Source: Dendrobates tinctorius (taxonomy: Eukaryota). Taken from it: a stretch of 64,000 nt of DNA. Positions 1-64,000 of this stretch are shown here, in pieces. The stretch is from assembly GCF_039654945.1 (NCBI RefSeq), contig NW_027361673.1:32736001-32800000 (forward strand), in the 5' to 3' direction. A model generated the notes under the pieces. It searched no databases, was not told the origin of the DNA, and saw only the letters and a list, made by a program, of their open reading frames with translations. Position 1 is the first letter of the stretch, and each line of letters starts with the position of its first letter. The position numbers were made by a program, and so were the translations under genes.

Positions 1-623
1 TAGGAGTTCAACTATCATCGGTCTGGAGGAGTGTGAAACAGCGATTGCTGAGCATGAGTGCAAGATACAAACGTGTGGCTGACTCTAGACGCGTGCCAGG
101 TCCGGACCTGTGTGTGGGTGATTGGGTGTGGTTAGCTACTAAAAACATAAAACTCAAAATTCCATCATTGAAATTGGGTCCAAGGTTTATTGGCCCTTTT
201 AAGATTGCTGCCATCATAAACCCGGTTGCTTTTCGGTTGGAGCTTCCTGCGGTATACAAGATTCACAACGTGTTTCATAGGTCTTTATTGAAAAAGGTGG
301 TAGGATCTGTGGACACGACGCCGATGCCACCTCCAGTCATGGTGGATGGCGATTTAGAGTTTGAAGTCTCCAAAGTGGTGGACTCTCGAGTACTGCGCCG
401 TACTCTTCAGTATTTGGTGCACTGGCGGGGGTATGGTCCGGAGGAGAGGTCTTGGGTTCCAGCCTCAGACATACATGCGGATCGGCTGGTCAGTTCCTTT
501 CACCGCCGCCATCCGGACAAGCCGGGTCCTATGAGTCTTGAGGGCCCTGGGGTCCCTCGTAGAAGACGGGGTACTGTCATGTCGGACGCTGTTCACACCA
601 CAGCGTCCGGCAGGCAGCGGTAG
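1..623 (+). CDS. pol: 3' end of Gypsy/Ty3 chromovirus pol (integrase C-terminus, GPY/F-SH3 region, chromodomain); 5'-truncated by window edge
   Basis: Translation has KLGPRFIGPFKI...AFRLELP..IHNVFHRSLLK and a chromodomain (FEVSKVVDSR...QYLVHWRGYGPEERSWVP). Confidence 0.93.
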   Translation, partial: GVQLSSVWRSVKQRLLSMSARYKRVADSRRVPGPDLCVGDWVWLATKNIKLKIPSLKLGPRFIGPFKIAAIINPVAFRLELPAVYKIHNVFHRSLLKKVVGSVDTTPMPPPVMVDGDLEFEVSKVVDSRVLRRTLQYLVHWRGYGPEERSWVPASDIHADRLVSSFHRRHPDKPGPMSLEGPGVPRRRRGTVMSDAVHTTASGRQR

Positions 624-1180
624 TTCCATCTCCGTCCACTATAGCCTCAGTGGCGCCGGCTTGATTTTACTCAGGTTATCTGGGGTTAATCTAGCTGGAA
701 ATCAGGTGGGATGTTTGGTCACGCCCACGGTCTTTAAATAGTCGTGCTAGCCTGTGGGCGTCGCCGATTATAGCTTGTGTTTTGTGCCAAGTGGTTCCGG
801 TCTGGAGTGGAGGTGTTGGAGAGAGAAATTCATAGCTGGTGTCGTATGATCCGTTGTTACCTTTTCGTCTTCCTATATTTGTGCTTTGTTTTGCCCTGTT
901 CACATTATAGTATTGTCCTGTGTGGTTGCGGCGCGGTGTGGTTTGAGTTCTCCCTGTCTGTCATTACTGTGTGGGTTTTGGTGGTTTGACAACTCACTGG
1001 GTGGAGGGTGGAGGGTTCAGCTTAGGGCTGAGCAGGAGATAAGGAGAGGCTGGAGGCTCAGGCATTTGCACCTTTAGCAAAAACCCTGGGTTGAGGGTCA
1101 GACAGGGTTTTCCCTAGTTTGAGGGACTCCGCAGGGGCCCGGGTTTTGTCAGCCTCCTTCGACCTAAGCCTCGCATAACA
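575..1180 (+). mobile_element. 3' LTR of the chromovirus
   Basis: Follows purine tract AGAAGACGGGG (561-571), begins TGTCATG and ends CATAACA. After 1180 the sequence switches abruptly to another LTR family. Confidence 0.8.
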
Positions 1181-2112
1181 GCTGGCACAGGAAAGAGACA
1201 GAGAAAGGAAGCTTGATTCTCCATTGGGAAGAAGGATTAGCAAAAACAAAACGAGAATAAGAGAACAAGGACCAGGGATAGAGGAGAACCCTTTTCAAGT
1301 TCTAAGCGCAAGGCCGGAGTCCTGTCCCCGAGGTTGTATGGATACTAATGGTCCTGCAGCAGACACCGGAGGAATAGAAGTAGTGACCACTTTATTCCCA
1401 CACAAGACTTGGGGGCACAACAGCAACTGGATAGAGAGCCGGGACTTAGTAGCAAGGAGTCCCCGAAGCAGGATACAGCTGTCTGCCGTACAAGTAGAGT
1501 TCATAGGAACAGCTGACAGGAGGAACTCCAGTGTAACTCAGTACTAGGAGTACTTCATTCAAAGGCGCTATAAGAGGAGACGTTCAGAAAAGGCACATAT
1601 GTTGGCGGAGTATTGGAAAGGAGTACTTCATCTTGCCTGGAAGTTGGCTGAGCTCCTGACCCGGAGGACACGGCACGGATGCAGGCACCTGTACCACAAC
1701 AGACTGTGAGTAAAGCTTTGGAACTACATGCCCTGGTGTCCTCCACTTATTCCTGCACCAACCTGCCCAGCACGACTACATCCCTTGCGCCTGACACTAC
1801 ACCATCTACGTGTCACTTCACCTACACTGCCCTGGGACTCCAGCTCTGCCTGTGGAGGGCTATAACATCATTGCTGCACCACACCATCTGTTCCAGAGGA
1901 TCTGTCTGCAGCGTCGGCTTACATCTCTATTGCCGAACACCACAGGTGACATCACGAATCACTTAAAAACTCATCACCATAAGCACACTGCAACAACTCC
2001 TTTTACAATGGGCGCCCAGGGCCACGGGCCGGGTCCCAGCTGCCGTGACATCTCCCATTGAAGCTTATTGGGCCCAGTACCGAGTACCCCACAGTCCTGG
2101 GAGGGCGACCCA
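1181..2112 (+). mobile_element. 3' part of an LTR of the Gypsy family seen at 26556, 43629, 49473, 58799 and 61793; interrupted by the chromovirus
   Basis: Shares blocks such as GGATACTAATGGTCCTGCAGCAGACACC and the terminus GGGAGGGCGACCCA. No PBS follows, so it is a 3' or solo LTR. Confidence 0.85.
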
Positions 2113-2682
2113 GCCCCGTCACACATAGCGACTCACCAGCGATCCCGACAACGATATGAACTTGTCAGGATCGCTGCTGTGTCGCTACATGATCACTGGT
2201 GAGCTGCCAAATAGGCAGATCTCACTAGCGATCAGCACCAGCGACGAAGAGCGCACGTCGCTGTGTACCTTAGATACCAGCGAGCTTGCACTGGGAGCTG
2301 GTAACCAAGGTAAACAGCGGGTTTCTAAGCACCGTGCAGCACTTAGAAACCCGCTGTTTTTCTTGGTTACCAGCTCCCAGCGCCAGCACGATGGTATCTA
2401 AGGTTCACAGCGGGTTTCTAAGCGCCGCGCGGCGCTTAGAAACCTGCTGTTTACCTTGGATACGAGCTGGGAGCTCGCTGATCGTTGCTCTCCCGCCTGC
2501 CACACGCAGCGATGCATGCTGGCCAGCGGGAGACCAACAATAAAAAAAAAGTCCAGGGCTTTTGAGCACGATCAGCGATACCCAGCAGGGGCGGCCAGGC
2601 GCTGATACGTGTCACACACAGCGATATTGCTTGTGACTCAGCAGCGATCTCGCTAGCGATCTCGCTGTGTGTAATGGGGGCT
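2113..2682. mobile_element. Palindromic MITE, PIF/Harbinger-like
   Basis: Inverted termini GCCCCGTCACAC / GTGTGTAATGGGGGCT followed by TAA, with AGCGAT repeats. Related to 42679-43084 and 46044-46610. Confidence 0.7.
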
Positions 2683-3357
2683 TAAGATCCAGGAGCTCTG
2701 CCAGACATGCGTCCACCATGTGATAGCTGGGCCAATGTCTCTTTTGCAGGCACAGCATTTGATCACCAGTGACATGAAAGATTAGGCTTTATCAGCAGGA
2801 CATTATCATTGCTGGGACCAGCTGCCTTGTACCTCTTGGTCTGAGCAATTTCCCCTTCTCTAATAAGCAGCTCACTGTCAATAGAAAATATACATAGAAA
2901 GCTGTGGTATGGGGGCGGGATTAGCTTTCTGAGTTCTGCTACATCTAAGAACTCTGATTAGGAAATAAATGCTGTACTAAGTCAACTAAGTCAATAAACA
3001 CAGAAAAGAAAAAGCGATCAAAAAAGGTCCAAAAAAACTAAATAATTCAAAGGATAAAAAATTGAAACTTTATTGAAATATGACCAAGGTACAGGGAAAG
3101 TGAAAACAAGCCAAACATGACCATGGTAGCACAAGGACGACAAAGTGGGGCATACAAGGGTTTCTGGACAGTGTATGGGAAAGCAAATTGCTTAGGCATT
3201 GTTATGTTGGCAACATTGAAAATATAGCACCCATCCCCAGAATACACGTATTATAAATACCACCCAACAGGATATATTAGTATAACAACACTAAGTCAAG
3301 GTATACACATCTTTACCTGTTGGAATGGGAAATGAAAGTCCACCCAAGTATGACCCC

Positions 3358-3396
3358 CCCCAACGCACGTTTCGGCAACTGGCCTTTCTCAAGGGG
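3358..3396 (-). ncRNA. Hammerhead ribozyme copy
   Basis: Reverse complement of 17828-17866. Confidence 0.8.
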
Positions 3397-4698
3397 TGAT
3401 GGGAAATGAGGGAAGTGAGGGATATTTAAAATAGAGTCCACCAATAGGATGATGAGTCACACACATGTGAGGAATCAGGCCGATCATATGGTTAATAGGA
3501 ATCACTCACAGGGGTGGCGCTTGTAACCATGGTTGCATCACACAAACCACATAGCTCCATATGACAACAACCCATATAGCGATATCCAGCAGGAAGGAGG
3601 CAGACAAATACTACATCCAATGTACAATTATAAGAACCATCACTATCCCATATAGGGTATCACAAAGGATCTCCAATATATAAACATAGAAGAGCTGCGC
3701 CCCGTCCTATGTTTATGACAACAGCGGGCACACTAATAATGGGCGGTAGTAACGTCAGGACGGCCACTCCCCCTACTGGGTCACATGAGAAAGCACGTCC
3801 TATCATAACGACGCGGTCCCAGAAGAGACCACGTCATAAGCTCCTCCCCTTAAGGACTCAGAGGTGGCGACACGTCCAACCTTAGTGACGCACTCCGTCA
3901 CCTTGGCAACCCTGGCGGCGGACAACGTCAGCATCGCCCAATCATGGCCATGTCACCAACTCCTCCCCCCTATGAGTCATATGTGACGCGGCGTCCAACC
4001 ATGATGACGCGCTCCGTCGCCCTGGCAACCCTGACGGCGGCCAGCGTCGGCATCGTGTGGTCATGACGCCCCAAGGGTTGGTCACATGACCCGATGCCGA
4101 AAGCCGACCGACATGTGGGAGACAGCGGCGCGTGCGCGTACGGCGGAACCGCCGAACACATATCGAAAAAGACATGTTGATGCAAAGCATAATCAGATCA
4201 AATGTAAATACTATAACTACAGGAGGAAAAGGAATCAAAGGCAGGTATAATAATAACAACTAGATAGCATGGCATTAGTTACTAGTGCCTGGAGCAAATG
4301 CGATTAGTGGATCATACATACAACCATATAAAGATTTAGTATAAACATATAGCGCCAATAGGGCATATACAGTCAAGGGAAGGAAGGCATAGCATGGATA
4401 TATTATAATAGCATCTTGTAATAAATAGATGGAACATCAATAGAAGTACACCAAAGGTCATAAATAGACGATGTACGTTGCCACGAAGATACCCATATCA
4501 TTCCTCATCTGAAAGACTCGATATGCCCAAAGGTATCCAAATATGAAAGGGCCAAAAAGATTTCCAAAGATTGAAACACAGACGTGTAAAATTAGAGAAC
4601 TCTAAAAATAAAAACATACAAAATTAGAAACTTAAAAATAAAACATAAAAACATAGGTCCAAGGCCACAACACGGCCACGTAAGCAGATGGAAACCGT

Positions 4699-7600
4699 TT
4701 AGAGGAATGGAGCAAAACTGATTGCCTCATTTAGTCCCTTTGGATGAACCGTATCCAATAGCCAAATCCAGCGTGTCTCACACTGAAGGAGTCGCTGGGT
4801 AAGATTACCGCCACGAACTCCTGGATTGATAGCATCTATACCGCGAACGCGGAGCAACGATGCATCACAATCATGTTTAAATTTAAAATGACGCGGTAAA
4901 GTCCTAAGTGTGGCCGGATCATCATGACCGACTGCCGCCTGTATCCCCAATACATGCTCGCGGACTCGAATCTTCAATGGCCGAGTAGTCATGCCTACAT
5001 AAATCAAATTACAAGGACATAATGCAAAGTAAATGACATACCGGGTAGTACACGATATACGATGCCGAATAGTAAATGTCCTATTCCTTGATGAATTGAA
5101 GAACGCGTCCGCCTGATCAATATTGGGGCAGGCGACACATCGGCCACAGGGAGCACAACCACACCTAGGACGTCTCACGTTCAAAAAAGTTTGTTTGGGT
5201 TCGGATTGGTAGTGGCTACGAACCAAATAATCTTTAAGATTCATAGAACGCCGGATGGTAATACTAGGTTTGTGAGGAATTAACTGGTTCAAAATGGGGT
5301 CCGTCTGAAGGATGGGCCACGCCCTTTGTAAACAACTTCTCATTTTAGAAAATTGAGCGTGATAATTGGTGATAAAGCGAATTTTATTACAAGATCTATT
5401 ATCTCTCTGTTTGTATAGCAGGGATTGGCGCGTAGACCATCTAGCACGATTGTGAGCTCTCTTAATTGCTCGCCTGCTATAACCCCTCTCCAAGAACCTA
5501 TCCGAAAGATCCTGGGCTTGAGATTCAAAATCTTTGTCACTGGAACAGATCCTGCGTAAACGCAGGAACTGTCCAATTGGGATCGAATTTATCAGTGATT
5601 TGGGGTGAGCTGAGGAGGCATGAAGAAGCATGTTGGAAGAAGTTTCCTTCCTAAAAATGCTAGTCTGGAGTATATTATCATTATCTCTCCACACATTGAC
5701 ATCAAGAAAGCTTACCTTGGTCATGTCATACTGATATGTTAAATGAATGTTTCTGTCGTTTGAGTTTATCCTCTCCATAAAGTTGGATAATTGTACCTCA
5801 TTTCCCTGCCAGACCAGAAAAATATCGTCGATGTACCGCACCCAAAGGGGGATGCGGTCCATCGACTGATACTGGTCAGACAGGGGGAGGTCCCTCTCCC
5901 ACAGCCCCAGGAACAGGTTGGCATACGATGGTGCAAACGATGCCCCCATCGCTGTCCCCTGGAGCTGCAGGTAGAAGGACCCCATGAAGGTAAAAAAGTT
6001 ATGTGTTAGGGAGAACTCAAGCAATTCCAGAACCAAGGAAACAATCTCAAGAGGTAAGTTGGACATATTAAGAAAATATTTTGTAGCTGAGAGTCCATCT
6101 TTGTGCCGAATACTGGTGTATAAGGATTCTACATCCCCCGTCACCAGCATGGTACCGATGCCAATGTGAAGCCCATCAATTCTCTTTAAAAACTCACCCG
6201 TATCCAATAAAAAAGAGGGCAGGCTCTCCACAAGGGGTTGTAGCTTAGAGTCAATCCAACGATTGACTCTTTCCAGGTAGTTACCAGAACCAGAAATAAT
6301 CGGACGTCCTGGTGGGGCCTCCAGACTCTTGTGTACCTTGGGCAACAGGTAGAATGTTGCTATGGTTGGTTCCTGTACCTTGAGGGAGCCAGCCAATTCC
6401 TTAGTAATAACCCCATTAGAGACAGCTAAGTCAAGGATTTTATTTAATTGAGTTACAAATGACAAAAGAGGGTTAAACGTTAGGCGTTTATAGCAGATGT
6501 TATTGTTTAGTTGTCGAAGGGCCTCCTTCTCATAAAGGAGTTTGGGCCAGATAACCACATTTCCCCCTTTGTCAGCTGGTTTTAACACAACATCTGGAAG
6601 CCCCCTCAGGACGTCCAATCTACTGCGTTCATCGCGACTAAGATTGTCTCTACCAATACCTCTTGGGATATTCATAAAGTCTCTGGTAACTACCTGGACA
6701 AAGAGATCGACAGCTGAACAAGATGTAAGAGGGGGGAATTTTTTGGACTTGATTTTAAGAGATTGAGGAATCTTACCTCCTTCGCCAAATTCGTGTTCGG
6801 TGGAAAGATCCTCAAGGTCTTGTAAGGCTAGTTGTTCCTTTTCTGTGGGAAAAAGACTTTGCAAATCAGGGTCAAAGAAATATTTTTTAAAAATCAGGGA
6901 TCTAGCAAATAAGTGTAGATCCTTTATGGCCATAAAGGTGTTGAAATGAGATTTGGGAGAAAAGGTGAGTCCTCTACTCAATAGTGACAAGTCAGAGTCG
7001 GTCAGAACGTGAGAACTAAGATTAATTACCTTATTACTTTTCTTGCGTTCAGGAGACTTGAATTGCATCCGCTTGTAGGGATGGAAATTGACATCTCTCA
7101 CTCTCTTTGGCCTTGAACCAGACCGTGTTGTTATGGAGGATGTAGACCACTCTGAAGAGTCACTCATAGAGGATAGAGAACCCACTGAAGAGACTCCACG
7201 TAGGCCTGGAGCTTTGCTGTTAGGTTTCCTCCAAAAATAAACACCCTTATTTGCAAAGTCTTTAATATCACGTTGAAATTTTGAGGCCTGAGTTTCGTTG
7301 ATTTTTTTAACACATAAGTCCAAATTCTTCTCAATTCTAGATTCAAAAGCAGCAATCTTCTCAGATGCACATACTGCCTTAAAATTTCGTTCAATATCAT
7401 CTATTGTTTTATCAAGGTCTACAATGATCTTAGAATTACGCTCAATTAGCAACTTCATAAAAATTAACGAGCAGGTACCACAAGCTTCCTCCCAACGTTT
7501 GATGAAGTCATCATCCTCAATTGGAAAAGAAGGAGTGACCCTAACCCGAAGACCCCTCGGGATCATATTAGAGGAAACATATTTCTCCAAAAAAGCCCTA

Positions 7601-7758
7601 TTCCACCATATTTTGGTGCGTTTTAATAGCAGCTTTTCGATCTCGAGGGCTTGACTATCAAGTGAATGATCCTCAGACAGCTGTGACTCGATCCCACTGG
7701 ATCCGAATACCTGGTCAATTTGTCCAAGCCAGGCCTTGTCTTTAGCCCGGAAATCCAT
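4699..7758 (-). CDS. PLE polyprotein (RT + Cys linker + GIY-YIG endonuclease), intact, 1019 aa from first plausible ATG
   Basis: RT motifs GDVESLYT, QGTAMG, YIDD. Linker CAPCGRCVAC. GIY-YIG-type VIYFALCPCNLIYVGMT..R..EH...E..WI....GLN. Confidence 0.95.
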   Translation of the reverse strand: MDFRAKDKAWLGQIDQVFGSSGIESQLSEDHSLDSQALEIEKLLLKRTKIWWNRAFLEKYVSSNMIPRGLRVRVTPSFPIEDDDFIKRWEEACGTCSLIFMKLLIERNSKIIVDLDKTIDDIERNFKAVCASEKIAAFESRIEKNLDLCVKKINETQASKFQRDIKDFANKGVYFWRKPNSKAPGLRGVSSVGSLSSMSDSSEWSTSSITTRSGSRPKRVRDVNFHPYKRMQFKSPERKKSNKVINLSSHVLTDSDLSLLSRGLTFSPKSHFNTFMAIKDLHLFARSLIFKKYFFDPDLQSLFPTEKEQLALQDLEDLSTEHEFGEGGKIPQSLKIKSKKFPPLTSCSAVDLFVQVVTRDFMNIPRGIGRDNLSRDERSRLDVLRGLPDVVLKPADKGGNVVIWPKLLYEKEALRQLNNNICYKRLTFNPLLSFVTQLNKILDLAVSNGVITKELAGSLKVQEPTIATFYLLPKVHKSLEAPPGRPIISGSGNYLERVNRWIDSKLQPLVESLPSFLLDTGEFLKRIDGLHIGIGTMLVTGDVESLYTSIRHKDGLSATKYFLNMSNLPLEIVSLVLELLEFSLTHNFFTFMGSFYLQLQGTAMGASFAPSYANLFLGLWERDLPLSDQYQSMDRIPLWVRYIDDIFLVWQGNEVQLSNFMERINSNDRNIHLTYQYDMTKVSFLDVNVWRDNDNILQTSIFRKETSSNMLLHASSAHPKSLINSIPIGQFLRLRRICSSDKDFESQAQDLSDRFLERGYSRRAIKRAHNRARWSTRQSLLYKQRDNRSCNKIRFITNYHAQFSKMRSCLQRAWPILQTDPILNQLIPHKPSITIRRSMNLKDYLVRSHYQSEPKQTFLNVRRPRCGCAPCGRCVACPNIDQADAFFNSSRNRTFTIRHRISCTTRYVIYFALCPCNLIYVGMTTRPLKIRVREHVLGIQAAVGHDDPATLRTLPRHFKFKHDCDASLLRVRGIDAINPGVRGGNLTQRLLQCETRWIWLLDTVHPKGLNEAISFAPFL

Positions 7759-8261
7759 ATCCGAAAAAACAAAAAAACCTGTGCATAACACAGAAATATT
7801 AGAACATAACCACATTAAGGATAAGCAACCCATAAACATTAATGTATAGTGGAGTGACGGGTTTAGGAAACATATGGACAATCGCAAAAATATGACAATA
7901 AACACAGAAAAGAAAAAGCGATCAAAAAAGGTCCAAAAAAACTAAATAATTCAAAGGATAAAAAATTGAAACTTTATTGAAATATGACCAAGGTACAGGG
8001 AAAGTGAAAACAAGCCAAACATGACCATGGTAGCACAAGGACGACAAAGTGGGGCATACAAGGGTTTCTGGACAGTGTATGGGAAAGCAAATTGCTTAGG
8101 CATTGTTATGTTGGCAACATTGAAAATATAGCACCCATCCCCAGAATACACGTATTATAAATACCACCCAACAGGATATATTAGTATAACAACACTAAGT
8201 CAAGGTATACACATCTTTACCTGTTGGAATGGGAAATGAAAGTCCACCCAAGTATGACCCC

Positions 8262-8300
8262 CCCCAACGCACGTTTCGGCAACTGGCCTTTCTCAAGGGG
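8262..8300 (-). ncRNA. Hammerhead ribozyme copy
   Basis: Reverse complement of 12924-12962. Confidence 0.8.
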
Positions 8301-9602
8301 TGATGGGAAATGAGGGAAGTGAGGGATATTTAAAATAGAGTCCACCAATAGGATGATGAGTCACACACATGTGAGGAATCAGGCCGATCATATGGTTAAT
8401 AGGAATCACTCACAGGGGTGGCGCTTGTAACCATGGTTGCATCACACAAACCACATAGCTCCATATGACAACAACCCATATAGCGATATCCAGCAGGAAG
8501 GAGGCAGACAAATACTACATCCAATGTACAATTATAAGAACCATCACTATCCCATATAGGGTATCACAAAGGATCTCCAATATATAAACATAGAAGAGCT
8601 GCGCCCCGTCCTATGTTTATGACAACAGCGGGCACACTAATAATGGGCGGTAGTAACGTCAGGACGGCCACTCCCCCTACTGGGTCACATGAGAAAGCAC
8701 GTCCTATCATAACGACGCGGTCCCAGAAGAGACCACGTCATAAGCTCCTCCCCTTAAGGACTCAGAGGTGGCGACACGTCCAACCTTAGTGACGCACTCC
8801 GTCACCTTGGCAACCCTGGCGGCGGACAACGTCAGCATCGCCCAATCATGGCCATGTCACCAACTCCTCCCCCCTATGAGTCATATGTGACGCGGCGTCC
8901 AACCATGATGACGCGCTCCGTCGCCCTGGCAACCCTGACGGCGGCCAGCGTCGGCATCGTGTGGTCATGACGCCCCAAGGGTTGGTCACATGACCCGATG
9001 CCGAAAGCCGACCGACATGTGGGAGACAGCGGCGCGTGCGCGTACGGCGGAACCGCCGAACACATATCGAAAAAGACATGTTGATGCAAAGCATAATCAG
9101 ATCAAATGTAAATACTATAACTACAGGAGGAAAAGGAATCAAAGGCAGGTATAATAATAACAACTAGATAGCATGGCATTAGTTACTAGTGCCTGGAGCA
9201 AATGCGATTAGTGGATCATACATACAACCATATAAAGATTTAGTATAAACATATAGCGCCAATAGGGCATATACAGTCAAGGGAAGGAAGGCATAGCATG
9301 GATATATTATAATAGCATCTTGTAATAAATAGATGGAACATCAATAGAAGTACACCAAAGGTCATAAATAGACGATGTACGTTGCCACGAAGATACCCAT
9401 ATCATTCCTCATCTGAAAGACTCGATATGCCCAAAGGTATCCAAATATGAAAGGGCCAAAAAGATTTCCAAAGATTGAAACACAGACGTGTAAAATTAGA
9501 GAACTCTAAAAATAAAAACATACAAAATTAGAAACTTAAAAATAAAACATAAAAACATAGGTCCAAGGCCACAACACGGCCACGTAAGCAGATGGAAACC
9601 GT

Positions 9603-12017
9603 TTAGAGGAATGGAGCAAAACTGATTGCCTCATTTAGTCCCTTTGGATGAACCGTATCCAATAGCCAAATCCAGCGTGTCTCACACTGAAGGAGTCGCT
9701 GGGTAAGATTACCGCCACGAACTCCTGGATTGATAGCATCTATACCGCGAACGCGGAGCAACGATGCATCACAATCATGTTTAAATTTAAAATGACGCGG
9801 TAAAGTCCTAAGTGTGGCCGGATCATCATGACCGACTGCCGCCTGTATCCCCAATACATGCTCGCGGACTCGAATCTTCAATGGCCGAGTAGTCATGCCT
9901 ACATAAATCAAATTACAAGGACATAATGCAAAGTAAATGACATACCGGGTAGTACACGATATACGATGCCGAATAGTAAATGTCCTATTCCTTGATGAAT
10001 TGAAGAACGCGTCCGCCTGATCAATATTGGGGCAGGCGACACATCGGCCACAGGGAGCACAACCACACCTAGGACGTCTCACGTTCAAAAAAGTTTGTTT
10101 GGGTTCGGATTGGTAGTGGCTACGAACCAAATAATCTTTAAGATTCATAGAACGCCGGATGGTAATACTAGGTTTGTGAGGAATTAACTGGTTCAAAATG
10201 GGGTCCGTCTGAAGGATGGGCCACGCCCTTTGTAAACAACTTCTCATTTTAGAAAATTGAGCGTGATAATTGGTGATAAAGCGAATTTTATTACAAGATC
10301 TATTATCTCTCTGTTTGTATAGCAGGGATTGGCGCGTAGACCATCTAGCACGATTGTGAGCTCTCTTAATTGCTCGCCTGCTATAACCCCTCTCCAAGAA
10401 CCTATCCGAAAGATCCTGGGCTTGAGATTCAAAATCTTTGTCACTGGAACAGATCCTGCGTAAACGCAGGAACTGTCCAATTGGGATCGAATTTATCAGT
10501 GATTTGGGGTGAGCTGAGGAGGCATGAAGAAGCATGTTGGAAGAAGTTTCCTTCCTAAAAATGCTAGTCTGGAGTATATTATCATTATCTCTCCACACAT
10601 TGACATCAAGAAAGCTTACCTTGGTCATGTCATACTGATATGTTAAATGAATGTTTCTGTCGTTTGAGTTTATCCTCTCCATAAAGTTGGATAATTGTAC
10701 CTCATTTCCCTGCCAGACCAGAAAAATATCGTCGATGTACCGCACCCAAAGGGGGATGCGGTCCATCGACTGATACTGGTCAGACAGGGGGAGGTCCCTC
10801 TCCCACAGCCCCAGGAACAGGTTGGCATACGATGGTGCAAACGATGCCCCCATCGCTGTCCCCTGGAGCTGCAGGTAGAAGGACCCCATGAAGGTAAAAA
10901 AGTTATGTGTTAGGGAGAACTCAAGCAATTCCAGAACCAAGGAAACAATCTCAAGAGGTAAGTTGGACATATTAAGAAAATATTTTGTAGCTGAGAGTCC
11001 ATCTTTGTGCCGAATACTGGTGTATAAGGATTCTACATCCCCCGTCACCAGCATGGTACCGATGCCAATGTGAAGCCCATCAATTCTCTTTAAAAACTCA
11101 CCCGTATCCAATAAAAAAGAGGGCAGGCTCTCCACAAGGGGTTGTAGCTTAGAGTCAATCCAACGATTGACTCTTTCCAGGTAGTTACCAGAACCAGAAA
11201 TAATCGGACGTCCTGGTGGGGCCTCCAGACTCTTGTGTACCTTGGGCAACAGGTAGAATGTTGCTATGGTTGGTTCCTGTACCTTGAGGGAGCCAGCCAA
11301 TTCCTTAGTAATAACCCCATTAGAGACAGCTAAGTCAAGGATTTTATTTAATTGAGTTACAAATGACAAAAGAGGGTTAAACGTTAGGCGTTTATAGCAG
11401 ATGTTATTGTTTAGTTGTCGAAGGGCCTCCTTCTCATAAAGGAGTTTGGGCCAGATAACCACATTTCCCCCTTTGTCAGCTGGTTTTAACACAACATCTG
11501 GAAGCCCCCTCAGGACGTCCAATCTACTGCGTTCATCGCGACTAAGATTGTCTCTACCAATACCTCTTGGGATATTCATAAAGTCTCTGGTAACTACCTG
11601 GACAAAGAGATCGACAGCTGAACAAGATGTAAGAGGGGGGAATTTTTTGGACTTGATTTTAAGAGATTGAGGAATCTTACCTCCTTCGCCAAATTCGTGT
11701 TCGGTGGAAAGATCCTCAAGGTCTTGTAAGGCTAGTTGTTCCTTTTCTGTGGGAAAAAGACTTTGCAAATCAGGGTCAAAGAAATATTTTTTAAAAATCA
11801 GGGATCTAGCAAATAAGTGTAGATCCTTTATGGCCATAAAGGTGTTGAAATGAGATTTGGGAGAAAAGGTGAGTCCTCTACTCAATAGTGACAAGTCAGA
11901 GTCGGTCAGAACGTGAGAACTAAGATTAATTACCTTATTACTTTTCTTGCGTTCAGGAGACTTGAATTGCATCCGCTTGTAGGGATGGAAATTGACATCT
12001 CTCACTCTCTTTGGCCT
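9603..12017 (-). pseudogene. 5'-truncated PLE ORF copy beginning at the inversion junction (RT and endonuclease retained)
   Basis: Identical to the full ORF from RPKRVRDV onward. The first residues in the ORF track come from the opposite arm. Confidence 0.92.
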
Positions 12018-12923
12018 CGCATTTGCTCCAGGCACTAGTAACTAATGCCATGCTATCTAGTTGTTATTATTATACCTGCCTTTGATTCCTTTTCCTCCTG
12101 TAGTTATAGTATTTACATTTGATCTGATTATGCTTTGCATCAACATGTCTTTTTCGATATGTGTTCGGCGGTTCCGCCGTACGCGCACGCGCCGCTGTCT
12201 CCCACATGTCGGTCGGCTTTCGGCATCGGGTCATGTGACCAACCCTTGGGGCGTCATGACCACACGATGCCGACGCTGGCCGCCGTCAGGGTTGCCAGGG
12301 CGACGGAGCGCGTCATCATGGTTGGACGCCGCGTCACATATGACTCATAGGGGGGAGGAGTTGGTGACATGGCCATGATTGGGCGATGCTGACGTTGTCC
12401 GCCGCCAGGGTTGCCAAGGTGACGGAGTGCGTCACTAAGGTTGGACGTGTCGCCACCTCTGAGTCCTTAAGGGGAGGAGCTTATGACGTGGTCTCTTCTG
12501 GGACCGCGTCGTTATGATAGGACGTGCTTTCTCATGTGACCCAGTAGGGGGAGTGGCCGTCCTGACGTTACTACCGCCCATTATTAGTGTGCCCGCTGTT
12601 GTCATAAACATAGGACGGGGCGCAGCTCTTCTATGTTTATATATTGGAGATCCTTTGTGATACCCTATATGGGATAGTGATGGTTCTTATAATTGTACAT
12701 TGGATGTAGTATTTGTCTGCCTCCTTCCTGCTGGATATCGCTATATGGGTTGTTGTCATATGGAGCTATGTGGTTTGTGTGATGCAACCATGGTTACAAG
12801 CGCCACCCCTGTGAGTGATTCCTATTAACCATATGATCGGCCTGATTCCTCACATGTGTGTGACTCATCATCCTATTGGTGGACTCTATTTTAAATATCC
12901 CTCACTTCCCTCATTTCCCATCA

Positions 12924-12962
12924 CCCCTTGAGAAAGGCCAGTTGCCGAAACGTGCGTTGGGG
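12924..12962 (+). ncRNA. Minimal hammerhead ribozyme (U3:A8 variant) in the PLE pseudo-LTR
   Basis: CCCC-TTGAGAA-A-GGC(CAGTT)GCC-GAAA-C(GTGC)G-TT-GGGG. Confidence 0.8.
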
Positions 12963-13465
12963 GGGGTCATACTTGGGTGGACTTTCATTTCCCATTCCAA
13001 CAGGTAAAGATGTGTATACCTTGACTTAGTGTTGTTATACTAATATATCCTGTTGGGTGGTATTTATAATACGTGTATTCTGGGGATGGGTGCTATATTT
13101 TCAATGTTGCCAACATAACAATGCCTAAGCAATTTGCTTTCCCATACACTGTCCAGAAACCCTTGTATGCCCCACTTTGTCGTCCTTGTGCTACCATGGT
13201 CATGTTTGGCTTGTTTTCACTTTCCCTGTACCTTGGTCATATTTCAATAAAGTTTCAATTTTTTATCCTTTGAATTATTTAGTTTTTTTGGACCTTTTTT
13301 GATCGCTTTTTCTTTTCTGTGTTTATTGTCATATTTTTGCGATTGTCCATATGTTTCCTAAACCCGTCACTCCACTATACATTAATGTTTATGGGTTGCT
13401 TATCCTTAATGTGGTTATGTTCTAATATTTCTGTGTTATGCACAGGTTTTTTTGTTTTTTCGGAT

Positions 13466-16400
13466 ATGGATTTCCGGGCTAAAGACAAGGCCTGGCTTGG
13501 ACAAATTGACCAGGTATTCGGATCCAGTGGGATCGAGTCACAGCTGTCTGAGGATCATTCACTTGATAGTCAAGCCCTCGAGATCGAAAAGCTGCTATTA
13601 AAACGCACCAAAATATGGTGGAATAGGGCTTTTTTGGAGAAATATGTTTCCTCTAATATGATCCCGAGGGGTCTTCGGGTTAGGGTCACTCCTTCTTTTC
13701 CAATTGAGGATGATGACTTCATCAAACGTTGGGAGGAAGCTTGTGGTACCTGCTCGTTAATTTTTATGAAGTTGCTAATTGAGCGTAATTCTAAGATCAT
13801 TGTAGACCTTGATAAAACAATAGATGATATTGAACGAAATTTTAAGGCAGTATGTGCATCTGAGAAGATTGCTGCTTTTGAATCTAGAATTGAGAAGAAT
13901 TTGGACTTATGTGTTAAAAAAATCAACGAAACTCAGGCCTCAAAATTTCAACGTGATATTAAAGACTTTGCAAATAAGGGTGTTTATTTTTGGAGGAAAC
14001 CTAACAGCAAAGCTCCAGGCCTACGTGGAGTCTCTTCAGTGGGTTCTCTATCCTCTATGAGTGACTCTTCAGAGTGGTCTACATCCTCCATAACAACACG
14101 GTCTGGTTCAAGGCCAAAGAGAGTGAGAGATGTCAATTTCCATCCCTACAAGCGGATGCAATTCAAGTCTCCTGAACGCAAGAAAAGTAATAAGGTAATT
14201 AATCTTAGTTCTCACGTTCTGACCGACTCTGACTTGTCACTATTGAGTAGAGGACTCACCTTTTCTCCCAAATCTCATTTCAACACCTTTATGGCCATAA
14301 AGGATCTACACTTATTTGCTAGATCCCTGATTTTTAAAAAATATTTCTTTGACCCTGATTTGCAAAGTCTTTTTCCCACAGAAAAGGAACAACTAGCCTT
14401 ACAAGACCTTGAGGATCTTTCCACCGAACACGAATTTGGCGAAGGAGGTAAGATTCCTCAATCTCTTAAAATCAAGTCCAAAAAATTCCCCCCTCTTACA
14501 TCTTGTTCAGCTGTCGATCTCTTTGTCCAGGTAGTTACCAGAGACTTTATGAATATCCCAAGAGGTATTGGTAGAGACAATCTTAGTCGCGATGAACGCA
14601 GTAGATTGGACGTCCTGAGGGGGCTTCCAGATGTTGTGTTAAAACCAGCTGACAAAGGGGGAAATGTGGTTATCTGGCCCAAACTCCTTTATGAGAAGGA
14701 GGCCCTTCGACAACTAAACAATAACATCTGCTATAAACGCCTAACGTTTAACCCTCTTTTGTCATTTGTAACTCAATTAAATAAAATCCTTGACTTAGCT
14801 GTCTCTAATGGGGTTATTACTAAGGAATTGGCTGGCTCCCTCAAGGTACAGGAACCAACCATAGCAACATTCTACCTGTTGCCCAAGGTACACAAGAGTC
14901 TGGAGGCCCCACCAGGACGTCCGATTATTTCTGGTTCTGGTAACTACCTGGAAAGAGTCAATCGTTGGATTGACTCTAAGCTACAACCCCTTGTGGAGAG
15001 CCTGCCCTCTTTTTTATTGGATACGGGTGAGTTTTTAAAGAGAATTGATGGGCTTCACATTGGCATCGGTACCATGCTGGTGACGGGGGATGTAGAATCC
15101 TTATACACCAGTATTCGGCACAAAGATGGACTCTCAGCTACAAAATATTTTCTTAATATGTCCAACTTACCTCTTGAGATTGTTTCCTTGGTTCTGGAAT
15201 TGCTTGAGTTCTCCCTAACACATAACTTTTTTACCTTCATGGGGTCCTTCTACCTGCAGCTCCAGGGGACAGCGATGGGGGCATCGTTTGCACCATCGTA
15301 TGCCAACCTGTTCCTGGGGCTGTGGGAGAGGGACCTCCCCCTGTCTGACCAGTATCAGTCGATGGACCGCATCCCCCTTTGGGTGCGGTACATCGACGAT
15401 ATTTTTCTGGTCTGGCAGGGAAATGAGGTACAATTATCCAACTTTATGGAGAGGATAAACTCAAACGACAGAAACATTCATTTAACATATCAGTATGACA
15501 TGACCAAGGTAAGCTTTCTTGATGTCAATGTGTGGAGAGATAATGATAATATACTCCAGACTAGCATTTTTAGGAAGGAAACTTCTTCCAACATGCTTCT
15601 TCATGCCTCCTCAGCTCACCCCAAATCACTGATAAATTCGATCCCAATTGGACAGTTCCTGCGTTTACGCAGGATCTGTTCCAGTGACAAAGATTTTGAA
15701 TCTCAAGCCCAGGATCTTTCGGATAGGTTCTTGGAGAGGGGTTATAGCAGGCGAGCAATTAAGAGAGCTCACAATCGTGCTAGATGGTCTACGCGCCAAT
15801 CCCTGCTATACAAACAGAGAGATAATAGATCTTGTAATAAAATTCGCTTTATCACCAATTATCACGCTCAATTTTCTAAAATGAGAAGTTGTTTACAAAG
15901 GGCGTGGCCCATCCTTCAGACGGACCCCATTTTGAACCAGTTAATTCCTCACAAACCTAGTATTACCATCCGGCGTTCTATGAATCTTAAAGATTATTTG
16001 GTTCGTAGCCACTACCAATCCGAACCCAAACAAACTTTTTTGAACGTGAGACGTCCTAGGTGTGGTTGTGCTCCCTGTGGCCGATGTGTCGCCTGCCCCA
16101 ATATTGATCAGGCGGACGCGTTCTTCAATTCATCAAGGAATAGGACATTTACTATTCGGCATCGTATATCGTGTACTACCCGGTATGTCATTTACTTTGC
16201 ATTATGTCCTTGTAATTTGATTTATGTAGGCATGACTACTCGGCCATTGAAGATTCGAGTCCGCGAGCATGTATTGGGGATACAGGCGGCAGTCGGTCAT
16301 GATGATCCGGCCACACTTAGGACTTTACCGCGTCATTTTAAATTTAAACATGATTGTGATGCATCGTTGCTCCGCGTTCGCGGTATAGATGCTATCAATC

Positions 16401-16525
16401 CAGGAGTTCGTGGCGGTAATCTTACCCAGCGACTCCTTCAGTGTGAGACACGCTGGATTTGGCTATTGGATACGGTTCATCCAAAGGGACTAAATGAGGC
16501 AATCAGTTTTGCTCCATTCCTCTAA
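13466..16525 (+). CDS. PLE polyprotein (RT + GIY-YIG), intact
   Basis: Same translation as 4699-7758. ATG at 13466 (MDFRAKDKAW) follows a likely splice acceptor at 13445. Confidence 0.95.
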   Translation: MDFRAKDKAWLGQIDQVFGSSGIESQLSEDHSLDSQALEIEKLLLKRTKIWWNRAFLEKYVSSNMIPRGLRVRVTPSFPIEDDDFIKRWEEACGTCSLIFMKLLIERNSKIIVDLDKTIDDIERNFKAVCASEKIAAFESRIEKNLDLCVKKINETQASKFQRDIKDFANKGVYFWRKPNSKAPGLRGVSSVGSLSSMSDSSEWSTSSITTRSGSRPKRVRDVNFHPYKRMQFKSPERKKSNKVINLSSHVLTDSDLSLLSRGLTFSPKSHFNTFMAIKDLHLFARSLIFKKYFFDPDLQSLFPTEKEQLALQDLEDLSTEHEFGEGGKIPQSLKIKSKKFPPLTSCSAVDLFVQVVTRDFMNIPRGIGRDNLSRDERSRLDVLRGLPDVVLKPADKGGNVVIWPKLLYEKEALRQLNNNICYKRLTFNPLLSFVTQLNKILDLAVSNGVITKELAGSLKVQEPTIATFYLLPKVHKSLEAPPGRPIISGSGNYLERVNRWIDSKLQPLVESLPSFLLDTGEFLKRIDGLHIGIGTMLVTGDVESLYTSIRHKDGLSATKYFLNMSNLPLEIVSLVLELLEFSLTHNFFTFMGSFYLQLQGTAMGASFAPSYANLFLGLWERDLPLSDQYQSMDRIPLWVRYIDDIFLVWQGNEVQLSNFMERINSNDRNIHLTYQYDMTKVSFLDVNVWRDNDNILQTSIFRKETSSNMLLHASSAHPKSLINSIPIGQFLRLRRICSSDKDFESQAQDLSDRFLERGYSRRAIKRAHNRARWSTRQSLLYKQRDNRSCNKIRFITNYHAQFSKMRSCLQRAWPILQTDPILNQLIPHKPSITIRRSMNLKDYLVRSHYQSEPKQTFLNVRRPRCGCAPCGRCVACPNIDQADAFFNSSRNRTFTIRHRISCTTRYVIYFALCPCNLIYVGMTTRPLKIRVREHVLGIQAAVGHDDPATLRTLPRHFKFKHDCDASLLRVRGIDAINPGVRGGNLTQRLLQCETRWIWLLDTVHPKGLNEAISFAPFL

Positions 16526-17827
16526 ACGGTTTCCATCTGCTTACGTGGCCGTGTTGTGGCCTTGGACCTATGTTTTTATGTTTTATTTTTAAGTTTCTAA
16601 TTTTGTATGTTTTTATTTTTAGAGTTCTCTAATTTTACACGTCTGTGTTTCAATCTTTGGAAATCTTTTTGGCCCTTTCATATTTGGATACCTTTGGGCA
16701 TATCGAGTCTTTCAGATGAGGAATGATATGGGTATCTTCGTGGCAACGTACATCGTCTATTTATGACCTTTGGTGTACTTCTATTGATGTTCCATCTATT
16801 TATTACAAGATGCTATTATAATATATCCATGCTATGCCTTCCTTCCCTTGACTGTATATGCCCTATTGGCGCTATATGTTTATACTAAATCTTTATATGG
16901 TTGTATGTATGATCCACTAATCGCATTTGCTCCAGGCACTAGTAACTAATGCCATGCTATCTAGTTGTTATTATTATACCTGCCTTTGATTCCTTTTCCT
17001 CCTGTAGTTATAGTATTTACATTTGATCTGATTATGCTTTGCATCAACATGTCTTTTTCGATATGTGTTCGGCGGTTCCGCCGTACGCGCACGCGCCGCT
17101 GTCTCCCACATGTCGGTCGGCTTTCGGCATCGGGTCATGTGACCAACCCTTGGGGCGTCATGACCACACGATGCCGACGCTGGCCGCCGTCAGGGTTGCC
17201 AGGGCGACGGAGCGCGTCATCATGGTTGGACGCCGCGTCACATATGACTCATAGGGGGGAGGAGTTGGTGACATGGCCATGATTGGGCGATGCTGACGTT
17301 GTCCGCCGCCAGGGTTGCCAAGGTGACGGAGTGCGTCACTAAGGTTGGACGTGTCGCCACCTCTGAGTCCTTAAGGGGAGGAGCTTATGACGTGGTCTCT
17401 TCTGGGACCGCGTCGTTATGATAGGACGTGCTTTCTCATGTGACCCAGTAGGGGGAGTGGCCGTCCTGACGTTACTACCGCCCATTATTAGTGTGCCCGC
17501 TGTTGTCATAAACATAGGACGGGGCGCAGCTCTTCTATGTTTATATATTGGAGATCCTTTGTGATACCCTATATGGGATAGTGATGGTTCTTATAATTGT
17601 ACATTGGATGTAGTATTTGTCTGCCTCCTTCCTGCTGGATATCGCTATATGGGTTGTTGTCATATGGAGCTATGTGGTTTGTGTGATGCAACCATGGTTA
17701 CAAGCGCCACCCCTGTGAGTGATTCCTATTAACCATATGATCGGCCTGATTCCTCACATGTGTGTGACTCATCATCCTATTGGTGGACTCTATTTTAAAT
17801 ATCCCTCACTTCCCTCATTTCCCATCA

Positions 17828-17866
17828 CCCCTTGAGAAAGGCCAGTTGCCGAAACGTGCGTTGGGG
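17828..17866 (+). ncRNA. Hammerhead ribozyme copy
   Basis: Identical to 12924-12962, offset +4904. Confidence 0.8.
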
Positions 17867-18960
17867 GGGGTCATACTTGGGTGGACTTTCATTTCCCATT
17901 CCAACAGGTAAAGATGTGTATACCTTGACTTAGTGTTGTTATACTAATATATCCTGTTGGGTGGTATTTATAATACGTGTATTCTGGGGATGGGTGCTAT
18001 ATTTTCAATGTTGCCAACATAACAATGCCTAAGCAATTTGCTTTCCCATACACTGTCCAGAAACCCTTGTATGCCCCACTTTGTCGTCCTTGTGCTACCA
18101 TGGTCATGTTTGGCTTGTTTTCACTTTCCCTGTACCTTGGTCATATTTCAATAAAGTTTCAATTTTTTATCCTTTGAATTATTTAGTTTTTTTGGACCTT
18201 TTTTGATCGCTTTTTCTTTTCTGTGTTTATTGTCATATTTTTGCGATTGTCCATATGTTTCCTAAACCCGTCACTCCACTATACATTAATGTTTATGGGT
18301 TGCTTATCCTTAATGTGGTTAAGTCAACTAAGTGACACATCGCAGGAATTAGGGAATCTTTTTCCTACATCATGCTGCTCTCAGACGAGGTAGCAAAAAC
18401 CTGCTGACAGATTATTTTTATGCAACTGAATGATCACAGGTTCAAGTACCCTAAGGAGACTAAAAAATTAAAGTAACAACATTTTTAAAAAGCCAACAAA
18501 TTGTAAGTTTAAATCACCCTTCTTTTTCACAGTTAAGAAATAATGAAAAAATATTGCCATGTCCATAATAGTCCAATCTATAAAGATATCTAATAGCTCT
18601 AACTATACGTTAAACACTAGAAAATTGAAAAGCAAGAATTGATTTTTTTTTTTAGTTGCGGTACTCTCCACAAAAATGCAACAAAAAGCAATCAAAATAT
18701 ACGTATGCCAAAATGGAATGAATAAAACCATAAGCTAGGCATGCAAAAAAATTAAGCCCTTACGTCATTCCATTGACTGAAAAATTGTATGTACCCCAAA
18801 ATAATAGCAATAAAATCATCAGTTTGCGCTGCAAAAAAACAAGGCATGACACATCGCCATCAATGGAAAAATAAGTGTTACTGGTCTCAGAAAAGACAGG
18901 AATCTAATCCTTGTTTTCTTTAATATTTTTTTTTTCCACTAATATATATACTTATATATA

Positions 18961-19460
18961 CAGGTGCTTCTCACAAAATTAGAATATCAACAAAAAGTTA
19001 TTTTATTTCAGTTGTTCAATAAAAAAAAGTGAAATTCATGTATTATATAGAGTCATTACAAACAGAGTGATCTATTTCACGTGTTTATTTCTGTTAATGT
19101 TGAAAACCCAAAAGTCCTTATCTTAGTAAACTAAAATACTTTATAACACCAGCTTGAAAAATAATTTTAAAATCCGAAATGTTGTCCTGCTGAAATGTAT
19201 GTTCAGTAAATGCGCTCAATACTTGGTCAGGGCTCCTTTTGCATCAATTACTGCATCAATGCATAGTAGCATGGAGGTTATCAGCCTGTGGCACTGCTGA
19301 GGTGTTATGGAAGCCCAGGTTGCTTTGACAGCAGCCTTCAGCTCATCTGCATTGTTGGGTCTGGTGTCTCTCATCTTCCTCTTGACAATACCGCATAGAT
19401 TCTCTATGGGGTTAAGGTCAGGTGAGTTTGCTGGCCAATCAAGCCCAGTGATACTGTTGT
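18961..19460 (-). mobile_element. Tc1/mariner remnant (one TIR plus transposase C-terminus)
   Basis: TA|CAGGTGCTTC terminus. Minus strand reads WPANSPDLNPIENL...AVIDAKGALTKY*. Confidence 0.85.
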
Positions 19461-19883
19461 GTAGGTTACTGTATTTGTTAATAAATAAATGAAAAAAAAA
19501 ATTAAATGGGGGTCCCCCCTATTTTTTTCTGGTCCTGGTGCATGAGGCACGATTTAGTGAAGTCATTACGCCTCCTTGGCTGAGTTTTATAAAGCACAGG
19601 CAAATGGTGGCGCAGACGTTCCCTGTTCCATTATTGTAGTCAACTGTATCTACTTCCTAAAGAGGCAGATACAGTTTAAATTGGGACATGTCACTGGCCC
19701 TATGAGAAAGCTGGACTTGTCGCTGACCTTCTGAGACAGTGGGACCCTGGATCTGGGACAATGGGAGAATTGTCTTATGTATGATATGGAGAGGACTTGC
19801 ATGCATGTTCGGAGTTAACAGCAAAACCTGGATGGATTTATACATTCCAAGTATGAGAGAGCATCCTGCCATTTGGAGGATAA

Positions 19884-20831
19884 AGCTGGGTTCACACGTA
19901 GCGGAACTCTGGCGGAAATTACCGCGAGAATTCCGGAATTCCATTCCACGGGAAAATCGCATTTTAAATTCCCGCGATTTTCCCGCGGAAAAACTAGCAT
20001 TTTGCAAGCGTAATTAGCTTGCAGAATTGCTAGCGTTTTCCAAGCGATCTGTAGCATCGCTTGGAGAACTGATTGACATGTTGGTCACACTCGTCAAACA
20101 TAGTGTTTGACGAGTGTGACCAACTTTTTACTATTGAGGCCGCCTATGCGGCATCAATAGTAAAAAATAGAATGTAAAAAATAATAATAAAAAAAAAAAA
20201 TATTGTTGTCACCTTCCGACGTCCCACGCAGCCTTCCCGCCTCTCTCCACGCTCCCGGTCCCAGTAATCCTTTGCGACAATTACCGCGATGAAGTCCGTT
20301 CTCACGGGATCGTGACGTCTCACGGTCATTCGCGATGACGTCGGCGAATGACCGCGAGAACGGACGTCATCGCTCGCAAAGGCTTACTGGGACCGGGAGC
20401 GTGGAGAGAGGCGGGAAGGCTGGGCGCGACGTCGGAAGGTGAGAATAACAATATATTTTTTTTTAAATTCTATTTTTTACAGGGATATGGTACCCAAAGC
20501 CCGGAGGGCAGTCTCCTCTCCTCCAGAACGTGGGTACCATCCGCAAATGTTCTGCTTACTTTTCGCATGGTGTGCACAGCCACATGCGGAAAGTAAGCAG
20601 AACAATGCATTCCTATGGGTGCGGGATCGCCGCGATTCCGCGAAATTAATGAGCATGCTGCGTTTTTTTACCGCAAAGCGATTCCGCCGCGGTAAAAACC
20701 GCAGCATTAGCACAGCATTGCGGAATCCCATAGGAATGCATGGGATGCTTATTTTTCGCGTTTTCGCGGCAAAAACGAGCGGAAAATACCGCCGCGGAAA
20801 AGCGAAAAAAACGGTACATGTGAGCGAGGCC
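19884..20831. mobile_element. Harbinger-like MITE with a long internal inverted repeat (~20160-20480)
   Basis: TAA|AGCTGGGTTCACACGTA ... TACATGTGAGCGAGGCC|TAA, with CCGCGG-rich subterminal repeats. Confidence 0.75.
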
Positions 20832-21840
20832 TAAAGGACCTTAAAAACAAGCTCATGTGCAGATCCTATGTCAGCTCAGCCAAACTGTGGAAAAATGTAA
20901 TCACTCAGCCTGGGGGATGAAGGACCTTGGCAGAGGTCACATGGGTTTACAGGCACTGTGCAAGCATGAGCCGGACAACAGGTAAAAACTAAAGCATTCA
21001 AATGTGAAAAGACATGCTACAGCTCAGGGGCGAAGGGATTTAGCGCAGAGTTACTTGGATGTGTGGATTCTATGTCAGCGTTAGTGTGGCCCCAGGGAAA
21101 ACTAATACATTCAGAAGTGATAAGGTATCCTGCTGCTAAGTGGATAAATGAGCTTAGCATGAATTCACATGGGTGTGCACACATTCCAGGCTCAATCTCT
21201 TATCATCACATTGACAAGTTCACATGATCTATGTAAATGCATGGTCACTTGATCTTTTGCGGGAATATGATAGTATTAACATCATGAATGGAAACAAAAT
21301 GTACAAATATGTGTGTGTGCATGATAGACGAGTTATTTGCATGTATTATTTACATTCACATTATGCACATTATTAAAGGGAATCTGTCACCCATTTTTTG
21401 TGATATGATGTAAAAATATCATTTAATTTAGTGTCACATAAGCAATGTAGCAGTACTTTTGATACCCCCTGACTCCCCACCTTTGATGCATAAATACCGT
21501 TTTTATTCCTGTTGCGGTGTATGTAAATTTCCTCGGTCTGGTCCGATGGACGGAGCTTATTATTGTTTCAGCAACAAGTTGTTTATTATTTTCTGCACAG
21601 GCTGTTTTGGGTCGACCAGTTTTTGGAGCATTAAGGATTGAGCCAGTGGCATCGAATTTGTCACGAATGCGGTAAATGGTTTGTCTCTTTTGGGCTTGAG
21701 TACCAAATGTTTCAACCCAATTTGCTCTGTTTCAGCATTTTAAGATTTCCAATACTCTTTTAAAATCCATTTTCTTTGATCTGCATTTAAATTATTTGCC
21801 ATTATGGGTTATCTGAATTATCTGAAAAGAAAACAGATTT

Positions 21841-22019
21841 GGGGGAGATTTATCTGTGAAAACTGGATCTGTGAAACTGACTCAGTTGCCCCTAGCAACC
21901 AATCAGATTCCACCTTTCATTTTCCAAAGAGTCTGTGAAGAATGAAAAGTGGAATCTGATTGGTTGCTAACGGCAACTGAGTCAGTTTCACTTTACACCA
22001 TGTTTGATAAATCTCCCCC
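21841..22019. mobile_element. Short palindromic MITE
   Basis: GGGGGAGATTTATC ... GATAAATCTCCCCC with near-perfect internal inverted arms. Confidence 0.8.
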
Positions 22020-22269
22020 TTCATAACCCTATTACACATGCTGTCCACCTACTTTTGGACCACCCTGTATACTAACCTTGTAATGTCTTCACATCCTGTT
22101 CCGTCCAGATGTGTCTGGATCCCAGAATTCCAAATGGCGGAAGTGATGGGTGTCTCAAAATGGAAACTGCTGGTGGTACCAGCCTCTTGCGCTGTACCAC
22201 CAGCGGAACACCGTCGCACCACACACACTCTGTATACACCATACACACCACACACACACAAACACACAC

Positions 22270-22974
22270 TGTCATGATCCAGGACGGGATTTCGCTTTGA
22301 CCTGTCCTGGTTAGACTATGGGTTAATTGTGCTGCCTCTCTCTGACAGCAGGAGGCTATTTAGTGCTCACTGGACCTGGGTCCAGTGTCAGTTATACTCC
22401 AGCCCTCGGCTGAGTTAAGTGACCTCTTGTATACGTGTGCCTTGTGCCTGATATCTTGCTTGCTTGTTCGGTTGTGATCTGGTTCTGTCCCTGTTACGAG
22501 TTCTGCCTGACCCTCTTGTACTGCGCTACCTCTCGTGTATGACTCTCTGCTTGTGACCCGACTTCTCTCTGCTTGTCCCCTTGGTACCACGTCGCCCTCT
22601 TGTGTATGACCTTTGGCTTTGTCTGACTACCCGTCTGTTTGTCCCTCCTGTACCTCGTTTGCCCGTACTGCTGTGACCTCGGTTTTGCCTGACTCTGAGT
22701 TGTTGTATGGTGTCCTGTCCTATCTGATTACAGGACGCTAAGCCGCGCCCCCTTGCAGTCACATGACCATAGGTCCCGTGCAGATTATTCAGTTTAAGTG
22801 TCCACAGGTCCTATGCCTCTTTACCTTCCAGCGCTGACTGGACCCTGACACTATTAGCCTGAAGCACGCATGGTCACCTCTGCTGCCTACTCCACAGGTA
22901 TCTTTTAGCACTGCTTCTGTACTCAGGACATGCGCACTGGCTTTATGAGCAAGTGCAGTGCGGTGTCTCTGACA
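22270..22974. mobile_element. Solo LTR
   Basis: TGTCA...TGACA termini with 5-bp TSD CACAC (22265-22269, 22975-22979), splitting a CA-rich repeat. The TSD lies in low-complexity sequence. Confidence 0.7.
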
Positions 22975-24372
22975 CACACACTGTATATGCCATACACACC
23001 ACACACACATACACACATACATACACATACACACACACTGTATACGCCGTATGCATCACACACACACTCTGTATATGCCGTATGCACCACATAAACACAC
23101 ACACTGTATACGCCATACACAACCTCTTGCGCGGTACCACCAGTGGAACACCGTCGCGAACACGCCGCCGGCATCAGCCGAATGACTCACTGACCGCTGC
23201 CATCTTTGTACAGGAGGAGCGCATGCGCAGTTTTAATGTGACCGCCGCTACCTATCTGCACAAAGATGGCGGCGGTCTGATTTACTGCGCCTGCTCGAAT
23301 TCCACACAGGCTCAGTGAATCATTCGGCTGATCCCGGCGGCAGAGGCGCGACGTGTCTGCAGGCAGAGGAAGCCGGTCACATTAAAGGGGTTTTCCCACA
23401 AACGAAGAGCACATGGGGTACACAGGTCAAAGAAGAGATGACATGAGAGGAGAAGACAGCAGATGGGGAAGAGAGACAGAGCGCAAGGGTGAGAGAGACA
23501 GAGCACAGGGGGGAGACAGCTCAAACGAGACAGCACATGGGAGAACACAGCACAGGAAAGAGACAGCAGACAAAGGGGTTATCACATGGGGTAGAGAGGT
23601 CAAAGAACAGAGCACAGATGGGAGAAGTCAGCACATGGGGAAAGAGAGAGGGTGAGCACATGGGGGGTGAGAGTCTCAACAATGCAAAGCCTGCCCCATC
23701 ATGACATTACCGCCCTCCCAATGTGATAGCATCAGGCCTCCATCTAGTTAAATAATTGTGAACCAGTTGCTGAAAAACCTATTATCTGGCAACAATCTAA
23801 ATGACACAAGATTTCCATTACCATAGTTTTATGTCATATAACCATTAGTAATCTGCTTAAATCCAAAATTTACAGTATAGGGTCCTATCAGCTAGAAAAA
23901 GTGGGAGACACCTAATAGTGGTACAAGAAATCAGATTTGAGCCCTCTGAGTGTGTCGCCTCGTGTTGGAAAATTCAGAAGTCTTACCTTACCTCAGCGGG
24001 ATGGGGGGGGCAAGCCTGCAAAGGCTGTGAGTGACAAATATCACATCTTGAATCTGCTCAGAGCAGGACAAATGCTTGCTTGCAATATAGAGTCATGCTG
24101 AAGCTGCCAAAAAACATTCTAGAAACATAATTCCATAAGAAGTTATGGAGATACTATACGTCCTAGCGGTACATCATTCATATTTCCGAGATCTCCAGAA
24201 CAAGTTGAATGCCTTCCAGGGGATCGATCTGTTCTAACTACGCAGGGAGGGGAGATACGTAGAATGGCTAATAAGAACCTGATAGCCAAGATGTGTTTAG
24301 TCTCAAAGCATAGCAGAGGCCCTGCTGGATCCGATGATGCCAAAACCGCCTCCATAGGATCGTCCATTAAAG

Positions 24373-24534
24373 CAGGGTTCCCCAACTCCAGTCCTCAAGG
24401 CCCACCAACAGGTCATGTTTTCAGGATTTCCTTTGTATTGCACAGGTGAAGCAATTGTCACCTGAGCAATACTAAGGAAATCCTAAAAACATGATCTGTT
24501 GGTGGGCCTTGAGGACTGGAGTTGGGGAACCCTG
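24373..24534. mobile_element. hAT MITE (162 bp)
   Basis: Near-complete palindrome CAGGGTTCCCCAAC...GTTGGGGAACCCTG with 8-bp TSD CATTAAAG. Confidence 0.92.
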
Positions 24535-24680
24535 CATTAAAGAGTTATGACGCCTCTTAGGTTTTGGAGTTTTTATCTGCTATAGGCAAGGGGAGAGCTC
24601 TGCAAAGGAATACATGGATTTCGTCCACCCTGCCCAAATGATGAAATTCCAGAAGGTTAATAAAGTTTGACAGTGGTTTA

Positions 24681-24722
24681 TTCTACGCGTTTCAAGGTTT
24701 TTTGCCACCTCTTCTTCAGGAA
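24681..24722 (-). ncRNA. Hammerhead ribozyme of PLE-2
   Basis: Minus strand TTC-CTGAAGA-AGAGGT..AACCTT-GAAA-CGCG-TA-GAA. Confidence 0.8.
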
Positions 24723-26048
24723 ATACCACATGAAGCATACATAGGTGGTGCATTAAGTACACACAGATTTCAAAAAAATGAGCTCCAAACAGTCAGATGA
24801 CACATGTCAAAGTTCATAGTTAGCAGACAGTTTAAAAATTCATAGTAATAGTTAGAAGCTGTTCTTATATTGACATGTCTATTTTAATTTCACAGGTTGT
24901 TGAACAAAAGGAAAAAAAAAATATAAGGAAAATTAAAAAACACCTATATACTGAGCAAGAAAAACAAACCTTGGACACGAACTCCTAAAGATATGCCTCA
25001 GTTGCCTCCAGATCTGCTGCCTGACAATTAGACCAATCGGCTATACTAACAAGTTCCTGCAAGTGTATCCAATGTGGACGAGACATATGTTGAAATAAAC
25101 CATTAGTTAAAAATTAAATTGTAGGGATCTAAATTTTAATCAATTAAAAATAAATGTTTTATTAATAAAAAGTAAAAAATATAGAATATATTTTTTTTTT
25201 AAAAACTTAGGTTCGGCTTAGAATTCCTATTTAATGATGAATTAGAATAAAGGGAAAAGAAAAAAAAAGGGGTGAATCAGTCACCTGCCAAAGCTCAGTG
25301 GCAGAGTGGGAAGGACAATGTGCTCCACACCTGCAATATTGCATACACCTTCAGGATCGTACCACAGGAGGAGGACACAACGCTTCTCCAAATACCACAT
25401 GGCTGTTAAAGACTCCAGCACAGAGTCAAATTATACAGCGACCAGTGCTAGTATAAGTCACATACCAAAGTTTAAAAAAAACTCACTCCTTCACCACCTG
25501 AGGATAGCAAATGATGTCAGAGGATGATTTCTTTAGGACAAAGGAATGATTGGTTATATACAAATATTTCTGAGAGGAATATTAACAAACTTAAAAAAAA
25601 TAAATATACCAGTATTTATTTTACTGGGGTCCAAAGACAGTCCAGAAAGAGGAGAGAAGTTAATGCTCTGTAGAACTACTATTTCTCTGAGTGGAGATAG
25701 AATAGAAAAAAAAAAAAAACAGGGTCTAGGTTACTCATCTAATTTTCTAACTGCAGCACCATCGGTTTATTCCTATTACTGTGGAGCACTAATAGTTAAT
25801 AAGTCTCTAAATTTAAAGGGCTTACTAGACATAAAGGGGTATGATGGAATTAAATATAATAAAACCACATTAAAAATACTTCCCTTATAAAACATGAATA
25901 AGATCTTTTATAACTAATCAACCCATCAGGTATTTTATGGTGAAATTCTTTAAAAACTCCCACAGAAAAATAAATATTAAAATATTAAAAGACATCCATA
26001 AATATTAAAAAATATAAATAAATACATATAACAAACTCTATTAATAAA

Positions 26049-26555
26049 TTAAATAAAAACCTCTGTGATCTCATTAAGACCCTGTGGTTTGAGGCTTCTT
26101 AATTTATAGATCCAATATACCTCTTTCCTCTTTAATTTCATAATCCTATTTGGAATATGAGCAGGGATATGATCAATAGGAATAATTTTTAACTTATTAA
26201 AATCTTTATTATGAACTAAGGTATAATGTCTCGAAAGACCATGGGTAAGAAGGCCTTTTTTTATGTTGTGTCTGTGGGAATTCAGACGGAGATTAAGTTG
26301 TTGTGTAGTTCTTCCTACATATTGCTTTCCGCAGGGGCATTCAATCATATAAATAATAAATTCAGAATTACAGTTTAGGAAGTAGGATATATTGAATTTC
26401 TCTTTAGTGGAAAAGGAGATAATATCCATCATCTTATGCCCAATACTCTGGCAGCATAAACAGTTCTTAGTACCACATTTAAAAGCCCCTTTAATAGTGT
26501 TTGAAATATGCCTCTCATGGCTGTTGATTACTGGCTTGAGGAGACTAGGTGCTAT
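26049..26555 (-). pseudogene. PLE-2 GIY-YIG endonuclease C-terminus (continues from 44651-44980)
   Basis: CGTKNCLCC linker; IIYMIECPCGKQYVGRT..R..SH...EVYWI....PQGLN. Joins in frame to ...TYRRAPTIRSII across the CTAT TSD. Confidence 0.9.
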
Positions 26556-27576
26556 TGTGGCGCCCCTAGGAGTATGGCCGCCACAGTGGCTTTGCGTTCC
26601 TCCAGGGGACGGTAATGCCAGGCTTGGAGGCAATGATGGGTCTCTCTCGCAGTCAATCCATACATGCAACACAGTTTCACTCTGGGCCAGCAGGGGGAAC
26701 TCTGAACCGGAATTAAGGGGAGGAGTGCTCTCTGAGGGCCAAGAGGAAGGGGTGGTCAGTTAGTCTGCGGAGGGTGAAGTGTGCAGACGTGTAAAGAGAA
26801 GCTGGAGGTTGAGCTGGGAAAGGAGAGCTCCCTCACAGTGAGCGCATGAACTGGAGCCTGGTCTCCACGGTTGTACGGATACTAACGGTCCTGCAACAGA
26901 CACCAGAGGAGTAGGAGGCTGTAAATGCCCTGCTCCCATCTAAGACTTGAGGGCACAACAGAAGCTTGGATAGTAAGCCAGGACTCAAGAGCGAGGAGTC
27001 CCCGAGAGAGGCTACAGCTGTCTGCCGTGCAAGTAAGGTTCTTGAGAACATCTGACAGGAGGAACTTCAGTGTAATTCGGTACTAGGAGTACTTCATTCA
27101 AACAAGCGCTAGGAAGGAGACTGCACTGCCCGTCTGCTGAGAGAGAATCCCTGAGTTGCTTCCAGGCTAGCCTGCTCCGTTAGCATCTGTAATCAGGACC
27201 CTGGACTTCAGTTATCAAGTAAAGGTACAGAAATTGCAACCCGCTGTGTCTTGTCTGCTTCCTACCCTTACGGCACTGCTACATCCCCGTGCCAACCACC
27301 TCTACACTGCCCTGGGACTATAGCTTCACCTGTGGGGAGCTTTTACATCCATGCTGCACCCTTCCATCAGTCCCAGCGGATCTGCATGCAGCGTCGGCTT
27401 AACACCTCCCTTGCCGAGCACCACAGGTGGCGTCACGAACTATTCCATTCCATTACCTACATTCCCCCATTACTTGGGCGCCCAGGGCCACGGATCGGGT
27501 CACCGCTGCTGTGACACATTTCCCTGACACCGGCCCGGCACTGAGTACCCCACAGCCCTGGGAGGGCGACCCAATT

Positions 27577-27594
27577 TGGCATCACGAACAGGAT
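27577..27594 (+). other. Primer-binding site, tRNA-Ser(CGA)-type
   Basis: TGGCATCACGAACAGGAT, one mismatch to the complement of the vertebrate tRNA-Ser(CGA) 3' end ATCCTGTTCGTGACGCCA (recalled sequence). Confidence 0.8.
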
Positions 27595-27902
27595 TACGGA
27601 GCCCGGTATCCCCGGGTCCTGTGTGCCATAGACTGTGCTTGTGTAAAAGACTTTGCGAAATTGGAGCCAATTGCCGCCATTGCCGCGCTGCTTGGTGCGT
27701 GCGGGGTGAAGAAGGGGCGGGCCTTCGTGGGCGGAGCCTGCCACAGAGCGCGAAGAAGTGAAGTGCCGCACGGGAAGAGGACAGCACGCGAGAGAAGGAG
27801 GAGCTGAGGCCTACAGCCGGAGCGTCGGGCCTGCGAAGCGGCCGCCGGTGAGCTCACACAACCCCCCCGGCCCTGGCTAACGTTAACTAGGGGGGGAAGA
27901 GA

Positions 27903-28880
27903 ATGTACGCGCCACACAACAATGCAGCGGTCCCCATAATGCCGCTGTCTATGCCCTCCATACCGAGAGCGGCCTGGCTACCGCAGTACTCGGGTGGGTC
28001 GCATACCCTGAGTGAATTTAAAGAGAGACTGTGCAGTTAGTTTAAAGTATACCCTCTGTCTGAAAGCCAGAAAGTGAATATCCTGATTGGACAGCTAACG
28101 GGTGCAGCACAGAGAGAGGTGCAAGCCTGGCAGGACACTGATAAAGAGACTGTTGCAAAGGTCCTGGCCAAGCTGAGAAGCACCTTTGACACCTGCACTG
28201 CAGCTGAAATCAAGATGAGGTTCTTTGGCTGTAAACACAGGGCACAGGACAGTATAAGGTACTATGCTCTCAACCTGCAGGAGGCGCTGCGAGCAGTTAA
28301 GCAAGTTGATCCTGATAGTGTGAAGGACGAGGACAAGCTGTTAAAGGAGCAGTTCATTGAAGGACTCCTCTCCAGTACCCAGAGAGGACAGTTGCGTATC
28401 ATAACCCTGCAAAACCATGATCTGGACTTTGCTGATTTTAAGGACAGGGCTATTCGGGTACTGCATGAATCCACTGTCAGCCGCCCAGTGCCCCCTAGGC
28501 GCCCAGCGATCACCTACCATCAGGAAGCAACATCTTTTCCTTCCATCCCCGTGGAGGCTGATGCACATACTCTGGATAAAAATCCAACTGAGGAGCTGCG
28601 TCTTCAGGTCCAGGAGTTGACCAAAGGGATGGCTGCACTTACGAAAACCGTGCAGTCCCTGCAAATGTCCTCCAAAGAAAAGATCCAGCTTGCTTCCAGT
28701 CCAGAGGATGTCCCGTGGCTCCGGAGGAGGAGAACCCCGCCACTTCGAGGAAGGAACAACCATCGCTATGACCAGGATGGACGTCCCATCTGTCGTCGCT
28801 GCTACAAGGCAGGTCATCTTGCAAGATTTTGTCCTTTAAACGAGCAACCCCTGGGGCAGAGGGCCAACCCCCAGGAATAG
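27903..28880 (+). pseudogene. gag: Gypsy gag
   Basis: CCHC knuckle CRRCYKAGHLARFC and LKEQFIEGL. In-frame TAG at 28038-28040. Confidence 0.88.
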
Positions 28881-31800
28881 GATCCCCAGGCACAAGGAAC
28901 TGGAGAGCCAAGTATGTTGGAAGGAGACCAATCCTTCCAGTGGTGATTGACGGCATCCCCATGAACGCTTTGCTGGACACTGGCTCCCAGGTGACCACTA
29001 TGCCGTACATTCTGTACAAGAGGTATTGGGCTGATTCAAAACTTACCCGTGGCCCAACTGATGAACTGACAGTAGTTGCCAGTAATGGTCAGTCTTTGCC
29101 GCAGATAGGTTGTAAAGAAATTACTGTTAAAGTGGGTCGGGTAGAGCTAAAATCTCAAGGTCTGATAGTTGTTGATATTGATCGACGTAAATGTAATCCC
29201 ATGATGACTCTTGGTACAAATGTAATTGAAAACTGTCTGTCCGAGGTTATTGTCTTGTTGCAACAGGTGGCTGAGACTGCTGGTTCCAGTGAACAACGAG
29301 TCCTGCAGAAGGAGATCAGAGCCCTGATGCAAAGACAACAGGTAGATCTCTCTGGCGGAGAAATTGGCAGTGTCAGAGTGAGTGATCCCTTCCCCATTGC
29401 AATACCCCCCAGATGTGAAATGTTGGTTTGGTGTCGGGAGCTATAGGTCTTAGAGGGAGATATTACCAGGCATTGGTAGAACCAGTATACTCCGATAGCA
29501 GGCCCACTGTCCTGACAGACAGAGGGGTGGTTGATGTACGAAAGGGGAGAGTACCTGTACACCTTTTGAATTGTGGGGAAGAGGAGGCCACGATACCTAG
29601 GTACGCCACAGTTGCTAAGCTGCTCACTGTCAACAACAACTCTTTGCAGGCAGCAGAGCCCTTGGCCTCATCCGATCAGGTGGAGGACAATGGCTCTGTG
29701 AAGCAGCTGGAGGAGTGGTGCCAGCAACTGCAGGTGGGGACTGACTCTACACCTTCATACCAGAAAAATGGGGTTTACAGAGTGACACAAGCGTATGAGC
29801 GGGTATTCAGCAAACACCCACTAGATTTTGGGCATGCAAAAGGGGTTCAACATCATATCCCCACTGGAGACCATCCACCCATAAAGGAGAGGTACAGACC
29901 TATACCCCCAACACAATATCAATGTGCTAAGAGTATGTTGAGAGAGATGAAGGAAGCTGGGGTTATCAGAGACAGTTGTAGCCCATGGGCAGCTCCAATA
30001 GTTTTTGTAAAGAAAAAGGATGGTACCATGAGAATGTGTGTTGATTACAGGAAAATTAACAGCATTACACATAAAGATGCCTACCCATTACCCATAATTG
30101 AGGAATCATTAGCTGCACTTAAAACTGCTAATTAATTACTTTTCCACCTTGGATCTCCCCAGTGGGTATTGGCAGGTTCCCGTGGCAGAGGCAAACAAGG
30201 AGAAAACCGCATTTACCACTCCAATGGGTCTCTGTGAGTTCAATTATATGCCATTTGGGCTCTGCACTGCTCCAGGAACATTTCAACGGCTGAAGGAGTG
30301 CTGCCTGGGACACATGAACTTTGAGACGGTCCTGTTGTACCTGGATGATGTCATTGTTTTCTCCAAAACCTATGAAGATCATCTGGAACACCTGGCTGAA
30401 GTGTTTGAAGCTTTGTCCAATTTTGGCCTGAAGGTGAAGCCTTCCAAATGCCACCTCCTGAAGCCCAAGGTATAGTACCTCGGTCATGTGGTCAGTGCAG
30501 AAGGTGTGGCACCAGATCCGGACAAGGTCACAGTCATCCGGGACTGGCCGAAGCCCAGCAACCTTCATGAAGTACGCCAATTCCTTTGACTGGTAGGCTA
30601 CTACCGAAGATTCATCAAGGGCTTTACCGAAATAGCCACCCCTATGCAAAACCTTCTGGTGGGGCAGTCCAAGAAGACCAAACAGAAAAATTCCACCTTT
30701 GAATGGACTGAAGAGTTGGAGAGATCCTTCACTCGGCTGAAGATGGCTCTCACCGGTGATGAAGTTCTGGCCTACCCAGATTATGACAAACCCTTTGTGC
30801 TGTACACTGATGCCAGCAATGTGGGACTAGGAGCAGTACTATCGCAGGTACAGAATGGAAAGGAAAGAGTGATCTCCGACGCCAGCAGGAAGCTGCGCCC
30901 CACTGAAAGGAACCCTGACAACTACAGTTCTTTCAAGCTGGTGTTCCTTGCCATAGTCTGGGCCATCACAGAAAGGTTCAAACATTACCTAGCCTCCGCC
31001 AAGTTCACTATCTTCACGGACGACAATCCGTTGACGCATTTGGACACTGCAAAACTAGGTGCACTGGAACAGCGATGGATGGCTCGGCTATCTAACTATG
31101 AGTTTACCATCTAGTACCGGGCAGGGCACAAGAATGCCAATGCTGATGCGCTGTCCAGAATGCCTAACCTACCAGATGCAGGAGAAGACCCTGAGGCTCT
31201 TGAAGAAATAGAGTTACCTCCCTTCCACCGGCCACTTGCGGCCCAGCGTGCTCAAGGAGTGAGAAACCGACGGTCTGGCTTTAAGGAGTTCACCCTGAAT
31301 CCATTGCCCCATCATGATTGGGCAGAAATGCAAGATAGTGACCCTGCAGTCCGCCTGATGAAGGAGCTGCTGACACGAGCTGACTCACGTCCAGAGTCGG
31401 ATGCTCCTGAAGAAACTCAGCAGTTGTGGAAGGAGAGAGGCCGGCTGTTCATTTATGAAGGGAAGCTGTGTCGGAGGAGTATCAATGCCCGCACTCATGA
31501 GCTGGTCTGGCAGGTGATAGTCACAAAGAGAGAGGCATCAATGGTCCTGGAGGCATACCACAATGGAGCTTTACACTTCGGATGGAAGAAGTTGGAAACA
31601 TTGCTCCGAGAGAGGTTCTACTAGGCTGGTATGAGGAAAGCCATTAAGAGGTGGTGCCGGGAGTGTGACAACGTAACCTGCGCAGAAAGGATCGAGACAG
31701 CCAGAGAGCTCCTCTACAGCCAATCATCACCAAACAGCCCCTTGAGTTGGTAGCCCTGGACCATGTGAAGCTGGTTCCAAGCCGGTCAGGCTACATCTAT

Positions 31801-32870
31801 GCTCTTACCATTGTGGACCACTACTCAAGATTCCTGGTAGTTGTGCCTGTCAAAGATCAGACAGCCAGGACAGCAGCCAGAGCATTCCAACAGCACTTCT
31901 GTAGACCACATGGGTATCCTGAAAGAGTGCTCACGGATCAAGGCCCAGCTTTCGAGGCAGAAGTGTTCCAAGAATTCTGTAACCTGTGTGGTTGTAAGAA
32001 GATCAGGACAACACCGTACCACCCACAGACCAATGGCATGTGCGAGAAGATTCACCAGGTAGTGATTGACCTCCTGAAGACTTTGCCCTTGGAGGAGAGG
32101 AATCTGTGGCCAGATAAGTTGCCCGATCTGGTAGACCTCTACAACCATATTCCAGTGAACTCTACCAACTGTACCCCAGCCTACTTAATGAGAGCAAGAC
32201 CTGGTAAGCTGCCTATTGACATAGACATGGGAGTCCTGACACCTGAAGTAGCGTCGCCAGATGCTGATTGAGACACGGAGAGGCAGCAGCAGTACAGGAG
32301 GGTTCAAGAATGTGTGGAGAAGAGTCTAGCCCAGGCAAGACAAAGGCAGGAGAAGCTTTACAATCAAAATGCACCTGCCGTTCCTTTGTCGCCGGGAGAG
32401 GAAGTCTTGAAAAGGAAGAGAAGATTGCACAAATTGGATGATCAATGGGAAGCTGAACCTTATACCATTCTGCCCTCAAACTTTGATAATACTAAGGTAT
32501 GCCTTGTTAGTAAAGATGGAGGAGAGACCTCAGCAGCGGTATCGAGAGATCATTTGAAGTTATGCCCTGACCAGTTAAAAGAAAGAAGAGAAGAACCAGA
32601 TAACATCCAGCCCGTAGTGGAAGAAGAGAAAGTCAGCACAGTGCTTGGGGAATTCCCTGCGAATTGGACTAAAGTGAACGATGCTATAGTGGTGCCAGTG
32701 TTGACATTTCCCCAACTGGTAGTACAGGGAGAAGTGACTCAAGAGAATCAGGAAAATCAGGTAGCAGATGCCACACCAGCAGTGAAGCCAGAGAACCCTC
32801 GCCCTGCCAGTGGTGAACCTGTTGTGCCCCTGGTGAGTCTAAGAGTTCACAGACAATCTAGTATCCCTGT
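28829..32870 (+). pseudogene. pol: Gypsy pol (PR, RT, RNase H, integrase) with several stops and frameshifts; tail resumes at 43199
   Basis: LLDTGS, SPWAAPIV..KKDG, YLDDV, YTDAS, IVDHYSR, LTDQG, PYHPQTNGMCE. Confidence 0.93.
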
Positions 32871-34317
32871 TGATAGGAACTGAAGGAGTTAAATTGAGTT
32901 CTGTCTATGTTGTATTTTCTTGTTTAGACTCATCTTACCTGTTCCCTTGAGAACTAAAACCAGATAACAGATGAATTCCTGTTTTTCAGCCTACGTGGCT
33001 TCCTCTGTCTTGTTGAAACCAGTTGTGAAATTGTTTTATACTACGCATGTCTGTAAATGTTTAACTTCTTTGCTATAAAGAATGGAAACCTAACTGATAA
33101 GCCAGAGGCGTCTCAGCAGGCTTCCCGAGTTGTACAATACAGCGTAAGTCTGTGTTATTCTTCTCGACGGAGCAATCAATTAGAGACATATGGTGTCTCA
33201 CACCCAAGAACATCGGTCCTTCAGGTGAAAGAGGTACTCTGAGGGATCCCGACAGTTTCCTGACGCCCGAAACAGTGACCTGATATAGGCACCTCTCCAA
33301 GACTACCCGATCAACAGACCATTCCAGTTACTGATGAAATTGTGAACAGCAGACCTAAACACCTGGCCAGGTAAGAGATCAATTCTTCTCTTCTCTGCTC
33401 TTCATAATCTATCATTGTAACTAAGGTCCGTATAAAGGGGAATCTAGTAGAGGAGGGGGCCGTAGGATCAGGTCTATATAAGAACTCTGAGGAAATCGGG
33501 TGTGATACGCATATGTAATTTTTGCTCGAATGAGAGGTCATTGCAGATTCTGTCTGTGTACTGCTATCTTCAGGAGAAGAACTGATGCAAATCATAACGG
33601 CTATGGTGATTGGATATTTGCAGGAACAACCCCAGACACCAATATAAGAAAGTTTCATTATGCCAAAAAGGGAGATCAGTGGTGGATACTGTTAGCATTG
33701 AATACACATATCCCATTGAGTAATACGTTGAGAGGTCAGACATTACGGAATATAAGGCTAGGTGAACAGTTCATATTACAAAGCCCAGACGGACAAGTTT
33801 TCCACAATAGAAGATTCCGTGTTAGGAATCAGGGAGGTTGTTGAGTGGCTGCTCTGAGTTGAAGGATTGTGGAAAGTAGAAAATAAGCTGCACAGCAGGT
33901 ATTCGTTCAAAGAGTGGTGATATTGCCTAACTGGGTCATGTGACAGCGTCCTTTCGGGGAGGTCACCGCCTAAGCTTAAATCAACACCCTTTACGAATAA
34001 ACCTTGTGACAGATAAGAGTGTGATTGAATGAGCACAGGATAACAATATAAGCCTGTGACAAGATATGACTGAAGAAACCCAGTGAATGGATGTCCTGTT
34101 CACATCCCTGTGTATCGTGGGAGTGCTTCTGTTTGCAGTGTATATAGCGTATAAGTATACGAAACATATAATACAAAGAGGAACAGAAACTCCATTCAGT
34201 CTGTTAGCACCTTAGGAAGAAGGTAACGAGGTATAGTAGAGCTGAGTCTTGAGCTTACCCAATACACCACCTAAGGCAGGGGACTAACAGAAGGGATAAG
34301 TGATACGGGACAAGAAA

Positions 34318-35700
34318 ATGGGAAACAGTCAGGGGAAAACAGTGGTAGAAGGAAAATTGTTAAGTGAGATAATAAAGGACAGATGTGGAAGTAGTGCAGC
34401 AAAGGACCTAAAAGCAGTATTAAGAGAGTTTAAGTTAAAAGGTAAAGAAGCTCTAGATGAAGAAAAGTGGAAGGAGATAAAAGACATAAAATCAGGAAGA
34501 ATTGCAGACAATGAGTGGGGGGAACAAGTGGAGGCATGCATTAAAGTATCACAGGTTGCTAAGCGAGAGAACTGGGCATATAATGAGAAAACAAAACGAT
34601 GGATTCGTCCCAAAGAATTTAGCCCTGTGTCAGAGAAGCAGGAACCACCACCATATCCTGCCCCAGCCCGTATAACAACCCCACCTGCAGCACCGGTTAT
34701 ATCACTGCCCACCGGACTGTGCCCTGATGTACAATCACCATTACCTAGCAATGGCGATCTAGGATGGACTTGTAATAATTGTGGTCAACAAAATCCAGAC
34801 TGGAGAGAGACGTGTCTAGCCTGTGGAGCACCCCGTTACCATCACCCTAGCAGATTAGCCCCCGTTAGGACCCAAATACGCCCTTTCAGGGAAACAGATG
34901 AACAGGGTGTTACCCGCACCAGACAGATTCAGACTACCCATTATACTCCATGGTCCGCTCCAGAATGTATGGCATTATTGTCTAATGCTCCAGATCCCAC
35001 TACCTTTCCTATGGGGTTTGCCCGGTACATAAGACAAGTACTGACTGTACACAGAGGGACCTGGTTGGATGGGGAAGACTTATGCAGATTAAAACTACCA
35101 ATAACTACCCAAGGGGAGTTTTCACAGATTGTTGGACCAAATAGACCCACTGATAATGATCAAGAAGGTAATCCTCGAACTCAGGCTTCGAGAGAGCCCT
35201 TTTTAACTGCCCTTGACAATTTTATGCAGACGAAGCAGAGACAGAGAGGTAACATGACAGCCATACCGCAGAAACCGGGACAGTCAGTGACCGATTTCTT
35301 TCGGATATTGGAAACGGCGTTCCAAGATGAGGGTCTTGATACAAATAATGAGGGGGTATCACGACTATTAGCAAAAGCCTTTATGGAAGGGTTGCTCAAA
35401 GAAATACGAGATCCCCTGAAAATAAGCACCCCTGATTGGAGATCAGTACCTGATGTCCATGGATTAAGACAAAAAGCTATGGGCATTGAATTAGATTTGC
35501 AGGAAAGGAAGAATGCACCACCGGCCAAAACAAGAGTAGCGGTGACCCAATTTGACAACCAAGGACATCCAATCAATGAGGTTAGGAGGAGAACTTTTAC
35601 ATGTCATTACTGTAAAAAGCCAGGTCATTTCCAGAGAGATTGCCGTAAACGAAAAGCGGATAGAGAATCTCAGCCTAGGAGGGAGGAACCTACTAACTGA
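34318..35700 (+). CDS. gag: ERV Gag, open reading frame intact
   Basis: MGNSQG myristoylation-type start, PPPY late domain, RanBP2-type finger, MHR-like QKPGQSVTDF, CCHC CHYCKKPGHFQRDC. Confidence 0.92.
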   Translation: MGNSQGKTVVEGKLLSEIIKDRCGSSAAKDLKAVLREFKLKGKEALDEEKWKEIKDIKSGRIADNEWGEQVEACIKVSQVAKRENWAYNEKTKRWIRPKEFSPVSEKQEPPPYPAPARITTPPAAPVISLPTGLCPDVQSPLPSNGDLGWTCNNCGQQNPDWRETCLACGAPRYHHPSRLAPVRTQIRPFRETDEQGVTRTRQIQTTHYTPWSAPECMALLSNAPDPTTFPMGFARYIRQVLTVHRGTWLDGEDLCRLKLPITTQGEFSQIVGPNRPTDNDQEGNPRTQASREPFLTALDNFMQTKQRQRGNMTAIPQKPGQSVTDFFRILETAFQDEGLDTNNEGVSRLLAKAFMEGLLKEIRDPLKISTPDWRSVPDVHGLRQKAMGIELDLQERKNAPPAKTRVAVTQFDNQGHPINEVRRRTFTCHYCKKPGHFQRDCRKRKADRESQPRREEPTN

Positions 35701-38700
35701 CTAGGTGCAGTTAGAATGCAACTTGATTCTAGGGAACCAGTAGTTAAAATCAAAGTAAATGGAAAAAAGGTACCTTTTCTATTAGATACTGGAGCAACCT
35801 CTTCAGTGGTTAATGACAAAGTAATAACTCCAGATCTCCTTTCAGAAAACTCGACCTTTGTTTCAGGATTTAGTGGACAATCTAGCTTAATCCCTTTTAG
35901 CAAACCTCAGAGTTAAAGTAGGACCTAAAATGTTTCTGAATAAATTTTTGTTTGTCAAAAAAGCACCAATTTGCCTATTGGGAGTAGATGTACTAAAGAA
36001 ACTGCAGGCAGATATCAAATTTACTGAAGATGGTACAGTACACCTTACCATTCCAGATGAGGAAGGGGATGCTATTGAGGCTTGCATGATAATTCAAGCT
36101 CTCGAGTCACAAAATCATGATGACACCACATCACAACCATGGGACTCAGCCCTAGACGAATTACCTGATACCTTATGGGCAAAAGGGAATGCGGATATTG
36201 GCTTACTTCCCGTATCCCCAGTTGTGGTAGAGGTGCCCGCAGACACAAGACTGCCACAGCTGCGGCAGTACCCTATCAGTGCCCAACAAGAGGCTGCTAT
36301 TGAGGCACAAGTCACTGATCTTGTAAACAATGGAGCATTGGTGTCAATTAAATCACAAGCTAATACGCCATTGTTTCCTGTCAAAAAGAAAGGAGGACCA
36401 GGTGATGCCCCGAAATATCGCATGGTACATGATCTGAGAGAGATAAATAAGGTCCTTGTTCCTTTGACACCAGTAGTACCTAACCCACACACGCTATTGG
36501 CAAAAATCCCTAGTCAATCGAAATGTTTTTCAGTGATTGATTTGTCAAACGCATTTTTCTCAGTGCCCCTCCACAAAAGCTGTTAGCATCTGTTCGCTTT
36601 TACATTTAAGGGCAAACAATATGCCTGGACCAGACTGCCACAGGGCATGCAGCATTCACCCACACTGTACACGCAGGCATTGCAATCTGTGTTGGCCGGC
36701 TGGCCACACCCACCTGATATTGTGCTCTTACAATATGTGGATGACCTGTTGCTTTGTGCACCTGATGAGGCTAACTGTAGAATCCATACACTTTCACTAC
36801 TGATGTTTTTATCAGACAATGGATGTAAGGTCAACAGAGAAAAGTTACAGTTTTGCCAACCAAAAGTCGTATTCTTAGGACATTGTCTATCACACGGTAC
36901 CCGACACTTAACCAATGACAGAATTACAATTGTACAACAAATGAAGGAACCGACAACCCACAAGCAGTTGAGAGCATATTTGGGTTTAGTTTCGTCTTGC
37001 CGCCAATGGGTCATACATGCTAGTGAACATATGCAGCCACTGTATGATTGCATCAACACAATACCTTTCCAACTGACTGACATTGCACGAGACTCATTTC
37101 AGTATCTGAAGAAGGCCATAGTGTCAGCCCCAGCATTAGGTATACCTAACTATGATATACCCTTTCAACTGATGGCCGCTGAAATTAGAGGGCATGCTAC
37201 TGGCATTTTGACACAGAAACATGACAAAAAGAATAGACCCCTTGCATACTATTCTGCCAAACTAGACTCAGTAGCACAGGGAACACCATCCTGTGTTAGA
37301 GCAGTCTCTGCAATCGCATTGCTACTTGACAAAGTTTCTGATATTGTACTGGATAACCCACTAACTGTCTGTACCACACATGATATATACGGTATCCTGA
37401 ATCAGGTTTCTGCTAAACATATTTCTATGGCAAGACAACTCAGATTGCAATGTGCCTTGCTTATGCCTCCTAATGTTACATTTACTAAAACTCAGAATCT
37501 GAATCTGGCTACATTGTTGCCAATTGCAGATTCTGAAGGGGGGGATATAGATGAGAACACATTATCGCTTTCTTTTGAGCCCCCACACGAGGTTGAACAT
37601 GATTGCATAGAACTGATGCAGCAAGAAGTTGTTGGCTTGCCCAATGTCACAGACACACCATTGTCAAATCCAGACTTTATATTTTTTGTGGATGGCAGCA
37701 GATATGCCGATGAAAGTGGAAAATTCCACACAGGATATGCGGTAGTGTCACCACATGAGACTATTGTAGCAAAGGCACTTCCACCCCACATGTCCGCACA
37801 AGAGGCTGAGCTGACAGCTCTGAATGAGGCATTAAAACTTTCCAAAGGACAAACAGCAAATATCTACACTGACTCAAGATATGCCTTTGGGATAGTACAT
37901 GATTTTGGGGTTTTGTGGCGCACAAGGGGTTTCATGACAGCAGCAGGAACACCCATAAAACATGCCACACTGATCAGAGACATCCTCGAGAATGTGGCCC
38001 AGACACAGGGGGTGGCCGTTATGAGGGTGCCAGCACACACCAGAAAAGACAACATGGAAGCAAAAGGCAACGAGAAAGCAGACCAGGCGGCGAAGCAAGC
38101 TGCCTTGGGGACTCCAGAAAAAGTAAACATAGTGCACAAGGATGCATCAGAATTGTTTACAGACTTACAAAGGTTCCAAGAAGACTCCGCTCAGACGGAC
38201 AAGGAAACTTGGGAAAAGATGGGAGCTGAGAAGACGAACGGAATGTGGAAGAAAGATCAGAAGTACTGCTTGCCTAGGGTTTTGTACCCAAGGATGGCAG
38301 AAGCAGTTCACCTTCCAACTCACATGTCCGCCAATGGAATGACGCGCCTAGTCACGAAGGTTTGGATTGCTCCTGGGTTTGGGAAGGTGGCGCAGCTACA
38401 CTGTATCTCCTGTCCCATATGCCTAGCACACAATCCCGGACAGGTAGTGAAAACTCCACGGAAACACAGTCCTAGGCCGTTATATCCCTTCCAGAGACTA
38501 CAGATCGACTACATTCAACTCCCCAGAAGTGGACCATATGAATATGTTCTGGTGTGTGTTGACATGTTCTCTGGATGGCCAGAGGCCTACCCGGTGAAAA
38601 CGGCTACAGCTCGAGCCACTGCAAAGAAACTAGTGATGGAACTAGTACCACGATTCGGTGTTCCTGAAATAATTGAATCAGACAGAGGCACACATTTCAC

Positions 38701-39277
38701 TGCTGAGGTAATGCAAAATGTAATGCAAATGATAGGTGTAGAACAAGCATTTCATACACCCTACCACCCACAGAGTTCAGGGAAGGTAGAAAGAATGAAT
38801 GGGACACTAAAATTAAAAATACAGAAAACCATGGAACAGACCCATAGACCATGGCCAGAGTGTCTTCCGTTAGCATTATTCTCAGTAAAGTACACACCCA
38901 TGGGGAAAACTAAACTGTCACCCTTCGAGATATTGTTTGGAAGACCACCAAACACAGGGTTGTACTACCCACAGGTCTTAACACTCAATGTGGATAATTT
39001 GACAAGTTATGTAATCCAGTTGCAAAAGCATTTAACTCAAATGCATTCTCTAGTTTTCTCTTCCATTCCAGATCCAGATAGTGTGGAAGGAACTCACTGT
39101 CTACAACCCGGTGATTACGTATATGTCAAGAAACACTCCAGAAAGACCCTTGAACCCCGATATCAAGGACCTTACCAAGTACTCCTAACAACGCCTACTT
39201 CTGTTAAGTTGGAAGGACGACCAACCTGGATCCACGCATCGCATTGCAAACTAGCCACAGGAATTAACAAAGCATAA
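35701..39277 (+). pseudogene. pol: ERV pro-pol with a frameshift near 35907 and TAG at 36584-36586
   Basis: LLDTGA, LPQG, YVDDLL, FVDGS (RNase H), HHCC, QIDY..SDRG..YHPQSSGKVER, GPY. Confidence 0.93.
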
Positions 39278-39286
39278 GAGTGCATA

Positions 39287-42128
39287 ATGTTTTGGTTTGG
39301 TTTTGTTGCATTATCTGTAATAATGGTAGCTGCGTGGGACAGTCTAAATTCTCCAATGTCCTTGAATAATAAGTTTATACAACATCATAAAAAATTACTG
39401 AATGATTGGTCAAATGACACTCAGTCTCCAGCAGATTGCTGGATCTGCACACATTCACCAGTATCAGCCACCAGTATTCCGTTCCTTGTTATTCCTGTGC
39501 CACCCAAGGAATTATTTGCCTGGACCAGTTGTTCTGATACACTTGCTAATAATGCCACAAATAATGTGAAGTTATGGAACACAACGGTTGGTATACCCAT
39601 TGTGGGATGGGTAGGATATCCCTGGTGGCAAGGTAACCTTTCAGGAAGTAGTACTCACCTTCAATATCTGGCATATAAGGGGGGGGCTTGGGTACCTAGG
39701 AATAGAACCCGGTTAACCTACTTGGGACAAGTTCCAACGTATGGTTTACAAGTTAGCTTTAATGTAACTTCCCATTCTACTGATGCCTTCAAACCAATGT
39801 TGCTAGAAAGAAAGTTACATAATATGTCATGAGAGTACTCCAATTTATTTCCCCAGGGCACTAACAAAACTTGTATTAATATTCCTGGTAATATGCCTTG
39901 TAACGAGTCCTCGGAATATAAGAAGGGAACCTCCCCTTGTGGAAACCCTGATGCAGGTTATTGTAGTCCTTTAGGACAATTTTCACCTTGGTGCATGCTC
40001 CAGAATGCATCTGCGTTCATAGATTTAGTTCATAGACTGGTACTACAACATTCAGCCCTATGGGACCTACCTAGTGACATGTACTGGGTATGTGGAGACA
40101 ATGCATATAAATGGTTGCCAGTAGGGGTAAAAGGTGCTTGTACTCTGGGTCGTTTGACTCCAGCTACCTTTGTTATTCCGAATGACCAGTTGAGTACTCA
40201 GAGCATACCTAAACACACGTTGTACAAAAGAGCTGCTGATAACACAGGTCAACGAAAAAAAATTTTTTTTCTGGTGTCCAAAATATTTTAATGAATTTGG
40301 GGTATTTTTGGGGTGCTGATTCTGAATATGTCATCAGTTTTGCCAGATTGGCTCAGGTTTTTGAGATTTTTGGTATCTTATTTATAGCACTTGTTGGTAA
40401 ATGCGACGCATCATCTCATTAATTTCTTTGGATTAGTACTTGAACTGAGCAGTTCTCAATATAGTTTTGTGTTAATTAGTGTTCTAAAAGTTTGTTCATA
40501 GCTTGATTTTTGCACTAACTTTATGTTGTTGTCTGTTTTCCAGTGAAAAGCATGAACTCATCATGAAGAAGTTGTCTTAACGATCCAGACTCATTCTGTT
40601 ACATTTGTGGTGAATATACACTGCCAAAACATAGAAGAAACATAACACACTTCGTAAAAAAAGTGTATTTTGCCTATTTTGGGGTTATGCTTGGGGACCA
40701 AGACAAGTTTTGGGCACCACACATAGTGTGCAAAGCATGTATCGAATTATTACGAAAATGGAGCAAAGGACAAAGAAAAAGCTTCAAATTTGGTGTTCCA
40801 ATGGTGTGGAGAGAGCCAAAAAATCATCATGATGACTGTTATTTCTGTGCAGTGCAAGTGCAAGGATTCAATAAGCATAAGAAACGAAAATGGGAGTAAC
40901 ATGGAATCTGCAAGAAGGCCTGTCCCTCATTGTGAAGATGTGCCTGTACCTGTGTTTACCATAAATAACAGTCATCATGATGATTTTTTGGCTCTCTCCA
41001 CACCATTGGAACACCAAATTTGAAGCTTTTTCTTTGTCCTTTGCTCCATTTTCGTAATAATTCGATACATGCTTTGCACACTATGTGTGGTGCCCAAAAC
41101 TTGTCTTGGTCCCCAAGCATAACCCCAAAATAGGCAAAATACACTTTTTTTACGAAGTCTGTTATGTTTCTTCTATGTTTTGGCAGTGTGTATTCACCAC
41201 AAATGTAACAGAATGAGTCTGGATCGTTAAGACAACTTCTTCTTGATGAGTTCATGCTTTTCACTGGAAAACAGACAACAACATAAAGTTAGTGCAAAAA
41301 TCAAGCTATGAACAAACTTTTAGAACACTAATTAACACAAAACTATATTGAGAACTGCTCAGTTCAAGTACTAATCCAAAGAAATTAATGAGATGATGCG
41401 TCGCATTTACCAACAAGTGCTATAAATAAGATACCAAAAATCTCAAAAACTTGAGCCAATCTGGCAAAACTGATGACATATTCAGAATCAGCACCCCAAA
41501 AATACCCTAAATTCGATGAAATATCTTTGGCACCAAAAATGCTGTTGACCAGTGTAATACACCTCGCCTCTCTGGAAGACCACACATAGTGCAGATGAGT
41601 GTGGCCAATAAAATTGTTAGCTCTATTTTTATCTACCCTATGATCACTCAAATGTGGGATAAATTAGTTAGAGCTACAGATTATTTAGATGACCAAATAT
41701 GGGATATATTGGATATACTGAACACCACTGTTGCTGTTCAAAATCAGCTTATCATAGTCACTAATCAGCATACCATAGTACTAGATTATTTAACTGCAGC
41801 ACAAGGAGGTATGTGTCAAGTCATCGGACCCGCTTGCTGTCATTATATAGATCCTGACAAAACTTTAAGATTAAAACTAAAATTAGAGGATGTTCAAAGA
41901 CTCAGAGATCAGTATGATAAAGACAATGATCGCAATAAAGATAGTTGGTGGTCAGATACCTTCTCCTTTTTGAATCCAGCCAATTGGTTTAAAGGTATAG
42001 GGGGTTGGATAGCTGGAATTATATTAAGCCTACTACGTATCTTTGTTTGTCTTTTCGTAATATATGTATTTTTAAAATTCGTTTTTTGGTGTTTAACTGT
42101 GTGTAAGAAAAGATACAGAAACAGATGA
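39287..42128 (+). pseudogene. env: ERV env (gamma-type) with TGA at 39830-39832 and a transposon just after the furin site
   Basis: Signal peptide, CWIC, LYKR, ISD-like NQHTIVLDYLTAAQGG, CX6CC, hydrophobic TM. Frame is restored when 40243-41557 is removed. Confidence 0.92.
40243..41554. mobile_element. Chapaev3-type (CMC superfamily) fold-back non-autonomous transposon
   Basis: CAC(A/T)GGTCAAC termini, TSD TAA. Both arms encode CLNDPDSFCYICG..CKAC..PMVWREP..HHDDCY, resembling the Chapaev transposase N-terminal Zn domain. Confidence 0.85.
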
Positions 42129-42678
42129 GAAAGATGAATTAATGACAGAACCCTTACCAAAGTTGATAATTGTTTCCTTTAAGTCTTAGGTTGACATCTC
42201 ATTTCTGACATGAAGGAGCGTACTCTTGTGATGACAGACGTGGCCTTAGTAACTGGGGGATGGAGAGGGTAAAAGAAGATATCTGTCTCCCTCGGGCAAC
42301 CCGTCGGCCTGGGATAGTACCTGGTGAATAGGACACTATCAGCTGTCATTACAGGATCCAGTATTCCAGATTGTGAAGAATGAAGATGTCAAAGGGGGGA
42401 CTGATAGGAACTGAAGGAGTTAAATTGAGTTCTGTCTATGTTGTATTTTCTTGTTTAGACTCATCTTACCTGTTCCCTTGAGAACTAAAACCAGATAACA
42501 GATGAATTCCTGTTTTTCAGCCTACGTGGCTTCCTCTGTCTTGTTGAAACCAGTTGTGAAATTGTTTTATACTACGCATGTCTGTAAATGTTTAACTTCT
42601 TTGCTATAAAGAATGGAAACCTAACTGATAAGCCAGAGGCGTCTCAGCAGGCTTCCCGAGTTGTACAATTCAGCGTAA

Positions 42679-43084
42679 AGGGGGTTTTACACTAAGCGAT
42701 ATCGCTAGCAATATCGCTAAAACGTCACTGGTTTTGTGACGTTATAGCGATATTGCTAGCGATATCGCTATGTGTGATACTTACCAGCGACCGGCTCCCC
42801 CGCTGTCCATCGCTGATCGCGCGAGAATGTCCGGCTCCATTTCTCGTCGGGCGCTTCCTGCTGAGACTTCCTGCTGTGACGACGAGCGACGCTGGACGCG
42901 GGCGGGAGGACGCCAGGATCGCTGTGTGTGAAAGGTGAGTATCGTGCGCTGCGTCGCTGCTGCATCGCTGTGAGATCTTTCTGTATGAAAGCTCACTAGC
43001 GATCATTTAGCGATGCACCAGCGATCCTGACCGGGTCGGATCGCTGGTTGGATCGCTGGTGCATCGCTAAATGTAAAAGGGCCT
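42679..43084. mobile_element. PIF/Harbinger-like MITE in the ERV 3' LTR
   Basis: The empty site CAGCG-TAA-GTCTG is visible in the 5' LTR, which fixes a TAA TSD. Termini AGGGGGTTTTACA / TGTAAAAGGGCCT. Confidence 0.9.
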
Positions 43085-44650
43085 TAAGTCTGTGTTATTC
43101 TTCTCGACGGAGCAATCAATTAGAGACATATGGTGTCTCACACCCAAGAACATCGGTCCTTCAGGTGAAAGAGGTACTCTGAGGGATCCCGACACTGTGT
43201 TACCTAGAACCCCCAGTAGTGTATCCAGTACATTACCCACTACACCAGTATTACACAGGTCTACCCGCAGTACACAAAGGGGTACCACCCATCAGATATC
43301 GTATATAAGTAAATGTAAATGTTGAAATTGTGTATGTGTAAATATATAACTGTTTTTCATGTTTTGTGCCTACAGGTAACCTGTAAGAGTTTCCTTTGAA
43401 TTTTCCCGTTTTGTTTTATGGACATTGTACCACAGGACTTGTGTGGTCACCAACTTGTAAATATTTCACCATTTGCCCAGGAATGGACCATGGACATTGA
43501 TGCTTGGACTTATCATCATAGGACCATTTTTGAAGCTTTTGGTTTTTGTATCTTTTTAATTTTTAAATCTTGTGCAATTATTATTGTCTAACTGTTTATA
43601 TGTTCATATTTTTGTTCAGCCGGGGGAATGTGGCGCCCCCAGGAGTATGGCCGCCACAGTGGCTTTGCCTTCCTCCAGGGGATGGTAATGCCAGGCTTGG
43701 AGGCGATGATGGGTCTCTCTCGCAGTCAATCCATACATGCAACACAGTTCCACTCCAGGCCAGCAGGGGGAACTCTGAACCGGAATTAAGGGGAGGAGTG
43801 CTCTCTGAGGGCCAAGAGGAAGGGGTGGTCAGTTAGTCTGCGGAGGGTGAAGTGTGCAGACGTGTAGAGAGAAGCTGGAGGTTGAGCTGGGAAAGGAGAG
43901 CTCCCTCACAGTGAGCGCATGAACTGGAACCTGGTCTCCACGGTTGTACGGATACTAACGGTCCTGCAACAGACACCAGAGGAGTAGGAGGCTGTAAATG
44001 CCCTGCTCCCATCTAAGACTTGAGGGCACAACAGCAGCTTGGATAGTGAGCCAGGACTCAAGAGCGAGGAGTCCCCGAGAGAGGCTACAGCTGTCTGCCG
44101 TGCAAGTAAGGTTCTTGAGAACATCTGACAGGAGGAACTTCAGTGTAACTCGGTACTAGGAGTACTTCATTCAAACAAGCGCTAGGAAGGAGACTGCACT
44201 GCCCGTCTGCTGAGAGAGAATCCCTGAGTTGCTTCCAGGCTAGCCTGCTCCGTTAGCATCTGTAATCAGGACCCTGGACTTCAGTTATCAAGTAAAGGTA
44301 CAGAAATTGCACCCCGCTGTGTCTTGTCTGCTTCCTACCCTTATGGCACTGCTACATCCCCGTGCCAACCACCTCTACACTTCCCTGGGACTATAGCTTC
44401 ACCTGTGGGGAGCTTTTACATCCATGCTGCACCCTACCATCAGTCCCAGCGGATCTGCATGCAGCGTCGGCTTAACACCTCTCTTGCCGAGCACCACAGG
44501 TGGTGTCACGAACTATTCCATTCCTTTACCTACATTCCCCCATTACTTGGGTACCCAGGGCCACAGACCGGGTCACCGCTGCTGTGACACATTCCCCTGA
44601 CACCTGCCCGGTACCGAGTGCTCCACAGCCCTGGGAGGGCGACCCACTAT

Positions 44651-44980
44651 GATGCTCCTGATAGTAGGTGCTCTACGGTACGTTATTCCAAGATTTCTTG
44701 GGAGGATTTTACTGAGGACAGGGTCATCAAGTAGGATGTACCAATTTTTCTGTAAAACCTCGCGGATTTCCTTGTGTTGATTGCTATATTCAGTTATAAA
44801 ATTCATGCAGAATTTATTATCAGTACCATTTTAAACATTATTCTCTAACAGCGCTGTCTGTTTCAATTTCATAGAATTTTTATAGGCTTGTTTTACCAGA
44901 TGTGAGGGATATTTCTGGGTTAAAAATTTTTTTCTGAGAATAGCAGACTGGTGTTTAAAATCAGTATCAGTGGTACAATT
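44651..44980 (-). pseudogene. PLE-2 RT-thumb/linker fragment
   Basis: NCTTDTDF..QSAILRKKFLTQKYP and FITEYS...LQKNWYILLDDPVL align by eye to the PLE-1 ORF. Disrupted near 44831. Confidence 0.85.
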
Positions 44981-45283
44981 GTCAGGCGGCACATCTGGAG
45001 GCAGCTGAGGCATATCTTTAGGAGTTCGTGTCCAAGATTTGCTTTTCTTGCTCAGTATATAGATGTTTTTTAATTTTCCTTATATTTTTTTTTCCTTTTG
45101 TTCAACAACCTGTGAAATTAAAATAGACATGTCAATATAAGAACAGCTTCTAACTATTACTATGAATTATTATACTGTCTGCTAACTATGAACTTTGACA
45201 TGTGTCATCTGACTGTTTGGAGCTCATTTTTTTTAAAATCTGTGTGTACGTAATGCACCACCTATGTATGCTTCATGTGGTAT

Positions 45284-45325
45284 TTCCTGAAGAAGAGGTT
45301 GCAAAAAACCTTGAAACGCGTAGAA
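45284..45325 (+). ncRNA. Hammerhead ribozyme of PLE-2 (inverted arm)
   Basis: TTC-CTGAAGA-AGAGGTT(GCAAAA)AACCTT-GAAA-CGCG-TA-GAA, canonical CUGANGA core. Confidence 0.85.
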
Positions 45326-46043
45326 TAAACCACTGTCAAACTTTATTAACCTTCTGGAATTTCATCATTTGAGCAGCGTAGACAAAATCCATGTATTCTT
45401 TTGCAGAGCTCTGTTTCAGATAGTCGGTGACCGACTTGTGGATCTGCAGCAGCCCTTATCTATACATGCTTTGAATACCTACTACCAGGTGAGCAGTTTT
45501 TTGTCAAACCGCTTACTTTATTTGTGGGATAAGACCCTATATTGCGCTTGTGTCTCCCTCTTTCCTCACAATAATAGGCAAGGGGAGGGGATATGGGTTC
45601 AGCCCAGAAGGCAAGGGGGGAGTGACCCAAAGGGGATAAAGGCTAGTGTAAGGCCTTGTGGTCCCTCTCTCTGTGATGCATGCTGTCCATTTCTAAAGGG
45701 GATCATGTCGAGTAACATGCTGAGAAGGGACCAAGCTCATGCCCCCTGCAGCCCAGCACACACATTTTTTGAACATCAACCCAGTAATTGACATGACCCA
45801 TCTGCTTCTATCTTTTGTCCTACCACTATTGTATTTGCATATCTGATGATAGTATATGTATAACCATAGTGTATATAGTGTATGGTCTAGTGTGTCCTTA
45901 AGGTGATTAAATATATAATTTAACCTTGGCCTGCTCTTTTATCTTGATCCACAAATCCACACATCTGTATTCTCGGTTTAACTTTCCACACTACCTGAGC
46001 TGATTTCTGTCTCGATATAATCCCATTAATGAACCAGACTTAA

Positions 46044-46610
46044 GGCCCTGTCACACACAGCGATCTCGCTAGCGAGATCCCTGACTTTGTAACGCCACAG
46101 CAATCTCACCAGCGAGATCGCTGTGTGTGACGGGGATCAGTGGCCGGCCCCACCGCCGGGTATCGCTGATTGTGCACTATTGTCCTGGGCCATTTTTTGA
46201 TCGTTGCTCTCCTGCTGGCCAGCGCGCATCGCTGCTTGTGGCAGCGGGAGCCAACGATCAGTGAGGCTCCCAGCGCTCTAAGCAGGCGCTGGGAGCTGGT
46301 ATCTAAGGTAAATATTGGGTTACTAAGCGGCGCGCATCACTTAGTTACCCAATGTGTGCCTTAGAAACCTGCGTGCTCGCAGCTCCCGGCGCGAGCACGC
46401 AGGTTTCTAAGGTACACATCGGGTAACTAAGTGACGCGCGTCGCTTAGTAAACCGATATTTACCTTAGATACCAGTGTCCTTGCTGGTGCTGATCGCTGG
46501 TGAAGCTGCCTGTTTGGCAGCTCATCAGCGATCATGTAGCGATGCACCAGCGATCCTGACAATGTATCGTTGCCGAGATCGCTGGTGCATCTTTACGTGT
46601 AACGGTACCC
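46044..46610. mobile_element. Harbinger-like palindromic MITE
   Basis: TAA on both flanks, AGCGAT/ATCGCT repeats, similar to 2113-2682. Confidence 0.78.
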
Positions 46611-46615
46611 TAACA

Positions 46616-48370
<1,755 letters not shown>

Positions 48371-51300
48371 TGTGAGTTCTAAATGTTGGTTTGGAAAGTT
48401 GTTTTCTCAACACAACCAACTTCTCCTGATGCCCTTCTAGAAGTGCATATGAATGATATAGAGGGTAATTCCTAACTTGGGCACAATGGAAAATTGATCT
48501 GTAAGGAGGGGGCTGTAATATATCATTCCCTAGAGACAGTAATAATTGACATTGCTCTATCAATTGACTCATTTATTCAAACTGCTTCTATTGTTTGGTG
48601 AGTATAATAAGAGCTCTTTTTTGTGTTATGCAGAGTACATTTGGAACTTATCTTCAGCATTCTAGAATACTGTATATGAGGGCTTATAGGTGCTGGCCCT
48701 ACTTTTATATTGGAAAAACCTGGTGACAGGTTTCCTTTAATCCCTTTATGACCTTGACCGCATAGGTACACCCAAGGTTGTCTCCCTGCCTTTGATGTGG
48801 GCTCCACTGCCGAGCCCACATATTTTCCAGCACATGACAGCTGATTTAATCAGCTGATTTAATCAGCTGTCAAGTGCCTCTAACAGCCACAGGTGGAATC
48901 TCTGACAGCGGCATTTAACTTGCACAAATCGGATGTGCATCGTAAAACACGTCCATTGGCGCCATTGTCACGTGATTGCGGGGCACCGATGGGTTGTCCT
49001 CATAGCCGGAGATCTGCAAAAGAGAACATCCTGTCATTAAAAACCTCCTATGAATGCTGCCTCATAGCAGGCGTTCATAGGCGATCAGCATTTATGATTT
49101 GGATTATCGCATCTTCAAGCCTCCTAAGCAGACTATTGAAGCAAGTAAAAAGTAAAAAAAACAAGTGTTTTAAAAATATAAAATTTTTTTAAAAAGTTCC
49201 AATCACCACCCTTTGCCCCATTCAAAATAAAGCAATAAAAAAATATACACATGTTTGGTATCACTGAGTACAGAAATGTTTGATCTATCAAAATATAAAG
49301 TAAATTAATCCAATCAATAAATGGCATAAAGAGAACAAAAATCTAAACGCTAGAATTATGTTTTTTTGATTTCCGTAACAGTCCAATGAAATACAATAAC
49401 AAGCAATCAAAACATTGTATCTACCCCAAAATGTTATCAATAAAAACGTCAGCTCAGCGCGCAAAATGTAAGTGGGTCGCCCGCCAGGGCCCTGGGGTAC
49501 TCGGGGGCCGGGCCCGTTGATGTTAATAGGAGATGTCACAGTGGCAGTGACCCGGTCCGTGGCCCTGGGCATCCATGTAAAAGGGGTAGAGTTATGGGGA
49601 TAATGTCATTGAGATGATTCGTGATGCCACCTGTGGTTTCTGGTCAGGTTGACCAGCGCTGCAGGGATGCTTCTCTGGGACAGATGGTGTGGCGCAGCAA
49701 TGATGGTGTAGCCCTCCACAGGTAGGGCTGTAGTCCCAGGGCAGTGTAGATGGAGAGATAGTGAGGAGAGCGTAATGGTGCAGTGTTAAGCACAGAGATG
49801 TAGCAGTGCTGAGTGGGTTGGCGCAGGAATAAGCGGAGGACACCAGGGCATGTAGTTCCAAAGCTTTACTCACAGTCTGTTGTGCATACAGGTGCCTGCA
49901 TCAGTGCCGTGTCCTCCAGGTCAGGGGCTCAGCCAACCTCCAGGCAAGATGAAGTACTCCGTTCCAACACTCTGCCAACATATTCCTTTCCTGAACGTCT
50001 CCTTTCTAGCGCTTGTAATGAAGTACTTGTGGTTGTGTGTTAAACCTAAGTTCCTCCTTTAAGATGTTCCTTTGAACTCTACTTGTACGGCAGACAGCTG
50101 TAGCCTGCTTCGGGGACTCCTCGCTACTAAGTCCCGACTCACTCACGTTGCTGTTGTGCCCCCAAGTCTTGTGTGGGAATAAAGTTGTGACAACTTCTAT
50201 TCCTCAGGTGTCTGCTGCAGGACCATTAGTATCCATACAACCTCGGGGACCGGACCCCGGCCATGCGCTTAGAACTTGAGGAAGGGTTCCACTCCGACCC
50301 TAGTCTTTAGTTCTCTTCTTCTCCTTACGTTCCGCACCAAACTATCTTCCTTTTGGAGAATCAGGCTTTCTATATCTCTTTCCCGTGCCAGCAGCTCCAG
50401 GTCACAGGAGACTGCTGCAGCACCTCCTTCCATCCATCCCACTCAGGGGATCTCCTCTCACCGACTGACCTAGTCCTAATCATCTCCCGCTCACTTGTGC
50501 AGCTAAGTTCCACCCACCTCCCAGCACTCTTCGTGTTTCAAGCAGGGAGCCACCAAAGGTGCTTTGCTACACTACTATGTTGTGTGGGATGCAGGTGTTG
50601 GAGTGTGGTCAGGTGTCTCCACCTTACCTGGATGGTGGGGAACCACACCTCAGGAGGAGGTGCAGTACCTCTGTGGCGACTGAACTCTCAGAGGCGCCAC
50701 ATACACCCCCCCCGTTAAACACAGCACGTCCGCGGGCTGCAAGTGAAACAAAGATATTACAAAAGGAACATACAACATTTTTAAAATGCTTGATAAACAA
50801 TTCTTAAACTAAACTTCCCAATATGGGAGGCATTGACTCTTGAACATTGCAGAACAATTTAACAGACTATCACTTAACATATTACCTAATTTAAAGTGCT
50901 ATTAAAAGGAATCAAGGCTTAATAAGTTTACTACCTATTCAAGTATCAATCTTCAACACATTTTCCTTTTGTCATTCACATTTTCACATTCTACTGTCTC
51001 TGCTAGACCATGGGTGACAACCACTAACTCCTGGTTCGTCACCGGAATTCAAAATTTTTTATTCAAAGTTTCACACCTTTATTAAAACATCACTATGAGG
51101 CTAAACTCTGTAGAAAATCTATTCTATTGCTATAACTATACTCTATTGCTATTAATACTTTTATCAAAGGCTATAACTACAACCTATTCTTATAAAATAA
51201 ATGCTTTTACTATTAATACTAAACATTATTTATTAAGACATTAGGTATGATTATTCTTGAGTGGTGTTGACACTGGTCCAGCCAGGATGTCTTGCAATGT

Positions 51301-52134
51301 CCTTATGGTCCTTATGGTGGGAGCAGAACTCCAAGTCTGAGGTAGTCCTTATTGAAGAAGGTTTATGTAAAACCAAGAGAGGGCACCCTAAAAGGCGCAA
51401 CTATTTACAAGAGAGTTTGTGATTCACTTCAAGTTCATGATCACTGCAGTTTTTATTTCAACAACACTAATGCCAACTAATGCACAATCGAAGAAAACAT
51501 GATAACCAACTGGGGCACAACGGTGCCAATACCCTCCTGGGTAACAGTTTAAACTATTCAGTTTGTTGCAGTCATTTTTGGATGCTTCCTTATTGGTGGT
51601 CTCCTCAGGGGTGAACCTAGCCTCTCTGCTGCCTGAGGCGAACAGCAAAATGACGCCCCCCCCCACACACACACACACACAGTAAATTCTCATATCTATC
51701 CTGTAAAACGGAGTACAGTAGTGGACATTTTGATTTAGATAAATAGAAAAAAAAGGTGTCCAAACACAAGGATGTCAGCGCCATCACACGCACATAGAAG
51801 AACAACACGTAAGTATCCAGAACAAGGGTCAATAATGGCAATGGTAGGCCTGCCACAGGGCCAGACTGGGACAAAAATGCAGCCCTGCCACACAAATCCC
51901 ACCAGCCCACAAACTATAACACTCCTCACCCCGATCAGTGAATTTTTGCTATACTTTGTTGTCCCCTCATCACTATCTTTAAGGAGTTATTTGAAGAGCC
52001 ACATGTGAATGGCACCACAGTGCGTATGACTGACCACAGCTCCATTTACATGGTGCTCTTCAAAGCTATGTTTCCCAGGATCATGGGGGTCCCAGCGGTC
52101 AGATCCACAACAAACAAAGTCATCCCCTATACCC

Positions 52135-53287
52135 ACATAATGCTCCATACAGTATTATGTGCCACATATATTACTTCGTACAGTATAATGGGCCCCATAT
52201 AATGCTCCATACAGTATAATGGGCCCCATATATTACTTCATACAGTATAATGGGCCCCATATAATGCTTCAAACAGTATAATGGGCCCCATATATTACTT
52301 CGTACAGTATAATGGGCCCCATATAATGCTCCATACAGTATAATGGGCCCCATATATTACTTCATACAGTATAATGGGCACCATATATTACTTCATACAG
52401 TATAATGGGCACCATATATTACTTCATACAGTATATTGGGCCCCATATATTACTGCATACAGTATAATGGGCACCATATATTACTGCATACAGTATAATG
52501 GGCACCATATATTACTGCATACAGTATAATGGGCACCATATATTACTTCATACAGTATAATGGGCACCATATATTACTTCATACAGTATAATGGGCACCA
52601 TATATTACTTCATACAGTATATTGGGCCCCATATATTACTGCATACAGTATAATGGGCACCATATATTACTGCATACAGTATAATGGGCACCATATATTA
52701 CTTCCTACAGTATAATGTGCCCCATATATTACTTCGTACAGTATAATGGGCCCCATATAATGCTCCATACAGTATCATGGGCACCATATATTACTTCATA
52801 CAGTATAATGGGCACCATATATTACTTCATACAGTATAATGGGCACCATATATTACTTCATACAGTATATTGGGCCCCATATATTACTGCATACAGTATA
52901 ATGGGCACCATATATTACTGCATACAGTATAATGGGCACCATATATTACTTCCTACAGTATAATGTGCCCCATATATTACTTCATACAGTATAATGGGCA
53001 CCATATATTACTTCATACAGTATAATGGGCACCATATATTACTTCATATAGTATAATGGGCACCATATATCACTTCATACAGTATAATGGGCCCCATATA
53101 TTACTTCATACAGTGTAATGGGCACCATATATTACTTCATACAATATAATGGGCACCATATATTACTTCATACAGTATAATGGGCACCATATATTACTTC
53201 ATACAGTATAATGGTCCCCATATATTACTTCATACAGCATAATGGGCACCATATATTACTTCATACAATATAATGGGCCCCATATAA
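52135..53287. repeat. 31-bp minisatellite (CATATATTACTTCATACAGTATAATGGGCAC)
   Basis: Direct tandem units, period 31. Confidence 0.95.
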
Positions 53288-53568
53288 TTCTTCTCCCCAA
53301 ACCCCGCTGCTCTGGTCTCCTCAGTGTATTCTGATCCTCCGCAGTGCTTGGCAGAGACATCATTAACTACGTATATAATTGTCCACTTGGACTGATAGTA
53401 ATAGTGATTTGTTTGTACTCTGTTGTCTGGGGCTGGCCCACTTTATGGGGGTGCGCAGGGCATATGATTATACACCAGTAAAAAGTATGAGAGGCTCAAT
53501 ATGACCAGTGCCACCTAGTTTCCTACCCCTCTTATTGTACTGGTACTGTGGGAACACTGACTGGTACT

Positions 53569-53790
53569 GAGAAAAAGAAAGAAAGAAAGAACAGAGAGAA
53601 AAAAAAAACAGAGAAAGAAAGAAAGAACAAAGAGAGAAAGAAAGAGGGGAAAGAAAGACGAGAGACAGAGAGAAAGAAAGAGGGGAAAGAAAGAAAGAAA
53701 GAAAGAAAGAAAGAAGAAAGAAGGAAAGAAAGAAAGAACCGAGAGAAAAAAAAGAAAGATTAGAGAGATAAAGAAACAGAGAGAGAAAGA
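53569..53790. repeat. (GAAA)n-type purine repeat
   Basis: Direct observation. Confidence 0.9.
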
Positions 53791-54189
53791 TTCTATAAAG
53801 ATACTATAGCAGCCCGGCTCCCACTATAGTGCCCACCTGAGCCTCCCGATGCAGGACATATCATGATCTGCTTACATGGCCGGCAACCCCGAGTCCAAGG
53901 CGATCCTGCTGTCCGTGCTGTTGGAGGAGGACACGGTGATGGATCTGAAACATTCCCTGAAGTGCCTCCATGGTTCCGTCACAATCTCCTCCCGAAATTA
54001 CCTAATTTCCGTTCAGCTTCTAGCACATCACTTCCAGTAGAACGTCACGTGCGAATTTTAAAGTACTCTACGGGGGTCTGCCGTGTACTCCTGTGTCAGC
54101 GGGAAAAGTAAGCTCCCAGCCGGGGCAGTGGGACAGAATCTCCCTCAAAATCGGGACTGTCCTGCAGGGAGGTATGAATGCTCCCCACC

Positions 54190-54862
54190 ATACACCTTGT
54201 ACACGTATGGCTCTGCACACATCATAAACATACGGTTCTGCTTTTTATGCCTCGCCCACACACAGCTCCGCTCTGTACACCTCGCACACACACAGTTCCA
54301 CTCAGTACACACATGGCTCCACTCCGTAAACCTCATACACATGCGGCTCTGCTCCGTACACCTTATACACACGTGTTATACACACGTGGCCACGCTCTGT
54401 AAACCTTGTACACAAATGGCTCCACTCCGTAAACCTTGTACACATGCGGCTTTGCTCCATACACCTTGTACACTCGCAGTTCCGCTCCATACACCTCGCA
54501 CACACGCGGCTCCGTACACCTCACACATGTGCGACTCTGCTCCGTACACCTCGTACACGTGCGGCTCTGCTCCTTACACCTCGCACACGTGCTGCTCAGC
54601 TCCGTACACATCTCTGCTCCGTACATGTGCAGCTCCACTCCGTGCACCTCGTACATGTGCGGCTCCGCTCCGTGCACCTCGTACATGTGCGGCTCCACTC
54701 CGTGCACCTCGTACATGTGCGGCTCCACTCCGTGCACCTCGTACACACGCACGGCTCCGGTCCGTGCGCCTCGTACACACGCACGGCTCCGCTCCATACA
54801 CCTTGTTCACACACACGGCTCCGCTCCGTACACCACGTACACACGCGGCTCTGCTCCTTACA
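54190..54862. repeat. 30-bp minisatellite (GGCTCCACTCCGTGCACCTCGTACATGTGC)
   Basis: Tandem units, period 30. Confidence 0.9.
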
Positions 54863-54979
54863 CAGGGCTGGGCTGAGACCAAAAAGCAGCCCTGACACAA
54901 AAAAAAATCACCAGCCCACATACAATGAATGTCCTCACCCAAATCGTAGAACACTGGTAGGTTGTGCCAACTTTTGATT

Positions 54980-56730
54980 TAGCTCACACACACACACACA
55001 CACACACACACGTACCACACAGCTCACACAAGTAGCTCACACACAGCTCACACGTATCACACACACAGCTCACACGTATCGCACACACAGCTCACACGTA
55101 TCGCACACACACACACAGCTCACATGTATCGCACACACACAGCTCACACATATCGCACACACAACTCACACGTATCACACACACACAGCTCACACGTATC
55201 ACACACAGCTCACACGTAGCACACACAGCTCACACACAGCTCACACGTAGCACACACACACAGCTTACACGTAGCACACACACACAGCTCACACACACAG
55301 CTCACATGTATCGCACACACACACAGCTCACACGTATCACACACAGCTCACACGTATCACACACCCAGCTCACACGTATCACACACACAGCTCACACATA
55401 TCACACACTCTGTATCACAGCTCACGCTCACACAAGTAACTTACGTACATGTATCACACAGCTCACGCTCACACAGCTCACACGTATCACACACACACAG
55501 CTCACATATCGCACACACAGCTCACACGTATCACACAGAGCTCACACGTATCACACACACAGCTCACATGTATCGCACACAGCTCACACGTATCACACAC
55601 ACAGCTCACACGTATCACACACACACACAGCTCACACGTATCACACACAGCTCACACGTATCACACACAGCTCACACGTATCGCACACAGCTCACACGTA
55701 TCGCACACACAGCTCACACGTATCGCACACACAGCTCACACGTATCGCACACACAGCTCACACGTATCGCACACACACACAGCTCACACGTATCACACAC
55801 ACACACAGCTCACACGTATCACACACAGCTCACACGTATCACACACAGCTCACACGTAGCACACACACACAGCTCACACGTATCACACACAGCTCACACA
55901 TATCACACACACAGCTCACATGTATCGCACACACACAGCTCACACGTATCACACACACAGCTCACACGTATCACACACACAGCTCACACGTATCACACAC
56001 TCTGTATCACAGCTCACACACAAGTAGCTCACACAGCTCACGCTCACACAAGTAACTTACGTACACGTATCACACAGCTCACGCTCACACAGCTCACACG
56101 TATCACACACACAGCTCACACATATCGCACACACAGCTCACACGCATCACACACAGCTCACACGTATCGCACACAGCTCACACGTATCGCACACACACAC
56201 AGCTCACACGTATCACACACAGCTCACACGTATCACACACAGCTCACACGTAGCACACACACACAGCTCACACGTATCACACACACACACAGCTCACACG
56301 TATCACACACACACACAGCTCACACGTATCACACACAGCTCACACGTAGCACACACACACAGCTCACACGTATCACACACAGCTCACACATATCACACAC
56401 ACAGCTCACACGTATCGCACACACAGCTCACACGTATCACACACCAAGCTCACACGTATCACACACCCAGCTCACACGTATCACACACCCAGCTCACACG
56501 TATCACACACCCACACAGCTCACACGTATCACACACACACACAGCTCACACGTATCACACACTCTGTATCACAGCTCACACACAAGTAGCTCACACAGCT
56601 CACAGTCACACAAGTAACTTACATACACGTATCACACAGCTCACGCTCACACAGCTCACACGTATCACACACATGTATCACACAACTCACACGCATGTAT
56701 CACAGCTCACACACACAAGTAGCTCACTCA
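54980..56730. repeat. CA-rich minisatellite, CAGCTCACACGTAT(CA)n
   Basis: Tandem units of ~20-26 bp. Confidence 0.95.
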
Positions 56731-57007
56731 CGATGACAGACAGCAGTCCTGCATAAAACACAAGGAATGATGCGCACAGGACCTGTGATGAGGTCACAGG
56801 AGGGGATGAGTCATTGGTCACATGATCAGGGGGCCCTGACACCTTCCCTCCTGTGACCGCATCAATTACAGCCTCTTGCACGACCGCAGCATCAGCGTGC
56901 AGAGGCTAAATTGTAGGTGCTGCGGGTAGAGGAGCGCATAATGCCGCACCCTGCTGCCTGCCGCTTGAGCAGCTGGTGCAAATCGCCTCATTATAGGTGC
57001 GGCCCTG

Positions 57008-58662
57008 GGTCTCCTCCTGGGGTAGTGGAAGCTGGTTTCTTTTGCTGCTTCCAGGGGAGATTGTCTGCTTTTCCACCTCCTGGTGAGTTAACAAATTGCA
57101 GGTATTCCTTCTGTTGGGCTTTGGGGATGGCTGCCTGTGCAGATGAGGTGGCAGCTGGTGGAACTGCTGCCTGTGGTACAGCAGGGGTAACAACTTGTAC
57201 CTGGGGATGTTGTACTCTGGTGGACGTGGCCTGCTTTGCCTTTGTAGGTACAACTACCACGGTGGGAGGCATCCCTGCTGGGGGAACGTAGGCTTTCTCC
57301 TTCTTGTAGGCTGCTATAAAGCCCTCCGGTATGCGGCGCACGTTCAGGTGCATACCAGCCGCGAAGCCCCTCATGCCGGGTGAAGGTGACATACTCTCCC
57401 GGATATAAATCACGAGCAGGGTGTCCCCTCCGGAAGTGGGACTCTACATCCCTCCAGCTGACAAAGAGGTCTGAGATCCTCTGGGGATCTGAGATGAAGC
57501 CAAACCCCCTTTCCAGGTTAAAATTCATGACCTGACCCAATCCTGCTGAGTCCCGGGGACCGTAGTGACCGGCATGGGCCCTTTCTTTCCGGTCCATTTC
57601 AGGGCCCAGCACTGCCAGTCTCCGCTGATCCCGCTCCCTCTGCTGCCAGCTGGCGGATGGTCTGCTGGCATCGGGCCTCTCCTCCTCTTCTCGAGACCGG
57701 CCTCTGCCCACAGTGGACAGAGGCACCACTGCCAGGGGTTCAGGTGTTCCCCCCCAGGGACTAGAATCCCAGTCCCAGACTAGATCCAGCACGACCTGCC
57801 CGGACGTTGTAGCAGAAGGGCACCCCGAGGCCTCCCCAGCTGCAGGGGTGGCGGTCATACCTGATGCCTCTTGGCGGTGTCGTCTTGGCTCCGGTGCAGG
57901 CACTGGGCAGCAGCGGTGGTCACTTGAGCTGCCTGGTCCACGGGCGGCGACGGATGCTGACTCCGGGTCTGCTGAGGCCTCCGGTGGGACCTGCGTGGCC
58001 ACGCTAGGTCCAGGCAGGAGCGCAGTCGCCGTCTCCTCTTCAGCTCCCAGGCCCTCGGGTAACTCCTCCTGGCAGGCAGCAGCGTCCGGCTGTGGTGCCA
58101 GGGTGGAGGCGGCAGCAAACACTGGCGGCGATGTTACGGGTGCCGCGGAGGTAGCAGACGCTGCTGGCGGTGAGGCTGATGCAGCGGTGACAGGTACTGG
58201 TGGTGGAGGTACCGTTGGTGTAGGCCCCTCCTGGACGCGCTGCAGGTTCATGGTCCACAGAGCCTCCTGTTTCAGCCGCAGACGGTGGGTCAGCTGGGCA
58301 ATTTCGTCCTCCAGCTGCTGGCGTTCCATGGTTGAAGCGGGGTCGGAGCCTTCAATCAGTGCACCAAGGAAGATCAGCTCGGCCTCCTCGCGCTCTTCAA
58401 GCCTCCGTGCTTCTTCCAATATGGCGTCCTGGCGTTCTCTCTCCTTCCTGGGCTCCTTTCACACCACAGGGCCTTGCTTCTCCTTCTGGGGGGCGGCGTC
58501 TTCTTCCTCTGCCTCCATACCAAGCCAGTATACGAACCCCTCTGGGGGTGGGCCATGTTGCTGTCGCATAGAAGTTCAGGCAGGGGACGCCCAGGACAGT
58601 TTGCGCTCTTTTCTTAGGGCCACCCATGTTGTCACGCCCTTCTTCACCACGCCGGCGGCCAT
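57008..58662 (-). pseudogene. Cold-shock-domain protein (Y-box/Lin28-like CSD at ~57336-57537); last codons lie at 51590-51597 beyond the hAT insertion
   Basis: GQVMNFNLERGFGFI..DLFVSWRDV..DLYPGEYVTFTRHEGLRGWYA/LNV. Start AAAATGGCCGCC. Two TGA stops (58576-58578, 58459-58461) and one extra base near 57348. Confidence 0.85.
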
Positions 58663-58776
58663 TTTGAGAGTCCATTTTACAGTCTATCAATTTGGCTATT
58701 CTGCACATTCTCAACAATCTCAAATCCAATGTAATAAATCTTCAGCACACAGGACCCGGTGGTACCGGGCTTCGTC

Positions 58777-58794
58777 ATCCTGTTCGTGACGCCA
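58777..58794 (-). other. Primer-binding site, tRNA-Ser(CGA)
   Basis: Plus strand ATCCTGTTCGTGACGCCA, 4 nt from the LTR end. Confidence 0.88.
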
Positions 58795-61792
58795 AAAATG
58801 GGTCGCCCGCCAGGGCTGTGGGGTACTCGGAGCCGGGCCCGTTGATGTCAATAGGAGATGTCACAGTGGCAGTGACCCGGTCCGTGGCCCTGGGCGTCCA
58901 TGTAAAAGGGGTAGAGTTATGGGGATAAAGTCATTGAGATGATTCGTGATGCCACCAGTGGTTTCTGGTCAGGTTGACCAGCGCTGCAGGGTTGCTTCTC
59001 TGGGACAGATGGTGTGGTGCAGCAATGATGGTGTAACCCTCCACAGGTAGGGCTGTAGTCCCAGGGCAGTGTAGATGGAGTGATAGTGAGGAGAGCGTGA
59101 TGATGCAGTGTTAAGCACAGAGATGTAGCAGTGCTGAGTGGGTTGGCGCAGGAATAAGCAGAGGACACCAGGGCATGTAGTTCCAAAGCTTTACTCACAG
59201 TCTGTTGTGCATACAGGTGCCCGCATCAGTGCCGTGTCCTCCAGGTCAGGGGCTCAGCCAACCTCCAGGCAAGATGAAGTACTCCGTTCCAACACTCTGC
59301 CAACATATGCCTTTCCTGAACGTCTCCTTTCTAGCGCTTGTAATGAAGTACTTGTGGTTGTGTGTTAAACCTAAGTTCCTCCTTTAAGATGTTCCTTTGA
59401 ACTCTACTTGTACGGCAGACAGCTGTAGCCTGCTTCGGGGACTCCTCGCTACTAAGTCCCGACTCACTCTCGTTGCTGTTGTGCCCCCAAGTCTTGTGTG
59501 GGAATAAAGTGGTGACAACTTCTTTTCCTCAGGTGTCTGCTGCAGGACCATTAGTATCCATACAACCTTGGGGACCGGACCCCGGCCATGCGCTTAGAAC
59601 TTGAGGAAGGGTTCCACTCCGACCCTAGTCCTTAGTTCTCTTCTTCTCCTTACGTTCCACACCAAACTATCTTCCTTTTGGAGAATCAGGCTTTCTATAT
59701 CTCTTTCCCGTGCCAGCAGCTCCAGGTCACAGGAGACTGCTGCAGCACCTCCTTCCATCCATCCCACTCAGGGGATCTCCTCTCACCGACTGACCTTGTC
59801 CTAATCATCTACCGCTCACTTGTGCAGCTAAGCTCCAACCACCTCCCAGCACTCTTCGTGTTCCAAGCAGGGAGCCACCAAAGGTGCTTTGCTACACTAC
59901 TATGTTGTGTGGGATGCAGGTGTTGGAGTGTGGTCAGGTGTCTCCACCTTACCTGGATGGTGGGGCACCACACCTCAGGAGGAGGTGCAGTACTTCTGTG
60001 GCGACTCAACCCTCAGGGGCACCACATAAGCCCTCACCCAGCCCCAGATCCCGAAAAATTCAGACGCTACAGGTCTCCAAAAATGGCGCGATTGTTTTTT
60101 TCTTGCAAACTTTGGAATTTTTCACCACTTAAATAAAAAAAACATTGATATCTGGATACTCGTAATGACCTGAGGAATCATAATGGAAAGTCAGTTATAC
60201 CATACAGTGAACTTAGTAAATAAAAAAAACAAAAAACAATTGTGGAATTGCACTCTTTTTCTAATTTCATCCGTGATTGGAATTTGTTTCCCATTTTCCA
60301 GTACACTACCTGGTAAAATCGAATGTGTTGTTCAAAATTACAACTTGTTTAGCAAAAAAACAAGCCCTTAGACAGCCATATTGATGAAAAAATAAATAAG
60401 TTATGGCTCTGGGAAGAAGGGGAGCAAACGCAGAAAACGCAAAAGCGGAAAATTGCAAGGTGGTGTAGGCCTTAAATGAGATACTGTCATAATAATAAAC
60501 TCAATAAGCCATTGTTGCTCTGAAATATTTTGTTGTCTCCCTTCAGTTTCAGTAGAATTGTCAGAGCTGTTTCCTAAAATAATCCAATTATTCGAGCATT
60601 AGCTTCAAACTGAGGAGGCGTACTCATAGCTTATTATTATAGCCATGCTTTCTTGAGAACTCAGAACCTGATTGTCTTGTTGTTTTTTTTTCTACTAGTT
60701 GAAGCGTGGCTAAATTAACAGACATACACAGGGATAGAAGCTGATGTACTTGTGGTGTTACTGCGTAGTATTACATGAGCAAGCAAATCTAGATTAATAT
60801 ATAGGTCAGAAGTGGACATTTGCCTGATCTCATTACCTAACTGCTACTAAAGTCTCTAGCAATGCCGGCGTTTACCTATCTCATGCAGTTGCCGTTCCGA
60901 TGGAATTGGCATTCTTTGTCAGCAACGGAAGCACCAGAAGATCAGGTAATACTTGTAATCTGTATTTGAGAAATGTGCAAGGAATTGCCTAGCATATGTT
61001 TGCTTTTAGAAAGTGTTTGAAATGATACAGTGAACAGAGTAATGATGTTTTATATAAAAAGGTATAAATCTACATTTATTTTAATTCATTTCTTGTTATA
61101 TTGTACCATGAACTACAAGATCATGCCTACGATTTTTAATGTAGTGTTGCTTATAATAATTCTGGTTTCTATAACATACTAGTTTAAAGGCTATGTTGAC
61201 CTGGGTAATTTTCAGTTTTCGTAGGTATCATTGGTATTTGACCCTTTAAGAAAGTGGACTACTCTGTGCTTTAAGGGCCCTAAAATGTTTTATTGATCAC
61301 ATTCTGAAAGATGGAGGAGCAGGAGGAGTTGCTCAATTTCGCCGCTGCCGAGGCTTTTTATGAGTTGATATTTTAATTTTGGAACAGGTATAACATTTTA
61401 ATGGATTTTATTCCACTTTTTGGGTGTCCAAATGAACGGAAAACAGAAATTCTAACATTTTTATCACATTTATAACAGGGGTTAAGTAACATTATAATTT
61501 TAGTTTAAATTATTATGGATAAGGAGATACCAGTTAGTGTACTTTATTTTTTAAATAATAAAGCATTTGTAATAGGGTGTTTATATTTTATGCATCCTAA
61601 AATTACATTGCAAAAAAGAGATATGTAGAAGCGACAGAGGGAGCCCCCTACCTCAGGAAGCCTCTAAAGTGCTGTGGTCATGCTGAATGCATCATCTACA
61701 GGGTTATTACAGTACTGTATATTTATGTTTTCAGCAAACTTATTGTCTACATGTGAAGGTTGAGTGATAATGTGAAGGTTGAGCTGGGTTGG

Positions 61793-63031
61793 TGGGTCGC
61801 CCTCCCAGGGCTGTGGGGTACTCGGTATCTGGCCGGTATCAGCGGGATGTGTCACAGCAGCAGGGACCCGGTCTGTGGCCCTGGGCGCCCAAGTAATAGG
61901 GGAATGTAATGGTTTGAATGAATAGTTCGTGACGCCACCTGTAGTGTTCGGCAAGTGAGATGTTAGGCCAATGCTGCATGCAGATCCTCTGGGGCTGGTG
62001 GTGTGTTGCAGCCAAGATGGTGAAGCTCCCCACAGGTGGAGCTGTAGCTCCAGGGCAGGGTAGATGTAGGGGAAGAGGAGAGGCACAAGCGGTGTGGAAA
62101 CTGGTACCCAGATGAAGCGGGGCTGGATGCGTTGGCGCAAGAATGAATGGAGGACACCAGGGCTTGCAGTTCCAAAGCTTTACTCAGTCTGTAGTACACA
62201 CAGGTGCCTGCCTCCGTGCCGTGTCCTCCGGGTCAGGGACTCAGTCAACCTCCAGGCAAGATGGAATGCTCCCTTCCAACATTCCGCCAACATGTGCCTT
62301 TCTGAACGTCTCCTCTATAGCGCCTTTAAGTGTGAAGTACTCCCAGTACTGAGTTACACTGGAGTGCCTCCTGACAGATGTTCCTAAGAACTCTACTTGT
62401 ACGGCAGACAGCTGTAGCCTGCTTCAGGGACTCCCTACTCCTGAGTCCCGGCTCACTATCCAAGTTACTGTTGTGCCCCCAAGTCTTAGATGGGAGTAGT
62501 GCATTTACAGCCCACTACTCCACCGGTGTCTGCTGCAGAACCATTAGTGTCTATACAACCTCGGGGACCGGGCCCCAGCTTTGCGCTTAGAACTTCTAGG
62601 CAGGATTCTTCCTCTAACCCACGTCCTCTCTGTCCCCTTTTACTCCTTAGTTCCGTTCTAATCTCTCTCGCTTATGGAAGATCAGGTTTCAACTCAATGT
62701 CTTTCTCCTTCTTTCCTTTCTCGTGCCAGCAGACCCAGGTCACTCAGGTCTGCTGCAGCACCTCCTTCCTCAATCCCTCTCTCAGGGATCTTCTTTCCTC
62801 ACTCCTCTGAGTGGCTTCCTCTCCCAGACTGACCTGTAATTCTAAACCTTCCCGGTCTTTTGTCTATTCTCAACTCCACCCGCCTCCTAGTACGTTTCGT
62901 GTTCCAAGCAGGGAACCACCAAAGGTACTCTGCTACTCTCTAAGCAAGGAGCCGCAATGTGGCTTTGCTGAACTACTCTGTTGTGTGGGGTGCGAGTGTT
63001 GGAGCGTGGTCAGGAGCCTCCAACTTACCTG
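61793..63031 (-). mobile_element. LTR of the same Gypsy-related family (3' or solo), interrupted at 63032
   Basis: TGGGTCGCCCTCCC terminus, colinear with 58799-59955. No PBS adjacent. Confidence 0.87.
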
Positions 63032-64000
63032 CAGCGGCGTATCTAGGGGGGGCAGCCGGGGCATCTGCCCCAGGCGCAGCCAGCAGGGGGGCGCAGTCGG
63101 GCCGCCTAATGCAGCGGTCCGCAATGTCCTCCCTGGCGGCTGCGTTCTGCCGCCCCCGGGCCTGGGAGTCGGCGGTTCTCTGTGTCAGCTGTCAAGCTGA
63201 CAGCCGGCGCAGAGAAGGAGCATGTGCCGGCTCCCAGGGAACAATTGTACTGGCGTCTATACAGACGCCAGTCCAATTGAAGCTCTGACTGCCGGGTCAG
63301 AGCGACGTCAGCAGTGTGATCAGGTCATGTGATCACGCTGCTGACATCACTCCCCGACGCCCAGAGAGAACCCTGGTGGTAAGTGTGCTCCACTGTGAAG
63401 CTGAAGAACCACCGAAGATGGGAGATGAGGGGGAGTTAATGAGTGGAGATGGGGGGGATTTGTAGAGGGGATGGGGGTTAATGTGTGGGGGGATTTGTAG
63501 AGGGGATGGGGTTAATGTGTGGGGGGATTTGTAGAGGGCATGGGGGTTAATGTGTGGGGATGGGGGTTAATGTGTGGGGGTGTTAATGAATGGGGATAAG
63601 GGTTAATGTATGGGGGGTTAATGAATGGGGATGGGGGTTAATGTGTGGGGGCGTTAATGAGTGGGGATGGGGTTAATGTGTGTGGGGGTTAATGAGTGGT
63701 GATGGGGGTAAATGACTGGGGATGGGGTTAATGTGTGGGGGTATTTGGAGTGGAGATGGGGGTTATTTAATGTGTGGGGGGATTTGGAGTGGTGATGGGG
63801 GTTAATGAGTGGGGATTGGGTTAATGTGGGGGGGATTTGGAGTGGGGATGGGGGATTTAATGTGTGTGGGGGGATTTGGAGTGGGGATGTTGTGTTATTT
63901 AATGTGTTTGAGGGATTTGGAGTGTGGATGGGGGTTATTTAATGTGTGTGGGGGGATTTGGAGTGGGGATGGGGGGTACTTATGTGTGTGGGGGATTGGG
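63032..64000. mobile_element. Probable hAT-like non-autonomous element with G-rich minisatellite (63420-64000); runs off the window
   Basis: LTR homology stops abruptly at CAGCGGCGTATCTAGG. Tandem GGGGATGGGGGTTAATGTGT units. Confidence 0.6.

Follow-up and report, generated by a model that had tools for sequence, protein, structure and literature searches.

A gag-less LTR retrotransposon of frogs carrying a cold-shock-domain gene

What does an LTR element without gag and pol gain, if anything, from a single gene for a cold-shock-domain (CSD) protein? This question is raised by a locus in a 64,000-nucleotide stretch of the Dendrobates tinctorius genome (assembly GCF_039654945.1, contig NW_027361673.1, positions 32,736,001 to 32,800,000 of the forward strand; hereafter the window, in which all positions are counted). 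An earlier note, made from the sequence alone, described such an element here and interpreted it as a satellite of a related Gypsy element that makes its own RNA chaperone. We find that the observation in that note is confirmed in almost every detail, while its interpretation is supported only in part. None of the papers that we could search describes such a gene content.

We first examined the anatomy of the element (Table 1). Two long LTRs with TG..CA ends, a short target-site duplication, a PBS-like sequence and a polypurine tract (PPT) enclose a 2.7-kb interior, which is split by a nested hAT-like insertion. These features are those of an LTR retrotransposon, and the 8-bp duplication and short terminal inverted repeats of the insertion are those of the hAT superfamily. 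The tRNA-Ser identity that the earlier note gave to the PBS is putative, with no tRNA gene found in the window.

Table 1. Features of the CSD element and of two candidate helpers in the window. L001 and L002 are the two clean homologous elements from other frogs, L004 is a further compared locus, and P0008 is a family member whose structure was predicted.
Position	Strand	Feature	Observation
49469-49472		Target-site duplication TAAG (left)	Read directly; the same four bases follow the other LTR
49473-50701	-	3' LTR (1229 bp, TG..CA)	97.2% identical to 58796-60028 over 1234 aligned bases
50702-50716	-	PPT, directly before the 3' LTR	Run of eight G on the minus strand; surrounding stretch 74-77% alike to the same position in L002 and L004
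50717-51589	-	AT-rich 3' untranslated interior	No ORF of 60 aa or more on the minus strand
51590-51597	-	Last two codons and stop of the ORF, cut off by the insertion	Frame continues from D to HQ and the stop across the insertion site
51606-57007		Nested hAT-like non-autonomous DNA transposon (5402 bp), filled with tandem repeats	8-bp duplication AGGAGACC at 51598-51605 and 57008-57015; imperfect CAGGG... terminal inverted repeats CAGGGCCGCACCTA / CAGGGGTGAACCTA, matching at 11 of 14 bases; no transposase ORF
57008-57348	-	C-terminal Pro/Gln/Lys-rich tail of the ORF (second frame, after the extra base)	No Pfam family; length variants in other copies here are multiples of three
57333-57537	-	Cold-shock domain, split by one extra base near 57349	PF00313 above cut-off; most other copies lack the extra base
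57540-57660	-	Basic Glu/Arg/Lys-rich segment before the CSD	Second conserved part of the family; predicted as one long helix in P0008 (pLDDT 86-97)
57661-58458	-	Pro/Ala-rich, mostly disordered N-terminal half with one short charged helix	Not alignable between family members; equivalent part of P0008 has pLDDT below 50
58459-58461	-	In-frame TGA private to this copy	All aligned contigs of three runs read a sense codon
58516-58518	-	Likely start codon (ATG) of the family ORF	281 nt after the LTR, against 267 nt in L001 and 258 nt in L002; contigs of more abundant relatives leave the stretch at 58489/58490
58576-58662	-	Upstream ATG (58662) and first TGA (58578-58576); possibly a short upstream ORF in the leader	Aligned stretch in L001 lies upstream of its annotated start
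58735-58798	-	PBS (58777-58794) and conserved leader with a CCCGG..CCGGG hairpin	PBS-like 18-mer TGGCGTCACGAACAGGAT two bases after the LTR; aligned with the Gypsy at 27575, L001 and L002; hairpin obtained by folding, whole leader z = -1.6, not significant
58799-60026	-	5' LTR (1228 bp)	Paired with the 3' LTR
60027-60030		Target-site duplication TAAG (right)	Read directly
26556-32883	+	Candidate helper 1: degraded Ty3/Gypsy element	5' LTR ends near 27573, followed by the PBS (27577-27594), gag with a CCHC knuckle, protease, RNase H and integrase (Pfam; gag ORF)
33-2112	+	Candidate helper 2: end of a chromovirus pol and its 3' LTR, which ends at 2112	SH3_Tf2-1 plus chromodomain at 33-623 (Pfam)

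The single ORF is as the earlier note had it, with two in-frame TGA codons, one extra base and the insertion, and without the insertion its frame ends ...TPGGDHQ and a stop. However, three points need correction. (i) The note began the frame at the upstream ATG, whereas the distances in L001 and L002 indicate a start further downstream, and the first TGA may therefore lie in the leader. (ii) The note derived the second TGA from CGA by one C>T change, but every other aligned copy reads a sense codon that is not this one, which contradicts the assumed origin. (iii) The Gypsy at 26556 is not the closest LTR relative, as a closer one lies at the left edge of the window.

We then asked whether the domain is a genuine CSD. 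The profile PF00313 scores 31.5 bits against a gathering cut-off of 27 in this copy, even with the last strand lost to the frameshift, and 36.2, 33.7 and 32.1 bits in three homologues, while two others (23.7 and 24.1 bits) fall just below. The AlphaFold model of the family core is a helix plus a five-stranded barrel of the OB-fold type (pLDDT 78), and a Foldseek comparison of the model gave TM 0.86-0.90 to CspA/CspC/CspE (probability 1.00) and 0.77 to YB-1. A family profile hits YB-1/YBX2 best among solved structures (E 1e-9), spanning 68 residues with a single one-residue gap, whereas the bacterial Csp hits (E about 3e-8) span only 64 residues of the chain. The predicted nucleic-acid-binding surface is only partly canonical: RNP1 is kept (GFGFI here, GWGFI in relatives) with its aromatic residues, and RNP2 keeps F-V with its central Phe, but the His of RNP2 is replaced by Ser/Thr/Ala/Asn followed by Arg or Trp, and the Trp of strand 1 is also replaced.

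No gag or pol similarity was found. CSD is the only significant Pfam family in any member, all others having E above 0.005 and falling below their cut-offs, so that the element lacks the gag, protease, RT, RNase H and integrase genes of an autonomous Ty3/Gypsy element. The earlier note had named a diverged Gag at the N-terminus as a finding that would overturn its reading; neither Pfam, nor hhalign against the Gypsy Gag of the window (probability 0.1%), nor the predicted structure of P0008, which has no capsid-like helical bundle, supports this.

The element belongs to a multi-copy family. In total, 9428, 7225, 172 and 700 contigs from runs of four species lie on 56950-58900 at 80% identity or more, and most are open where this copy is broken. 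The only single-domain hits among 1.84 billion representatives are five proteins of dendrobatoid frogs, and intact, intronless homologues are annotated as 'uncharacterized protein' in Ranitomeya, Phyllobates and Anomaloglossus. Two of these lie in elements with near-identical LTRs (99.5% in L001 and 100% in L002), 4-5-bp flanking duplications and a 481-aa or 617-aa open frame as the only interior ORF, which indicates recent movement with the ORF intact.

Only the basic helix and the CSD are conserved within the family. The CSD signature persists although synonymous sites are saturated, with dN of 0.35-0.55 in the CSD against 0.66-2.5 in the preceding helix, and a ratio of 0.13-0.31 where computable. 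Furthermore, 7 of the 13 best-supported variants inside the CSD are synonymous, and five of the seven length variants whose inserted letters are known keep the frame, including all five in the tail. These estimates of selection rest on saturated distances and on a biased subset of 35 variants out of about 527.

We also compared the cis signals with those of potential helpers. The PBS (1 mismatch in 20) and about 60 nt of leader are shared with the Gypsy at 26556, and the PBS also with L001, but LTR patches of that Gypsy are only 70-77% alike. The chromovirus LTR at about 880-2112 (aligned 1181-2112), whose 5' end is outside the window, is 81% alike over 950 nt. This is the best in the window, and no helper with the same LTR has been identified. 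That the Gypsy at 26556 is the helper, as the earlier note chose, is not shown, and neither are its proposals that the protein is an RNA chaperone, competes for packaging, masks RNA or counters small-RNA silencing.

Taken together, the sequence analyses show a dead, fairly old copy of a high-copy non-autonomous LTR retrotransposon family derived from Ty3/Gypsy-type elements, in which the gag-pol region is replaced by one intronless ORF of roughly 500 aa encoding a disordered N-terminal half, a roughly 45-residue basic helix, one CSD and a variable tail; they also show that this copy is inactivated by an in-frame stop, a one-base insertion inside the CSD and the nested transposon. Both the mode of movement and the function of the protein are inferred, with no RNA or protein evidence behind them, the only possible RNA run being a guess. 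In this view, the element keeps the LTR termini, PBS, leader hairpin and PPT needed for reverse transcription and integration and shares them with autonomous Gypsy/chromovirus elements, which would supply Gag, protease, RT and integrase in trans. The protein most likely binds single-stranded RNA, preferentially the transcript from which it was translated, and would act in place of a nucleocapsid or chaperone protein, stabilizing the RNA of the element and favouring its entry into helper particles. Y-box proteins in retroviral RNPs provide a precedent (PMC6040738, PMC4486188), although a gene carried by a successful element can persist for some time without serving it. We consider this reading somewhat more likely than not (probability about 0.55).

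An alternative, which we regard as unlikely, is that a fragment of a host Y-box-type cDNA was transduced once into a Gypsy-derived element that had already lost gag-pol, and has been copied along passively ever since. Gene capture by LTR elements has been described (Bs1 of maize, PMC13317346), the nearest solved relatives are vertebrate Y-box CSDs, the N-terminal half and the tail evolve freely, and this copy is broken. However, the helix-CSD module is kept in subfamilies whose synonymous sites are saturated and whose remaining protein sequence cannot be aligned, the ORFs are intact in the elements with 99.5-100% identical LTRs, and most copies are open at the sites broken here. Slightly less likely still, the protein could act against other parties, as an interfering factor that binds helper RNA or Gag and so parasitizes the helper, as a shield against small-RNA silencing, or as a product co-opted by the host in some copies. 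Disordered regions plus one predicted RNA-binding domain would suit sequestration or condensate formation, NCBI annotates single copies as genes in four frog genomes, and the leader is shared with far more abundant relatives, so a leader-binding protein would meet their RNA as well; but nothing here shows any interaction, and the annotated genes that could be checked sit inside young LTR elements, not at conserved host loci. Finally, a strongly diverged Gag with a CSD in place of the zinc-knuckle nucleocapsid, which would make the element a gag-only derivative like BARE-2, is very improbable, because although the ORF sits in the gag position (about 260-280 nt after the 5' LTR) and a CSD could do the work of a nucleocapsid domain, there is no Gag family in Pfam and no hhalign match to the Gypsy Gag of the window, the predicted structure has isolated helices and disorder with no capsid fold, and no long polyprotein carrying this CSD appears among the 1.84 billion representatives.

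Among described systems, Bs1 is likewise an LTR element without pol whose ORF is built from non-retroelement sequence and which depends on helpers, but it carries fragments of three enzymes at low copy number, whereas here a complete predicted nucleic-acid-binding domain sits in the gag position, is conserved across subfamilies and species, and the family has thousands of copies. LARD, TRIM and BARE-2 elements keep LTRs, PBS and PPT shared with an autonomous partner; LARD and TRIM encode nothing and BARE-2 encodes a true Gag, while this family encodes a protein with no detectable Gag relationship. In replication-defective transducing retroviruses, a captured cell gene also replaces the coding region, cis signals are kept and propagation relies on a helper, but the present family is a long-lived and diversified germline retrotransposon family whose cargo is a predicted RNA-binding domain rather than a growth gene. 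The vertebrate Y-box proteins (YBX1/YBX2 and frog oocyte FRGY2) share one CSD flanked by disordered regions, and the CSD may have come from this family. The protein is nevertheless not a member: identity to the YB-1 and YBX2 CSDs is only about 32-33%, although the CSD of Y-box proteins is highly conserved, the retroelement family has its own loop signature (RRDVESHLPxGHPGRDLYPGD), the tails differ between members, no alternating basic and acidic C-terminal islands were seen, and the genes are intronless and lie inside LTRs, unlike multi-exon host genes. LINE-1 ORF1p resembles it in how it might work, as a retroelement protein that is not a capsid, with a long helix followed by a single RNA-binding domain, and is thought to coat its own RNA in cis. 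ORF1p belongs to a non-LTR element, its domain is an RRM and not a CSD, and its trimeric coiled coil is proven; any oligomerization of the frog protein would be by analogy only.

A more far-reaching possibility, which we put forward tentatively as less likely than not, is that a lineage of vertebrate LTR retrotransposons has swapped Gag for a CSD protein that forms the element's own ribonucleoprotein and lets it outcompete its chromovirus helpers for particles and reverse transcriptase. The family would then be a hyperparasite that added substantially to the genome gigantism of poison frogs, and a second, independent invention of an ORF1p-like strategy, this time inside LTR elements.

Non-autonomous LTR elements are usually thought to carry nothing, or at most a gag remnant. 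Here, an abundant, recently active vertebrate family has kept a foreign, predicted RNA-binding domain in the gag position across species. If the protein serves the element, it shows that a parasite of a parasite can bring its own RNA-handling protein, which would give a tractable system for asking how retroelement RNAs are chosen for packaging. The finding also bears on why dendrobatid genomes are so large and so rich in Gypsy-type sequence (PMC6278860), and it explains a set of 'uncharacterized protein' gene models in four frog genome annotations as transposon genes.

On the minus strand, the stretch forms a complete LTR retroelement. Its two LTRs are 97.2% identical over 1234 aligned bases, begin with TG and end with CA, and are flanked by TAAG on both sides. 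An 18-nt TGG... primer-binding site (PBS) lies two bases after the 5' LTR, and a run of eight G precedes the 3' LTR. Nested inside is a 5402-bp insertion with an 8-bp duplication AGGAGACC and imperfect CAGGG... inverted ends. It is almost entirely made of tandem repeats and carries no transposase, and is therefore a hAT-like non-autonomous transposon. Without this insertion the interior is about 2.7 kb, as the earlier note had stated. A tRNA search of the window found no gene, so the PBS is not assigned to a tRNA, and the predicted leader fold is not significantly more stable than those of shuffled sequences.

Features of the cold-shock-domain (CSD) element and of neighbouring or homologous elements (window positions unless a locus is named)
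Feature	Position	Strand	Description
3' LTR	49473-50701	-	
5' LTR	58799-60026	-	
Nested insertion	51606-57007		hAT-like
31-bp satellite in the insertion	52008-53300		at least 36 copies
GA-rich array in the insertion	53550-53780		
30-bp units in the insertion	54270-54880		
CA-rich arrays in the insertion	55000-56700		11/22-bp arrays
ATG proposed as start in the earlier note	58662	-	
First in-frame TGA	58578-58576	-	
Likely start codon (ATG)	58518-58516	-	281 nt after the LTR
Second in-frame TGA	58461-58459	-	
Extra base	near 57349	-	
Stretch compared with public contigs	56950-58900		
LTR end, PBS and leader of raised contig depth	58468-58800		many contigs diverge exactly at 58489/58490
Degraded Gypsy	26556 (start)		
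Gamma-type retrovirus-like element	34300-39832	+	appears to be nested inside the Gypsy
Chromovirus remnant at the left edge	33-2112	+	pol C-terminus with Tf2-1-like SH3 and chromodomain (33-623); 3' LTR ends at 2112
Further LTR of the same superfamily	61793-63031	-	72% alike over 1262 nt; same orientation as the CSD element
PBS of the Phyllobates element	L002 5186-5210		TGGCGTAGTCGGCAGGAT
Anomaloglossus locus L004	L004 1-9479		outer repeats 99.9% identical, 8.7 kb apart

A single frame runs from the leader to TPGGDHQ* across the insertion site, and is interrupted by two TGA codons, one extra base and the insertion. The longest open piece has a Pfam CSD hit of 31.5 bits against a cut-off of 27, although the last strand is lost to the frameshift, while the other pieces match no family. 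The pieces were searched separately, and natural intact homologues were used for folding. The likely start lies at a distance from the LTR close to those of two homologous elements, L001 of Anomaloglossus and L002 of Phyllobates (267 and 258 nt, respectively). The stretch around the upstream ATG proposed in the earlier note aligns with untranslated leader in L001, so the first TGA may not be a lesion. The observation made in that note, of an LTR element with a CSD gene interrupted by a hAT insertion, is otherwise borne out.

We then aligned public contigs to the ORF and its leader. At 80% identity or more, 9428 contigs of a run of the source species fit this stretch, along with 7225 of a second species, 172 of a third and 700 of a fourth. 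Nearly all contigs that cover the extra base lack it, and all that cover the second stop read a sense codon. Of the 13 best-supported variants inside the CSD, seven are synonymous, although this is a small, selected sample. Five of the seven length variants whose inserted letters are known keep the frame, including all five in the tail. Summed depth is 10-50 times higher over the LTR end, PBS and leader than over the rest of the ORF, and many contigs leave the stretch at one point. The LTR, PBS and leader are therefore shared with much more abundant relatives, and the CSD module begins at this boundary, which may mark the junction where it was acquired. tBLASTn of the ORF pieces against the window found no second copy and no similarity to either Gypsy.

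Word-indexed protein searches were swamped by Pro/Ala-rich words or found nothing, and only an exhaustive HMMER search of 1.84 billion representatives found the family, giving 72 hits. Only five of these match as a single stretch that includes the family's own loop signature. The other 67 match the query in two or more stretches, and the three that were inspected (P0001, P0014 and P0054) are multi-CSD proteins. The five are 'uncharacterized' or 'unnamed' proteins of Ranitomeya variabilis, R. imitator, Phyllobates terribilis and Anomaloglossus baeobatrachus (two proteins). The Anomaloglossus gene P0008 and the Phyllobates gene P0007 are single exons, and each lies between direct repeats (1284 bp at 99.5% identity and 1247 bp at 100% identity, respectively). 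Both elements have TG..CA-type ends, 4-5-bp flanking duplications, a PBS and a PPT, and the CSD ORF (481 aa and 617 aa) is their only interior ORF of 80 aa or more.

Two further loci have flanking repeats but are more complex. In addition to its outer repeats, L004 has an internal 263-bp exact duplication that overlaps the ORF start. In L005 (R. imitator) the gene model splices a CSD exon across 21 kb, and is probably a chimeric prediction. Between the Anomaloglossus and Phyllobates elements and the window, DNA similarity survives only at the cis signals, i.e. the U5 end, PBS and leader (82% over 104 nt) and the PPT region with the LTR start (74-77%). However, the Phyllobates element uses a different PBS from the window element, the window's Gypsy and the Anomaloglossus element, while the leader just after it is conserved. 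This suggests primer switching within the family.

Alignment of the six sequences reveals that only about 40 basic residues and the CSD are conserved, with the consensus G.VV.FN...GWGFI......DVFV.RRDVESHLP.GHPGRDLYPGD.VTFTRH.G.RGWYALHV. The N-terminal halves and the tails cannot be aligned, and BLASTP of the N-terminal pieces against P0008 found nothing, so homology is shown for the helix-CSD module only. AlphaFold2 on the family core predicts a long helix and a five-stranded barrel (mean pLDDT 78), while the full-length P0008 model adds two isolated helices and otherwise disorder, with no capsid-like bundle. A homodimer prediction for P0008:225-372 gave no answer and counts neither for nor against self-association. 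Foldseek matches CspA, CspC and CspE at TM 0.86-0.90, and YB-1, YBX2, Lin28, CRHSP-24 and Unr below that, all with probability 1.00.

A family profile ranks YB-1/YBX2 first among solved chains (E 1e-9, 41.5 bits), in an alignment with only a single one-residue gap that spans 68 residues of the chain, against 64 for CspA. CspA follows (E 3e-8), then Lin28 (1e-5), CRHSP-24 (9e-4) and CSDE1 (2e-3). The source is therefore probably a eukaryotic, Y-box-like CSD, but because the margin is small and identity is only about 33%, we do not classify the protein as a Y-box protein. In the same alignment the RNP1 aromatics and the central Phe of RNP2 are kept, while the strand-1 Trp and the RNP2 His are replaced. 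These positions contact RNA in YB-1.

We also compared the element with two autonomous relatives in the window. The degraded Gypsy encodes Gag with a CCHC knuckle, protease, RNase H and integrase. It shares the PBS (1 mismatch in 20), about 60 nt of leader including a CCCGG..CCGGG hairpin, and two LTR patches 70-77% alike. Its apparent nested gamma-type element has a gag with a RanBP2-type zinc finger plus a CCHC knuckle, and a pol with an MLV-type integrase C-terminus (Pfam). The LTR of the chromovirus remnant, which no PBS follows, is the closest relative of the CSD element's LTR in the window (81% over 950 nt). Neither is close enough to be named the helper, and dependence on such elements is an inference from the missing enzymes and the shared signals. 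The proposal of the earlier note, that the element is a satellite mobilised by the Gypsy and making its own RNA chaperone, is only partly supported. As for the copy in the window, an LTR divergence of 2.8% suggests an insertion some millions of years old, if usual vertebrate rates are assumed. It has since taken a stop, a frameshift and a nested transposon, and is not itself functional.

Our analysis shows a non-autonomous, high-copy, recently active family with a conserved helix-CSD ORF in the gag position. That the protein binds RNA, that it acts on its own transcript and that this helps stability or packaging are inferred, and no public run recorded as RNA was found to contain the stretch. 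Host Y-box protein joins retroviral RNPs and supports replication (PMC6040738, PMC4486188), and LINE-1 ORF1p offers a functional parallel, but both are analogies only. Alternatively, the ORF could be a passive passenger gene, or its protein could be aimed at the helper, the silencing machinery or the host. A diverged Gag has the least support, because no Gag family was found by Pfam, hhalign of the family against the window's Gypsy Gag gave no relationship and the predicted structure has no capsid-like bundle.

Gene capture by LTR elements is known from Bs1 of maize (PMC13317346), and non-coding or gag-only non-autonomous elements are also well known. By contrast, full-text literature searches found no paper that describes a retroelement-encoded CSD, and two poison-frog transposon studies do not mention one, although a consensus for this family may exist in Repbase or Dfam without the domain having been remarked on.

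Finally, we examined selection on the conserved module. Synonymous sites are saturated in most pairs of family members (dS above 1.5 or not computable), and only three ratios could be computed in the CSD, at 0.13-0.31. dN is 0.35-0.55 in the CSD and 0.66-2.5 in the helix before it. Together with intact ORFs in elements with identical LTRs, this argues that lineages which keep the CSD are the ones that go on copying.
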